This document shows, piece by piece, positions 1-64,000 of a stretch of 64,000 nt of DNA. The notes beneath the pieces were generated by a model. The model did no database searches, was not told the origin of the DNA, and saw only the letters and a list, made by a program, of their open reading frames with translations. Made by a program: the position numbers and the translations under genes. Source of the stretch: Mustelus asterias (taxonomy: Eukaryota); contig NW_027590338.1 of assembly GCF_964213995.1 (NCBI RefSeq), forward strand, positions 62,001-126,000, read 5' to 3'. Each line of letters begins with the position of its first letter. Within the stretch, counting starts at the first letter, position 1.

Positions 1-209
1 ATTCATCCTATATGCTGAAACACCAGCGAGCTCACACTGCGATAGAACCGTTCACCTGCTCCCTGTGTGGGAAGGGATTCACTGATCCATCCCGCCTGCA
101 GAGACACCAGCGAGTTCACACTGGGGCAAAACCTTTCAACTGCTCCATGTGTGGGAAGGGATTTAATCAGTATTACAGCCTGCTGAAACATAGACGACTT
201 CATGTGTGA
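1..209 (+). CDS. C2H2 zinc-finger protein, 3' end (gene truncated by window edge)
   Basis: Two complete CxxC-x12-HxxxH fingers plus part of a third, with TGEKP-like linkers. Stop TGA at 207-209, followed by the 3' UTR motif shared by the other paralogs (TTGGATTCTG.TGTT). Confidence 0.85.
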
Positions 210-269
210 CCGGCAACGTTGGATTCTGTTGTTTCCGCACCCTGAGATAAACAATAACAATTGGATGAA

Positions 270-625
270 TAGGGGAGGCAGCGGCACAGTGGAATTATCA
301 CTGGACTCAGGGTAAGGCTCTGGGGACCCAGGTTCGAATCCCACCACAGTCGATGGTGAAATTTGTATTCAATTAAAATCTTCAATTAAAAGTCTAATGA
401 CAAACCTCAACCTTTAATCAATTGTCGTAAAAACCCATTTGATTCAGTAACGTCCTTTGGAAAAGGAAACCTGCCGTCCTTACTTGGTCAGGCCTACATG
501 TGACTCCAGACCAGCAATGTGGTTGACTCTCAAATGCCCTCTGAAATGGAGGGCAGTTAGGGATGGGAAAGAAATGCTGGCCCAGCCAGTGACGCCTACA
601 TTCCGTAAAAATGAACTTAAAAAAG
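270..625 (+). mobile_element. tRNA-derived SINE (family 2), 3' tail shared with the LINE at 8440-9195
   Basis: Head has A/B-box-like motifs (GGCACAGTGG, GGTTCGAATCCC). Tail AGGGCAGTTAGGGATGGG..AAATGCTGGCC..GACGCCTACAT matches the reverse complement of 8440-8505. Confidence 0.7.
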
Positions 626-744
626 TTCCTCAGTATCTCAGTAACCTCCTCCAGCCCCACAACACTCTGTGTAAACACAAGTTGTTGATGATTATGCCCT
701 GAGATAGATAATGTGAACCTGATTCCCATCATCCGCCAACTCGG

Positions 745-915
745 CAACTTCTTCACAAAAAGTAAAGCACATGGGATTGGGGCTGTTGTACTGAGATGGG
801 TAGAAAACTGATTGGCAGACAAGAAACAAAGAGTAGGATTAAACGGGTCTTTTTCCAACTGGCAGGCAGTGACTATTTGGGTAACGCAGGATCAGTGCTG
901 GGGCCTCGGTTACTC
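745..915 (+). mobile_element. CR1-type LINE reverse transcriptase fragment
   Basis: Degenerate match to the KVKAHGIG...WLADKKQRVG..NGSFS..VTSGVPQGSVLGP region seen in the intact LINE ORF2. Confidence 0.6.
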
Positions 916-2139
916 ACCTGCCATGGGTCTTGTTTTTTTTCCCTTGTTTATTATACATCATTTTTAAATTGTTGCTTCCTAAGAATCTAATTTAAAACCA
1001 TGGATAAACTCAAACCACTTTTGGAAAATCTGTGACTCTCTGATCAAGAATCTTACTGACCACTGCACACCATTCTAGTCACCGTATTATTAAAAAATAT
1101 CCAGGCACTGGAGAGGGCACAGAGAAGATTTTAATGATGAGATTTTAATGTAGAAGGCAGCTCACCACCACCTTCTCAAGGGCAATCAGGGATTAGCCAT
1201 AAATGCTGGCCAAGCCAGCAATGCCCACATCCCAGAAATGAATTTCAAAATGTGTGTTTTTTTATCAGGAAAGGATTGACAGGCTAGTTCTTCTTTCTTG
1301 AGAAATGAAGGCTGAGGGATAACCTGAGCAGAGGTCCTCAAATTTATAAAATGCTTCGATACAGAAATAGTGTTTCCTCTTGAGGGGAAAAGCAAAAAGT
1401 AAAGTTTATTTATTAGTCACAAGTAGGCTTAGATTAACACTGCAATGAAGTTACTGGGAAACTGGAGACAATCAATATGAAACAGTCACTAAGAAATCCA
1501 ATAGGAAATCCAGGATAAATTTCTCTACACAAAGAGTGGCGAGAATATGGAAATCACAACTACAGGGAGTGAAATGAACAGTACAGATGTCTTTCAGGGG
1601 AATCTCAACAAGTACTTATGAATGATTTTATAGTTCATTCAGGATTTATTTCAAAACGACTAAAAACAATAAAGTGACAGGAGATAATTTGCAGGGTGTG
1701 AGACTCTGTGTGTGAGTGTGTCTGTTGCTTTTCATTGGTGTCACAGAAACCTTCCTCTTTCTGAGCAGACAATCTGGCTCCTGAATGATGTGAATTGTAC
1801 AACTCAGAGATTCTCCATTCAGAATGACCATGTGCTGTGTAAAACCTGACATCTCCACAACCAGACGCCACTTCTCCTGGAACAACGTGAAGTGACTACA
1901 ATTTTCGAGATTGATTTCTTTGCTCTCAATATTTTCTCAGTTCATAAATTCCATCCTTACCCTTGAACACACCGATGGTCTCCACTTTAAATACTTCCCT
2001 CAGTCTTACCAACATATAGCAATTGGATTGCTGCTATTACAGGAATCCATTCTGAAATTCTGTAAATCTGACTGCCACCAAACACCAACCCATATCCCCA
2101 TCTGAGTTCCAGATTTTAATGAGATTTCTCAAAACACAG

Positions 2140-2443
2140 GCAGCCTGGCAGCACAGTGGTTAGCATTGCTGCCTCACAGTGCCAGGAACCCGGGTTCAAT
2201 TCATGCCTCAGCTGACTGTGTGGAGTCTGCACATTCTCCCTGTGTCTGTGTGGGTTTCCTCCGGGTGCTCTTGTTTCCTCTCACACTCCAAAACTGTGCA
2301 GATTAGATAGATTGGCCATGCTAAATTGGCCCTTAGTGTCGGGGATAAGCAGGATAACTACATGGGTTACAGGGATAGGGCTGGGGGTGAGATCGTTGTC
2401 GGTATAGGCTCAGTGACCTCCTTCGGCACTGTAGGGATTCTAT
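2140..2443 (+). mobile_element. HE1-like tRNA-derived SINE
   Basis: GGCAGCACAGTGGTTAGCATTGCTGCCTCACAG..CCGGGTTCAATTC head, GGGTTTCCTCCGGGTGCTC core and GTAGGGATTCTAT tail; the same family recurs more than 10 times in the window. Confidence 0.85.
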
Positions 2444-2608
2444 ACCGTCTGTCCTATCATTACATTGGATCCAATACTGTGTTCACTAACACACTGCAGC
2501 CTGACTTATATTTGGAATAAACACTGTTTGTTACATCCAGAGTAAGTAAATCAAGCCAATCCATGACGAAGGGTCATCCAGACTCGAAATGTTGGCTAGA
2601 ATCTCTCT

Positions 2609-3428
2609 GTAAGTCTCACAAACTCCCCACCCTTCAGGAGAACAGTGACCACGACACCACACAACCCTGCCACAGCAACCTCTGCAAGACATGCCGGATC
2701 ATCAACACGGATGCCATCATCTCACGTGAGAACACCATCTACCAGGTACACGGTACATACACTTGCAACTCAGCCAACGTTGTCTGCCTGATACGTTGCA
2801 GGAAAGGATGTCCTGAGGCACGGTACATTGGGGAGACTATGCAGACGAGACGACCACGGATGAATGAACAGCGCTCGACAATCACCAGGCAAGAGTGTTC
2901 TCTTCCTGTTGGGGAACACTTCAACGGTCACAGGCATTCGGCCTCTGATCTTCGGGTAAGCGTTCTCCAAGGCGGCCTTCACGACACACAACAACGCAGA
3001 GTCGCTGAACAGAGACTGATAGCCAAGTTCCGCACACATGAGGACGGCCTCAACCGGGATCTTGGGTTCATGTCACACTATCTGTAACCCCCACAACTTG
3101 CCTGGACTTGCAAAATCTCACTTACTGTCCTGGCTGGAGACAATACACATCTCTTTGACCTGTGCTTAATGCTCCCTCCACTCACGTTGTCTGTACCTTT
3201 AAGACTTGATTACCTGTAAAGACTTGCATTCCAACCATTATTTTGTAAATTGGGTTTGTATCTTTATATGCCCTGTTTGTGAACAGAACTCCCACTCACC
3301 TGATGAAGGGGCAGCGCTCCGAAAGCTTATGGCTTGTGCTACCAAATAAACCTGTTGGACTTTAACCTGGTGTTGTGAGACTTCTTACTGGGCTTACCCC
3401 AGTCGAACGCCAGCATCTCCACATCATG
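2609..3428 (+). mobile_element. Penelope-like retroelement 3' fragment (GIY-YIG endonuclease plus pseudo-LTR)
   Basis: ORF 2563-3087 has CKTC, NVVCLIRC..YIGET..R..EQR and EQRLI..F.T...GLN motifs of the PLE GIY-YIG domain. Flanked by a 10-bp direct repeat GAATCTCTCT (2599-2608, 3429-3438). Confidence 0.85.
3292..3332 (+). ncRNA. Minimal type I hammerhead ribozyme motif (Penelope pLTR)
   Basis: CUGAUGA-A-GGGGC/GCUCC stem II-GAAA-palindromic AGCU. Stem I pairing is imperfect in this copy. Confidence 0.55.
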
Positions 3429-3488
3429 GAATCTCTCTCCACAGTTGCTTGTCAGACCTGCTGAGGTTTTGCAGCATTTTCTGTTTTG

Positions 3489-3660
3489 AAGTCAGTGCTT
3501 TGCTGTGTTGTCTCTGTGCTCCATCCCCACTCTGATTGTATTGGAGCCTGTGTGTGTCATTGTTACACTCAGAGTAAGTCAGTGCTTTGCTGTGTTGTCT
3601 CTGTGCTCCATCCCCACTCTGATTGTATTGGAGCCTGTGTGTCTCATTGTTACACTGAGA
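3489..3660. repeat. Direct tandem duplication, 2 x 87 bp
   Basis: AAGTCAGTGCTTTGCTGTGTTGTC...GTTACACT starts at 3489 and again at 3576, near-identical. Confidence 0.9.
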
Positions 3661-3689
3661 CTCTGTCACTGTGATCATTGGACAAGCAG

Positions 3690-4100
3690 CAAGTTACTGT
3701 CACAATGCCCGGCTGATTGACTGCAGCGCGGACCAATGGGAAAAGGAGGGGCGGGGTTGGAGGTCCGAGCGGGGAGGCTGGTCCTCCAACCAATAGGAGC
3801 GAATGAGGGCGGGGCCCGCTTTGACTGGAGCATGCGCAGTGTGGGTAATGGCGACGGAGAAGGGCTGTTTTTCCGGCTCGGAAATAAGTCAGAGGTGATT
3901 GACGGTACGTAGGGGGCGAGGGATCTCGCGGGTGGACGGAAACGCTGCGTAAGCAGGTTGTGTAAGCCGCGAACCTCGGTAAAGAGCTTCACGGACCCAG
4001 TTTGCACCGAGCGGTCCTGCAGCTCCTCAAGTTCGGGCCACGTTCACGGCCGCCATCTTTATTGGGGGCTGTATGCATGTGCAGCCGCCATCGTTTTAGG
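3690..4100 (+). promoter_or_regulatory. CpG-island promoter / first exon of a ZNF gene
   Basis: CpG-rich. Several CCAAT boxes, GC boxes (GGGGCGGGG), an NRF1-like GCATGCGCA, ETS-like CGGAA and YY1-like GCCGCCATCTT. Confidence 0.7.
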
Positions 4101-4249
4101 GGGCAAAGATGTCAATGAGTGGGAGGAGCTTGTTCCCCATTGTTCAGAATGGAGACAACTTGTCCATCAAACTGCATCAACCCTCTGAGTCCCAATGACT
4201 TATTGATGAGGCAGAGCGGTGGCAGAGAAGGAAAGAAAGGGAAATAGCT

Positions 4250-4340
4250 TTGACAAAGGGTCATCTGGACTCAACGTCAGCTCTTTTCTCTCCTTACAGA
4301 TGCTGCCAGACCTGCAGAGATTTTCCAGCATTTCCTCTTT
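4250..4340 (+). mobile_element. Short Penelope-derived element (degenerate hammerhead)
   Basis: TGACAAAGGGTCATCTGGACTC..ACGTC...CAGATGCTGCCAGACCTGC.GAGATTTTCCAGCATTT; homologous to 2560-2608/3429-3487. Confidence 0.55.
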
Positions 4341-4825
4341 TGGAAAGGGAAATACATTCTGCTTTCCAGATCCCACAATATCATGGGATGTCTTTCCCAT
4401 TGGCCCGAAGATCTGTGGGCTCAGTTCAGTCACATGAAGATCCATGGCAGAAACTCGCGACCCTGAGGAGACATCGTCGTCGAATCGAGGGACTGCTGAC
4501 AATGACAAAGGGAAAAGTGCAGCAGGGAGCCTGAGTAGTTGTCCTGGACAACTTCTTATTGAATTTCATTTTTCGACTGACAGTGATGCCTTTTGTACAT
4601 TTCATTTTCAGGTATTAGAAGAGGATTTGCAGACACAAATCTCAAATGAAACGTCACATCAAAAACTGACATTGTTACTCAACTCATCAGGACCTGGATG
4701 TAGTCATCATTTGAACGTAAGCATTGAGTTCCAAGTCATTACCCCTCATGGTGTAAAATTTCTTCCTCATATTGCCCTGTAGATTTTGCTCAAAATCTTA
4801 AATCTGTGCCCCTTAATTCTTTTGC

Positions 4826-5368
4826 AATCACAGAAATCCTCCAGTGCAGAAGGAGTACATTCGGCCCATTGAGTCTGCACCGACAACAATTCCACCCAGG
4901 CCCCATCCTTGCAACCCCACCTATTTACCCTGCTAATCCCTCTAACCTACGCATCCGGGGACACCAAGGGCCAATCAACTTAACCCACACATCTTTGGAC
5001 TGTGGGAGGAAACCAGAGCACCCGGAGGAAACCCATGCAGACACAAGGAGAATGTGCAAACTCCACACAGACAGTGACCCAAGCCGGGAATCGAACCCCG
5101 GTCCCTGGAGCTGTGAAGCAGCAGTGCTAACCACTGTTAGTGGCACGGTGGCACAGTGGTTAGCACTATTACCTCGCAGCGCCAGGGACCCGGGTGCTCC
5201 GGTTTCCTCCCACAGTCTGAAAGACATGCTGGTTAGGTGCATTGACCTGAACAGGTGCCGGAGTGTGGTGACTAGGGGAATTTAACTGTAACTTCACTGC
5301 ATTGTTAATGTAAGCCTTACTTGTGAATAATAAATAAACTTCACTTTACTTGTACCACCGTGCCACCC
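4826..5368 (-). mobile_element. HE1-like SINE (-) with a nested short SINE variant (+) at about 5138-5350
   Basis: Reverse SINE is broken at TAACCACTGT and resumes as GTACCACCGTGCCACCC. The insert has its own tRNA head and an AATAAATAAACTTCACTTTAC tail. Confidence 0.75.
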
Positions 5369-5619
5369 AAATCAGCTGATAGGAACAGCTTTTCTTTAGC
5401 TACCTTCTCTTAGACCAATCATAAACTTGTACAGCTCTATCAGTCTCTTTTGCTCCAAGGACAATAACCCCAGTTTCTCCAGCCTAACATCGTAACTATA
5501 ATCCCTCATCCCTGGAACCATTCTGGTAAATCTCCTCTGCACCCTGCCGAGGAGCCTCACATTCTCCATAATGTGTGGTGATCACTGCTTTGCACAGATC
5601 CAGATGTTCTGTGTTCCTG

Positions 5620-5995
5620 TCTGTGCAGTAGGAGGCCATTCGGCCCATCAAGTCTGCACTGACTCTCTGACAGAGCATCTTCCCCAGGCGCAACCCTCTG
5701 AACTGCACATATTTACCCCGCTAATCTGCCTAACCTGCAGATCTTGGGACATGGGGACAATTTTACCATGGCCACTCCACCTAACCTACACATCTTTGGA
5801 AACTAAGGGTCAGTTTAGCATGGCCAATCCCCCTAACCTGCACATCTTTGGACTGTGGGATGAAACCAGAGCACCTGGAGGAAACCCAGGCAGACTTGGT
5901 GACAATGTGCAAATTCCGCACAGACTGCCACTCAAGGCCAGAATCGAACCCGGGTCCCTGGCACTGTAAGATAGCAATGCTAACCACAGTACCAT
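5620..5995 (-). mobile_element. HE1-like SINE
   Basis: Reverse-complement SINE core and tRNA head, with a short internal duplication of the CTAACCT.CACATCTTTGGA motif. Confidence 0.8.
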
Positions 5996-6279
5996 GCTCA
6001 CATTGTGTGGTGACATCATCCCCGCTCTCTGGGGATTTCCTCAACGAGGAGATTTTTCTCTGTCTGTTGGGAGATTCTGTTAAAGTTGTGGTTTAGTTGC
6101 GGGACTGTATTTGCAGCCCTTCCACCAGTGGGATCTTCCATTCCAGCTGATGGTGACCGCCCGAGGCAGTTTCCCAGCAGCACGGCCAGCGATCAATGCA
6201 AAATGTCCATGGGGGAGGGGCGAAAACCCCAGCTGTGCATGTATTCAATCCCTTTCTATCGCCGCCTATCTATTGTCTG

Positions 6280-7140
6280 TCTCACACACACCCACTCTCT
6301 CCCTCTCACACTCTCTCTCCCTCACACAAACATTATCACACACTCTCACACATACCTTCCCTCTCACATACACCTTCCCTCTCTCACACACATTCCCTCT
6401 CTCTCACACCTTCCCTCTCACACACACCTTCCCTCACACACACACCTTCCCTCTCGTGCACACACTCTCCCCCTCACATACACACTCTCTCACACACGCA
6501 CACTCTCTCTCTCACACGCACTCTCCCCCTCTCTCACACGCACTCTCCCCCTCTCTCACACGCACTCTCCCCCTCTCTCACACGCACTCTCCCCCTCTCT
6601 CACATGCACTCTCCCCCTCTCTCACACGCACTCTCCCCCTCTCTCACACGCACTCTCCCCCTCTCTCATACGCACTCTCTCCCTTTCTCACACGCACTTC
6701 CCCCTCTCTCACACGCACTCTCCCCCTCTCTCACACGCACTCTCCCCCTCTCTCACACGCACTCTCCCCCTCTCTCACACGCACTCTCCCCCTCTCTCAC
6801 ACGCACTTTCCCGCTCTCTCACACGCACTTTCCCGCTCTCTCACACGCACTTTCCCGCTCTCTCACACGCACTTTCCCGCTCTCTCACACGCACTTTCCC
6901 GCTCTCTCACACGCACTTTCCCGCTCTCTCACACGCACTCCCCCCTCTCTCACACGCACTCTCCCCCTCTCTCACACACACTCTCCCCCTCTCTCACACG
7001 CACTCTCCCCCTCTCTCACATGCACTTTCCCGCTGTCTCACACGCACTCTCCCGCTCTCTCACATGCACTCTCCCCCTCGCATGCGCACTCTCCCTCTCA
7101 CACACGCGCTCTCCCTCAAACACAAACTCTCTCCCTCCCT
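6280..7140. repeat. Minisatellite, ~22-bp unit CTCTCACACGCACTCTCCCCCT, in an inferred ZNF intron
   Basis: Directly visible tandem array with a variant block (TTTCCCG). It produces stop-free ORFs in all three + frames. Confidence 0.95.
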
Positions 7141-7424
7141 CTTTGCTCCTCCCATAAAGGTGAACCAGTTGGGTTTTTATGACAATCCAGCAGTTTCCCA
7201 TGGTCACCTTTTCCTCGTTCCGGCCCCACAAATGGCCAATCAACCTCAGATTGATTCATTCCGCTCAATTTCACAATCTGCCTTTGTGTTTTTGTGGGTT
7301 CTCTCTCACTCCCATTTTGCTGTTTTAAATCTATTTCACAGGATGTTAGAAGGAGAGGATTTGGAGTTGGGAAATTGAAACCAAACATCGCATCAGGATC
7401 TCAGACAGACAGATTTTATCGTAA

Positions 7425-8243
7425 ATGGAATATCATCAGATTTTGAAGATGGAAGGAGAAAACACTGTTCACACTGGGGAGAAACCGTACACATGTTCTG
7501 TGTGTGGACGAGGCTTCAGTCGATCATCTGGCCTGTCAGAACATAAATGCCGTCGCAATGGGGAGAAACCATGGAAATGTGGGGACTGTGGGAAAGGGTT
7601 CGATTACCCATCCAAGTTGGAAATTCATCAACGAACTCACACTGGGGAGAGACCGTTCACCTGCTCCCAGTGTGGGAAGGGATTCACACACTCATACCAC
7701 TTGCAGACACACCAACACATTCACACAGGTGAGAGGCCGTTCACTTGCTCCCAGTGTGGGAAGGGATTTGCTCACTCCTCCAATCTGCTGAGACACCAGC
7801 GAGTTCACACTGGGGAGAGACCATTCCAATGTTCAGACTGCAAGAAGTGTTATAAAAGTTCTGGGGAACTGATATCCCATCAACGCATTCACACTGATGA
7901 GAGACCCTTTAGGTGTTCTCATTGTGGGACTGGATTCAGACGATCATCTGACCTCACTGTACACCAACGAGTTCACACTGGTGAGAGACCTTTTAACTGC
8001 CCAGACTGTGGGAAGTGCTATAAAAGTTCTGGGGAACTACTGTCCCATCAACGTGTTCACACTGACGTGAGACCGTTCAGGTGCTCTCAGTGTGGGACTG
8101 GGTTCAGACGATCATTTGACCTTAGTGTACACCTGCGAATTCACACTGGGGAGAAGCCATTCCCCTGCTCCGTGTGTGGAAAGGGATTCACTCAGTTATC
8201 CAACCTGCTAATGCACCAGCAAATTCACAAGAAATCTCAGTGA
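7425..8243 (+). CDS. C2H2 zinc-finger protein (8 complete plus 1 degenerate finger)
   Basis: Open ORF with HTGERPF linkers. Splice acceptor TTTCACAG|G near 7341. Start could be 7425 or 7449. Confidence 0.9.
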
Positions 8244-8439
8244 TTGGATGTTGCTGTTTGTCACATCCTGGACTGAACCAGCTTCATTGAGGTCTGTTGC
8301 TGCTGATGTTCATAAACTCCAACCCAGTTATAAGGTGTGAGGAGCTCATGGAGTTTCTTTGTCACTAAGATTGAGACAATCTAATCAGCTGCTGCTTCTC
8401 TCCCTTCCTCGAGCTCACCGGATAAAACTGTCTCCAAAT

Positions 8440-9195
8440 TTATTCATTCCTGGGACATGGGCGTCGCTGGCTGGCCGGCATTTATTGCCCATCCCTAGTT
8501 GCCCTTGAGAAGGTGGTGGTGAGCTGCCTCTTGAATCGCTGCAGTTCATGTTCTATAGCTTGACCCACAATGCCGTTAGGGAGGGAATTCCAGGATTTTG
8601 ACCCAGTGACTGTGAAGGAACGGCGATAAATCTCCAAGTCAGGATGGTGAGTGGCTTGGAGGGGAACTTGCATGTGTTTGTGTTCCCATTTATCTGCTGC
8701 CCTTCTAGATGGAAGTGGTCGTGTGTTTGGAAGGTGCTGTCTAAGGATCTTTGGTGAATTGCTGCAGTGCATCTTGTAGATAGTACACACTGCTGCTACT
8801 GAGCGTCGGTGGTGGACGGAGTGAATGTTTGTGGATGTGATGCCAACCAAGTGGCTGCTTTGCCCTGGATGGTGTCAAGCTTCTTGAGTGTTGTTGGAGC
8901 TGCACCCATCTAGGCAAGTGGGGAGGGGAGTATTCCACCACACTCCTGACTTGTTCCTTGTAGATGGTGGGTAGGTTCTGGGGAGTCAGGAGGTGAGTTA
9001 CTTGCCGCAGTATTCCGAGCTTCTGACCTGCTCTTGCAGCCACTGTGTTAATGTGGTGAATCCAGTTGAGTTTCTGGTCAATGGTAACCCCAAGAATGTT
9101 GACAGTGGGGGATTCAGTGATGGTTCCACCATTGAAAGTCAAGGGGCGGTGGTTAGAGTGTCTCTTATTGGTGATGGTCATTGCCTGGCATTTGC
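8440..9195 (-). mobile_element. LINE (CR1/L2-related) 3' fragment
   Basis: Frameshifted RT C-terminus (KCQAMTI..ILGVTIDQKLNW..QKLGILR..YK.QVRSVVEY; HHRRSVAA..YKMHC..WNSLP) and a 3' tail shared with SINE family 2. Confidence 0.8.
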
Positions 9196-10429
9196 TCATT
9201 TTTAAAAAACTGATGGAGTGTGAGAGTGGTAATTACAGCAGGAGACAGAGTGGCCGTGTGAATTTAAACTGAGAGTTTGATGTGTTAATGAGCCCAGCAA
9301 GACCTCAAACAGGTGCTTACCCAAAACAGTTTAGTAGGGGTGGGTACAGAACAGAAATAGATCTGAATGGGCTGTTAGTGATCAAAGAATAATCGATGCA
9401 TGCTGTGCCACAAAGTTGTCACGAGTAAAGTATGATTAAAGTGAGTTTACTTTCCTTTTAAATTATCGATATTAAAATAAAGAGATGATGTTGATCAATT
9501 CTGGGAGAGATTTGTTGTGAGGAAATTGGGTGCGAATAGAGAGATGAAAGGAAAGAACAGAGTTAATGGGAAACTGAAACCTATGAAGGGAGTTGTTTCA
9601 GGTCTCGGTCAACAGCAGTAATAGTTGGTTAACTCCCAGAAAGCAGTGTGAAGGAGGCCGGATTGGAAAAGACAACTGCTGGTTAACCTCAGAAGCAACA
9701 CCAACAGGAGTAAAGGCACTGAGAGGTTAAAATAAAAAGTTACTGGATTTTTATAGATCTTAAAATCTAACGGCGTTGCTGGACAGATTGGTGAAGGTAG
9801 TTAAATTGAGATTGTTTGGAACTGTTTAAAGTATTGACATTGTGTGAAGCCATTGTATTATTTTAAGTGTAATTCTATTTCATTTTGTGTTTTTTTTCCC
9901 CCTATTTCTTAATTAATATTTAGATTGCTATAAAACCATCATAAGAAGTTGGGACATTTCCAGATTTCACAACCTCTCCTCATACAACACACATTGTAAA
10001 CTCAGATTTGTTGTTGTGTATTTGGGATATTGTTGTGTGTGGCATGGTCACGTGATCACTCTGTGACATCATCGGGTCTCTGCAGGCTGCCAGTAGTTGG
10101 GGAATTGAAGCCTGTCGAATGCACACCTAAAAATAAACCAGCCTCAATGCTGTTTTTATTCAATCTTGTGTGGACCTCTTGAATTGTCCCGATCTCTACA
10201 TCCCCTCCAACCATAGACAGCACAACATTGAGCATAAACCGTGCCCTTAACATTAAATAAACTCCAGCTCAGTTATAGGAGTTAATATTCGAGATAAAAG
10301 TCAAATAAATCAGCTTTGTATTAAACAAAGTGTATCAAGTCTTTTTAAATATCTCTATCACAAATTATTTCCTTTTAAAGGGACCTCCATCCTCACCTCC
10401 AACAAGTGTGAGGAACGCATGGCATATAA

Positions 10430-10770
10430 GGCGGCACAGTATTTAGCACTACTCCCTCAGTGCCAGGGACCCAGCTTTGATTCTGGCCTTGTGTGACCAT
10501 GTGGAGGTTGCACGTTCTCCCTGTGTTTGCGTGGGTTTCCTCCGGGTTCTTGAGTTTCCTCCCACACTCCGAAGATGTGCAGGTTAGGTGAATTAGCCAT
10601 GCTAAATTGCACCCAAGTGTCCAAAGATGTGTAGTTTGGGTGGATTAGCCATGGTAAATATGTGGGGTTACAGGGATGGCGTGGAGGGGAAGGCTTGGGT
10701 GGGATGCTTTTTCAGAGTCAGTGCAGACTCGGTGGGCCAAAAGGCCTCTTTCTGCACTGTGCAGATTCGA
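10430..10770 (+). mobile_element. HE1-like SINE
   Basis: tRNA-like head, GGGTTTCCTCCGGG core and GGGCCAAAAGGCCTCTTTCTGCACTGT tail. Confidence 0.8.
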
Positions 10771-12240
10771 TGGTTCCTTGTGACTAAGATTGAGCCAATC
10801 CAATCAGCTGCCTTTGCTGCTTCCTTCCCTTCCACAGACCACCGGACCAAAGTGTCTGTTAAGTTCCTCCTTGTCTGAGCTCTATCTTTCTCCAGTTTCT
10901 CTCCTATCTTCTTCTCCCTCTGAGCTCATCTTGTCCATGAGACCTGCCTTCAACTCCCTGGACTCCATTCTCACAAAACTGCTGTCCATCCAACTTCCCC
11001 ATGTTAGCTGACACTGTTCACAATTCTCTCCCATTTCTTACTGTTTCTCTCACTTTAAATGTACCGTCATCACCCATCCTAAAAAAAATACTAAACCCCA
11101 CTATCTTTGCAAATTACTGCCCCATCTCCAACCTCCTTTTCCTTTCCAAAACCCCTGAACTCGGTGTCCCCCGAGGATCTGTCCTTGGCCCCTCCTATTT
11201 CCCACCTCACCCCCATCCCTCTCCATTCCTCCACCGTTACTAAATTATCAAACTGTTCATCCCACATTCAGTTCTGGATGAGCAGAAGTTTCCTCCAGTT
11301 AAAAATTGGAAAGACCAAAGCCACTGTCTTCAGCCATCACTAAAAATTCTGTTCCCTCACTACTCAGAGTAACGGGTCATCCAATTAAGACAGTGATGAG
11401 GAATTTCTTCTCAGAAGGTAGTGAATCTGTAGAATTATTTACCACAGAGGGCTGTACAGGTTGGCTCACTAAGTATGTTCAAGGCTGAGATCGATTTTTT
11501 TTTTCTTAATCAGTAAGGGAATCAAGGGTTATGGGGATAAGGCAAGAAAGTGGAGTTGTGGATAATCACAAGCGATCAGTCATGATTTCATTGAATGGCA
11601 GAGCAAACTTGATGGGTCAAATGGCCTCCTTCTGCTCCTACGTCTTACAGTCCATCTCTCTCCCTGGGAACTGTCTGAGGCTGAACCACACTCTTCACAG
11701 TCTCGGTGTCAGATTTGACCCCAAGATGAGTTTCTGATCACATATCCACCCCATCACCAATACCAGATATTTCAATCTCCATAATGTCACCTGTCTTCAC
11801 CCACCCCAGCTCATCTGCTGCTGAAACCCTCATCCATGCCCGTGTTACCTTTAGACTTGACAATTCCAATACATTCCTGACCAGCCCGTCACATTCATCC
11901 CACCCCCACACAGAAACGAAAGATTCACCCATTCCCCCTGAGCTCACTGACCTACCTCACCTTCAAGTCAAGTAATGCATCAATTTTAAATTCGCATCCT
12001 TGATTTCAAATTCTTCCATGACCTTATACCTCCCAATCTCAGTAATCTCCAGTTTCACTATTCTCTGAGATATCTGCACTCTTCTCATTCTGGCCTCTTG
12101 AGCATCCTTGATTTTAATACTCCATCATTAGTGGCAGGGCCTGGGTGTGAAACTGTGAAATTCTCTCACTAAATTGTCCATCTCTCCTGATTCAAGATCT
12201 GCCTCTCCAATCAGGCTTTTCCCATCTATCCTAATATTAT
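10771..12240 (+). mobile_element. Degenerate L2-type LINE fragments, interrupted by a CR1 3' end (about 11360-11650)
   Basis: Translations include PILKK..NYCPISNL.FLSK, GVPRGSVLGP, WMSRSFLQLKIGKTK, LGVRFDPKMSF and AETLIHA.VTFRLD.SN. Confidence 0.65.
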
Positions 12241-12249
12241 GCTCTGTCA

Positions 12250-12565
12250 CTCAGAATCCCTACAGTGCAGAAGAGGCCATTTGTCCTTAAGAGTCTGTAC
12301 CGACATTCTGACAGAGAATCTTACCCAGGCCCTCTCCCCCACTTATACCTGTAACACATTTACCATTTCTAATCCATCTAACCTGCACAACTTGGGACAC
12401 TAAGGGTCAATTTAGCGTGACCAATCCACCTAACCTGCACATCTTCAGACTGTGGGAGTAGATCGGAGCACCCGGAGGAAACCCATGCAGACATGGGGAT
12501 AACGTGCAAACTCCAGTCACCCGAGGCCAAAATTGAAACCAGGGCCCTGGTGCTGTGAGGAAACA
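12250..12565 (-). mobile_element. HE1-like SINE
   Basis: Reverse SINE core GGAGCACCCGGAGGAAACCC and tail. Confidence 0.8.
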
Positions 12566-13199
12566 ATGCAAACCACGAATGCTAATTTTTTCACTATGAA
12601 ACTTCTCTGAAATAACTTGGGGTGCTTCCATCCCCACTATTTTCATTTTAGATCTATCAGTAATGGACTTGCTGCCGTCTGGAACAAAACTGTTTTCAGC
12701 AATAAGGTTCCGCTGTGATGTAATAGTCTCTATGACATCATTGCAGCAGGACTGGATGACATCATCAGAGTCCATTGTTTCTGAATGATTCACATCAATA
12801 ACAACAGGAAATACTCATCAAGCTGAGCACATTATCTCGGCTGACACTCCAGTCTGACATTGAGGGACTGCTGCACTCTGTCACACACTGTCCTTCACAT
12901 GGATTCACTCAGTCATCTCATTTACTGATAGAACAGCACAGTTAGACTAGGGGGCCAACACTCAGACACTTCACATGTACAAAGGGATTTCCTTAGTTTT
13001 CCTCAGTGGCTAACACTCTGATTTTAAGAGCTCAAAGCATTTGATCCAATGCCAGCATTCTTATTGACAAGGGGCAGTTTAACTGTTGTGTCTATGGGGA
13101 AAACGTGCTGAGACCCCAATGCATTCACTTCTAACTGTAGATGTTTGTTCTGTTGTCAATCAGACCCAGGACCGAACTGTGGTGGAGAGCCTATGCTCA

Positions 13200-13490
13200 T
13201 AGATTCAGAGAATTCCTACAGGAGGCCATTCAGCCCATTAAGTCTCTGCTGACATCAATCCTACCCATGCACTATCCCCATAACTCCAACTATTTACCCT
13301 GCTAATCCCCCTGACACTAAGGGGCACTTTAGCATAGCCAATTAACCTAACCTGCACATCTTTGGACTGTGGGAGGAAACCCACACAGACACGGGGAGAA
13401 CATGCAAAGTCCACAGAGACAGTGACCCGAGGCCGGAATTGAACTTGGTTCCCTGGCGCTGTGAGACAGCTGTGCTTGCAACTGTGCCAT
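13200..13490 (-). mobile_element. HE1-like SINE
   Basis: Reverse SINE core and tRNA head. Confidence 0.75.
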
Positions 13491-13639
13491 CCCAGTCCTT
13501 AGTTACTATATTACTCCTTAGTTCCACATGAATAGATTTAATACATTTGTTATTGTGGCCCAATGGTACCAATCATATTCAGATCGCAAAGCATATTTTC
13601 TATTTAACAAAACCAGTGTGAATGGCGGGGTGATTACCC

Positions 13640-14000
13640 AACATTCTCTGCGGGTGAGAATGTGCCCTATCCACATTACAGCACCGCCTTGCGCAAACGC
13701 GGGACCTGGCTCTGACTGGAGCATGCGCAGCCCGGACTGTATCTGGAGCTGCGAGGAGCCGGAAAGAAACAATGGAGTGAGGTTCAGTAATGGAGCCGCT
13801 GGGTGACCGGGGAGAGATAGAAGCAGCGGAGTGGGCTGGGAGGCTTCATAAATACCCCCTAGAGGCTTCAATCCAGAATAAAATGTTCCTGGTCCCGCTT
13901 CAGTTGGTACAGAATAGAGTCGGAGCTGAGCGGCTCCAGGCCCGGGTTAGCGGCCGCCATCGTGACAGGAACAATGTACAGAAGGGCGCATGCGCTGTGA
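13640..14000 (+). promoter_or_regulatory. CpG-rich promoter / first exon, probably of the ZNF gene at 19741
   Basis: TGACTGGAGCATGCGCAG motif also seen at 3821, CCGGAA, GCGCATGCGC and YY1-like GCCGCCATC. Confidence 0.6.
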
Positions 14001-14049
14001 GCCTGGACCAGTTTCCAACTCTCCCGGGTTGGACTGGAGTCTCCAGGAA

Positions 14050-14690
14050 TTTTTTTATTCATTCAGGGAATGTTGGAGTCGCTGGTTGGACCAGTATATA
14101 TTGCCCATCCCTAATTGTCCTTCAACTGAGTGGCTTGCTAGACCATCTCACAGGGAATTTTAAGTGTCAACCACATAAAATCATAGAAACCCTACAGTGC
14201 AGAAAGAGGCCATTTGGCCCATCGAGTCTGCACCGACCACAATCCCACCCAGGCCCTACCCCCATATCCCTACACATTTACCCGCTAATCCCTCTAACCT
14301 ACGCATCTCAGTGGTTTGGAGTCATATTTAGGCCAGATCAGATAAGGATGGGAGATTTGTTTCCCAATTCATCCAGGGGATGTGGCTGCCACTGGCTGGA
14401 CCAGCATTTATTGCCCATCTTTATTTTCCCTTGAACTGAGTGCACTTCAGAGGGCATTTTAAGAGTCAACCAACCACATTGCTGGAGATCTGGAATCACA
14501 TATAGACCTGACCAGGTCAGGCAGCAGATTTCCTTGGCTCAAGGACATTAGTGAATCAGTTGGCTTTTTACGACAATCGACAATGGTTTCATGGTCATCA
14601 TTAGACTTTCAATTCCAGATATTTATTGAATTCAAATTTGACCATCTGCTGTAGTGGGATTCAAACCTCAGTCTCTAAAACATTCAGGAC
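14050..14690 (-). mobile_element. Nested SINE family 2 copies plus an HE1 tail fragment (14180-14310)
   Basis: Reverse complement of the 270-625 element appears twice (one partial copy). Confidence 0.65.
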
Positions 14691-15507
14691 ATTTAAAAAT
14701 ATATCTTTTGTTGTCATTTTCCTTTGAACATTTCTCTGCACCGATATAAAAATATTAAAAATGGATAAAAGTTGTTTGCCTGACTGTCAATCATTATGCT
14801 GTAAGGTAAGGAGTCTTTTTTGCTTTCCAATTGGCCCAGGAAGGCAGTGGGGAAGGATGTGTGGACTGATTAATGGTTGGAGGATGGGCACAATAGAAAA
14901 GACGTGGTAAAACTTCCAGGAAACATTTAATCACATTTGGCAACTCGGTGGAGAGAATGTTGTGAATTTCTATCCTGGACTGACTGTGATGGTTTCTGTA
15001 AATTTACAGAGTGCTGGAAGTGGAGAATTGACATATGGGAAACTCAAATCAAACATCACATTGTGATCTGATGGAGCCACGCAATACATCAGAACCTGAA
15101 TATTAGCAGCCTCTGAATGTGGAAGGTAACAGTTTTGTCGATTGTGTCTGTGAGAGAAGATTTCGGGTTTCAGTGTGACTGGAAAGGCCCCGAGATTCAC
15201 AAACCCTGGTTAGACCACATCTGGAGAACTGTGCTCAGTTCCGGGCAACAGGATATAATAGCCCTGGAGAGAGTGTAGAACAGATGTACCCGAGTGATAT
15301 CTGAACTCCCAGGGTTAAATTAGAAGATGAGATTACAAGAAAGTGTCATTCTGGTGCAGGGCCATTCAGCCCATTGAATCCATGCAAGGTGTCTACAGCA
15401 ATCCAGTCAGTCCCATTCCTCTGCTCTATCCTCATATCTTTGCAGCTTTATTTCCCTGATAGATAATGTAGATAACTGATAGATAAGTAACTAGCTATCT
15501 CATAGAA

Positions 15508-16284
15508 GTGGAGATGCCGGCGTTGGACTGGGGTAAACACAGTAAGAAGTTTAACAGCACCAAGTTAAAGTCCAACAGGTTTATTTGGTAGCAAAAGCCA
15601 CACAAGCTTTCGGAGCCCCAAGCCCCTTCTTCTGGTGAGTGGGAATTCTGTTCACAAACAGGGCATATAAAGACATAGACTCAATTTACAGAATAATGGT
15701 TGGAATGCGAATACTTACAACTAATCAAGTCTTTAAGATACAAACAATGTGAGTGGAGAGAGCATCAAAACAGGCTAAAGAGATGTGTATTGTCTCCAGT
15801 CAGGACAGCCACTTCAGCGGTCACGGGCATTCGGCCTCTGATATTCGGGTAAGCGTTCTCCAAGGCGGCCTTCACGACACACGACGGCGCAGAGTCGCTG
15901 AGCAGAAACTGATAGCCAAGTTCCGCACACATGAGGACGGCCTCAACTGGGATATTGGGTTCATGTCACACTATCTGTAATCCCCACAGCTTGTCTGGAC
16001 CTGCAGAGTCTCACTGGCTGGCCTGTCTGGAGACAATACACTTCTCTTTAGCCTGTCTTGATGCTCTCTCCACTCACATTGTTTGTATCTTAAAGACTTG
16101 ATTAGCTGTAAGTATTCGCATTCCAACCATTATTCTGTAAATTGCGTTTGTGTCTTTATAAGCCCTGTTTGTGAACAGAATTCCCACTCACCTGAAGAAG
16201 GGGCTTAAGGCTCCGAAAGCTTGTGTGGCTTTTGCTACCAAAGAAACCTGTTGGACTTTAACCTGGTGTTGTTAAACTTCTTAC
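15508..16284. mobile_element. Penelope-like element with inverted pseudo-LTR (partial palindrome)
   Basis: 15541-15800 is the reverse complement of about 16025-16284. GIY-YIG C-terminus at 15800-15980. Flanking direct repeat CTATCTCATAGAA(G) at 15495 and 16284. Confidence 0.85.
16184..16228 (+). ncRNA. Minimal type I hammerhead ribozyme motif
   Basis: CCACUCAC-CUGAAGA-A-GGGGC/GCUCC-GAAA-GCUU-GUGUGG: intact core, stem II, palindromic stem III and bulged stem I. Confidence 0.7.
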
Positions 16285-17340
16285 TATCTCATAGAAGACA
16301 GAGGGTGGTGGTGGATGGAAATTTTTCAGACTGGAGACCAGTTACCAGTGGTGTACCACAGGGATCAGTGCTGGGTCCTCTGCTATTTGTGATTTTTATC
16401 AATGACTTGGAGGAGGGGGCTGAAGGGTGGATCAGTAAATTTGCTGATGACACCAAGGTTGGTGGAGTAGTGGATGAGGTGGAGGGCTGTTGTAGGCTGC
16501 AAAGAGACATAGATAGGATGCAAAGCTGGGCTGAAAAATGGCAAATGGAGTTTAACCCTGATAAGTGCGAGGTGATTCATTTTGGTCGGACAAATTTGAA
16601 TGCGGATTGCAGTGTCAACGGCAGGGTTCTGGGGAATGTGGAGGAACAGAGAGATCTTGGGGTTCATATCCACAGACCTCTGAAGGTTGCCACTCAAGTG
16701 GATAGAGCTGTGAAGAAGGCCTTTAGTGTGTTAGCGTTTATTAACAGGGGGTTTGAGTTTAAGAGCTGTGGGCTTATACTGCAACTGTACAGGACCTTGG
16801 TGAGACTCGTTTGGAATATTGTGTGCAGTTCTGGTCACCTCACTATAAGAAGGATGTGGAAGCATTGGAAAGAGTGCAAAGGAGATTTACCAGGATGCTG
16901 CCTGGTTTGGAGGGTAGGTCTTATGAGGAAAGCTTGAGGGAGCTGGGGCTTTTCTCTTTAGAGCGGAGGGGGATGAGAGGCGACTTAATAGAGGTTTATA
17001 AGATGATGAGGGGGATAGATAGAGTGGACATTCAGAGACTATTTCCTCGGGTGGATGTAGCTGTTACGAGGGGGCATAACTATAAGGTTCATGATGGGAG
17101 ATATAGGAGGGATGTCCGAGGTAGGTTCTTTACTCAGAGAGTGGTTGGGGTGTGGAATGGACTGCCTGCTGTGATCGTGGAGTCGGAGACTTTAGGAACT
17201 TTCAAGCGGTTATTGGATAGGCACATGGAGCACACCAGGATGATAGGGAGTGGGCGAGCTTGATCTTGGTTTCGGACAAAGCTCGGCACATCGAGGGCTG
17301 AAGGGCCTGTACTGTGCTGTACTGTTCTATGTTCTATGTT

Positions 17341-19045
17341 TATCTTTCAAGCTTCAAGGAATACAGACCTAGACAATTTATTCTCTCTTGATCGGACAAC
17401 CCTCTCATCCCAGGAATTAACCTGGTGAACCTCCAATCTTACTATATCCTTGTTTAAATAAGGGGATCAAAACTGTGTTCATTATTCCAGGTGAGACCTC
17501 ACCAACACCCTGTGCAGTTGCCACAAAACCTCCCTGTTTTTAAACTCCAACCCCTTTGCGATAAAGGTCAAAATTCCATTTTCCTTCTTGCCTATTGTGG
17601 GACCTGTCTGCTAGCTTTTTGTGATTCATGTGCAAAACACCTCGATCCCTCTGTACTTCAATCACCTGCAGTGCCTCTCCATTTAGATAATCTCCCTTTT
17701 GATTCTTCCAACTGAAATACATGACCTCACATTTCCCCATATTAAACTCCATTTGCCAGGTTTTCGTCACCCAATCTATCTATATCCCACTGCAGAATCA
17801 AAATATCCTCATCACAACATGTCCTTCCACCTATATTCATATCATTTGGAAACCTTACATTCTGTTCCTTCTCCAGGTCATTAATTGAATCATGAATTGC
17901 GGGCCAAGAACTGATCCCTGTGGTACTCCACTAGTTACATCTTTCCACTCTGAAAATGACCCATTTATTCCAACTCTCTGTTTTCTATGTGACGGCCAGT
18001 TTTCAATCCATGCTAACACACTTCCACCAATTCCATGGACCTTTACTTTATGCACCAGCCTCTTATGTGGCACCTTGACAAATGCCTTTTGGAAATCATA
18101 GAATCCCTCGAGTGCAGAAGGAGGTCATTTGGCCCATTGAGCTGCTTGAACATCTTTCCCAGGCCCCATCCCCATAAGCCCACATTTTTTCCCCACTAGT
18201 CCCCCTAATCTAAATCTATTGGACACAAAGGGATAATTCAGCATGGCCAATCAACCTAACCTGCACATCTTTGGACTATGGGAAGAAACTGGAGCACCCG
18301 GAGGAAACCCACACAGACACGGGGAGAATGTGCAGACTCCACACAGACGGTCACCCAAGGCTGGAATTGAACCCTTGTCCCTGGCGCTATGCAGCAGCAG
18401 TGCTAACCACTGTGCCGCCCAATCTAAATACACTACATCTACAGATTACTCTCGATCTACACGACCCCTTGCGTCCTCAAAGAATTTGAACAAATTTGTT
18501 AAACATGATTTATCTTTCATAAAACCATGTTGACGAGGTGTTAAATTCACTGGGGCAGCACGGGGCGGCTTGGTGGCACAGTGGTTGGCACTGCTGCCCC
18601 ACAGTGCCAAGGACTTGTGGAGTTTGCACGTTCTCCCCGTGCTTGCGTGGGTTTCCTCTGCGTGCTCCGATTTCCTACCTCATTCCAAAGAAGTGAGGGT
18701 TAGGTTGATTGGCCATGGTGAATTGCCCCTTAGTGTCGGCAGATTAGGAGGGTAAATACATGGGGTTACGGGGATAGGACCTGGCTGGGATTGTTGTCGG
18801 TGCAGGCTCGATGGGCCAAATGGCCTCCTTCTGTTCTGTAGATTCTATGATTCTATAAACAGGTCTATAGTTCACTGCCTTCTGCCTTTCTCCCTTTTTG
18901 AACAAAGGAGTCACATTGGCTGTTTTCCAATCTTCTAATATCCTCCTGGAACTTAGTGAGTTACAAAATATTTTAACCAAAATGTCCACTATCTCTTCAG
19001 CCTAGTGTGCAGTTCATTGGGTCCTGGCGACTTGTCCGCCCTTAG
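17341..19045 (-). mobile_element. Old degenerate CR1-type LINE fragment containing two HE1 SINEs (18097-18420 -, 18552-18855 +)
   Basis: Broken RT motifs on the - strand (PHKRLVHKVKVHGIGG, GVPQGSVLGP, WQMEFN.GKCEV, WKTANVTPLFKKG). Confidence 0.8.
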
Positions 19046-19740
19046 CCGCTGAAGGGGAGGAAGTGAGTCCAGTCTGTACATTCCACACATTGTTAGTCCA
19101 GTCAGATAGACATATATCTGTCTGGCAGCCTGCATGGAGATTTCCAGCTCTCTGTGTCCAGGGCAGGAAGCAGTGAGCATGGATCTGTCAATCAGCCTCA
19201 ATCAGCACCTTCAGGAGAATTGGGAGGGTGAATATTAGATACAGCAGAGTGAGAATGGAGGGAGAGTGTGTGGGATGGAGATTTACAGCTTTTGGGGAAT
19301 GAGAGAGAAAGAATGTTTCATAGAAACTAGAACTGTCTGTTCTGAATTTCTATCCTGTACTGACTGATGACTTTTTACAGGATATCAGATGGTGAGGATT
19401 TACAGACAGAAATCGCAAACCAAACATCCCATCAACGTCTGACAGAGTCACTCAATTCATCGGGACCTGAATATCATCGGCCTTTAAATCCAGAGGGAGA
19501 AATGTTTCTCTCAGCTGTCTGTTTCAAGAGATTTTAAGCATCAGTGCAACTGAAAAAGCACCAAGACACACACACACACCTGAGTGAGAGTGTTCCAGTG
19601 CACTGAGTGTGGAAAGAGCTTGAACCAGTTACACAGCCTGAAAATACATCGCAGCATCCACAGCGGGAGAGACTGTACCCGTGTTCTGTGTGAGATTTAA
19701 CTGATTGTTTAACCTGGAGAGTCACAAGGACACCCGCACC

Positions 19741-20751
19741 ATGGAGAAACCGTGGAAATGTGGGGACTGTGGGAAGGGATTCACGGTCCCATCTCGGCTG
19801 GAAGTTCATCAACGCAGTCACACTGGAGAGAGACCGTTCACCTGCTTTGTGTGTGGGAAAGGATTCACTGACTTACCTAATCTGCAGAGACACCAGCGAG
19901 TTCACACTGGGGAGAGACTGTTCATCTGTTCTGACTGTGGGAAAGGATTCACTCAGTTATCCCACCTGCTGAGTCACAATTTCACTCACACCAATGAGAG
20001 ACCCTTTAAATGCTCTGACTGTGGGAGTGGCTTCAAAAGCTCTGGTGAACTGGTGTCCCACCAGCGCATTCACACTGAGGAGAGACCGTTCAGCTGCTCT
20101 CACTGCACAAAGAGATTTAGAACGTCATCCAACCTGCGGACCCACCAGCGAGTTCACACCGGAGAGAAGCCATTTACCTGCTGTGTGTGTGGGATGGTGT
20201 TCACTCAGTTATCACACTTGCTAAGTCACAAAGTCACTCACACAAATGAGAGACACTTTAAATGCTCTGAGTGTGGGAGTGCCTTCAAACATGCTTCAGA
20301 TCTGAGGGTCCACCAGCGCATTCACACCGGGGAGAGACCGTTCAGCTGCTCTCACTGCACAAAGAGGTTTAGAACGTCATCACACTTGCAGGTTCACCAG
20401 CGAGTTCACACTGGGAAGAAACCATTTACCTGCTCTGTGTGCGGGAAGGGATTCACTCAGTCATCTGCCCTGTCGACGCACACAGTCACTCACACCCAGG
20501 AGAGACCCTTTAAATGCTCTGACTGTGGGAGCGACTTCAAAAGCTCTCAGGAATTGATGATCCACCAACGCATTCACACTGAGGAGCGACCGTTCAGCTG
20601 CTCTCACTGCACAAAGAGATTTAGAACAGCATCCAACCTGCAAAGACATCAGCGAGTTCACACTGGGGAGAGACCATTCATCTGCTCTGTCTGTGGAAAG
20701 AGATTCACTGTTTCATCCTCCCTGCAGAGACACCAGCGAGTTCACAAGTGA
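19741..20751 (+). CDS. C2H2 zinc-finger protein (12 fingers)
   Basis: ATG in good Kozak context (CGCACCATGG) and 12 consecutive 28-aa fingers. Exon acceptor TTTTTACAG|G at 19380. Confidence 0.92.
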
Positions 20752-21019
20752 TTACAGGAGTTGGATTCTGCTGTTATTGTTTCCGCTCTCAATTATATCT
20801 CGGGCTGCAATTTATTCATCCTCAAAGTTGGTCACTGGGGAGGGTTAGAGGGTTTCTTTCTGCTGGATTGGCCGCTCTCATGACTTTGCTTCCAGTGGGC
20901 TGATGCTCTTTGAGTCTGGGAGAGCACATTTCCACTGAAATGATCCACAAAAGCTGATGAAGGACATTTTTTTTCTGGGATAGTAAATAGTCTATTCCCT
21001 CCACTACAGGTAGATCAAA

Positions 21020-21975
21020 AATAAATACAGAAAGAACTGGAAAAACTCAGCAGATCTGGCAGCATCTGTGGAGAGAGAAACAGAGTTAATGTTTCACATC
21101 CAATGTAACTCTACTTCAGAACTAAAGCGAGGGAGAAATGTGATGGGTTTGATGCTGGTGAGATGGGGGGAGGGTCAGGTAGAACAAAAGGGAAAGTCAG
21201 GGATTGGTTAGAGGGCGGGTGAGATTAAATGACAAAAATGTCCTGGAACAAAAGGCAAAGGGAGAGGTAATGGTTGTTGTAAAGAAACAAAGCATTGGTC
21301 CAGAGTTTAGTGTTAATGGCAGAATAAAGAACAGCTCTGTCTGGAAGCAAAAAAACATGAAAACAAGATACAGACTGGCACTTGGCAAAAAAACAAACCA
21401 AAATGGAGGAGAGAGTTCAGGGGGTGAAGTTGTTGAACTCAATGTTGAGTCCAGAAGGCTGTAAAGTGCCTCATCGGAAGATGAGGGGCTGTTCGTCCAA
21501 CTTGTGTTGGGCTTCTCTGGAACATTGCAGCAGGCCGAGGACAGAAATGTGAACGCGAGAGCAAGATGATGAAGGGCGGCACGGTAGCACAGTGGTTAGC
21601 ACTGCTCTTCACAGCTCCAGGGACCTGGGTTTGATTCCCGGCTTGGGTCACTGTCTGTGTGGAGTTTGCACATTCTCCTCGTGTCTGCATGGGTTTCCTC
21701 CGGGTGCTCCGGTTTCCTCCCACAGTCCAAAGATGCTTGGGTTAGGTTGATTGGCCATGCTAAAAAAGAAATTGCCCCTTAGTGTCCTGAGATGTGAAGG
21801 TTAGAGGGATTAGCAGGTAAATATGTGGGGGTAGAGCCTGGGTGGGATTGTGGCTGGTGCAGACTCGATGGGCCAAATGGCCTCTTTCTGCACTGTAGGG
21901 TTTCTATGATTTCTAATGGCAAGCAAGCGGAAGGTCAGGGTCATGCTTGTGGACTGAGCGGAGGTGTTCCACAAA
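21020..21975 (-). mobile_element. Second Penelope-like family fragment (GIY-YIG C-terminus plus 3' region), interrupted by an HE1 SINE at 21573-21915 (+)
   Basis: Minus strand reads GLLQCSREAQHKLDEQPLIFR*GTLQPSGLNIEFNNF. Its 3' end matches the short element at 4250-4340. Confidence 0.65.
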
Positions 21976-24900
21976 GAGGGCAGGGAACAGGCTATCGATG
22001 AATCAAAGAGAATCCAGTTGTGTCCAGAACATTGTGAACATCCTTTACTCTGGTTGTCTTTGATCCTCAAGTCATTTTCTGTTTGTTTTAACCATGTTCT
22101 GTTTCATCAATAAACTTCTATCAGTAAAAATATTTGACTTTCTGGACTTTTCCTGATGAGATTGATGCACTTTAGGGAAAGTGGGTGAGAGGGGTTGGCA
22201 GGCTCTTTAACAGAAAGTGAGTCTCTCGAAGGTAATTGTCAAAGGAGACAGAGGTGGAGATGAGATTTTATTTTTGACTCAGCGATGTTAGAAAATGGGG
22301 TTCAGGGAGTCAATTAACCCTTTCTCCCCTTTTCCCAAACTCTGAAATGATTCCCAATGATAACCCTTATTGGTGACAGTGGTTAGATTTTATTCAGTAT
22401 CAATAAGAGCTGACACAGGCTAATGTCTGAGCAGTCGTATCAAAGTGCAGCAGCATTACCATTACACTCTGGGTAGAAGCAGCATCTCCACGGAAATGCT
22501 CCCTGCTCTGCCCCAGATGCCATGGCACCAGTCAATGCAATATGTAAAACCTCGACTAATCTCTGTGCTCGGGGAATCCCTTCTTATACTTTGTTACATC
22601 ACAAAGACTATGGAGACTGATTTAACCCAATCATTGCCCAGCTAACATTTGAACGGACCAATTACAAAACCTGTCATTGAACCATCTGTATCCGCCCATG
22701 CCATGTCAAACTCTCAAACAATTGTCTTCCCATGCTCCGTCCCTGGTACAGGGAGTCAGCATTCCCATGCCAAGCAGTGAAAACATGGTGGCCTTGACAC
22801 ACAGGTGTCATCCAGGATTCAAGGCACTCTTGTTTTCTCTGTCCTCCGGGAGCTGTTTATCTCCCTGTTCCCACAGAGCAAGTCATCTGTTCTCAGCTCT
22901 GCTGCATTTCTGCTGATGTTTTGCCCCTTTTACACCTTTCGGATCAATAAAACATTTGGTCAAAGACCCAAACCACAATTTCCCATCCTGTCACCTGTCA
23001 ACCATCCTTACCCAGAGCGTAATCACAACAGGAATAAAAACAGGAGAAGTGTAACAATCAAATTCAAAATCAATGCACAGCCAGTCATAGAATTTAATGT
23101 TCACTAATTAGCAAGAAAACCCAAAGTTGGGGGTCCCCCAGGATTCTTATAGTCCACACCTTGAGGGGGGAGAACTCTCTCTCTGACCCCTCACTCAATT
23201 TCACTCTGTTATTTTCCAGTTCTGTTCTGGCCCCGCCTGGGGTAACATCTACTCGATCTTTTCTTCTCCTGAAGGAGCACCATGAGTTCTAGGTTACTCG
23301 TACATAAGGACAGATGCTTCAAGCAACAGATCAAGCATGGATGTAAAAGATTCTCCAGCTCTCTCTTTACCCCTGTCCAAATTGTGGACAGTTCTTACTC
23401 TATTATTTCTCCCAATCCCTTAATTGTCCCAATCTATTATATTACGCATTTTACTGTAATTTCACTCACTTTGTGAGCATGTGCAGTGTGTTTAATTGGA
23501 TCCTGATTGTTTTGAACTCAGTTTCTCTCTGGAGTGTATGTCAGTGCCTTGATGATGTCACAATGTTGTCTCAATCCCCTGGCCACATTAACCATGTCAT
23601 CTCCTGCTGTGTCTCAAGTAGCTGTGTGTGTTTGGGACCCGCTCTTCACTCCATCTCACCATGAATTTAGGCTTGTTATTTTTCACATGTAACAAATCAC
23701 ATCTGTACACTCACTCCGGTATCCCAAAATCATGTCACACATTCTTAACTCTCAGATGTGCTCATGAAATGACCAAAGTGAGTGTCTGTCTTTCTTATCT
23801 CCCCCTGTGATGGATGTTTCATGTAGTGGCCGGGCTTTCAAATGTGGATTTCCTTAAAACAAAGTTCATGAACAAAGATGTAAATATCACCAAGAGAAAG
23901 TGATCAACTTATTCATCCCATCGACACATTCCAGACTTTCACTGGAATGTAGGTGGAAACCAGATTGATATATTCCATTCAACCACATCCAAGGGGAGTT
24001 ATTCCAATTCCCTTATTGTCCTGTTGTGATGTATTTCTTACAACTAACCACAGGAGACCCAGGGACATGTTACAATAGTGTATTCATGCTTCAAGCCTAG
24101 AGGGAACTACCCCAGAGAAAGCTCTGGAGGAGCACCCTCCTGTGATACAGCTCTCACAGCTCAAAGTCACAGCTCTGACACAGCTCTCGAACAGAGTAAT
24201 CACAGAGATAGCACTCTAATACAACTCCCAGCTCCAAGTCACAGATACAGACAGCTGACACAGTTATTCAATACACAGAACATTTAAAATTCCAATCTTG
24301 CCAACGTAGGTTAGTTCTTAAACCTTCACTCAAAAGTTTGTGAGAAAATGGTCTGTTTTTCTAGAAAGTAAACAACCTTGCCGGCAAGCCTCCTGATGTC
24401 AGCACCTTGAGGTATTAGCAATTGACCAGCCTGTGATTTTACTCTAATGAAGGAGGGGGAGGGGGGGGGGGTGTTAAATCTATCCCCCCGTTTACCAAAT
24501 CCATTAATTCACTCTTACAGTCCAAATCTTTAACACAGAAAATAAACATTCCCATTTGATTTCAGGTGTTAACATGTTCTGTTAGTTTGTTCTTTATTGT
24601 CGATGTCAGGCTGGGGTTGTTCCCCTTGGATGTGGGGACATTTGATAGAGGTGGACAAGATTCTGACAGGTTTAGATAAAGTGGACAAAGAAAAGCTGTT
24701 CCCATTCGCTGATGGAACAAGGACGAGGGGGACACAGATTTAAGGTTTTGGGTCAGAGATGCAGGGGGGACAGGGACGTGAGGAAGAATATTTTGATGCA
24801 GCGAATGGTAATGAGCTGAAACTCGTTGCCTACGAGGGTGGAGGGAGTGGAGACAATAAACAATTACAAAGGAAATTGGATGGGCATTGGGGGGGTTTCA

Positions 24901-25080
24901 AACAGAAATGCTGACTAAACATCTCTGAACTTCTCAACACCCTGTCACTCTGTGATCCTTGTGAAATCTGAAAATAGGCTTTTAGCAGCAAGAATCAAAG
25001 AGCATCAGCGCACTGGAGGCAAAATCGTGCGACCGGTTGACCATCTGTGAGAATGAACAAAACGCAGTCCTGGACGTATT

Positions 25081-25513
25081 TGTTTAACTGGAGTGAGAGT
25101 GGGGGAGAGAGTCTTAGCAGGAGTGCTGAGAGTAAGCTAAGAAGTGATTTAATTATTCATTTATTCATTTAAGGGTATTCCTAGTATATTTCGCGGGCTT
25201 TTTTCAGGGTTTTGAATTGAGGAAGTGAGGTCAGCTGAAGGGGATTCTGGGAGGTTGAGTCTTAGTATAAAAGGCAGTTACCTGGGGGGTTCGATCTCTT
25301 TGTTTAACTGGAGTGAGAGTGGGGGAGAGAGTCTTAGCAGGAGTGCTGAGAGTAAGCTAAGAAGTGATTTAATTATTCATTTATTCATTTAAGGGTATTC
25401 CTAGTATATTTCGCGGGCTTTTTTCAGGGTTTTGAATTGAGGAAGTGAGGTCAGCTGAAGGGGATTCTGGGAGGTTGAGTCTTAGTATAAAAGGCAGTTA
25501 CTTGGGGGGTTCG
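25081..25513 (+). repeat. Two tandem 220-bp monomers in the LINE 5' UTR
   Basis: TGTTTAACTGGAGTGAGAGTGG starts at 25081 and at 25301. Units are almost identical and each has TATAAAAGG near its end. Confidence 0.92.
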
Positions 25514-25688
25514 TCGGGAGCATAAAAAGCCGTCTGCACTATACAGCGGGCAGCGTCGGGAGCGGGCAGTGGAGTGAGTGGGAAGCAGAGTGTGCAATAT
25601 AAGGGCTTTGGCTCACAGGGCTTGGGCTAAAAGGGCGAGGCAAGGCTAGTTATTTTTTTACCCAACCCTATAAAGGATAAGGGCAGGT

Positions 25689-26705
25689 ATGACTGATCGG
25701 CCAGTTCAGTGCTTCCGATGTGGGATGTGGGAGTTTCTGCAAACACCGAGCTTCCCAGAGGTTCACATATGTGCCAGGTGCGTGGAACTGCAGCTCTTGA
25801 GGGACCGTGTTATGGAACTGGAGCTGCAGATCGCTGACCTTAGCCTAATCAGGGAAAATGGGAGAAAAATTGACAGCAGTTATAGGCAACTAGTTACACC
25901 GGGGCATCGGGAGAATGACACGTGGGTCACAGTTAGGAGGAGTAAAGGGCAGAAGGGTAAAGTACAAGGGAGGTCTCCAGAGGTGTCTCAAAATAGGAAG
26001 GGCTTGGTGTCAGGTGTGAGAGGGGAGGGGAGTGGACAGTTAGAAGAAGGGTCACCTGTGGTTGTCCCACTCCAAAACAGGTACATTGTTTTAGATAGTG
26101 TGGAGGAGTGTGCCTCTCCAGGGGTAAGACACAGTGACCAGGTCACTGGCACGCAGTCAGGCTCTGTGGCCCGGAAAGGGAAGAGAGGGGTTAGGAGAGC
26201 GATAGTGGTGGGGGATGCGTCAGTTAGAGGGACAGACAGGCGATTCTGTGGGGGCGAACGGGACTCCAGGATGGTAGTCTGCCTACCTGGTGCTGGGGTC
26301 ACGGATGTCTCCGAGCGGATAGGAGGCATTTTAAAAGGGGAAGATAAAGAAACGGATGTCATTATACACATTGGTGGAAATGACGTAGATAGGAAGAGTA
26401 GGGGGGTCCTAAGGGAGCAATTCAGGGAGTTGGGAAATAGGTTAAAAAGTAGGGTCACTAGGGTGGCCATCTCTGGGCTGCTCCCAATGCCTCGTGCCAG
26501 TGAGGATAAGAATAGGGAGTTGGTTCAAATGAATGCCTGGCTAAAGGACTGGTCCAGGAGGGAGGGCTTTATTTTCATAGACCAATGGGAGGTTTTCAGG
26601 AGAGGATGGCACCTGTACAAGAGGGAGGGGTCACAACTAAGTTGGAAGGGCACAAATATCCTGGCTGGGAGCTTTGCTAATGCAGTTCGGGGGGGTTTAA
26701 ACTAG
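25689..26705 (+). CDS. LINE ORF1: CxxC..CxxC zinc finger / coiled coil plus SGNH esterase-like domain
   Basis: CFRC..CARC, leucine heptads, and AIVVGDASVRGTDRRFC..VCLPGA..VIIHIGGND esterase-fold motifs typical of CR1/L2 ORF1. Confidence 0.9.
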   Translation: MTDRPVQCFRCGMWEFLQTPSFPEVHICARCVELQLLRDRVMELELQIADLSLIRENGRKIDSSYRQLVTPGHRENDTWVTVRRSKGQKGKVQGRSPEVSQNRKGLVSGVRGEGSGQLEEGSPVVVPLQNRYIVLDSVEECASPGVRHSDQVTGTQSGSVARKGKRGVRRAIVVGDASVRGTDRRFCGGERDSRMVVCLPGAGVTDVSERIGGILKGEDKETDVIIHIGGNDVDRKSRGVLREQFRELGNRLKSRVTRVAISGLLPMPRASEDKNRELVQMNAWLKDWSRREGFIFIDQWEVFRRGWHLYKREGSQLSWKGTNILAGSFANAVRGGLN

Positions 26706-29626
26706 TGTGGCAGGGGGGTGGGGATCAAACTATTAGGTCTATAAGTGTGGTGGCTGGGGACGAGCTTGGGGCTGGGACAAGGCTGGCAAAGAAGAAGAGC
26801 ACTCTGGGGGAGGACGACCTCACTGAGCCTGGGGGTCTGGAGTGCTTATACTTCAATGCAAGGAGCGTAGCAGGTAAAACAGACGAACTTGGGGCCTTAA
26901 TGCGCACGAGGAATTTGGATGTGGTTGCGGTGACGGAGACTTGGTTGAAAGAGGGACAGGACTGGCAGCTGAATATTCCAGGGTACAAGTGTTTTAGGCG
27001 AGACAGAGGAGGGGCCAAAAGAGGTGGGGGAGTAGCGGTATTGGTTGGAGAGCATATTACAGCGGTGCAGAGGGAGGACAATTCGGAGGAGTCGTGTAGC
27101 GAGTCACTCTGGGTGGAGCTTAGAAACAGGAAAGGCGCAGTCACTATGTTGGGGGTGTACTACAGGCCCCCCAACAGCCCAAGGGAAGTGGAAGAATGGA
27201 TATGTCAGGAGATACTGGATAGGTGCAGGAAATATAGGGTTGTTGTAGTGGGAGACTTCAATTTCCCTGGTATAGACTGGAAGTCGCTGAGGGCAGGGAC
27301 TCTGGATGGTGAGGCATTTGTAAAATGTGTACAGGAGGGTTCGTTGGAACAATATGTGGACAGCCCAACTAGAGAGGGGGCTATACTGGACCTGGTGCTG
27401 GGGAATGAACCCGGTCAGGTCTTCAAAGTTTTGGTCGGGGAACATGTGGCAAATAGTGACCACAATTCTGTTAGCTTTAGGATAGTGATGGAAAAGGATG
27501 AGTGGTGTCCCAAGGGTAAGGTGTTGGATTGGGGGAAGGCTAACTTTATTGGGATCAGGCAGAAATTGGCAGCTCTTGATTGGGAGAGGCTGTTTGAGGG
27601 TAAATCCACATCTGGTATGTGGCAGTCTTTTAAGGAACGGTTGTTAGGGCTACAGGACAAGCATGTGCCTGTAAAAAAGGATAGGAAGGGTAGGATTAGA
27701 GAACAGTGGATAACCAGGGAAATTGAGGGACTGGTCAAAAGGAAAAGAGAGGCGTATGTTAGGTCCAAGCAGCTAAAAACGGAGGGAGCTCTGGAGGAGT
27801 ATAATGAAAGTAGGAAAATACTCAAACGGGGAATTAGAAGAGCAAAAAGGGGTCACGAAATGTTCTTGGCAGACAGGATTAAGGAGAATCCCAAGGCATT
27901 TTATTCATACGTTAGGAACAAAAGGGTTGTAAGGGAAAAAATCGGACCTCTCAGGGACAAAAGTGGGGACTTATGCTTGGAGCCCAAAGAGGTAGGGGAG
28001 ATCCTAAATGAATACTTTGCGTCGGTATTCACTAAGGAGAGGGATGTGTTGACTGGGAGTGTCTCGGAGGGGAGTGTTGAACCGTTGGAGAAAATCTCCA
28101 TTACAAAGGAGGAAGTGTTAGGTTTGTTAGAGAATATAAAGACTGACAAATCCCCAGGGCCTGATGGAATCTATCCAAGGCTGCTCAGGGAGACGAGAGG
28201 TGAAATAGTTGGGCCTCTGACGCAAATCTTTGTCTCGTCACTGGACACAGGTGAGGTCCCAGAGGATTGGAGGATAGCCAATGTGGTCCCGTTATTTAAG
28301 AAGGGTAAGAAGGATAACCCGGGTAATTATAGGCCGGTGAGCTTGACGTCCGTGGTGGGGAAGTTGTTGGAGAAGATTCTTAAAGATAGGATGTATGCGC
28401 ATTTAGAAAGGAATAAACTCATTAACGATAGTCAACATGGTTTTGTGAGAGGGAGGTCATGCCTCACGAACCTGGTGGTGTTTTTTGAAGAAGTGACCAA
28501 AATGGTTGACGAAGGAAGGGCCGTGGATGTTGTCTATATGGACTTTAGTAAAGCGTTTGACAAAGTCCCTCATGGTAGGCTAGTGAAAAAGGTTGGATCC
28601 CATGGGATAAAGGGGGAGGTGGCTAGATGGGTGGAGAACTGGCTTGGTCATAGAAGACAGAGGGTGGTAGTGGAAGGGTCTTTTTCCGGCTGGAGGCCTG
28701 TGACTAGTGGTGTACCGCAGGGCTCTGTATTGGGACCTCTGCTGTTTGTGATTTATATAAATGATCTGGAAGAAGGAGTAACTGGGGTGATCAGTAAGTT
28801 TGCGGACGACACAAAACTGGCAGGACTTGCAGATAGTGAGGAACATTGTCAGAGGCTACAGAAGGATATAGATAGGCTGGAAATTTGGGCAAGGAAATGG
28901 CAGATGGAGTTCAATGCTGATAAATGCGAAGTGATGCATTTTGGTGGGAATAATGTAGGGAGGAGCTACACGATAAATGGAAGAACCATAAAGGGTGTAG
29001 AGATGCAGAGGGACCTGGGTGTGCAAGTCCACAGATCTTTGAAGGTGACGTCACAGGTGGAGAAGGTGGTGAAGAAGGCATATGGCATGCTTGCCTTTAT
29101 AGGACGGGGCATAGAGTATAAAAGTTGGGGTCTGATGTTGCAGATGTATAGAACGTTGGTTCGGCCGCATTTGGAATACTGCGTCCAGTTCTGGTCGCCA
29201 CACTACCAGAAGGACGTGGAGGCTTTGGAGAGAGTGCAGAGGAGGTTTACCAGGATGTTGCCTGGTATGGAGGGGCTTGGTTATGAGGAGAGATTGGGGA
29301 AACTGGGGTTGTTCTCCTTGGAAAGACGGAGGATGAGGGGAGACTTAATAGAGGTGTATAAAATTATGAAAGGCATAGATAGGGTGAACGGTGGGAAGCT
29401 TTTCCCCGGGTCGGTGGTGACGTTCACGAGGGGTCATAGGTTCAAGGTGAAGGGGGGGAGGTTTAACACAGATATCAGAAGGACATATTTCACACAGAGG
29501 GTCGTGGGGGCCTGGAATGTGTTGCCGGGCAAGGTGGTGGAGGCGGACACACTGGGAACGTTTAAGACTTATCTAGACAGCTATATGAACGGAGTGGGAA
29601 TGGAGGGATACAAAAGAGTGATCTAG
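26705..29626 (+). CDS. LINE ORF2: AP endonuclease plus reverse transcriptase (start uncertain)
   Basis: Endonuclease motifs YFNARS, VTETW, YYRPP, GDFN, LDL and SDH; RT motifs NYRPVSL, QHGF, DFSKAFD, GVPQGSVLGP and FADD. Uninterrupted 973 codons. Confidence 0.95.
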   Translation: MWQGGGDQTIRSISVVAGDELGAGTRLAKKKSTLGEDDLTEPGGLECLYFNARSVAGKTDELGALMRTRNLDVVAVTETWLKEGQDWQLNIPGYKCFRRDRGGAKRGGGVAVLVGEHITAVQREDNSEESCSESLWVELRNRKGAVTMLGVYYRPPNSPREVEEWICQEILDRCRKYRVVVVGDFNFPGIDWKSLRAGTLDGEAFVKCVQEGSLEQYVDSPTREGAILDLVLGNEPGQVFKVLVGEHVANSDHNSVSFRIVMEKDEWCPKGKVLDWGKANFIGIRQKLAALDWERLFEGKSTSGMWQSFKERLLGLQDKHVPVKKDRKGRIREQWITREIEGLVKRKREAYVRSKQLKTEGALEEYNESRKILKRGIRRAKRGHEMFLADRIKENPKAFYSYVRNKRVVREKIGPLRDKSGDLCLEPKEVGEILNEYFASVFTKERDVLTGSVSEGSVEPLEKISITKEEVLGLLENIKTDKSPGPDGIYPRLLRETRGEIVGPLTQIFVSSLDTGEVPEDWRIANVVPLFKKGKKDNPGNYRPVSLTSVVGKLLEKILKDRMYAHLERNKLINDSQHGFVRGRSCLTNLVVFFEEVTKMVDEGRAVDVVYMDFSKAFDKVPHGRLVKKVGSHGIKGEVARWVENWLGHRRQRVVVEGSFSGWRPVTSGVPQGSVLGPLLFVIYINDLEEGVTGVISKFADDTKLAGLADSEEHCQRLQKDIDRLEIWARKWQMEFNADKCEVMHFGGNNVGRSYTINGRTIKGVEMQRDLGVQVHRSLKVTSQVEKVVKKAYGMLAFIGRGIEYKSWGLMLQMYRTLVRPHLEYCVQFWSPHYQKDVEALERVQRRFTRMLPGMEGLGYEERLGKLGLFSLERRRMRGDLIEVYKIMKGIDRVNGGKLFPGSVVTFTRGHRFKVKGGRFNTDIRRTYFTQRVVGAWNVLPGKVVEADTLGTFKTYLDSYMNGVGMEGYKRVI

Positions 29627-30220
29627 TTTGGACCAGGGAGCGGCGCGGGCTAATTGTTCCTGTTTTCTCGTTTCAAGGCTTCATTCTACGATCATCTTGC
29701 TGGTGCCAGTACAGAGTGAGACTGCGGATAGTTGGGAACCTGTCTCGGGGGCAGGGGATTCATATGGTGTTCGTGGAAGTGGAAATGACTAGGGTTGGGA
29801 AGCATTTTCCGATCGGGGCCATTGTGATCTCCTGGACTCGTTTCGATCGCCTCAGGGGGTCGGAGAGGAATTTCCCAGATTTTTTTTTCCCCATATTGGC
29901 CCTGGGGTTTTTCACTCTGGGTTTTCGCCTCTCCCTGGAGATCACATGGTCTGGAATGGGGGGGTGGGGGTAAGTTAATAGGTTGTAATGAACAAAGCAT
30001 CGTAGCTGTGAGGGACAGCTCGGTGGATAGGATATTGGTATGTAGATAGGCTGGAAAATTGGGCGGGGATCCTGGATTCAGGATTCAATCCTGGACCAGG
30101 GAGCGGCGCGGGCTTGGAGGGCCGAAGGGCCTGTTCCTGTGCTGTATTGTTCTTTGTTCTTTGTTCTTTGTTCTTTGTATTTGAGAGCTGAATTGTAACA
30201 GCAGAATCCAACCCCTGGAA

Positions 30221-30895
30221 TCACTTGTGAACTCGCTGGTGTCTCAGCAGGCTGGATGAAACTCTGAATCCCTTCTCACACACAGAGCAGGTGAATGGCC
30301 TCTCCCCGGTGTGAACTCGCTGGTGTGTCCGCAGGGTGGATGAATCTCTGTATACCTTCCCACATTGAGTGCAGCAGAATGGTCTCTCCCCAGTGTGAAC
30401 TCGCTGGTGTGTCCGCAGGTTGCATAACTGAGTGAATCCCTTCCCACACTGAGAGCAGGTGAATGGCTTCTCTCCAGTGTGAACTCGCTGATGTGTTTGC
30501 AGGGCATATAAATCATTGAATCCCTTCCCACACTGAGAGCAGGTGAATGGTCTCACCCCGGTGTGAACTCGTTGATGTACCTGCAGGCTAGATAGCCGAG
30601 TGAACTCCTTCTCACATACAGAGCAGGTGAACGGCCTCTCCCCAGTGTGAACTCGCTGGTGTGACTGCAGGCTGGATAATTGAGTGTATCCCTTCCCACA
30701 TACAGTGCAGGTGAATGGCCTCTCCCCAGTGTGAACTCGCTGGTGTGTCTGCAGGGTGGATACAATACTGAATCCCATCCCACACCAAGGGCAAGTGAAT
30801 GGCCTCTCTCCAGTGTGAATGCGCCGATGAGCTTCAAGATATGATGGGAATCTGTATCTCCTCCCACAGTCCCCACATTTCCACGGTTTATCCAT
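30221..30895 (-). CDS. C2H2 zinc-finger protein (8 fingers)
   Basis: ATG at 30895 (CGCACCATGG), 8 fingers with HTGERPF linkers, acceptor TTACAG|GATATT near 31247. Confidence 0.92.
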
Positions 30896-31789
30896 GGTGC
30901 GGGTGTCCTTGTGACTCTCCAGGTTAAACAATCAGTTAAATCTCACACAGAACACGGGTACAGTCTCTCCCGCTGTGAATGCTGCGATGTATTTTCAGGC
31001 TGTGTAACTGGTTAAAGTTCTTTCCACACTCATTGCACTGGAACACTCTCACTCGGGTGTGTGTGTCTCAGTGCATTTCCAGTCACAGCGATGTTTAAAA
31101 TCTTCTGAAGCTGATTGACTGGGCAAACATTTCTCCTTCTAGATTCAGAGCCTGATGATATTCAGGTCCCAAGGAATCGAGTCACTCTGTCAGATCCAGA
31201 TCTGACATTTTAGATTTCTGTCTGTGATTTCTCCTCATCTAATATCCTGTAATTCAATTTAAGAAAAACATCACAATTCAGTACATGATCAAAATTCAAA
31301 TCAGTCAATTCTAGTTTCTATGGAACATTCTTTAAAGACACAGTCATGGAGCATTAAACTTGCCGAGCAGGGCCTCCCGTATCAGGACACAGGCAGCTGC
31401 TTTTTGAGACTGCCAGCAGTACAGACAAGTCAGAGATAAGGGTGTCCTCAGAAGAAGGAATCATTATGATGGCTCAGGGATGGCTGATGAGATGTAGGAA
31501 TTCTATGATTCTAATGAACATTCTTTCCTCTCTCCTTCCCCCAAAGCTGTGAATCTCCATCCCACACACTCTCCCTCCATTCTCACTCTGCTGTATCTAA
31601 TATTCACCCTCCCAATTCTCCTGAAGGTGCTGATTGAGGCTGATTGACAGATCCATGCTCACTGGTTCGTGTCTTGGACATAGAGAGCTCAGAGTCTCCA
31701 TGCAGGCTGCCAGACAGATATATGTCTCTATGACTGGACTAACAATGTGTGGAATGTACAGACTGGATTCACTTCCTTTCCCTTCAGTT

Positions 31790-33600
31790 GCCAGGATCCA
31801 ATGAACTGCACGCTAGGCTTTTAATGGAGGTTGCTGGAGAGATAATGGAGAATTTTGTTGAAATTTTTCTTAACTTGCTAGATTCCGGGAGAGTATCAGA
31901 AGATTGGAAATCAGCCAATGTGATTCCCTTGGTCAAAAAGGCAGAAGGCAGGGAACTATAGGCCAGTTAATTTAACATCTATTATTGGCAAGAAGCTGGA
32001 GTCAATAATCAAAGAGGAAATAGCTAATCATTTAGGAAAGCTGAATATAATCAAACTAAGGCAACATGGTTCTCGGAAAGATAAATCATGTTCAACAAAT
32101 TTGCTCGATTTCTTTGAGAATGCAAGAGGAAGAGTAGATCGAGTTCAATCTGTAGATGTAGTGTATTTAGAGAGGGTGGTACGGCGGCACAGTGGTTAGC
32201 ACTGTTGCTTCACAGCGCGAGGGATGCAGCTTCAATTTCGGCCTCGGGTGACAGTGTGTGGACTTTGCACATTCTCCCCGTGTCTGAGTAGGTTTCCTTC
32301 GGGTGCTCTTGTTTCCTCCTACATTCCAAAGATGTGCAGGTTAGGTGGATTGGCTATGCTAAATTGACCCTTTGTGTTCTAAAATGTGTAGATTCGGGGG
32401 ATTAGTGGGGTAAGAATTTGGGGTTATGGAGATAGGGCCTCGGAAAGATGCTCTGTTGGAAAGTTGGTGCAGGCTCGATGGGCCAAATGACCCCCTTCTG
32501 CAATCTAGGGGTTCTATGATTTCCAAAAGGCATTTGTCAAGGTGCCACATAAGAGGCTGGTGCATAAAGTAAAGGTCCATGGAATTGGTGCAAGTGCGTT
32601 AGCATGGATTGAAAACTGGCCGTCACATAGAAAACAGAGTTGGAATAAATGGGTCATTTTCAGAGTGGAAAGATGTCACTAGTGGAGTACCACAGGGATC
32701 AGTTCTTGGCACGCAATTGTTCATTATTCAATTAATGACCTGGAGGAAGGAACAGAATGTAAGGTTTCCAAATGATATGAAGATAGGTGGAAGGACATGT
32801 TGTGATGAGGATATTTTGATTCTGCAGTGGGATATAGATAGATTGTGATGAAAACCTGGCAAATGAAGTTTAATGTGGGGAAGTGGGAGGTCATGTATTT
32901 CAGTAGGAAGAATCAAAAGGGAGATTATCTACATGGAGCGGCACTGCAGGTGAGTGAAGTACAGAGGGATCTGGATGTTCTTGCACATGAATCACAAAAA
33001 GCTAGCAGGCAGGTCCCACAGTTGGTAAGAAGAAAAATGGAATTTTGACCTTTGTTGCAAAGGGGTTGGAGTTTAAAAACAGGGGGGGTTGTGTTGGTGA
33101 GGCCTCACCTGGAATACTGCGTAGTTTTGATCTTACTTAAACAAGGGTATCATAACATTGGATGTAGTCCAAAGGAGATTCACCAGGCAAATTCCTGGGT
33201 GAGAGGGTTGTCCTATTAAGAGAGAATAAATTGTCTAGGTCTGTATTCCTTGAAGCTTTGAAGACAAAGAGGTGACTTTATTGAAACATAAGATCCTGAG
33301 GGGGCTTGACAGGATAGATGGTGAGATATTTTTACAGGTGCGAAAGTCTCGAACAAGCTAAATGGTCGGTCATTTAAAACTGAGGTGCACAGAAATTTCT
33401 TCCCCCAGAGGGTGGTGAATGTCTGGAATTCTCTCCCCCACAGGTGGAGGCTGGATCACTCTAAGTATTTAAAGTGGAGGTGGATAAATAGTTGATAGAT
33501 CGAGGAATAGAGGGCTATGGGAAAAGGCACACAAAAGGAATTGAAGCCGGCATAGATCAGCCATGAAGGGCCTGGTGGCCAGTCCTGCGTCTATTTCTCG
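31790..33600 (+). mobile_element. Old degenerate CR1-type LINE fragment with an HE1 SINE at 32173-32522
   Basis: Inverted paralog of 17341-19045, with the SINE at the same position. Confidence 0.8.
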
Positions 33601-33682
33601 TGATCAGTTGCTGCAAGTCAACAGTTTCCCCCGAGCATGAAAAAAGGAATGGAAGGGGGGAGAAAAGAAAGTGTTTTACTCA

Positions 33683-33744
33683 CAGATGTTGGAGAGACAG
33701 GAGGAAGTTTGAGTCTGTCTGAAGCTCAATCTTCATTCAGAGAG
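33683..33744 (-). other. Putative 3' half of the non-coding exon 1 of the ZNF gene at 30895, with splice donor
   Basis: Minus strand reads ...CTCCAACATCT|GTGAGTAAAAC (GT at 33683). It joins across the TSD to 41218 onwards, directly below the promoter. Confidence 0.55.
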
Positions 33745-33874
33745 ACCTCTTTTTTTAGGTCAAACCAAGTAAACAAACTCAAATTAAATCAGGACAAAGT
33801 AAAAGGGGCAGCTCCCCAAAAAGGAGGGGGAACAGCCCGAACAGAAATCAAAATGCAAAGGAAACTTAAAAACA

Positions 33875-36800
33875 TCAAATTAAAATGTGATTATTAGGGT
33901 CAATAATGCACCCCAACCCCTGCGGTGCCCAGCGGGCGCGGAAAGCGTCAACCTCGCCCGTGGACGCCGCATGCTCCCTCTCCAGGGACACCTGGCCGCG
34001 AACGTAGCCGCGGTAGAGGGGAAGACAGTCAGGATGGACGGCCCCCTCGATCGCCCGCTGCCTGGACCGGTAAATGGCGCGTTTCGCCAGGCCCAGGAGC
34101 AGGTTCACGAGGAGGTCGCCATCCCGACCCTCCCCTCTCCGCACCGGGTGTCCGTAGATCAGGAGCGTGGGACTGAAGTGCAAACAAAACATCAATAAAA
34201 GGTTCTTCAGGAAAACATAAAGGGAGTGCAGCCTAAGACACTCAACATAGACATGGTCCACGGACTCCACAAGGCCACAGAAAGGGCAGTCTTCGGAGCC
34301 CGTGAACCAGTGAATCCTACGGTTGTGCGGAACTGCTGCATGCATCACCCTCCACCCCAGGTCCCCGACGTAATTGGGGGAGATCCCTCCGTAGAGGGAC
34401 CTCCAGCGGGGACCTCCGCCGCCCGGCGGCAACAAGGCCCGCCAAGGTGTATCCGGGCGACAGGCGAGGAGGCGGTAGTGGAAGGTGTGCAGCAGCAGCC
34501 CGCACAGGAAACGCCTCCGCGCGGTAGAAAAAGGCACGGAGGGCATTTCCGCGAGGCGGCTCAGGCTGTGGGGCACCTCACCCAGGGGAGGGGGCTGAGG
34601 CTTTGGGCCAATGTGGAATTCCGCCCGAACAGGGGAACGCTCGGGCGGGATCCCACCGCACGCCTGCGCCGTCTCAAGTTTGCGTGCAGTTTCGGGGCCG
34701 AGCACGACCGTCCTAAGGTCGAGGATGGCTTTGGCCGCGTGCCAGACGGACGTCCCCGCGCGCTCAGCCAGCACGCGGGGACTCATCCAGCCCGCTCCTC
34801 CGCCATCGAGCACGTCCCCGATTCTGGTCACCCCGGCGTCCACAGCCCCCCTCTCCGCCAGCCACCTGAAGTTATACGGCTGGAGGAGCGGATTCCTGAG
34901 CAGCGGCTCTCGCACGAGAGCCGCTACTCCTGACGGGGGAGAGCTGCGTCGCGAGGCGACCTTGTTCCAGACAGTGAGGAGGTCCTGGTAAAAGACGGGC
35001 AACTCCTGCAGGGTGGTCGAAGCACGCCCCAGTTCGATATGCAGGAGCTGCACGTCATAATTGAGGCCGTGCCACTGGCGGAAGAAATACGTCGCCATGG
35101 CACACCACTGTGGAGGGGGCTCAACGTAAAGGTACCTCTGCAGGGCCTGGAGGCGGAAGGTCGCTATCTGAGTGCGGAGGCACACCAGACCTTGTCCGCC
35201 CTCCTCAAGCGGGAGATACAGGACCGCAGCAGGGACCCAGTGCAGTCGATTGCCCCAGAAGAACCGCACGAGGGTTCTCTGGATATCGGTGACAAAGCCA
35301 GGGGGAGGGGTCAAAGGGACCAGCCGGTACCACAGCATGGAGGCGACCAGCTGGTTTATGACGCGAGCTTGCGCCCCGTAGGACAGCACTCGGAGCAGTC
35401 CTGTCCAGCGACTCAGGCGGGCGGAGACTTTGGCCTCCAGCTCCCGCCAGTTCGCCGGCCAGGATTCCTCGGCTGGGCAGAGATGGGCCCCCAAGTAGAG
35501 GAGGTCGGTCCTGCTCCAGGTGAAAGGCCTGAGCTCCTCCGGAAGGGGGTCCGTCTCCCAAGGACCAACAAGGAGTCCGGAGCACTTGGCCCAGTTGATC
35601 CTGGCGGAGGACGCGGCGGAGTACACCGCCTGGCATTCTCGCATCCTCCGCAGGTCAGCCGGGTCCGTGAACATGAGGAGCACGTCGTCGGCGTAAGCTG
35701 ACAGGACCACCCCTACGTCCGGTCCGCGCAGGACCAAACCTGACAACCTCCTCCGCAAGAGGCGCAGGAATGGCTCCACGCATACGGAATACAGTTGGCC
35801 GGACAAGGGGCAGCCCTGCCGTACTCCTCTCCCGAAGCGAAGGGGCGCCGTCAGGGACCCGTTAACCTTAATCAGACACTCTGCGGCAGAGTACAGTAAT
35901 CGGATCCGGGCGACAAAATGCGTCCCGAACCCGAATGCCCGCAGAGTCCCGAGTAAATACTCGTGCTCCACCCTGTCGAACGCCTTCTCCTGATCTAATG
36001 ACAAGAAGGCGCCCGACAGACCAGCCCTCTGGGTGTGATGGATTAGGTCCCGGACCAGGTGGAGATTGTCATGTATGCAACGGCCCGGGACCGTGTAGGA
36101 CTGGTCAGGGTGGATCAAGTGGTCCAGCACGGATCCAAGGCGTGAAGCCATAGCCCTGGCAAAGATTTTATAATCCGTGCTGAGGAGGGAGACCGGGCGC
36201 CAGTTCTTGAGCAGGTGGAGATCCCCCTTCTTGGGCAGCAGGGCAATGACGGCCCTGCGCCACGAAAGGGGCATCTCCCCGGTAGCGACGCTCTCCCCCA
36301 GGACCCCCGCGTAGTCGCTCCCCAGGACGTCCCAGAACGCCCTGAAGAACTCTACTGTCAGCCCGTCCAGTCCAGGGGCCTTGCCCCGGCTGAGGCCATT
36401 TAGGGCGCCGGTCAGCTCGGCCATGGTGGTAGGGGCCTCGAGCCTGCCGACGCCCTCCGGGCCGACCTGCGGCAGGTCCTCCCACAGAAGTCTGCGGGCA
36501 TCCTCGCTGGACGGATCCGGAGAGAAGAGCGAGGTGTAATACTCCCGGGCAATGGCCCGGATGCCCTCCGGATCCGAGACGGGGGAACCGTCGTCGGCCA
36601 GCAGCGTAAGGAGCTGCTGACGGTTAGCCCGCCCTCTTTCCAGCGAGTAGAAGAAGGGGGAGCCGCGGTCCAGGTCCACCTGGAACTGGAGCCGCGACCT
36701 CACGTACGCGCCGCGAGACCTGGCAAGCTGCAGGTCCCGCAGCGCGTCCTTCTTCTCCCTGTACTCCGAACGCAGGGCCGGGTCCGCGTCAGGCCGACTG

Positions 36801-37768
36801 AGACGTGCCTCCAGGTCGAGCACCTCCTTCTCCAACTCCTCGAGCCTGGATTTCCGCCTCTTTGTCGACCCCCTCGCGTACCCCTGACAGAAGGTACGGA
36901 CGTGAGTCTTGCCCACATCCCACCAGAGCCTCAAGGAGGGGAAGCCTCCCCGCTTCCTTCTCCAGCCGGCCCAGAATCGACGGAACGAGTCCAGGAAGCG
37001 CTCGTCCTCCAGCAGCGTGTTGTTAAAGTGCCAGTACGCGGACCCCCGCCGGATGCGAGACGGCGCAAAGTCCGCCCACACCAGGCTGTGGTCCGTGCTC
37101 GACACCGGCCGCATGGAGACCGAGGACACGCCGGACACGTGCGCCTTCGAAATGTAAAGGCGGTCGAGCCTGGACGCTCCGACTCCAGGCCTCACGAAAG
37201 TGAAGGCGCTGGAGCCAGGATGGAGATGTCTCCAGACGTCCACCAAGTCGTGGGACCCGATCAGGTCCCGCAACTTCACCACCGCCGGAGTGCGCAGCCA
37301 GGGGCCGGTGCGGTCCCGTGCCTCGAGGATGCAGTTGAAATCTCCCCCGAGGATAATGCATTCGCCCCCCGCGATGGTGTCGATGTGAGCGGACACTTTC
37401 TCGTAGAAAGTCGTTTGCTGCGGTCCAGCGGTCGGGGCGTAGACATTCAGCAAGTGAATGACCACGCCCCCCTCACGGACCGTCAAGTGCAGCAACCGGC
37501 CTGGCACCGGCTCCTTGACCCCCAAGATCTCCGGCTTATAACGCGGGGCCAACAAGATAGCCACCCCGCAAGAAGCGAGCGTGAGGTGGCTCATGTAGAC
37601 CCCCCCTCGCCACTCCAGGAGCCATTGGGCTTCGTCTCCCGGAACGGTGTGGGTTTCCTGCAGGAAACACACCGCATACTTCCCGTCACGGAGGACCGAG
37701 AAGTTCTGGAACCTGCGGTGTGGCCCACTGCTGCCGTTGATGTTGAGGCTGGCTATGGTCACCTTCAT
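33875..37768 (-). CDS. Tx1-like ORF2 (AP endonuclease, reverse transcriptase, C-terminal Cys/His motif)
   Basis: SLNING, LQETH, NVYAP, GGDFN, RLD and TDH endonuclease motifs; NWRPVSLL, DQEKAFD, GVRQGCPLS and YADD RT motifs; CPFC..ESVDHVYVEC. 1297 aa, uninterrupted. Confidence 0.95.
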   Translation of the reverse strand: MKVTIASLNINGSSGPHRRFQNFSVLRDGKYAVCFLQETHTVPGDEAQWLLEWRGGVYMSHLTLASCGVAILLAPRYKPEILGVKEPVPGRLLHLTVREGGVVIHLLNVYAPTAGPQQTTFYEKVSAHIDTIAGGECIILGGDFNCILEARDRTGPWLRTPAVVKLRDLIGSHDLVDVWRHLHPGSSAFTFVRPGVGASRLDRLYISKAHVSGVSSVSMRPVSSTDHSLVWADFAPSRIRRGSAYWHFNNTLLEDERFLDSFRRFWAGWRRKRGGFPSLRLWWDVGKTHVRTFCQGYARGSTKRRKSRLEELEKEVLDLEARLSRPDADPALRSEYREKKDALRDLQLARSRGAYVRSRLQFQVDLDRGSPFFYSLERGRANRQQLLTLLADDGSPVSDPEGIRAIAREYYTSLFSPDPSSEDARRLLWEDLPQVGPEGVGRLEAPTTMAELTGALNGLSRGKAPGLDGLTVEFFRAFWDVLGSDYAGVLGESVATGEMPLSWRRAVIALLPKKGDLHLLKNWRPVSLLSTDYKIFARAMASRLGSVLDHLIHPDQSYTVPGRCIHDNLHLVRDLIHHTQRAGLSGAFLSLDQEKAFDRVEHEYLLGTLRAFGFGTHFVARIRLLYSAAECLIKVNGSLTAPLRFGRGVRQGCPLSGQLYSVCVEPFLRLLRRRLSGLVLRGPDVGVVLSAYADDVLLMFTDPADLRRMRECQAVYSAASSARINWAKCSGLLVGPWETDPLPEELRPFTWSRTDLLYLGAHLCPAEESWPANWRELEAKVSARLSRWTGLLRVLSYGAQARVINQLVASMLWYRLVPLTPPPGFVTDIQRTLVRFFWGNRLHWVPAAVLYLPLEEGGQGLVCLRTQIATFRLQALQRYLYVEPPPQWCAMATYFFRQWHGLNYDVQLLHIELGRASTTLQELPVFYQDLLTVWNKVASRRSSPPSGVAALVREPLLRNPLLQPYNFRWLAERGAVDAGVTRIGDVLDGGGAGWMSPRVLAERAGTSVWHAAKAILDLRTVVLGPETARKLETAQACGGIPPERSPVRAEFHIGPKPQPPPLGEVPHSLSRLAEMPSVPFSTARRRFLCGLLLHTFHYRLLACRPDTPWRALLPPGGGGPRWRSLYGGISPNYVGDLGWRVMHAAVPHNRRIHWFTGSEDCPFCGLVESVDHVYVECLRLHSLYVFLKNLLLMFCLHFSPTLLIYGHPVRRGEGRDGDLLVNLLLGLAKRAIYRSRQRAIEGAVHPDCLPLYRGYVRGQVSLEREHAASTGEVDAFRARWAPQGLGCIIDPNNHILI

Positions 37769-37796
37769 GTCAGCAGCTTTGTGCCACCGTCACCAC

Positions 37797-39898
37797 TTAA
37801 CTAGGTGTGTGGGGGGGCGCTGGCGCAATTCTCACCAGTCCACCCCCCACCTTTTCGAGCCTGTGGAGGAACCGCAGTACCCAGCGCCGCTCTATTTTTT
37901 CCAGGCCCGCGGAGGCATGCGAGCATGCCTTCACGGACCGGACGAGCTGCGCCAGGTCCGGCCAGCGGCCGAGGGCTAGCCGGATTATGTCGGAGCGACC
38001 GGAATGGCTACGGATAAAGACACTGAGGTCCTTGGAGGGGATGAGGGACGACTCGGTGGGGGGCACGAGGGAGTCCCCCGCCTCGCTCTGGGCAGACTCT
38101 GAAAGTGTCCCCGTGCCCTCCACCGAGCCGCTGACCTCCTCAGGGCGGTCGCCCCTCGACTCCGAGTCCCCCGCCGCAGGACGTACGGCGGGCGGCACGG
38201 AGCCACCAACTAGCCCTAGCCCCTCCCCGATCCCACCCCCAGGATCGGTGGAGGAGGGGTTCCCCCCGGGCTCACCTTTCCCGGATTGCGGGCCCCCGTG
38301 CGACGGCGGCCCAGCCCCCCCCCCCCCGCCCCAGACGCTTGGACACCCCCCAGGTCCGGTGTATCCTTCGGACTGAGGTTGGGGATGTCCAGCGTCCAAG
38401 GTCGGGACGGAGAGGACGAGTGGATCGTCTCTTCGCCGCCGCCGCACGAGGACATGAACATTGGAGTGTCGCCCCAGTCCCCCGACAGACTGAAGAAGAA
38501 CTCCGGGTTGTAACCGGCCGGGTGGAACGGAACCGTGGGGGCCCCGCTGCCACCCGGCCCCGGAGACTCCTCGCCGGGGGACTGAGGCAACACATGCTTG
38601 GATTTACAGGGTGCCTTGCCCCCTTTTTTCGCGGGACAAGGCACAAAGACAGGTGGGGGCACGGCAGGAGATGACTCACAAGGGGGGAGGGGCACGCAGA
38701 CCTCGAACGCTACGGTGCCCGAGGGGCCCCGCCTCTTTTTGTTAACCTGCCCTCGGGCAGGCGAGGCCCCTCGCCCTCCGCCCCTCTTCGCCTTGCCGCG
38801 CCCCCCCTGCTCTCCCGTCACTTCCCCCCGAGGTGGCGGCGTCGCCAGTTTTGCCGGCTCGGGGTCGCTTACCCCCCCATGCTCGGGCCCATGATCCCGG
38901 GCGCCGGACCCAGCACTAGGCCCCGGAGAGCCCACGGGCCCGGCAGATGGTGGTGGTGGTGGTGGGGGGGGGGCGCAGGTGGAGACTGAGGCGGTCCCCG
39001 AGCCGGCTGCCGGGGTGGTTGGGGTGTTTTCCCTGGGGGCCGGGGTTCCGGTACCCCCCTTCTTTTTTGTAGGTCCCTTCTGGGCCTTTTGGCCGCGCGG
39101 GGGCTCCGCTCCCCCCCCGCCGGCAGCTGAGGTGGCAGCTGCTGCTGGCGTGGCCTCCCCTCGTGGGGGGGCAGATGGTACTCGCTTGGGGGGAGAGGGG
39201 GCTGCGGTGCCAGCTGCGGCCGCCTTGGGTTGGTGGTCGGCGGCCTTGGAGACGGGGCAGTTTTTCCTCACGTGCCCCGCCTCCTTACAGGCATGGCACC
39301 GCACACCGTCCGCGGACCAAAAGACCCGGTACGTGGTCCCCTCGTGGGGGACATTGAAACCTCCCTCCAGTTCATCCTCCCGGGCCAGGCGGACAAAAAC
39401 CTGGCGCCGGAAGGAGTAAATATGGCGGAGGAAGGGGTCCCGAAGGCCGAGCGGGACCGGCTGCACCCCGGACCTGACCTCCCCCAGTAGATGGAGGTGG
39501 GGGAGGAGGAGCTCACTCGGTAGGAAGGGTGGGACGTTCGATATTACTATCTTGTGGGCGGTGGCCTCCAAAGGGTCCACCGCCAGGAACGTCCCGCCCA
39601 CCGTGAGCCCCTTTTCCAGGGCGAGGCGAACCGCCCGCTCGGCCTTCAGGAAGAATACGGCCCGGCCGTACATCTTTGAGGCCGCGACAATGGCTGAGGG
39701 GCCGACAACCCCAGCCATTGCCTTAACGCAGGCCTCGATAGACATGTCGGGGTGGGCGTAGCACTTCACCCCGAGCTGCCGCGTGATTAAAGAGAATGGC
39801 GGCAGGGCCTTGGGAGCGGCGGGGGCTCTGGCAGCCGCCACGCCCGCATAGGTGGGCCGAGAAGGCCCTGCCACCGGCGACGCTGGTGATGTCGCCAT
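37797..39898 (-). CDS. Tx1-like ORF1 (gag-like, CCHC knuckle), split into two overlapping frames
   Basis: 39898-38216 has ASKMYGRAVFFL, ISNVPPF, SFRRQV and CHACKEAGHVRKNC. The amphipathic C-terminal region continues in the -1 frame (38447-37797). A G13 run at 38315-38327 lies in the overlap. Confidence 0.85.
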
Positions 39899-40287
39899 TG
39901 TATCAGGGGAAGTGCTACACCCACCCCGAGACTGCCCAGATGCACGGCAGGGCGTATGTGGGATGGGGAAGATAAGGCAGGGTGGGGTAGGCGGGGAAGG
40001 GTGTAGGTGCTCTCTCCCCGGAGCGAGAGAGGGAGAGAGGAGGTTGGAGGAGCAGGAGGGAGATGAGGCACAAGGCCGGTGCCCCAGTCAGGAGGGAAAA
40101 GGGGAGGGGGTGCCGGTCCCGGGGGCAGCAGTAGTGGGTAGGGGAAATAGGAAAGGTCTTCACCCCCCCCACTGCAGATGGAAAAGAGACAGTCCAAACG
40201 CCTTCGCCCCCCCCCTCTCCTCCAGTCACTCCCTGTCCTCTCTTCCTCCCCCCCCCCCCGGGGAGAGCGCACCCTCCAGAGGCCGGA

Positions 40288-40912
40288 TGGCAGGCAAGCA
40301 GGCAGTCAGGCAGTCCAGACGGCAGGCAGGCTAGACGGCAAGCAGGCAGGCAGGCAGTCCAGACGGCAGACAGCCCAGACAGCAGGCAGGCAGTCCAGAC
40401 GGCAGGCAGGCAGGTAGGTAAGCAGGCCAGACGGCAGGCAGGCAGGTAAGCAGGCCAGACGGCAGGCAGGCAGGTAAGCAGGCCAGACGGCAGGCAGGCA
40501 GGTAAGCAGGCCAGACGGCAGGCAGGCAGGCCAGACGGCAGGCAGGCAGGCCAGACGGCAGGCAGGCAGGTAAGCAGGCCAGACGGCAGGCAGGCAGGTA
40601 AGCAGGCCAGACGGCAGGCAGGCAGGTAAGCAGGCCAGACGGCAGGCAGGCAGGTAAGCAGGCCAGACGGCAGGCAGGCAGGTAAGCAGGCCAGACGGCA
40701 GGCAGGCAGGTAAGCAGGCCAGACGGCAGGCAGGCAGGTAAGCAGGCCAGACGGCAGGCAGGTAAGCAGGCCAGACGGCAGGCAGGCAGGTAAGCAGGCC
40801 AGACGGCAGGCAGGCAGGTAAGCAGGCCAGACGGCAGGCAGGCAGGTAAGCAGGCCAGACGGCAGTCAGGCAGGTAAGCAGGCCAGACGGCAGGCAGGCA
40901 GGCAACAGGCAG
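40288..40912. repeat. Minisatellite in the Tx1 5' UTR, 28-bp unit GGCAGGCAGGCAGGTAAGCAGGCCAGAC
   Basis: About 20 directly visible copies with 20- and 24-bp variants. Confidence 0.95.
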
Positions 40913-41259
40913 GCCGGGCAAGGCAGGCAGCAGCTCACCTCCCTCCTTCCTCCCCGCAGGGAGCGAAAAACAAACAAACCCAACAAAACAAAAACAAAAA
41001 CCGGGCGTCTCCGTGAGCAAAAACGAGAGAAAAAAAAAATAAAGGTACTCACAAAAAAAGAAAAGAAGACAAACCCACAGTTTCCGCCCGGCTCCGACCC
41101 GGGGCCCCCCGCTACTCGGGCGAACGTGAACTCACCCCACCCCAGAAACAAAGTGCAGGCGCTGCCCCAGAGGAGGCACGTTTCAGGCCGTCTGAAGCCC
41201 AATTCTCATTCAGAGAGGAGCAGCAGCAGCTTTGCTGGGCAGGAATGAGCAGCTGAACA

Positions 41260-41680
41260 AGCTCATTGTCCACTTCCGCATTCAGACAATGGGGGAGCTC
41301 TGATTGGCTGGAGGACCAGAGAACGTCCGGTCCTCCAACTTTCCATTGGCCAACACCTCAGCAGCAGGTCAAAAGGTTGGCTCCCCCCGCACATGCGCAT
41401 CTTCCCCTCTCCCTTGGAAATGCGCAGTCCCGGGCCGAGGGAGGGGGCGATCACTACGCGGCTTCTCGCTCTGGCCGGAGCCGTCAGCCGGTTGCCTGGA
41501 AACCGTGGCTGGAAGAGGTGGAGGGGGAGAGGAACAATGGGTGGGGGCGGGGCTCCCGGGTCCGCGCCCCCGGGCCTGCGCACCGGAGACGTCATCGCGG
41601 AGCAGAATGATTCCTCTTGGCTGATTTCGGCAGAGCTCTATTATGGACGTCACAATGCGGAAGTTGTACAAAGTCCCTCC
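41260..41680. promoter_or_regulatory. CpG-island, probably bidirectional ZNF promoter
   Basis: ETS-like ACTTCCGC (41272) and GCGGAAGT (41658) in opposite orientations, ATTGG boxes, NRF1-like TGCGCA, GC box and GACGTCA. Candidate + strand donor CAG|GTATAT at 41854. Confidence 0.7.
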
Positions 41681-42151
41681 TCTGGGCAACATCTGGGAGG
41701 AAATCAATGTTTCCCCCTTTCCATTTCTTTTCTCATTCTGGGGGAAATTGGGGACTTGCAGCAACTGAAGGGAAAGGAAGTGAATCCAGGGAGGCTGCAG
41801 ACTCTGGAAAGGTTACAGATGAAGACCGGATTCAGGAACAGGACTAGGCCCAGGTATATTTTTGTTTCTCTCTCAAAGACATTGACATCTTTTAGTTCCC
41901 TCAGTTTATCTGGCTAATAGGGTAGCCTCTTACCCAATGTTCACAATTCAGTTTTCCCAGAAGAGGGCTAACATTTAAATCAACAGTAAATTTGTATGGG
42001 AGAGAGATATGTTATTTATGATCCCATATTTTTTGTCTTGAAATATACAGCAGTGTGGCTGCTTTATCAATTTCCAGTGATGCAGAGATTACAACATAGA
42101 AGGAAATGCATTTGGCAACTTAAATCCATGCTAACTCTCCATGGTAGCCAT

Positions 42152-42315
42152 GATGTGGAGATGCCGGCATTGGACTGGGTTGGGCATAGTAAGAAGTCTC
42201 ACAACACCAGGTTAAAGTCCATCAGGTGAGTGACCTGAGGAAGGAGCAGTGCTCCAAAAGCTCGTGATTCCACATAAACCTGTTGGACTTTAACCTAGTG
42301 TTGTGAGACTTACTG
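42152..42315. mobile_element. Miniature inverted Penelope pLTR remnant with a mutated hammerhead
   Basis: AAGTCTCACAACACCAGGTTAAAGTCCA and TGGACTTTAACCTAGTGTTGTGAGACTT form inverted arms around CTGAGGAAGGAGCAGTGCTCC(A)AAAGCTC. Confidence 0.7.
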
Positions 42316-42934
42316 AACTCTCTGTGGAGCAATTTGGTCAGTTCCATTCCCTTGAGTTCCACGTCACATTGGAATGGTTGAGAGTTCCAGATGAAGTGAG
42401 ACTGGGGTGGAGTCGGGCGATATCACTGAGATGGGAATAGGCGGTTTTGATGATGATGTGGCAATGTGGTTGGAAGCTCATCTTGGGGTGAAATATTTCA
42501 CCATGGTTGTGAACAGTTTGGTTCAGCCTCAGACAGTTACCAGGAAGATAGAGTTGCTGGCGAGGGAGTGGAGTTTGTAGTGGGGACTGAAGACAATGGG
42601 TTCAGTCTTCCCAGTGTTTATATGAAAGAAGTTTCAGTTCTTTTAGTACTGGATGTCAGACAAGTCAGGATTGTGTGTGAGTTGGGGGGGGGAGGGATCT
42701 TGGAGGTGATGGCGTTCACATCTACCTACTACCTCGGTCCTTCTAGGTGGTGGAGGTTGAGGATTTGGGAGATTCTGTCAAAGTTCTCATTGAGTTCTAG
42801 ATGTATAAAATCCCTCTCCTTCACCCCGGCCCCTTCTACTTCTCTCTGTCTCCACTCTAGACCAGGTGCCAGATTTCCTTTCTTGACAGACATCAGCATA
42901 CCCCTTGGGTTTTTATGATAATCCAGCAGCTTTC

Positions 42935-43733
42935 CTCCATGTCTGTGTGGGTTTCCTCCAGGTGCTCTGGTTTTCTCCCACAACGGATGAATGAACACCG
43001 CTCGACAATCACAAGGCAAGACTGTTCTCTTCCTGTGGGGGAGCACTTCAGCAGTCACGGGCATTCAGCCTTGGATCTTCAGGTAAGCGTTCTCCAAGGC
43101 GGCCTTCACGACACACGACAGCGCAGAGTCGCTGAGCAGAAACTGATAGCCAAGTTCCGCACACATGAGGACGGCCTAAACCGGGATGTTGGATTTATGT
43201 CACATTATCAGTAACCCCCACAGCTTGCCTCCTGGACTTGCAGAATTTCACTAGCTGTTCTGTCTGGAGACAATACACATCTCTTTAACCTGTGTTGAAT
43301 GCTCCCTCCACCCACATTGTCTGTACATTTAAGACCTGGCTGGCTGTAGAGATTTGCATTCTAATCAGTATTCTGTAATTTGATTTCTGTGTCTGTTTGC
43401 ACTGTTTGATAACAGATATCCACTCCATCTGACGAAGGAGCTGTGCTCCAAAAGCTTATGGTATTTGCTACCAAATAAACCTGTTGGACTTTAACCTGGT
43501 GTTGTGAGACTTCTTACTGTTTCTCCCACAGTCCAGAGATGTGCAGATTAAGTGGGTTGGCCATTTCCCCTTAGTGTCCCAAGACATGTAGGTTAGATGG
43601 ATTAGCCATGGTAAATGTGTGAGGGTATGGGGATAGGGTGGGAGAGAGGCTCTGGGTAAGATACTATGTGAGAGAATTGGTGCGACTCATGGGTTGAATG
43701 TCCTCCTTCTGCACTGTTAGGGACTCTATGATA
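42935..43733 (+). mobile_element. HE1-like SINE (5'-truncated) split by a Penelope insertion
   Basis: SINE core stops at TTTCTCCCACA (42982) and resumes at 43520. Confidence 0.75.
42983..43519 (+). mobile_element. Penelope-like 3' fragment
   Basis: RMNEHRSTITRQ..EQKLIAKFRTHEDGLN. Hammerhead at about 43420-43461 has GAAA changed to AAAA. 11-bp TSD TTTCTCCCACA (42972-42982, 43520-43530). Confidence 0.85.
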
Positions 43734-44765
43734 ATGTGGGAAAATGTGAAACAGTTCATTTTGGAAGGGAGAGCAGGGGAGTATTATTTAAATGGGGAAA
43801 AGACTGTAAAGCTGCAACACAACAGGACTTGGGGGACTTCTGCACAAAACACAGAAACCCAGCACACAGGTGCAGTTGGTAATCAGGAAGCCTAATAGAA
43901 TGTTGGCCCTTATTTCAAGTAAAGTAAAGTTTATTTATTTGTCACAAGTAGGCTTACATTAACAATGCAATGATGTTACTGTGAAAATCCGCTAGTCGCC
44001 ACACTCCGGCGCCTGTTCAGGTACACTGAGGGAGAATTTAGCATGACCAGTTCACCTAACCTGCACATCTTTGGACTGTGGGAGGAAACCGGAGCACCCG
44101 GAGGAAACCCACGCAGAACCGGGGAGAATGTGCAAACTCCACACAGACAGTGACCCAAGCCAGGAATTGAACCCGAGTCTCTGGCGCTGTGAAGCAGCAG
44201 TGCTAACTGCAGTGCCACCGTGGTTGGAGTATATGAATAGGGAAGTCTTGCTGCAACTGTACAAGGTACTGACGAGACCATATCTGGAGGACTGTGAGCA
44301 GTTTTGGTCTCCTTATTTCAGGAAAAATATTATTTCATTGGAGGCAGTTCACAGTAGATTCACTTGGATTATCCCCGTTATGGAGGGATTGTTTTATGAG
44401 GAAAGGTTAAACAGGTTGGGCCTCTCCTCATTAGAATTGAGAAGAATGAGAGGTGATCTCATTGAAGCATATTGGATTCTTAAGGGACTTGACAAGGTAA
44501 ATGCTGAGTGGATGTTTCCTCTCATGGGAGAGTCTGGGACCAGAGGGCACAGTCTCAGAATAAAAGGTGCCAATTTAAGACTGAGATCAGGAGCAATTTC
44601 TTCTCCCAGAGGGTTGAGAGTCTTTGCAACTCCTTGCCGCAGAGAGCTGTGGGGGCAAAGCCCTTGTGTATATTTTTGAACAGTAAGGAAATCAAGGGTT
44701 ACGGGAAAAGGGCAAGAAAGTGGACATGAGGAATGTCAGATCAGCCATGATCCTATTGAATGGGT
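43734..44765 (+). mobile_element. Degenerate CR1-type LINE 3' fragment with a nested SINE (43918-44221, -)
   Basis: LEYMNREVLLQLYKVL.RPYLE.C.QFWSPY..RRMRGDLIE; the SINE has the AATAAATAAACTTTACTTTAC tail. Confidence 0.8.
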
Positions 44766-44957
44766 GACATTCAATCCCTTCCCTGCAGGACATCAGTGAA
44801 TCACTTGGGTTTTTATGACACTCCAGAATTTTCATGGTCACTTTTTCCTGGAGCCGGCCCCAGAAATGACCAGATTCATTCAGCTCAATTTCACAACCTG
44901 TCTTTGTGTTTTTGTGGGTTCTCTCTCACTTTTTTTTCTTTTAAATTCAGTGTCACA

Positions 44958-45618
<661 letters not shown>

Positions 45619-45714
45619 AAAAAATTACAAGTAAATCACTATTTGCTACAGACCAAAGAAAGATACTTTATTAGAAGAGTAAGGGTCACAAGGTAAAACA
45701 AGCCAAGTTCCAGA

Positions 45715-45950
45715 ATATTAAACATCCAGTCCAGTTATAGAGATTGTAAACATCAACAGAAACAAACCCAAACTATCGGAATGAACAGAGTTCAGTCTTG
45801 GATGTCATTAACAGCAGCAGAATCCAATCTCAGTAATCACTGCTGAACTCGCTGGTGTGTCAGCTGATTGGATGATCGATTGTATCTTTCTCACATGTGG
45901 AGCAGGAGTCTGGTCTCTCCCCAGTCTGAACTCGCTGGTGTGTGTCTTGG
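45715..45950 (-). pseudogene. Orphan ZNF last-finger plus 3' UTR fragment
   Basis: Minus strand reads THQRVQTGERPDSCSTCEK.., followed by the family 3' UTR (TTGGATTCTGCTG..CAAGACTGAAC). Confidence 0.6.
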
Positions 45951-46434
45951 AGGTGATGGTTTTTCCAGGCATCAGCTGCTCTTATCTTTCTGTGGGTGGA
46001 GTTATGGGTTTGGGAGATTCTTTCAAAATTCAAATTCAGTTGCAGATCTATGAAGTTCATCTTTTTTACCCTCTCCTTCACCTCTCTCTCTCCTCCCATG
46101 GAAGCCAGAGTCTTGTGTAAGCCCCGACTGGGCGGCAGGTTCCCTTCCCTAAAGAACATTAGTGAACCAGTTGGGTTTTTATGAGAAACCAGCAGTTTTC
46201 AGGGTCACTTTTTCCTAGCGCTGGCCCCACAAATTACAAGATTAATTTAGCTCAATTTCACAACCTGCCTATGTGTTTTTCTGGGTTCTCTTTTATATTT
46301 CCTTGATTCTGTCTTAAATTCATTTTACAGAATATTTGAAAGGTTCACGATCAGGAAAGTCAAACCAAACATCACATCAAAATCTGACGGAGTCACTCGA
46401 TTCATCAGGATTTGAATATCATCGGCCTTTGAAC

Positions 46435-47304
46435 ATGGAAGCAAAAAGCACCGTTCACGCCAGGGAGAAGCGGTGGAAATGTGTGGACTGTGGGAAGGGA
46501 TTCAGATCCCCATCTGAGCTGGAAATCCATCGACGCAGACACACCGGGGAGAGGCCGTTCATTTGTTCAGTATGTGGGAAGAGATTCGCTCAGTTCATCT
46601 GCCTTCAGCTGCATGAGCGACTCCACACCGGGGAGAGGCCGTTCACCTGCTCGGTGTGTGGAAACGGATTCACTCGCTCATCCCACCTGCTGAAACACCA
46701 GCAAGTTCACACTGACAAGAGAGAGTTTCAATGCTCCAATTGTGAGAAGAGCTTTAAAAGCCCACATGGACTGAGGGAGCACCAGCGCATTCACACCGAG
46801 TACACACTGTTCAGCTGCTCTAAGTGTGGGAAGAGTTTCAGGACAGCAACCCACCTTCAGACACACCAACGAGTTCACACTGACAAGAGACCTTTCAAAT
46901 GTCCAGAGTGCGGGAAGTGCTTTAAAAGTTCTGGTGAACTGATGTCCCATCAGCTTGTTCACACTGAGGAGAGACCGTTCCAGTGCTCTCACTGTGGGAC
47001 TGGGTTCAGGCGATCATCTCATCTCACTGTACATCAGCGAGTTCACACTGGGGAGAAGCCGTTCATCTGCTCCAAGTGTGGGAAGGGATTCAGTCAGTCC
47101 TCCAACCTGCTGACACATCAACAAATTCACACTGAGGTGAGGCCGTTCACCTGTTCTGAGTGTGGAAAGGGATTTGCACGATCATCCCACCTGCTGACAC
47201 ACCAGCGCATTCACACTGGGGAGAGGCCATTCACCTGCTCCGAGTGCGGGAAGAGATTTACCGAATCATCCAATCTGGTGAAACACCAGCGAGTTCACAG
47301 ATGA
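46435..47304 (+). CDS. C2H2 zinc-finger protein (10 fingers); frame open upstream to the acceptor near 46330
   Basis: First ATG at 46435 and 10 intact fingers. The upstream exon-head module is in frame. Confidence 0.92.
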
Positions 47305-49906
47305 CGGCTCTGCTCTGATTCTGCTGTTGTTAATCAGATTCAGGACTGAACCTTGTTCATTCTGACATTGGGGAAGTGTTGATGATGTTGCTGCAAAGTA
47401 CAGTAACTGGGCTGGAGTCGACAGAATTTGCATTCATATAGCACCTTTCACAACCTCAGGACATCTCTGTGCGCAGTCAGCCTCCACAAGCAGCAATGTG
47501 ATGAGGGGCAGTGATCTGTTTTTAGGGAGATTGGGTGAGGGGTAATATTGGATTCAGTGGGGTAAACCACATCAACAATGTGATAATGAGCAGTGTTCTG
47601 TTTTCAGTGAGATTGGGTGAGGGGTAATATTGGTTTCAGCAGGGTGAGCTCCCTCCTCTCCTTCCAAATAGAAGCCGTGTGATCTTTCACCTCAGAGAGC
47701 AGACGGGACCCTCGGGTTAACATCCTCATATTGGTGAAGTGAAGAACCTTCATTCTGAGACAATTGAAGAATCAGCACTTAATAGTTGTACTTGTCAGAC
47801 TGGTAATATAACCTGTAACACAAAGTCTGTAATGTTTTATTATAATAAATAATATGATTTTACGTACACTGGTCATAAATCATGAGAACTGTCAAATTAT
47901 GTTTTCCAGCCAATCTAGAAAGATAAGGTCGAGCTCACAAAACATTTATGGCTTTGACAAGTTACATTAAGTTGGGAATAAATGGGACCTTACCCAAGCT
48001 GTCTCATTTATTCAGTAGACCTTTGTACTCAGACATCAGGAGATGCCAGTAGGTGTCAGGGGCCAATCAGACAATTAAGTTAATCAATTATCATTCAACA
48101 CTGAGGCTAATTTGAGTTAAGCAAATATGAGTTGAAGGGGTTAAAATAAAGGTTTTGAGTAGCCATTCTGTTAACATGTATCATGTCTGATGATCATTTC
48201 ACGTCTTTGGCCTGATCAACCGAGGAAAGTTGTGAGAAGTCTGTTTCATTGTTAAAGATGAGCTTTCTCCTCCTGTCAATCACTGTTAATTCAAACTTTG
48301 CTTTTTATCTTTCTAACTTGTTACCTTTCTACCTTTTAATGGTTAATAAATCATCTGAATTTACCAATTAGAATGTTCATTCTGGCCAGATAGTTAAATC
48401 TTGTAGATTTAATTTAAAATTGGGGATTTATTGCAAACAACTTCTACCTGATAAATCAACTTCAAAGCGCAAATGCTGCCTGGATTTGGTGTCTCGGTGT
48501 AAGTGGTCCCTGGATTTGGTTTCTCAGTCCATGTGGGCCCCGCACTGCTTTCAACCCAACTGTCTGTCTCAGATCTTTCATTGATTTCAATTTAATGGAA
48601 ACTGGGAGTTGGGACCTGTCAACATTTGAAATATATTTACAAATGTTTGGAGGGTTTCTTACAGTTGGGACCTTTCTCTGTTCTGTCCACTCAAGATGTT
48701 GGGTAACAGACTTTCTCCTGTGAATATCCAGCTGGAGTTTTGGGCCCTGATGTGTTTCCTTGTTCATCTTGTTGACTCTAAATATTGAATCTTGTGGTTT
48801 CATACATCAGATAATCAAACTCCCAACAACCGATTGTCTTTAACTGACTTTATTACAGCACTGCAATAATAGACAGAGTATAGTTACTTGTTCTGCAGAA
48901 CAGAGGTAATACAATAGATTCAGAGCTCTCTATCCTGAGCAAGCTATTCAGTTGTGTCAAATTGCTACAGAAGAGTCAATGATAAAACCAGACTGACCAC
49001 CCCGCATTGACCTAGGTTCCAGAAATGATAAAAGCACACTGTTCCCAAGTTAATCCTGCAAAGAATTCCTGGCTAACAGCTGGGGGCTTGTGCCAAAGTT
49101 GGCAGAGATTTTCTGAAAGACGTGGGTTCACCTCAACTTAAATGTAAGACTTAGAGTCAATTACAGTTGTTGGGTTTAGTTGGGAGAGCTGATCTAAAAG
49201 GGACTTTCATTTACAACTAGCTACAGGACCATACTGGGTGCAAATATTGTTCCAAGCTTTACAGAATTTACTAAGTTAATCACATAAGTACAAAATGCAA
49301 AACTTAACAAAGACAGTGGAAGCAGTCAGTTCACTTTGTAACGCTGGCTCACAACTTCCAGCCGACTGCGGCACTGTTTCTTGTTGTTGATTGTTGTCTA
49401 TCTTCTTCCTGCTCAGCTTCTCTGAGGTGTGAACTGGGCAGCTGAAAGCTGATGGTTATTAACCATTTCTAGACACAGCCCCTGTGCACGATCAATGGTG
49501 TTCCTGAACTCTGGTTCACCATGATCAGTCCCTGATTGATTTAGATGGTGTGTAATCAGTTTCTGATTGGTTTCTTAATGGTGATGGTCATCTACTGACC
49601 ATTTCCTGCAATCTCCCGACTGGCCCTCTAATGTATCAGTTACTTACGGAGTTTGCCCCATATGCCTTTTCTGTGATTTTATTAAATTTTATGGCTTTAT
49701 ACTGAGATAATGGAGACCTAAAGATATCTTCTTTGTCACTTATTTGAAATAAGCAAGTTTATGGTGTCAAATCCCAATGGTTAACATTTGGGTTCATTGT
49801 TTCAAATGTCTCATTGATGTGTCGACCTTTTAGAGTTCTCATTGGGGCAGGTGACTATCAGTATATTTTGATTAAAGAAACTACTTGCTGGTTTTTGTCG
49901 TGACTG

Positions 49907-50206
49907 CAGTAAGAGTTTTAACAACACCAGGTTAAAGTCCAACAGGTTTATTTGGCAGCAAATGCCATTTGCTTTCAGAGTACTACTCCTTCATCAGATG
50001 GAGTGGAAATGTGCTCTCAAACAGTGCACAGAGAGACAAAATCAAGTTACAGAATACTGATTAGAATGCGAATCTCTACAGCCAACCAGGTCTTAAAGAT
50101 ACAGACAATGTGAGTGGAGGGAGCATTAAGCACAGGTTAAAGAGATGTGTATTGTCTCCAGACAGGACAGCCAGTGAGATTCTGCAAGTCCAGGAGGCAA
50201 GCTGTG
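49907..50206 (-). mobile_element. Penelope pLTR fragment with a mutated hammerhead
   Basis: Reverse complement of 43218-43519. Ribozyme-like CTGATGAAGGAGTAGTACTCTGAAAGCAA has lost the cleavage-site U. Confidence 0.75.
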
Positions 50207-50559
50207 AGACACTGAGGGGTTAACAGTTCCAGACCTCAGCTCATCCAGAGTTGATGGGATCCACAGGACTCTGTAATTAAAGTATAAAAGTGTAGCTTTA
50301 CACCGGCCTCGGGTCATGTGATGTATTTCACTTGTCAAATAAGGATGCAGCGACAGACAAAGCCAGTTACATGATACTAACGTATTACAATTCAGCAGAA
50401 TATCACATCAGGTTAATTGATTAATAAGCTTCAATTACTTGATCATTACACATAACTAAGCTACAAACTATTAAATATGACCATTCCGACAGTCAAACAG
50501 TTCAGTCAAGCAACAGGCTGACACAGTCATACTTTGAATCATATCTTACTGCCAATGTC

Positions 50560-51710
50560 TCACAGGAACAAGGAGCAGGATTCGGCTATTTGGTCCCTTG
50601 AGTCTGCTCCACCATTTAATCAGATCAGGGCTGATCTGATAGTAACCTTAAATTTGCATCCTGCCTACCCCCAATAATCTATCGCCCACTTGCTTGCCAA
50701 GAATCTATCAACATCTGCCTTAAAAATATTCAAAGACTCTGCTTCCACCGTCTTTTCAGAAGAGTGTTCCAGAGGTTCACGACCCTCTGAAAGAAAATAT
50801 TTCACCTCATCTCCGTTTTAAATGTGCGAACCCTTATTTTTAAACAGGGACCTCTCGCTCTCGATTCTCACACAAAAGGAAACATCCTTTCCACATCAAC
50901 CTGTCAAGACCCTTCAGGATCTTCTATGTTTCGATCAAATTTATCTTACTCTTCTAAACTCCAGCAGACACAAACCAAGCCTGTCCAAGCTTTACCCATA
51001 ATCCACACATTTCTGACATTAGTCTGGTCAATCGACTGCTTCCAATGTATTTACATCCTTGCTTAAACAAGATGACCAATACTGTACACCGTACTCCAGA
51101 TGTGGTCTCACTGGTGCTCTGGATAACTGAAGCATAACCTCCATATTTATGTAATCAATTCCCCTCACAAATGATAGCTTTCCTAATTACTTGCTTTACC
51201 TGCTGACAAGCTTTTTGTGATTCATGCAAAGAACAGGGACAGGCCCTTCGGCCAACGCTGATCACATTGTCCTCTCGAGACCAACCGCTTATATCCCTCT
51301 ATTCCCCATCTGTTCATGTGTCTATCCAGATAAGTCTTAAATGTCACTAACGTATCTGCCTCAACCACCTCACTTGGCAGTGCATTCCAGGCCCCCACCA
51401 CCCTCTGTGTAAAAAGACTTCCCCGCACATCTCCACTGAACCTTTCCCCCTTATCTTGAACTTGTGCTGCCTTGTAATTGTCATTTCTGCCCTGGCAAAA
51501 AGGTCCCAAGTGTTCACCCTATCCACACCCCTCATCATTTTATAAACGTCTATCAGGTCACGCCTCAGCCTCCATCTTTCCAGGGAGAACAATCCCAGGT
51601 TATTCAATCTCCAGAACACCCAGATCCCTCTGCATCTCAGAGCTCTACAATCTCTCACCATTTAGATAATCTGCTTCCCTTTTATCCTTCCTGCCAAAAT
51701 GTGCTGTCCT
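50560..51710 (-). mobile_element. Nested CR1-type LINE 3' fragments
   Basis: LGLFSLERWRLRRDLIDVYKMMRG and FTQRVVGAWNALP on the - strand. A younger piece (51225-51610) sits inside an older one. Confidence 0.75.
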
Positions 51711-51796
51711 ACCAGCAGTTCAGACCTGAGTAGAGGGAGCAGCACAGAGGTGTACAGTGCAAGTGAGTCATCCTGGGAGTCCTCAACTTGAAATTC

Positions 51797-52150
51797 TTTT
51801 TTATTAATTCGTGGGAAATGGGCATTGCTGGATGGCCAGCATTTATGGTCCAGTCCTTGTTGCCCTTGAGCTGAGTGACTTGCGAGGCCATTTCAGAGGG
51901 AGTCACATGTAGGCCAGACAGGGTAAGGAGAGCAGATTTCCTTCCCTAAAGGGCATTAGTGAACCAGATGGGTTTTTTACGATAATCAACAATGGTTTTA
52001 TGGTCATCAGTAAATTCTTAATTCCAGATTTTTTATTGAATTCAAATTCCACCAACTGATGTGGCAGGATTCGAAACCCAGTCCCCAAATCATTAGCTGA
52101 GTTTCTGGATTAATAGTTCAGCAATAATACCACCAAGTCATCACCTCCCC
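51797..52150 (-). mobile_element. SINE family 2
   Basis: Reverse complement of the 270-625 element, including the tRNA-like head (GGTTTCGAATCC). Confidence 0.7.
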
Positions 52151-52837
52151 TAGTTCAACATGGAGTGTAGGAGAACAAGTCAGGAGCAGCACTGGGCACC
52201 CTAAAACTGAGATTCCAACCTGGTTACTCTGTAACATGGGACTATAAGCACGCTGAACAGCAGAGGCAGCATGTTCCAGGCAGGGCCAAGCGATCCCACA
52301 AACAACGGATCAGATCAAAGCTGCAGTCCCCCCACATCCAGTCGTGAATGGTGGGGGACAATTAAACAAATCACAGAGAGAGAAAGCTCCACAAATATCA
52401 CCATCCTCAATGATTGGGGATCAGTGCAAACAACTGTGATTTATCTTTTGTGATCGCGGATGTGTTACTGATACCTTCCCTGGGCTCCGATGCCAGGAAA
52501 GACACTCTGGAAGGTATGGGGAGCTGGGACTTGTCCATGAGAGTAACTGAAGGTATGAGAACTGAAATAATATAGAGTTAGAAAGGAGAAAAGGCCACAA
52601 AAATTCAACAAGACATTGATTAATCTGTTCTTATCCTGGAGAAATGAAGATGCCGGCTTTGTGTCTTAAACAATATTAGTTCAGTTGACATTTATCCAGA
52701 GTATTAAACTTCAGCCCAGTTATAGCGATCACTAACATTAGCAAAAACAAACTCCAACTGTCAGAATGAACACGGTTCAGTCCTGGATGTGATTAACAGC
52801 CGCAATAACAACAGAATCCAACCCCTCCAGACACTTG

Positions 52838-53827
52838 TCAATTTAGAAGATGGGTTGACTGAGTGAATTCCATCTCACACTCAGAGAAGGTGAACGGTCT
52901 CTCTCCATTGTGAGTGTGTTGGTGTCTCAGCAGGTGGGGTGAGTGAGAAAATCCCTTCCCGCACTCAGAGCAAGTGAACGGTTTCTCCCCGGTGTGAATG
53001 TGCTGGTGTGTTTGCAGGTTGGATGAGCGAGTGAATCCCTTTCCACAGTCAGAGCAGGTGAACGGTCTCTCCCCGGAGTGAACTTGCTGGTGTCTCAGCA
53101 GAACACTTGAGGTCTTAAAGCTCTTCTCACATTCAGAACATTTGAAAGGTTTCTTATCCGAGTGAACAAGTTGGTGTGATCTGAGGCTGGTTAAATAAAT
53201 GAATCCTTTTCCACACAAGGAGCAGGTGAACGACCTCTCCCCGGTGTGAACTCGCTGGTGTTTCTGGAGGCTGGATAACAGAGTGAATCCCTTCCCACAC
53301 ACTGTACATCTGAATGGCCTCTCCTTGTTGTGAACTCGCTGGTGTATCAGCAGATCACTTGTGGTTTTATAACTCTTCGCACATTCAGTACATTTGAAAG
53401 GTCTGTTATCAGTGTGAACCAGTCGGTGTGTAGCGAGGTGGGATGATCGTGTGAATCCCTTCCCACACACAGAGCAGGTGAACGGCCTTTCCCCAGTGTG
53501 AATGCGTTTGTGTTCAATGAGATTCTGTGATCGCTTAAATAACTTCCCACAGTAAGAGCAGCAGAACTGTTTCTCGGTGTGAATAGATTGGTGCATGACC
53601 AGGTCCTCAGGGCTTTTAGAGTTGTGATCAACGTCAGCATGGTTAAAAAGCCTCTCTTCAATGTGAACTTGCTGGTGGGTCAGCAGGTGGGATGACTGAA
53701 TGAATCCTTTCCCGCACATGGAGCAGGTGAATGGTCTCTCCCCAGTGTGACTGCGCCGATGCATTTCCAGCAGCGATGGGTAACTGAATCCCTTCCCACA
53801 GTCCCCACATTTCCATGGTTTCTCCAT
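52838..53827 (-). CDS. C2H2 zinc-finger protein (10 intact plus 2 degenerate fingers)
   Basis: ATG at 53827 (GCACCATGG). Finger 3 lacks its cysteines and the last finger is truncated by a stop. Confidence 0.88.
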   Translation of the reverse strand: MEKPWKCGDCGKGFSYPSLLEMHRRSHTGERPFTCSMCGKGFIQSSHLLTHQQVHIEERLFNHADVDHNSKSPEDLVMHQSIHTEKQFCCSYCGKLFKRSQNLIEHKRIHTGERPFTCSVCGKGFTRSSHLATHRLVHTDNRPFKCTECAKSYKTTSDLLIHQRVHNKERPFRCTVCGKGFTLLSSLQKHQRVHTGERSFTCSLCGKGFIYLTSLRSHQLVHSDKKPFKCSECEKSFKTSSVLLRHQQVHSGERPFTCSDCGKGFTRSSNLQTHQHIHTGEKPFTCSECGKGFSHSPHLLRHQHTHNGERPFTFSECEMEFTQSTHLLN

Positions 53828-55284
53828 GGTGCAGGTGTTCTTATCTGTTCAAGCCTTGTCCACACACAACATGTGTATTGCTTCTAAGTAAGGCTATTAA
53901 GGGTTATGGGACAAGGCAGAAAATTGGATTGTCATATCAGATCAGCCGTGATCTCATTGAATGGAGGAGCAGACTCGATGCGTCCAATGGCCTAATCCTG
54001 ATCCTAATTCTTATGATCTTATGGTTCTCTGCTGTGAATGGTGTGATGTTTCTTTCAGGCTGTGTAACTGGTTAAAGCTCTTTCCAGTCAGTTCACTCTC
54101 ACTCAGGTCTGTGTCTCGGTGCTTTTCCAGTCACACTGATGTTTGAAATTGTTTCCCACCGCCAGAACAGACAAACATTTCTCCTTCCACATTTAAAGGT
54201 AGACAATATTCAGGTTCTGATGAATTGAGTGACTCTGTCAGATCTTGATGTGATGTTTGGTTTCCATTTCCCATCTGCAATTCATCGTCCTCGTGGACCT
54301 TGTAAAAGACATTGACAGAGTCAGTATCGCTGTCAGTACAGGACAGAAATTCAGAACAAACAATTCTAGTTTCCATGGAATATTATTTCAAATCTTGTTT
54401 CCCCAATCTTGTGAACCAATCGAACTTCCATCTGAACTAAACCAGAACTTTGTTTCCAGTGTTTGCGAGACACTCTGTACCCTGAGTTGTGGAAGATATC
54501 GAGTGTTCCAGTCGACACTGTCTGCTCCCTCTCCAGGACCACACGAGCACGGACAAGAAAGTTAAAGTTTATTTTTATTAGTCACAAGTAAGGCTGACAG
54601 TAACACTGTAATGAAGTTACTGTGAAACCACAGAAGAGGGGCCCACAGCCAAGTTACCCTCTGCTGAACTACAAATTACTGTTTTAACCAGCCCCAAGAG
54701 CAGGTCCAGGAAAAGATCCTCTGACCTCCCCAGTCTCCTCCACACTGGGCAGCCAACGAACAGGAGCGTGGGGCAGAACAGAATTGTAACTAAAAGTGGA
54801 GAAGCAGCTCCTTCAGGGGTTGCAATCTCTCACACTGAATATGTACATGGCTCGTGGATTTCTCGAGGCTGCAATTTAAAGAGGAAAAAACAGTGATAAA
54901 CACAAAGGCAGGTTGTGAAATTGAGCTGAATGAATCTGGTCATTTGTGGAGCCGGCACAAGGAAGAAGTGACTCCGGAAGCTGCTGGATTGTGATTAAAA
55001 ACCCAAATGGTTTGTTAATGTCCTTCAATGCAGGAAACCTGCCACCCAGTCCAGATCTACACAAGAATTCAGCCTCAATGGGAGGAGAAAGATGAAGATG
55101 AAACAGGGAGGGAATGAACGGTAAGGACTTTATACATCTACAACTGGACAAGAACTGACAGAACCTGCCAAACCACAACCTTCACCAACTCAAAGGATGC
55201 AGGAAAATTCACCTCCAAATGTCGTTTTCAATCTCAAGTCTCAAAACAACTTGTAATCCTGAGGTAACCTGTATCCTCCTGCAT

Positions 55285-55480
55285 TTAAGGGGCAATTTAG
55301 CATAGCTAATCCACCTAACCTGCACACCTTTGGGGTGTGGGAGGAAACCGGAGCACCTGAAGGAAACTCATGCAGTCACAGAGAGAATGTGCAAACTCCA
55401 CACAGACAGTCACCCAAAGCTGGAATCGAACTTGGATCCCTGGTGCTGTGAGACAACAGTGCTGACCGCTGTGCCACCCT
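55285..55480 (-). mobile_element. HE1-like SINE (partial)
   Basis: Reverse SINE core and head. Confidence 0.75.
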
Positions 55481-56219
55481 GAGCCACTGTACTGTGTTGC
55501 TCGGAAATAAGTTTTAGGATTTTGGCCGAGTGATTGTGAAGGCAGAGCAGTAGACTACCAAGTCAGAATAGTGCGTGATTCTGAAGAGTAAATGCAGGTA
55601 GTGGGGTCTCATGCACAAACTGCCCTTATCCATGTTGGAGGAGAGGTTTGTAGTTTTGGAAGGTGCGGCCAAAGGATGTTTAGCCAATTGCTGATAATTC
55701 TAGAAATGTACATGTTCCAGTTGTGAACTCGCTGGTGCCTCAGCAGTGTGGATGAACGACTGAATCCCTTCCCACACACTGAAAAATTTGAAATTTTTCT
55801 AAATGTAAATTTAATGAAAATCCCTGACAGAACGACTTTTTCCTTACTTGAAACACAGCTTTAAATGGTCCATTTGTTTCTAGACTCAGTTCCATGAGCA
55901 ACGCCTTCAACTAAACAAAATCAAAACACTGCAACTGCTGGAAATCTGAAATGAAAAGAGAAAACGTTGGAAATACTCATCAGGTTAGACAGCATCTATG
56001 GAGACAGAAACAGAATTAATGTTTGCAGCCACTGACGCTTCTCTAATAAAACACATACCAATAGCTGCTGTTTAATGGGGCCGTGGATCCCACAATCCCC
56101 TGTGCCCCAGAAACAGCTCTATCCATCACACACATTTCCCATTATGACACTTCTATGTCAAGAGGGCAAGCTGTTTAAAAGTCATCAAGTTCCATTTTTG
56201 CGTGTTGATGTTCATTAAA

Positions 56220-57055
56220 GATACGGCAGTGGGCTGACGAATGGCAGATGGAATTTAGACAAATGTGAGGTGATGCATTTTGGTAGATTGAACCAGGGCA
56301 GGACTTACTCAGTTAACGGTAGGGCGTTGGGGAGAGTTACAGAGCAAAGATATCTAGGGGTACATGTTCATAGCTCCTTGAAAGTGGAGTCACAGGTGGA
56401 CAGAGTGGTGAAGAAGGCATTCGGCATGCTTGGTTTCATTGGTCAGAACATTGAATACAGGAGTTGGAATGTCTTGTTGAAGTTGTACAAGACATTGGTA
56501 AGGCCACACTTGGAATACTGTGTGCAATTCTGGTCACCCTATTATAGAAAGGATATGATTAAACTAGAAAGAGTGCAGAAAAGATTTACTGCAATGCTAC
56601 CGGGACCTGATGGTTTGAGTTACAAGGAGAGGCTGGATAGACTGGGACTTTTTTGTCTGGAGCGTAGGAGGCTGAGGGGTGATCTTATAGAGGTCTGTAA
56701 AATGATGAGGGGCACAGATCAGCTAGATAGTCAATATCTTTTCCCAAAGGTAGGGGAGTCTAAAACTAGAGGGCATAGGTTTAAGGTGAGAAGGGAGAAA
56801 TACAAAAGTTTCAGAGGGGCAATTTTTTCACACAGAGGGTGGTAGGTGGCTGGAACAAGCTGCCAGAGATAGTAGTAGAGGTGGGTACAATTTTGTCTTT
56901 TAAAAAGCATTTAGATAGTTACATGGGTATGATGGGTATAGAGGGATATGGGCCAAATGCGGGCAATTGGGATTAGCTTAGGGGTTTTAAAAAAAATGGG
57001 CGGCATGGACAAGTTGGGCCGAAGGGCCTGTTTCCATGCTGTAAACCTCTATGAC
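56220..57055 (+). mobile_element. CR1-type LINE 3' fragment
   Basis: ORF 56270-56845 encodes the RT C-terminal region; tail GGGCCGAAGGGCCTGTTTCCATGCTGTAAACCTCTATGACT. Confidence 0.88.
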
Positions 57056-57209
57056 TTCCCCCTTATTATGTATCAATTTCAGATATTTCGGTCGAGAATT
57101 TCCATTCCCTTACTTTTTGGTGGATAAGGAATGCCTTGAGTACTTAGATTACAGTATAATTTGATTCCTAATGACTGCATCACTGTCCCTAATTTTCACA
57201 TCGCAGCAG

Positions 57210-57620
57210 AAAAAGCTCACTGTTCACAAATGAGGCGTCTCGATGGCGTGCGCTTTACCCACCATTCCTCGCGGTAGTGAATGTCCCCTATCCACAGCAC
57301 GGGAGAGAGCTGCGCATCCGCAGTCAGGTAGTGTGTGGCGCATGCGCAGCGTGAATGATGGCAATGGGGAGAGACATTCCTTTGTCTCATCAGCAACCGG
57401 TAAGGATGCGGATACATGGAGGGAGGATTGGAACCGGCAGATGGACGGAGAGGATTTCTAAATATCTGCTGAAGGTCTCAAACCTCTAATAGTAATCCGC
57501 AGGTCCCGTGTTTACAGCTTCAGGTCTTTTTCCCGGGACGAGGCTCAGGTTAACAGCCGCCATCTTGATTCAGCAGGGAGCGGAGCGCCTGCGCTGGGAT
57601 CTTTGTGACGCAACAGTGAG
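57210..57620. promoter_or_regulatory. CpG-rich, probably bidirectional ZNF promoter
   Basis: GCGCATGCGC (NRF1-like), GATGGCG and GCCGCCATCTTG (YY1-like). Candidate donors CCG|GTAAGG (+, 57400) and ACA|GTGAGC (-, about 57220). Confidence 0.6.
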
Positions 57621-57724
57621 TGGGTGGGGCTTCAGCGCTTTCTGCTCCCAACCGGGTCCTAGTGACCGGATTTCGCAGCAGACTGAGCAACAGGTTTTCA
57701 ACAGCTTCACCCACTCCCAGGGAA

Positions 57725-59540
57725 AATTGGAGCATGGAAGTAAGCTGGCAGGGAACATAAAAACTGACTGTAAAAGTTTCTATAGATATGTAAAGGGAAG
57801 AAGATTGACAAAAACGAATGTTAGAAATGGGAGAATTCATAACGGGGAATAAAGAAATGGCTGAGGGATTAAATTGGTAATTAGCTTCAGTTTTCACAAA
57901 GGAAGACGTGAATAATGTACCAGAAGTGCTGAAAGAAACATGTTTTAGTGAGGGGGCTGAAGGAAATCAGCATCTGTCGAGAAATGGTTTTGGGGAAATT
58001 GATGGATAAAGGTGGATAAATCTCCAGGTCCAGATAATCTTCATCCCAGAGTACTTAAGGAAGTGGTCCTGGAAATAGTAGATACATTGGTGGTTATTTT
58101 CCAAAATTCTTTGGAATCGGTAATAGTTCCTACAGATTGGAGGGTAGCTAATGTAAACCCACTATTCAAAAAGGGAGGGAGAGAGAAAACAGGGAACTAT
58201 AGACCAGTGAGCCTAGAATTCGTACTGGCGAAGTTGCTGGTGTCTATTATCAAGGATTTCACAACTCGGCATTTGGAAGGCAGTGGTATAATCAGACAAA
58301 GACAGCATGGATTTACAAAAGGGAAATCATGCTTGACGAATCTATTGGAATTTTCTAAGGATGTAAGGAGTAGAGTTGACCGAGAAGAACCAGTGGATGT
58401 GGTTTATTTAGACTTTCAGAAGGCTTTCAACAAGGTCTCACATAACAGACTGCTATGTAACGTTAAAGGACATGGTATTGCAGGGAATGTCTTGAGATGG
58501 ATAGAAAGCTGGTTCGCAGATAAGAAGCGAAGCGTTGGCGTAAATGAGTCTTTTTCTGATTGGCAGTCAGTGACTAGTGGGGTTTGTCAGGGATCTGTGC
58601 TTGGACCCCAACTCTTCACATTATATATTAATGATTTGGAAGAGGGAACTGAATGTATTATCTCCAAATTTGCAGGTAATACAAAGTTGGGTGGGAGGGT
58701 GAGCTGTGAGGAGGCTGCAGAGATGCTTTAGCGTGATTTGGACAGGCTGAGTGTGTGGGCGTCAGCATTGCAGATGCAGTATAATGATGATAAATGTGAG
58801 ATTATCCACTTTGGTAGGAATAATAGGAAGACAGATTATTACTTGAATAGGTGTAAATTGAGGGAGGTGTATACTCAACAAGATGTTGGATTCCTCATGC
58901 ATCAGTCGCTGAAAGTAAGTGCGCAGGTACAGTAGGCAGTAAAGAAGGCAAATGATATGTCGGCCTTCATAGCAAGAGGATTTGAGTATAGGGATCGGGA
59001 TGTTTTGCTGCAGTTCTATAGGGCGTTGGTGAGGCCACACCTGGAGTATTGTGTACAGTTTTGGTGTCCTTATCTGAGGAAGGATGTCCATGTTATAGAG
59101 GGAGTACAGCGAAGGTTTACCAGGCTGATTCCTGGGATGGCAAGTCTGTCATATGAGGAGAAACTAAATTGGTTAAGATTATATTCACTGGAGTTTGGAA
59201 GAGTGGGGTCTCATAGAAACTTATAAAATTGTAACAGGGTTAGACAGGGTAGATTCAGAAAGAATGTTCCCAATGGTGGGGGGAGTCCAGAACGTGGGGT
59301 CATAGTTTGAGGATAAGGGGTAAACCTTTCAGAACTGAGGTGAGGAGAAATTTCTTCACCCAGAGGGTGATGAATGTGTGGAATTCACTGCCTCAGAATA
59401 TAGATCAAGGGATATGGAGGAACGGGAGTGGGGGGTGGATTAGGATATTGAATTTGATGATCAACCATAACTATAATGAATGGCGGAGCAAGCTCGAAGG
59501 GCTGAATGACCTACCCCCACTTCTAGATTCTATGTTTCAG
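57725..59540 (+). mobile_element. Degenerate CR1-type LINE ORF2 fragment
   Basis: DKSPGPDNLHPRVLKE..NYRPVSL..QHGF..DFQKAF, with stops and frameshifts. Confidence 0.88.
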
Positions 59541-60099
59541 TGAGAGAAGTTTCCTGAAGCGGTGGCAAAATATTTGGTTACACTTCAGGCTCCTCATATT
59601 TACAGAGAAACATACGAGAAAATAGAAGTGGGGAGGAGGCCACTCGGCCCTTCGAGCCTGCTCCGCTGTTCATTATGGTCATGGCTGATCATCAAATTCA
59701 ATATTGTAATCCCGCCTCCCCCCCCACCCCCACCCCCCGATTCCCTTGATCCCCAAGGAATGTATCTAATTCCTTATTGAAATCAGACTCTACTTCTACT
59801 TTTGAGGAAGGGAGTTCCAAAGATTCAAGACTCTCTGAATGAAAAAAATCTTCTCATCTCTGTCTTCAATGGGCTGCACTGTTTGTTAAACAGTGACCCC
59901 CAGATTCTCCCATAAGAGTAAACATCCTCTCCACATCCAAGATCTTTCAGGATCTTGAATGTTTAAAGTAAGTTGCCTCTTACTCTTTTAAAGTCGAGCA
60001 GAAGCTAAACTTGAGCAGAGACTGTCTCTGGTGTTATTATATGGTAAGAAGTTTAACAACACCAGGTTAAAGTCCAACAGGTTTATTTGGTAGCAAAAG

Positions 60100-60144
60100 C
60101 CACACAAGCTTTCGAGGCTCTAAGCCCCTTCTTCAGGTGAGTGG
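60100..60144 (-). ncRNA. Minimal type I hammerhead ribozyme motif
   Basis: Mirror copy of 60952-60996 with an intact core. Confidence 0.7.
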
Positions 60145-60951
60145 GAATTCTGTTCACAAACAGAACTTATAAAGACACAGACTCAATTTACATGAATAAT
60201 GGTTGGAATGCGAATACTTACAACTAATCCAGTCTTTAAGAAACAAAACAATGGGAGTGGAGAGAGCATCAAGACAGGCTAAAAAGATGTGTATTGTCTC
60301 CAGACAAGACAGCCAGTGAAACTCTGCAGGTCCACGCAACTGTGGGAGTTACAAATAGTGTGACATGAACCCAATATCCCGGTTGAGGCCGTCCTTGTGT
60401 GTGCGGAACTTGGCTATCAGTTTCTGCTCAGCGACTCTGCACTGTCGTGTGTCGCGAAGGCCGCCTTGGAGAACGCTTACCCGAATATCAGAGGCCGAAT
60501 GCCCGTGACCGCTGAAGTGTTCCCCAACAGGAAGAGAACAGTCACCAGGCAAGACTGTTCTCTTCCTGTTGGGGAGCACTTCAGCGGTCACGGGCATTCG
60601 GCCTCTGATATTCGGGTAAGCGTTCTCCAAGGCGGCCTTCGCGACACACGACAGCGCAGAGTCGCTGAGCAGAAACTGATAGCCAAGTTCCGCACACACA
60701 AGGACGGCCTCAACCGGGATATTGGGTTCATGTCACACTATTTGTAACTCCCACAGTTGCGTGGACCTGCAGAGTTTCACTGGCTGTCTTGTCTGGAGAC
60801 AATACACATCTTTTTAGCCTGTCTTGATGCTCTCTCCACTCCCATTGTTTTGTTTCTTAAAGACTTGATTAGTTGTAAGTATTCGCATTCCAACCATTAT
60901 TCATGTAAATTGAGTCTGTGTCTTTATAAGTTCTGTTTGTGAACAGAATTC

Positions 60952-60996
60952 CCACTCACCTGAAGAAGGGGCTTAGAGCCTCGAAAGCTTGTGTGG
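60952..60996 (+). ncRNA. Minimal type I hammerhead ribozyme motif
   Basis: CCACUCAC-CUGAAGA-A-GGGGC/GCCUC-GAAA-GCUU-GUGUGG. Confidence 0.7.
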
Positions 60997-61564
60997 CTTT
61001 TGCTACCAAATAAACCTGTTGGACTTTAACCTGGTGTTGTTAAACTTCTTACTGTGTTTACCCCAGTCCAACGCCGGCATCTCCACGTTATTATATGGGA
61101 CAGATTTACTTCTGGTCCTGTAATAAATGCATTTATTATTTCCAGTCTTATAGTCCTGTAGCTACGTTATATATTTCCAGTCATAGAGTCATTCCAGCAC
61201 AGAAGGAGTCCATTGGACAACTCGAGTCCATACCGACTCTCACAGTAATTTCATAGTTTTTCACAGTTTTTTTGTGATTTTCACAGTGACTTCATTGCAG
61301 TGTTAATGTCAGCATCCTTGTGACACTAATTAATAAATTATCAAAAATAAACTATAAACTGTCTGTCGAGCAATTCTGTCCGTCTGGAGTGGGTCCCATT
61401 CTGTAACCCTGCAGCACCCATCCAATCACATTTAGAAATTATTGATCATCTCTGCTTGACTACCCCCACAGGCAGCAAGTTCAAGATCATCATCAATCGC
61501 AACCCCCTGTATCTTCACCAACTGGAGCCATCCGATCCATTAAATATATTTTTAGTTCAATCAT

Positions 61565-62420
61565 AGCAGAGATATTTGTATCATCGATAGTCACGGGTGA
61601 GGTGCCTGAAGATTGGAGGGTGGCAAATGTCGTGCCTTTGTTTAAAAAGGGCTGCAGGGAAAAGCCTGGGAACTGCAGGCCAGCGAGCCTCACATCTGTG
61701 GTGGGTAAGTTGTTGGAAGGTATTTTGAGAGACAGGATCTACAGGCATTTAGGAATGCAAGGACTGATTAGGGATAGTCAGCATGGCTTTGTGAGTGGTG
61801 AAGAAGGCATTCGGCATGCTTGGTTTCATTGGTCAGAACATTGAATACAGGAGTTGGGATGTCTTGTTGAAGTTGTACAAAACATTGGTAAAGCAACACT
61901 TGGAATACTATGTACAGTTCTGGTCACCCTATTATAGAAAGGATATTATTAAACTAGAAAGAGTGCAGAAAAGACTTATTAGGATGCTACCGGGACTTGA
62001 TGGATTGAGTTATAAGGAGAGGCTGGATAGACTGGGACTTTTTTGTCTGGAGCGTAGGAGGCTTTGGAGTGACCTTATAGAGGTCTATAAAATAATGAGG
62101 GGCACAGATCAGCAAGATAGTCAATATCTTTTCCCAAAGTAGGGGAGTCTAAAACTAGAGTCCATAGGTTTAAGGTGAGATGGGCAATTTTTTCACACAG
62201 AGGGTGGTGAGTGTCTGGAACAAGCTGCCAGAGGTAGTAGTAGAGGAAGGTACAATTTTGACTTTTAAAAAGCATTTAGACAGTTATATGGGTAAGATGG
62301 GTTTAGAGGGATATGGGCCAAATGCGGGCAATTGGGACTGGCTTAAGGGTTTAAAGAAAAAAGGCGGCATGGACAAATTGGGCCGAAGGGCCTGTTTCCA
62401 TGCTGTAAACCTCTATGACT
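61565..62420 (+). mobile_element. Internally deleted CR1-type LINE fragment
   Basis: PEDWRVANVVPLFKKG..QHGFVS is joined directly to VVKKAFGML. The 3' part is highly similar to 56404-57055. Confidence 0.85.
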
Positions 62421-63044
62421 TTAAATAGACTGTCTGGCAGCCTGCATGGAGATTTTCAGCTCTCTGTGTCCAGTGAGCATGGATCTGTCAATCAGCACTT
62501 TCAAGAGAATATGGAGGGTGAATATTAGATACAGCAGAGTGAGAATGGAGGGAGAGTGTGTGGGATGGAGATTTACAGCTTTTGGGGAATGGAAGAGGAA
62601 AGAATGTTCCATTGAAACTAGAATTGTCTGTTCTGAATTTCTATCCTGTATTGACTGTGATGACTTTTGTAAACTCCTTTTACAGGATATCAGAAGTTGA
62701 GGATTTACAGACAGAAATCTCAGACCAAACATCACGTCAACATCTGACAGAGTCACTCAATTCATCGGGACCTGAATATCATCGGCCTTTGAATCTAGAA
62801 GGAGAAATGTTTCTCTGTTCTGTCTGCTTCAGGAGATTTTAAACATCAGTGTGACTGGAAAGCACTGAGACATACACACCCGAGTGAGAGTGTTCCAGTG
62901 CACTGCGTGTGGAAAATGCTTCAGTTGCACAGCCTGAAAAAACATCGCAGCATTCACAGCGGGGAGAGACTGTACCCATGTTCTGTGTGTGGATGAGGTT
63001 TCAACTGATTGTCCGACCTGGAGAGTCACAAGGACACCTGCACC

Positions 63045-63719
63045 ATGGAAAAACGGTGGAAATGTGGGGACTGTGGGAAGGGATTTAGATACCCTTCTCA
63101 CCTGGAAACTCATCGACGCAGCCACACTGGGGAGAGACCGTTCACCTGTTCTCAGTGTGGGAATGGATTCAGTCAATTATCCGCCCTGCAGACACACCAG
63201 AGAGTTCACAATGAGGAAAGGCCATTCATCTGCTTTCATTGTGGGAAGAGATTCACTCAGTCATCCGCCCTGCAGACACACCAGCGAGTTCACAATGAGG
63301 AGAGACCATTCATCTGCTCTCAGTGTGGGAAGGGATTCAGTCAGTCATCCAGCCTGCAGAGACACCAGCGAGTTCACACTAGGGAGAGGCCGTTTACCTG
63401 CTCTCAGTGTGGGAATGGGTTCACTCAGTTATCCACCCTGCAGACACACCAGCGAGTTCACACTCAGGAGAGGCCGTTTATCTGCTCTCAGTGTGGGAAT
63501 GGGTTCACTCAGTTATCCCATCTGAAGACACACCAACGGTTTCACACTGGGGAGAGGCCGTTCACCTGCCCTCAGTGCGAGAAGGGATTTGCTCAGTTAT
63601 CCACTCTGCAAACACACCAGCGAATTCACACTAAGGAGAGACCGTTCACCTGCTCTCAGTGTGGGAAAGGATTCACTCAGTTATCCAATCTGCGGAGACA
63701 CCAGCGAGTTCACATGTGA
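63045..63719 (+). CDS. C2H2 zinc-finger protein (8 fingers)
   Basis: ATG at 63045 (GCACCATGG), 8 intact fingers, acceptor TTTTACAG|GATATC near 62686. Confidence 0.92.
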
Positions 63720-64000
63720 TTCCAGGGATTGAATTCTGCTGTTATTGTTTCTGCTCTCAATCACATCCAGGACTGCATTTTGTTCATTCTCACAGTTGGT
63801 CAATGGTGAGGGTCGGAGGGTTTCTTTCTGCTGGACTGGCCGGTCTCACCACTTTGCCTCCAGTGGGCTGATAATCTTTTAACCTTGTTGCGAATATCTG
63901 GCTTTGGATTTCTCAAGGATCACAGAGTGAAAGAGCGTTAGGAAGTTAAAAGATATTTTGTTCACAATTATGTTTGGAAGCCTCGCAAAGCACGCAGAGG

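Follow-up and report, generated by a model that had tools for sequence, protein, structure and literature searches.

The full-length CR1 LINE with two ORFs that we found in a 64,000-nt stretch of DNA (hereafter the window) probably makes its reverse transcriptase as an ORF1-ORF2 fusion by -1 programmed frameshifting. Such a fusion had been predicted from a slippery heptamer at the ORF1/ORF2 junction. Both the heptamer and the -1 phase proved to be conserved in relatives, as judged from protein ends and amniote-type DNA loci, and a GTG at the junction that might have served as a start did not, so that sequence comparison lends support to the prediction. The slip signal persists from sharks through to reptiles and birds, a pattern which suggests that the enzyme is made as one fused protein.

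The element and its ORFs

We regard the element as a young CR1 LINE, full-length and from a cartilaginous fish; all its features given here are on the + strand. Its 5′ region contains two identical 215-nt copies (25079-25293 and 25299-25513). This pair (25079-25513) is probably a 5′ UTR repeat, the UTR assignment being based on position. ORF1 (25689-26705; 338 amino acids) encodes a C-x2-C-x16-C-x2-C zinc finger (25710-25781), a linker and an SGNH/GDSL esterase (Lipase_GDSL_2, E 1.3e-8; OSK, E 9e-7), which in this copy carries substitutions at the catalytic Ser and His. The ORF2 frame, open for 981 codons (26681-29626), encodes an apurinic-type endonuclease (26837-27463) and then a reverse transcriptase (28307-28972; RVT_1, E 2.8e-37). 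The architecture of both ORFs is of the CR1 type. The 3′ region (29627-30178) has a 23-nt direct repeat (29629-29651 and 30092-30114) flanking about 440 nt, followed by a 7-nt tandem tail (about 30147-30178). CR1 LINEs end in short tandem repeats instead of poly(A), and this 3′ end is CR1-like. The nearest named homologues are repeat proteins of sharks, rays and birds, which we take to be CR1 elements. No second junction-bearing copy was found in the window.

The ORF1/ORF2 junction

ORF1 ends with 5′-CGG GGG GGT TTA AAC TAG. The heptamer T_TTA_AAC (U_UUA_AAC in RNA) lies at 26696-26702 in the ORF1 register, exactly as predicted, and every coordinate of the original prediction was correct. It forms the final two ORF1 codons, Leu-Asn, and reads Phe-Lys-Leu in the -1 frame. 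The stop codon TAG (26703-26705) is immediately 3′ of the heptamer and is found at all seven aligned junctions; in Rous sarcoma virus, too, the stop immediately follows the slip heptamer. As a measure of chance, a canonical heptamer directly precedes 21 of the 5426 stop triplets (0.39%) in the window, counted on both strands and in all frames. The element seldom uses TTA for Leu (9 of the 87 Leu codons of ORF2).

Recomputation placed ORF2 in the -1 frame, in agreement with the prediction. This frame is closed upstream by TAA (26678-26680), which restricts the overlap with ORF1 to 26681-26702 (22 nt, stop excluded). From the heptamer onward it is open in the window, in two amniote-type loci (L003 and L004) and in ORF2-type proteins: the linker contains no stop over 47, 33 and 84 codons in the window, L003 and L004, respectively, and one to nine stops in the other frames.

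A second heptamer, G_GGT_TTA, overlaps the first at 26693-26699. It is in the ORF1 register, as had been claimed, and fits the Gly-Leu-Asn ends in sharks, but it is conserved only in some shark lineages. We rejected it as the main slip site because amniote-type loci lack it.

This copy has no usable AUG before the endonuclease. The linker (26702-26836) contains neither a stop nor an AUG in the ORF2 frame, and residues 1-48 of ORF2 are predicted to be disordered (pLDDT <50). The first in-frame ATG (26900, Met74) is, as predicted, downstream of the endonuclease Asn (26855, Asn59) and lies inside the helix after beta strand 1 (residues 53-59, ending in this Asn). A start at Met74 would lose beta strand 1 and Asn59, which is invariant in 43 of 43 ORF2 proteins.

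Conservation in homologous proteins

Homologues were found in rays, sharks, sturgeon, lizards, a snake, turtles and birds. The natural end fitted a slippery XXY-YYZ hexamer dipeptide in 92 of 126 homologous ORF1 proteins (Leu-Asn in 73, Gly-Asn in 14, Lys-Asn in 2, others in 3) and did not fit in the remaining 34. At control offsets of 2-12 residues upstream, fitting dipeptides were seen in 2-14 of the 126 proteins, and in 30 at offset 1. The query ends in Leu-Asn, so that Leu-Asn matches are favoured in the ranking. For close homologues, 20 of 24 had a Leu-Asn end, and two continued via Phe-Lys-Leu, that is, in the -1 frame.

The three commonest tails would correspond to U_UUA_AAC, G_GGA_AAC and A_AAA_AAC, which are three of the four heptamers rated most shifty in the available part of PMC5009743. 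We infer G_GGA_AAC and A_AAA_AAC in the Gly-Asn and Lys-Asn carriers from protein only; conservation of the site at the DNA level refers to shark and amniote-type copies. The residue preceding the tail dipeptide appears to agree with the wobble base required by each heptamer. Before Leu-Asn, 23 residues were pyrimidine-only and 1 was purine-only, versus 0 and 9 before Gly-Asn (Fisher 2.6e-7). This agreement held after clustering at 60% identity (13:1 versus 0:6, p 1.8e-4) but at 50% (p 0.11) and 45% (p 0.33) too few clusters were left for significance.

The peptide Phe-Lys-Leu, followed by an open stretch of 71-110 residues up to the endonuclease, was present in 26 of 122 ORF2-type proteins, most of which represent one stork family. 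No natural ORF1-ORF2 fusion was found among proteins of 661-2000 amino acids, a search that we rate as weak evidence.

Conservation in DNA loci and sequencing runs

A metagenome scan returned at least 40 loci, many of which were bacterial hydrolases or ended before the ORF1 stop; no shark-type locus was among these matches listed. The exact TTTAAAC-TAG with a G-run at +10 was found in four (L003, L004, L011 and L013) of the eight amniote-type loci among the matches listed. The four deviating loci (L005, L006, L019 and L020) all had other lesions. In intact DNA loci, the synonymous codons of the heptamer are fixed.

In four public sequencing runs, no variant within 26693-26706 was present among the 40 of 81 variant rows examined, and divergent contigs matched chiefly the block 26686-26722. 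One contig of run X12 had a TAATG-like junction. No relatives of the element were found in viral contigs and plasmids, and a scan of genome contigs matched only four bacterial SGNH hydrolases.

The region downstream of the slip site

A G-run (26713-26723) has its first base 10 nt past the heptamer, and at least four G start at an equal offset at all seven aligned junctions. The original prediction had pointed to several G-runs after the stop: this one is conserved at fixed spacing, but the further runs are not conserved and lie in a G-rich strand. The run at +10 is a candidate 3′ stimulator and might act as a protein-binding site, a G-quadruplex or an mRNA-channel element. By G4Hunter score it ranks within the top 0.5% of the element's 25-nt windows, and a quadruplex near the stop was predicted at two of the seven junctions. 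A G-quadruplex as stimulator is unproven; according to the available part of PMC5009743, no natural G-quadruplex frameshift stimulator was known as of 2016.

A hairpin stimulator was rejected. There was no stem-loop 5-9 nt downstream (folding z-scores from +1.35 to -0.89, with tools whose scope excludes pseudoknots), the consensus fold of the junction had -2 kcal/mol and zero compensatory pairs, and Rfam had no match at the junction.

Alternative explanations

Ribosomes might instead terminate at UAG and restart at a near-cognate codon or a later linker AUG, as in L1 or SART1, leaving the heptamer as a relic or with some other role. Reinitiation is the sole mechanism described for the LINEs studied (PMC5972666, PMC2881922, PMC3894237), reviews give only this route for the animal LINEs studied, and L1 can dispense with its AUG, as stated in the available part of PMC5009743. 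Candidate near-cognate starts are the stop-overlapping GUG and, in amniote copies, the N-T-G codon 2 nt past the stop. The latter is ATG, in the -1 frame, in L004, L006 and L013, TTG in L011 and GTG in L020, but L003 has TCG; in the 26 Phe-Lys-Leu proteins, the residue at this place is Ser in 19, Leu in 6, Val in 1 and Met in none. We do not accept the GTG at 26705 as a conserved start, since in many contigs it is lost through G26707A, which gives GTA and a new out-of-frame ATG and accounts for 49% of summed contig depth in run X1 and 80% in X12. Further downstream, the window linker has 13 near-cognate codons in the ORF2 frame, and each of the 26 proteins has a linker Met; the Met positions range over 18-93 codons, yet the codons upstream of them remain stop-free. 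The TAATG-like contig would suit a restart. The window itself has the layout of neither known case: its ORFs overlap by 22 nt with no AUG before Asn59, instead of being separated by a spacer with the ORF2 start just before the endonuclease (L1), and it reads UAGUG in place of the SART1-type UAAUG, with GGT or GAT at that place in the amniote loci. As reinitiation also leaves the heptamer, its synonymous codons and the Leu-Asn/Gly-Asn/Lys-Asn swaps unaccounted for, we consider it unlikely.

We give still less credence to the idea that Leu-Asn is kept for protein reasons, as part of the last esterase helix, with the -1 phase and the overlap inherited without function and ORF2 expressed by an unrelated route, for instance from a shorter RNA or through internal entry of ribosomes. 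The Leu-Asn end occurs in many parts of the esterase tree (a quick tree, from which five rows with short cores were excluded), so that shared ancestry contributes, and the loss of significance of the wobble test at 50% clustering agrees with this idea. However, the residues just before the ORF1 end vary freely, and the tail length after D-x-x-H varies while the ends stay Leu-Asn, Gly-Asn or Lys-Asn. Chemically, Gly, Lys and Leu cannot stand in for one another, whereas their codons can do so as slip sites, and synonymous codons are fixed in intact DNA loci. It seems highly improbable that ORF2 is put in frame by splicing, with an acceptor shortly before the heptamer, as in several automatic bird gene models. 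Some stork gene models fuse unrelated or ORF1 sequence to Ser-Phe-Lys-Leu here, and the window has CAG at 26683-26685; but these models are predictions only, the CAG varies between contigs, the amniote junctions are purine-rich without a pyrimidine tract, and the full element would not be copied from spliced RNA.

Proposed expression of ORF2

Under -1 programmed frameshifting, ORF1 would be translated and the majority of ribosomes would terminate at UAG. A minority would slip one base backward on U_UUA_AAC, with tRNA-Leu and tRNA-Asn re-pairing on UUU and AAA, and would continue across the linker, predicted to be disordered, to translate the endonuclease and reverse transcriptase, yielding the ORF1-ORF2 fusion in a low and constant proportion, as with Gag-Pol. 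The adjacent stop codon and the G-rich element 10 nt downstream, rather than a hairpin, would probably cause the pause, and the fusion may serve to tether the enzyme in cis to the ORF1 particle. We infer the slippage itself, its stimulator and this role from the sequences compared.

In three sister LINEs among the matches listed (L024, L037 and L039), the ORFs are in frame with each other and are joined by TGA-CTA. This is a type II context for readthrough (PMC13517186), and readthrough there may be a second route to the same ORF1-ORF2 fusion. We tentatively propose that programmed recoding might be how LINEs with an esterase ORF1 produce their reverse transcriptase throughout the animals, as a fusion of the Gag-Pol kind; this would include CR1, which is the most abundant repeat in birds, reptiles and sharks. 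At the vertebrate site, the G-rich element 10 nt downstream would then act as a natural G-quadruplex or protein-bound stimulator.

If frameshifting operates, the real CR1 enzyme would be a protein of about 1310 residues that comprises both ORF1 and ORF2, not a free ORF2 protein, and current CR1 ORF2 starts would therefore be misplaced. Cis preference and the protein ratio would find a simple explanation in the fusion, which would also represent convergence with retroviral gag-pol. Frameshifting here would further imply an unusual stimulator, unstructured and conserved from sharks to birds. The route would differ from the translation restart of human LINE-1 and would resemble that of retroviruses.

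Comparison with known systems

The translation of LINE ORF2 has been termed an open question (PMC3894237). Frameshifts have already been proposed for other non-LTR elements. For CR1, we found no report of programmed frameshifting in the literature searched, which was distinct from the original CR1 descriptions, and the available parts of PMC4255032, PMC6609765, PMC5408684 and PMC7175516 contain no relevant statement on recoding at the CR1 junction.

Vertebrate esterase-ORF1 CR1 LINEs share with the window element an ORF for a zinc finger and SGNH esterase followed by one for an endonuclease and reverse transcriptase. The esterase in CR1 ORF1 was described for chicken CR1 and turtle PsCR1 (PMC3905857), and the chicken CR1 layout in PMC2734521. 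In the available parts of these two papers, the junction signal is undescribed and neither ORF overlap nor programmed frameshifting is mentioned; the term frame-shift in the latter refers to mutations only.

Human L1 (with a 63-nt spacer) and silkworm SART1 (with a UAAUG stop-start) make a free ORF2 protein by reinitiation (PMC5972666, PMC3894237). Like CR1, they have bicistronic LINE RNA, with a low ORF2 level that depends on ORF1 translation (PMC5972666, PMC3894237), but in the window CR1 the ORFs overlap and a long open linker without AUG precedes the endonuclease.

Dictyostelium TRE5-A and TRE3-A are APE-type non-LTR elements whose ORF2 is stated to need -1 frameshifting (PMC5911963). They belong to another host and family, and neither a slip site nor cross-species conservation is given in the available part of that source. 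Consensus sequences have likewise suggested recoding between ORF1 and the reverse transcriptase ORF in Paramecium LINEs (+1 frameshift or readthrough; PMC5405496) and Penelope-like elements (frameshift with a pseudoknot; PMC8557442), as far as the available parts of these papers go; these are other clades with other signals, and none is CR1.

Viral parallels are described in the available part of PMC5009743. Retroviral gag-pol and coronavirus ORF1a/1b share with the window junction an in-register U_UUA_AAC, a next ORF at -1 and, as proposed for CR1, a polymerase made in one piece with a structural protein. In contrast to these sites, the window junction has no hairpin 5-9 nt downstream, and in contrast to gag-pol, the CR1 element has no protease to cleave the fusion. 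The protein-stimulated sites of arteriviruses and cardioviruses (11-14 nt; PMC5009743) are a closer match to the CR1 G-run at 10 nt.

Structure of the element and of its ORF1-ORF2 junction

The window carries a full-length LINE on the plus strand at about 25080-30180. Its ORF1 (25689-26705, plus strand) encodes a 338-residue protein in which a four-cysteine zinc finger precedes an SGNH esterase. The closest named homologues come from rays and sharks, so we regard the host as a cartilaginous fish. The ORF2 frame, with endonuclease and RT domains, is open from 26681 to 29626 on the same strand and is the -1 frame of ORF1. ORF1 ends in GGT TTA AAC TAG, and the heptamer T_TTA_AAC (26696-26702, plus strand) lies directly 5′ of the stop in X_XXY_YYZ register. 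A re-check of the sequence agreed with the original prediction that this junction is real. As a chance control, a canonical heptamer was found directly 5′ of 21 of the 5426 stop triplets in the window.

At its 5′ end, the element has a tandem pair of identical 215-nt copies (25079-25513). Just 3′ of the ORF2 stop, a 23-nt perfect direct repeat flanks about 440 nt (29629-30114), possibly an insertion with target duplication in the 3′ UTR. The esterase of this copy lacks the catalytic Ser and His (26211-26219 and 26625-26639). The Ser is also absent in the homologous protein P0002, and both residues are absent in P0004 and P0006. These four form one well-supported clade and may represent a shark subfamily whose esterase is inactive and whose slip site is retained.

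ORF1 protein ends

Among 24 close ORF1 homologues, 20 end in Leu-Asn, one ends in Ile-Asn, one extends three residues beyond Leu-Asn, and two continue through Phe-Lys-Leu, the -1 reading of the heptamer. Named carriers of Leu-Asn include rays, sharks, lizard, tegu, snake, turtles and sturgeon.

Pooling the query, the 24 close homologues and the 150 top-ranked of 1162 distant representatives gave 174 ORF1 proteins. A natural end, 15-40 residues past the esterase D-x-x-H motif, was present in 126; the remaining 48 were truncated, fused or run-on and were set aside. With the distant part limited to the best 150 of 1162, the terminal dipeptide was encodable by XXY-YYZ in 92 of the 126 (Leu-Asn 73, Gly-Asn 14, Lys-Asn 2, Phe-Leu 2, Gly-Phe 1), compared with 30 when counted one residue further upstream and 2-14 at upstream offsets of 2-12 residues. 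The ranking of the distant homologues was biased to Leu-Asn ends because the query itself ends in Leu-Asn.

This bias cannot produce the result at the preceding wobble position. For the heptamer to form, the last base of the codon preceding the dipeptide must be T with Leu-Asn and G with Gly-Asn. Before Leu-Asn, the residue had pyrimidine-only codons in 23 cases and purine-only codons in 1; before Gly-Asn, the counts were 0 and 9 (Fisher 2.6e-7). The rows are related. When the esterase cores were grouped by single linkage, the Leu-Asn and Gly-Asn counts became 13:1 and 0:6 (p 1.8e-4) with a 60% identity cut-off, but the difference was no longer significant at 50% (5:1 versus 0:2, p 0.11) or 45% (4:1 versus 0:1, p 0.33). 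A quick tree built without the tail mixed Gly-Asn, Lys-Asn and one Leu-Asn tail in one weakly supported group; the Gly-Asn and Lys-Asn lineages are known from protein ends alone. A section of PMC5009743 names U_UUA_AAC, G_GGA_AAC and A_AAA_AAC as three of the four most shifty heptamers on mammalian ribosomes.

Non-fitting ORF1 ends include those of proteins P0055, P0057, P0093, P0102, P0105, P0136, P0149, P0159, P0160, P0085 and P0141. Several non-fitting ends have Phe-Phe or Phe-Leu 1-3 residues before the stop, compatible at the protein level with U_UUU_UUC/A, and some are Glu-Asn, likewise compatible with G_GAA_AAC.

Conservation of the junction in DNA

Of 44 loci fetched, eight were amniote-type copies containing the ORF1 end. 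TTTAAAC-TAG was retained in four of these (L003, L004, L011 and L013); L005, L006, L019 and L020 depart from it and all bear other lesions. L003 is the only amniote-type locus intact on both sides. The exact junction pattern was found in 4 of the 44 loci. In the window, L003 and L004, the -1 frame is the sole frame without a stop across the linker. A run of at least four Gs begins exactly 10 nt past the heptamer position in the window and six amniote-type loci, where invariant junction columns concentrate at the heptamer, the stop and the G-run. The heptamer and the -1 phase are conserved in relatives.

In 26 of 122 proteins (120 ORF2 homologues and two run-on ORF1 proteins), the frame stays open for 71-110 residues between Phe-Lys-Leu and the endonuclease; one stork family supplies most of these 26. 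In four public sequencing runs with different organism codes (X1, X7, X8 and X12), no variant fell in 26693-26706 among the 40 of 81 variant rows listed. Many contig matches in these runs end at 26722 and some begin at 26686-26688; therefore, this block is the part common to divergent subfamilies.

Start of ORF2

In the window linker, no ATG was present in any frame between the ORF1 stop and the endonuclease. AlphaFold modelling of the 981-residue ORF2 frame (mean pLDDT 83) gave a disordered segment at residues 1-48 and put the first endonuclease strand at residues 53-59, with Met74 in the helix that follows. The Pfam domain begins at residue 57. All 43 ORF2 proteins in the alignment share Asn59 (26855); we infer that this Asn is equivalent to L1 Asn14, with an ungapped alignment to the L1 endonuclease being two residues off. 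The first AUG of the frame, Met74, lies downstream of this conserved Asn, as had been noted, and is unusable.

ORF2 might instead be made by reinitiation near the ORF1 stop. The codon 2 nt past the stop is ATG in L004, L006 and L013, TTG in L011 and GTG in L020, but TCG in L003; at the same position the 26 open-run proteins have Ser (19), Leu (6) or Val (1). All 26 have a linker Met, first at 18-93 codons, and a TAATG-like junction occurs in one X12 contig. Reinitiation is therefore possible for some families. However, the GTG at 26705, proposed as a rival start overlapping the stop, proved not to be conserved: by summed contig depth it reads GTA in 49% of X1 and 80% of X12, and it is altered in one X7 contig and unaltered in all X8 contigs. 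No start codon is conserved, whereas the heptamer is, as is the open reading frame 5′ of the linker Met codons. The best explanation, and a probable one, is a -1 programmed frameshift yielding an ORF1-ORF2 fusion; this interpretation is well supported by the sequence comparisons.

Candidate downstream stimulator

The original prediction included a possible G-quadruplex stimulator. The G-run after the stop is conserved at 10 nt and ranks within the element's top 0.5% by G4Hunter score, but quadruplex prediction near the stop was positive for just 2 of 7 junctions, those of the window and L004. No stable hairpin 3′ of the slip site (z +1.35 to -0.89), no shared fold at the junction and no Rfam match were found. 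GGG is the commonest Gly codon of the window ORF2 (43 of 102), and the Gly codons at the G-run could reflect protein constraint. In the part of PMC5009743 on spacing, structural stimulators lie at 5-9 nt and arterivirus and cardiovirus sites at 11-14 nt; the CR1 spacing is between these ranges. According to a passage there, no quadruplex was known in 2016 to act as a natural stimulator.

Sister LINE lineages

In L024, L037 and L039, ORF2 is in frame with ORF1 past a single TGA followed by CTA (ORF1 stops at L024:2394, L037:2165 and L039:743), and the linkers are stop-free for 75-132 codons in this register only. UGACUA is described in a section of PMC13517186 as a type II readthrough context. 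In L002, ORF2 is likewise in frame behind TGA TAT (stop at L002:1827). By their sequences, these four esterase-ORF1 LINEs are candidates for stop-codon readthrough. L027 and L031, placed with L037 and L039 by the tree, carry TGA CCA instead. In the single locus L014 (960-1154), ORF1 ends in GTT TAG C, ORF2 is open in the +1 frame, and the linker and early endonuclease have no ATG; a +1 shift at the stop or a mutated copy is possible. These cases suggest that the conserved feature is the ORF1-ORF2 fusion, attained through different recoding routes.

Other features of the window and protein sets

A second, GC-rich LINE, which we take to be Tx1/L1-like by its motifs, lies on the minus strand at 33875-40087; its ORFs, of 1304 and 623 codons between stops, appear intact, and tandem repeats lie upstream (about 40300-41200). 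C2H2 zinc-finger arrays cluster in the window (7425-8243, 19705-20751, 30221-30931 on the minus strand, 46318-47304, 52838-53848 and 63009-63719), interspersed with decayed CR1-like fragments. Two LINE ORF2 proteins, P0201 and P0320, have bacterial names, most likely through host contamination of those assemblies.

Comparison with known systems

Full-text searches of the open-licence literature found no report of programmed frameshifting or of a slippery site in CR1. The original descriptions reportedly gave overlapping ORFs for the turtle CR1 element and closely spaced ORFs for the chicken element, so a passing mention of frameshifting there is possible. For L1 and SART1, reinitiation is described in sections of PMC5972666, PMC10275272, PMC2881922, PMC5009743 and PMC3894237. 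Frameshifting is stated or suggested, in the relevant passages, for Dictyostelium TRE5-A and TRE3-A (PMC5911963), Paramecium LINEs (PMC5405496), Penelope-like elements (PMC8557442) and within HeT-A gag (PMC5009743). The junction studied here would place a mechanism familiar from viruses in a major vertebrate LINE clade.

Follow-up and report, generated by a model that had tools for sequence, protein, structure and literature searches.

The sequence-specific LINEs described in the available text of two earlier papers insert into RNA genes, microsatellites or other transposons (PMC4494074, PMC4640811). For example, U2 snRNA genes or microsatellites are the targets given there for Keno, Kibi and Koshi, which belong to the Tx1 clade, and for Utopia (PMC4494074, PMC4640811). 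Tx1L of Xenopus laevis is described as inserting sequence-specifically into the multicopy target Tx1D, a non-autonomous DNA transposon (PMC4494074). The crocodilian Tx1-Mar elements are described as having two preferred sites per target, U1/U2-derived heads and SINE-like passengers (SINEU), one of which has a 5' extension derived from intron sequence of a multicopy RING/B-box gene family, and it is suggested that they need transcription from the flanking sequence (PMC4494074). R2, which resides in 28S rDNA, is stated in the same source to be co-transcribed with its host gene (PMC4494074).

The 64,000-nucleotide stretch of Mustelus asterias DNA analysed here (the window) contains a full-length Tx1L-like non-LTR retrotransposon at 33746-41217 (copy L031), which is of a young subfamily referred to as site-A; this and all of the features listed below are on the minus strand. 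ORF2 (33875-37768; 1297 aa) is intact and encodes an APE endonuclease and a reverse transcriptase, both with Pfam matches above the cut-off (PF03372, E 6.9e-13; PF00078, E 3.4e-37). It is 99% identical to ORF2 of other full-length copies, and its best named match is Xenopus Tx1L ORF2 (60% in the RT region and 48% over the 1297 aa). An APE-like endonuclease combined in ORF2 with an RT nearest to named Tx1 elements is what is expected of the Tx1 clade, and the element is classified on these grounds as a LINE of the Tx1L lineage. ORF1 (38216-39898) has 560 aa due to a frameshift in a G run near 38327, compared to 699-700 aa in two intact copies (L134 and L135); the zf-CCHC match in the intact ORF1 of L134 is under the cut-off (E 0.0045, 17.5 bits versus 20.8) and suggests a weak knuckle. 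The 5' UTR has a tandem array of 8/12-nt units that is variable in length (40289-40930), and a poly(A) tail is absent from the element.

The shark family resembles Tx1L (YTX2_XENLA, the closest named protein to the shark ORF2) in its two ORFs, its APE and RT domains and its multicopy target. It differs from Tx1L in that it targets protein-coding genes, at their non-coding first exon, and in that it carries a leader with exon and tRNA sequences. With Tx1-Mar it shares two sites in one target, heads derived from small RNAs and passengers that use the same target; however, the target of Tx1-Mar is a Mariner DNA transposon, its heads come from snRNAs and not from a tRNA, and the available text of PMC4494074 describes neither a captured host exon nor a captured splice donor for it. 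Keno, Kibi, Koshi and Utopia have the multicopy-target strategy in common with the shark family, and Utopia is also described as having occasional tandem insertions, although it has a restriction-like endonuclease (available text of PMC4494074 and PMC4640811). Like R2, the shark element is inserted in the sense orientation in a transcribed multicopy gene, would need no promoter of its own and would have target sequence at the 5' end of its RNA. However, the endonuclease of R2 is restriction-like and its host gene is transcribed by Pol I, and the shark element is not a member of the R2 group. The 5' junction of R2 is formed by homology. Human SVA_F1 is a retroelement subfamily that has adopted exon 1 of the host gene MAST2 as its 5' end, but it is non-autonomous, has no target specificity, carries its own promoter and does not return to a gene family. 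A literature search, with Repbase outside its scope, found no Tx1 family that has a ZNF first exon as its target.

The element splits exon 1 of a C2H2 zinc-finger (ZNF) gene. The 5' part of the exon and a promoter-like region, with CCAAT at 41307 and GGAAGT near 41278, are at 41218-41720. The rest of the exon (33678-33745) contains a short upstream ATG and ends with the host donor TCT/GTGAGT, the G being at 33683. The insertion is confined to exon 1; exon 2 (30221-31246; acceptor at 31246, ATG at 30895) has an intact 8-finger ORF. The 34-nt target site has 95 exact matches. Of 40 sites that were fetched, 38 are empty, 39 have GTGAG in place, and C2H2 fingers are within 9.4 kb in the sense orientation at 38 and in antisense at six. 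The exon-1 ATG is in frame with the fingers in none of 35 cases, so exon 1 of this ZNF family is predicted to be non-coding; its status as an exon is based on conservation and on one contig from a run of unrecorded library type.

A 12-bp repeat, CTCTCTGAATGA, is present at 41206-41217 and again at 33733-33744, at the start of the downstream exon remnant. The sequence-only reading had described these as exact target-site duplications (TSDs). The repeat is indeed at both positions, but the promoter side and the gene body match different paralog clades, and therefore it is probably not a plain TSD from a single event. The family does have clean TSDs, as expected from target-primed reverse transcription: 11 of them, 12-16 bp long, were found among 32 ends in 28 loci, and for most of the others the 5' end lay beyond the locus or a match of 8 or more was absent. 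One contig of run X10 (library type unrecorded) bridges ZNF exon 1 and the tip of the element. This contig and sequence conservation, on which the putative start site is also based, suggest the host promoter as the likely source of element transcripts; a front end composed of an old exon copy, a worn tRNA and a host splice signal likewise points to a borrowed promoter.

Judging from the junctions, the site-A subfamily prefers one site in the first exon of the C2H2-ZNF family, in the sense orientation. There are 181 exact site-A ends and, among the matches listed, 54 of 100 3' ends have the strict target pattern, that is, the ZNF exon-1 site or the exon-like tip of another copy, since the tip also serves as a target for further copies. 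The other 46 are off the pattern, so the proposed targeting of the multicopy ZNF first exon holds as a preference. Fifteen of the 54 on-target ends belong to one 132-bp tandem (C89), and if it is counted once, the value is about 40 of 86; the on-target counts also include other segmental duplicates, such as one truncated copy common to several arrays. A tabulation of flanks, which the sequence-only reading had suggested, agrees with this preference in the best 30 copies: the 3' flank is host exon 1 in 13 and the tip of another copy in 11 (24/30), and the 5' tip is behind ZNF exon 1 in 10, behind another copy in 20 and elsewhere in none. If a family is considered target-specific when more than 20% of its flanks are of one sequence type, as in PMC4494074, the site-A subfamily qualifies with its 54/100 among the matches listed, but site A alone does not when all ends with the shared tail are included (127/1457). 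In addition, all 38 ends sampled on the large chromosomes are short dispersed copies. These last two results imply a loose specificity, and selection or amplification may account for some of the on-target excess. Head-to-tail arrays contain different tip variants, and one array has four copies with three leader types.

The exon-1 donor is the insertion site of an older sister clade (188 exact junctions, 0 in the control), and tRNA and SINE passengers have the same tail as the elements. Copies at the donor site group in one clade with those flanked by VCA, with support of 99/93 in a tree that was rooted only for drawing. Within one short exon, the cut sites of the sister clades are separated by about 50 nt, and the endonuclease domains of the two clades, site-A and donor-site, differ at 11-13% of their residues (about 88% identical). 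In dispersed copies, no more than the initial 3-4 bases of the subfamily's site are retained, VCA in 36 of 38 and TCT for those with the site-A signature, and this short word belongs to the genomic TSD. A mid-exon 'site B' was considered as a separate subfamily; the case is weak, because five of its nine matches are one amplified event. A 3' transduction for L016 and L022 was rejected, as both are paralogs with a 5S-like insertion in exon 1.

The leader consists of an exon copy that has lost its donor, a tRNA-Val, a second copy of the host donor, a mini-exon and a third donor. The exon-like tip (41150-41217) is a diverged copy of the host exon end in which the host-donor position is destroyed. 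The manual alignment of 41171-41217 with 33699-33744 proved correct (39/47 columns, 83%), and outside the 12-mer none of 10,000 shuffles reached the observed score. Mimicry of the host had been placed in the first ~35 nt, but the similarity spans the whole exon end and is followed by the tRNA-Val and the second donor copy. In 42 of 44 leaders, the GT is missing from the exon copy where the host donor would be, and therefore the idea that it serves as a replacement exon is unsupported. The adjacent segment (41079-41149) is a decayed tRNA-Val with its stems still paired. Its homologues in older copies are called tRNA-Val(GAC) by both Rfam and ARAGORN, and three older leaders score 43.8-54.2 bits for RF00005; neither the window copy nor two other young leaders have an RF00005 match above the gathering threshold, and the segment in the window is regarded as tRNA-derived and not as a tRNA gene. 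A purine-rich mini-exon (40939-40956) follows a relic acceptor, which is CAG in older copies and CGG here.

The donor motifs reported initially, GGG/GTGAGT with its G at 41135, TTT/GTGAGTA at 41052 and the host TCT/GTGAGTA at 33683, are all where they were said to be. The motif at 41135 is in the D-loop of the decayed tRNA and is present in 24 of 44 leaders and in none of the 17 older ones, so it is unsupported as a working donor. In contrast, the leader alignment bears out the kinship of the 41052 motif (41046-41052) with the host donor, of which it is a captured second copy; it is present in 34 of 44 leaders. The best-conserved donor-like motif of the leader had been overlooked: GAG/GTGAGC at 40933-40938, found in 42 of 44 distinct leaders. 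One older leader form lacks exactly the intron between the 41052-type donor and an acceptor inside the element, at 40171 in the window copy, and its absence implies that this donor has probably functioned; the form has 39 exact copies with a common flank, and so may be one event.

RNA evidence came from four runs that cover the stretch well, all as Logan contigs of unrecorded library type and from at most two samples. X10 is RNA-like by its exon/intron depth ratios, and depth does not rank the parts. No X10 contig splices an element donor to ZNF exon 2, and none has a joint in 40900-41330 (X10 alone), of which 40900-41001, including the 40938 donor, was masked. Loose ends at 41136 or 41053 are absent from X10 among the matches listed (6 of 10). 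On another sequence, L131, no exon-1/exon-2 or donor joints occur among the matches listed (15 of 1442), SINE and finger repeats having filled the set of joints. A search for retrocopies spliced at 40938 gave 72 matches, none with either expected junction.

Could the site preference be an artefact, in which ZNF cluster duplication and gene conversion spread a few chance insertions? The C89 tandem (15/54 on-target ends among the matches listed) and the shared truncated copy fit such a history, as do one leader relic amplified in near-identical blocks and the frequent mismatch between the flanks of element-bearing genes. However, the 3' junction is at the same base across many types of host paralog, leader types differ inside one array, short insertions with their own TSDs occurred independently at the donor site and mid-exon, and tRNA and SINE passengers are at the same bases; we consider this explanation largely refuted and very improbable. 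The related suggestion that the tip is merely an aged long TSD of this one insertion would account for its starting with the duplicated 12-mer. It is refuted, and its probability is close to nil: the tip is 94-100% identical in 40 copies scored genome-wide and 23% diverged from the host, which upholds the earlier preference for capture from a paralog, and the family's TSDs are 12-16 bp. An unlikely, though more serious, alternative is that targeting is set mainly by RNA, with read-through RNA ending in exon 1 annealing to nicked DNA and open ZNF promoters adding the rest. The few site bases retained by dispersed copies would fit this mechanism, as would the missing poly(A) tail, because the element RNA must then end in or past the flank. 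However, a short word in the genomic TSD fits a nicking preference equally well, and the differences between the endonuclease domains leave room for a changed specificity.

A further possibility, with clearly less than even odds, is that the leader donors are kept because splicing from them to ZNF exon 2 removes the element and restores the host mRNA. With a non-coding exon 1, any upstream donor would do. The 41052 donor retains GTRAGTA even though its exon side has turned into a T run, and the conservation of 40938 and the precise loss of the 41052-type intron, possibly one event, are on the same side. Each of the eight site-A insertions that were inspected has a ZNF ORF with 5-14 fingers behind it, two of these ORFs being split or truncated where the fetched sequence stops, but the insertions are young, and so intact ORFs tell little. 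Against the proposal, the X10 contigs read through both 41135 and 41052 without a joint or, among the matches listed, a loose end, and the only splice fossil joins an acceptor inside the element. Loss of the host-position donor from 42/44 leaders is what would be expected of an element that avoids being spliced out, 10/44 leaders lack the 41052 donor, and all three donors are mostly paired in the predicted folds. We also considered a multiplied ZNF gene, with the host donor deleted at 7 of 11 loci, as a case of dependence on 40938; it was rejected, as a second promoter-like block precedes its exon 2 and conservation of its ORF does not exceed that of its 5' flank. The tandem-repeat motif, which we take to resemble U1, was likewise dismissed as a U1 mimic masking 40938: it pairs in the window fold and not in that of L131, and older leaders that were inspected lack it.

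Our preferred reading, with a probability of about 80%, is that the site-A LINE preferentially enters one site in ZNF exon 1, that its transcripts likely start from the host promoter, and that its leader likely came from an ancestor located further down the exon. A tRNA-Val retrocopy would have landed at the exon-1 donor, duplicating the donor, and an element would then have inserted behind it. Transcripts from the host promoter would have taken exon, tRNA and donor along as the element's 5' end. A shift of the cut site ~50 nt upstream would have left the exon copy in the element, where it diverged; this order of events is drawn from an alignment of eight sequences and the tree rooted only for drawing. 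The endonuclease presumably makes its nick at a short word that differs between subfamilies, TCT for site-A and VCA for its sisters, and read-through RNA may help to prime. At the 5' junction, the exon-like tip would pair with the target and rebuild it, and consequently new copies would stack.

A broader version, which we find rather unlikely, is that a vertebrate LINE radiation is at home in the first exon of a large ZNF family that may itself silence transposons, with a purpose-built leader that provides promoter use, a target mimic, a tRNA-like signal and donors, and with copies that swap promoters. The tRNA-like fold would then be retained as a signal for processing or transport of the RNA, and the donors would allow some transcripts to be spliced to the exon that encodes the fingers. 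By acting as hinges, near-identical copies would exchange promoters among the ZNF paralogs.

Sequence-specific LINEs would gain a new niche with a radiation whose target is a non-coding first exon in protein-coding genes. ZNF families are implicated in transposon control in the available text of PMC10547256, which does not mention sharks, and so an element homing into ZNF promoters would bear on that conflict. The sister clades, with their cut sites so close together and their endonucleases so similar, represent a compact natural experiment in which shifts of APE-type specificity can be followed, and this could be useful for site-specific gene insertion templated by RNA. A separate oddity that can be tested on its own is the tRNA relic, with its stems preserved, in the leader of an autonomous LINE.

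The element at 33746..41217 (minus strand) carries an intact ORF2 of 1297 aa with APE and RT domains, and its nearest named relative is the ORF2 of Xenopus Tx1L. Judged by domains, similarity and target site duplications (TSDs), it is a member of the Tx1 clade. In this copy, ORF1 has a frameshift near 38327; two of the 10 full-length copies checked have an ORF1 of 699-700 aa. The sequence-only reading had placed the element between 12-bp repeats (33733-33744 and 41206-41217), aligned its 5' end with the host at 39 of 47 positions and noted donor-like motifs at 41135 and 41052, and all of these were found again at the same positions. In the 35 nt past the 12-mer, the similarity to the host is above that of all 10,000 shuffles. 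Elsewhere in the window, 60044-61052 is a near-perfect 500-bp inverted repeat with 9 bases separating the arms.

A 34-nt stretch on the host side has 95 exact matches in the genome and a control has none. Of the 40 target-site loci fetched, 38 are unoccupied, GTGAG stands at the equivalent position in 39, and a conserved acceptor was found in 35. C2H2 fingers lie within 9.4 kb of the target site in the sense direction in 38 of the 40 and in antisense in six. After in-silico joining, the exon-1 ATG shares the reading frame of the fingers at none of 35 loci. We therefore infer that the element's target is a short first exon, non-coding, in a ZNF family whose genes have two exons; exon status here comes from conservation, and no spliced read was seen. 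A degenerate, divergent exon 1 with a decayed donor lies in the opposite orientation at 41640-41900 (plus strand), so the ZNF promoter looks bidirectional.

The earlier proposal that the family prefers this multicopy first exon is, for the young subfamily, well supported by flank tallies. The 30 best 3' ends lie on host exon 1 (13), on the exon-1-like 5' tip of another copy (11) or elsewhere (six), and 30 5' tips lie behind ZNF exon 1 (10) or behind another copy (20). The signature of the subfamily that prefers this target (site A) occurs 181 times. The strict target pattern is present in 54 of the 100 subfamily ends listed, which are weighted towards large chromosomes, where ends lie off target; 15 of the 54 come from one 132-bp tandem. 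The shared tail occurs 1457 times with the site-A target at only 127 of them, which argues against strict specificity. All 38 ends sampled on three large chromosomes belong to short dispersed copies, and the word that follows is GCA, CCA or ACA in 36, TCT in one and TCA in one. At G000:C89:2431503-2433809, 15 junctions of 3' end and tip at 132-bp spacing form a small satellite built from the element junction.

The words GCA, CCA and ACA after dispersed copies led to a second site, just upstream of the host donor. Its junctions have 188 exact matches (control, 0), and its TSD of 14-15 bp duplicates the host donor itself. In a tree of 90 ends, each at least 400 bp, donor-site copies and most copies flanked by these words form a clade separate from the young TCT copies (support 99/93, the bootstrap being not fully settled). 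Passengers bearing the element's tail at ZNF exon-1 sites include tRNA-Arg, tRNA-Gly and a SINE end. One array contains four copies with three leader types, and so the exon-like tip works as a target.

Fusions of tRNA-Arg(ACG) or tRNA-Gly to the 3' tail were seen at the exon-1 donor in four loci (L076:1567-1641, L083:1394-1468, L122 and L198); the tRNA-Arg fusions have a 14-bp TSD, and junctions of this type occur in six of the 40 target genes fetched. Two observations come from L225, L194 and L201: a SINE-like 3' end that carries the Tx1 tail is placed mid-exon and has a 14-bp TSD, and a different element, with the 3' terminus GAAAAGAAA, also terminates at the donor site. In another paralog group (L016, L022, L133, L324 and L329), exon 1 is split by 5S-rRNA-like/SINE sequence and site A is also occupied.

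The captured leader at the 5' end is likewise well supported, by an alignment of one empty gene, four older and three young leaders. Its order is an exon-1 copy, tRNA-Val, a second exon-end copy with the host donor, a short intron-like stretch, an acceptor, a purine-rich mini-exon, a third donor and a tandem array. The best reading is that the leader is a relic from an ancestor at the donor site. Among 44 distinct, non-independent leaders (27 young and 17 older, all with the tRNA arm), two retain the host-position donor and 34 the one at 41052, the 41135 motif is confined to young leaders (24 of them), and the donor at 40938 persists in 42. tRNA-Val(GAC) is scored in older leaders and not in that of the window. 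Compared with the older consensus, the young relic has changed at 3-7 of its 42 stem positions and, in the loops, at 13-15 of 30 (six related sequences; Fisher p 5e-5 to 8e-3); all stem changes preserve pairing, with 96.7% of cells paired. Many changes are A to G and keep pairs by wobble, and so selection maintaining the fold is suggested but tentative. The repeat unit of the young subfamily (40289-40930) includes CTTACCTG, antisense to a consensus donor; of two predicted folds, one has it paired with donor 40938.

Targeting, leader anatomy and the stacking of copies are directly shown; we infer host-promoter use, the order of events and a role of RNA pairing. The endonuclease would nick a short subfamily-specific word within exon 1, a host-promoter transcript would then be copied by target-primed reverse transcription, and the 5' end would be joined via the exon-like tip, restoring a target. 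Crocodilian Tx1-Mar likewise has two sites within one target, small-RNA heads and passengers (PMC4494074), and R2 likewise depends on a transcribed multicopy target. The open full-text literature covered, PMC4640811 and PMC10547256 included, yielded no Tx1 family targeting a protein-coding first exon; an earlier entry on such a family may exist in a database such as Repbase. In a predicted turtle protein (P0032), KRAB and C2H2 domains are fused to a Tx1 RT, which hints that related elements may sit in ZNF genes of other vertebrates.

The window promoter resembles one paralog clade and the intron and exon 2 another, with a score of 0.05 with downstream kin. Promoter and body are concordant in 24 of the 28 empty genes having kin. 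Three further occupied genes with an upstream ZNF promoter, one of them with a short upstream stretch, score 0.27-0.59, below the 0.6 line. Such mismatched flanks probably arose when near-identical copies recombined ectopically, although a misassembly may be responsible instead; the 12-bp repeat is therefore unlikely to be a simple TSD.

The putative splicing-out of the element, which would spare the host ZNF gene, is tentative, and we would put it at roughly one chance in three. In one older leader form, the exonic flank of the 41052-type donor abuts the mini-exon and the intron is precisely absent, which suggests that the captured donor was used, to an element-internal acceptor. This form has 39 exact copies with a common flank, possibly from a single event, and the acceptor is mutated in the young subfamily. 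No sign of splicing to ZNF exon 2 came up. A contig from run X10 (library type unrecorded) has ZNF exon 1 continuous through 41135, and a separate one is continuous through 41052; neither has a joint or loose end there and 40938 is masked, such contigs being informative on presence and not on absence. A search for a retrocopy spliced at 40938 found none.

At another locus (L131:9662), contigs from runs X8 and X9 track the promoter and diverge from it just upstream of the tip, which weakly suggests that those samples lack the insertion. At L141:7646-8563, a full-length copy lies behind a ZNF promoter, the host exon-1 remnant and donor are gone and exon 2 is about 450 bp downstream; this is a natural locus for testing the use of the element's donors.
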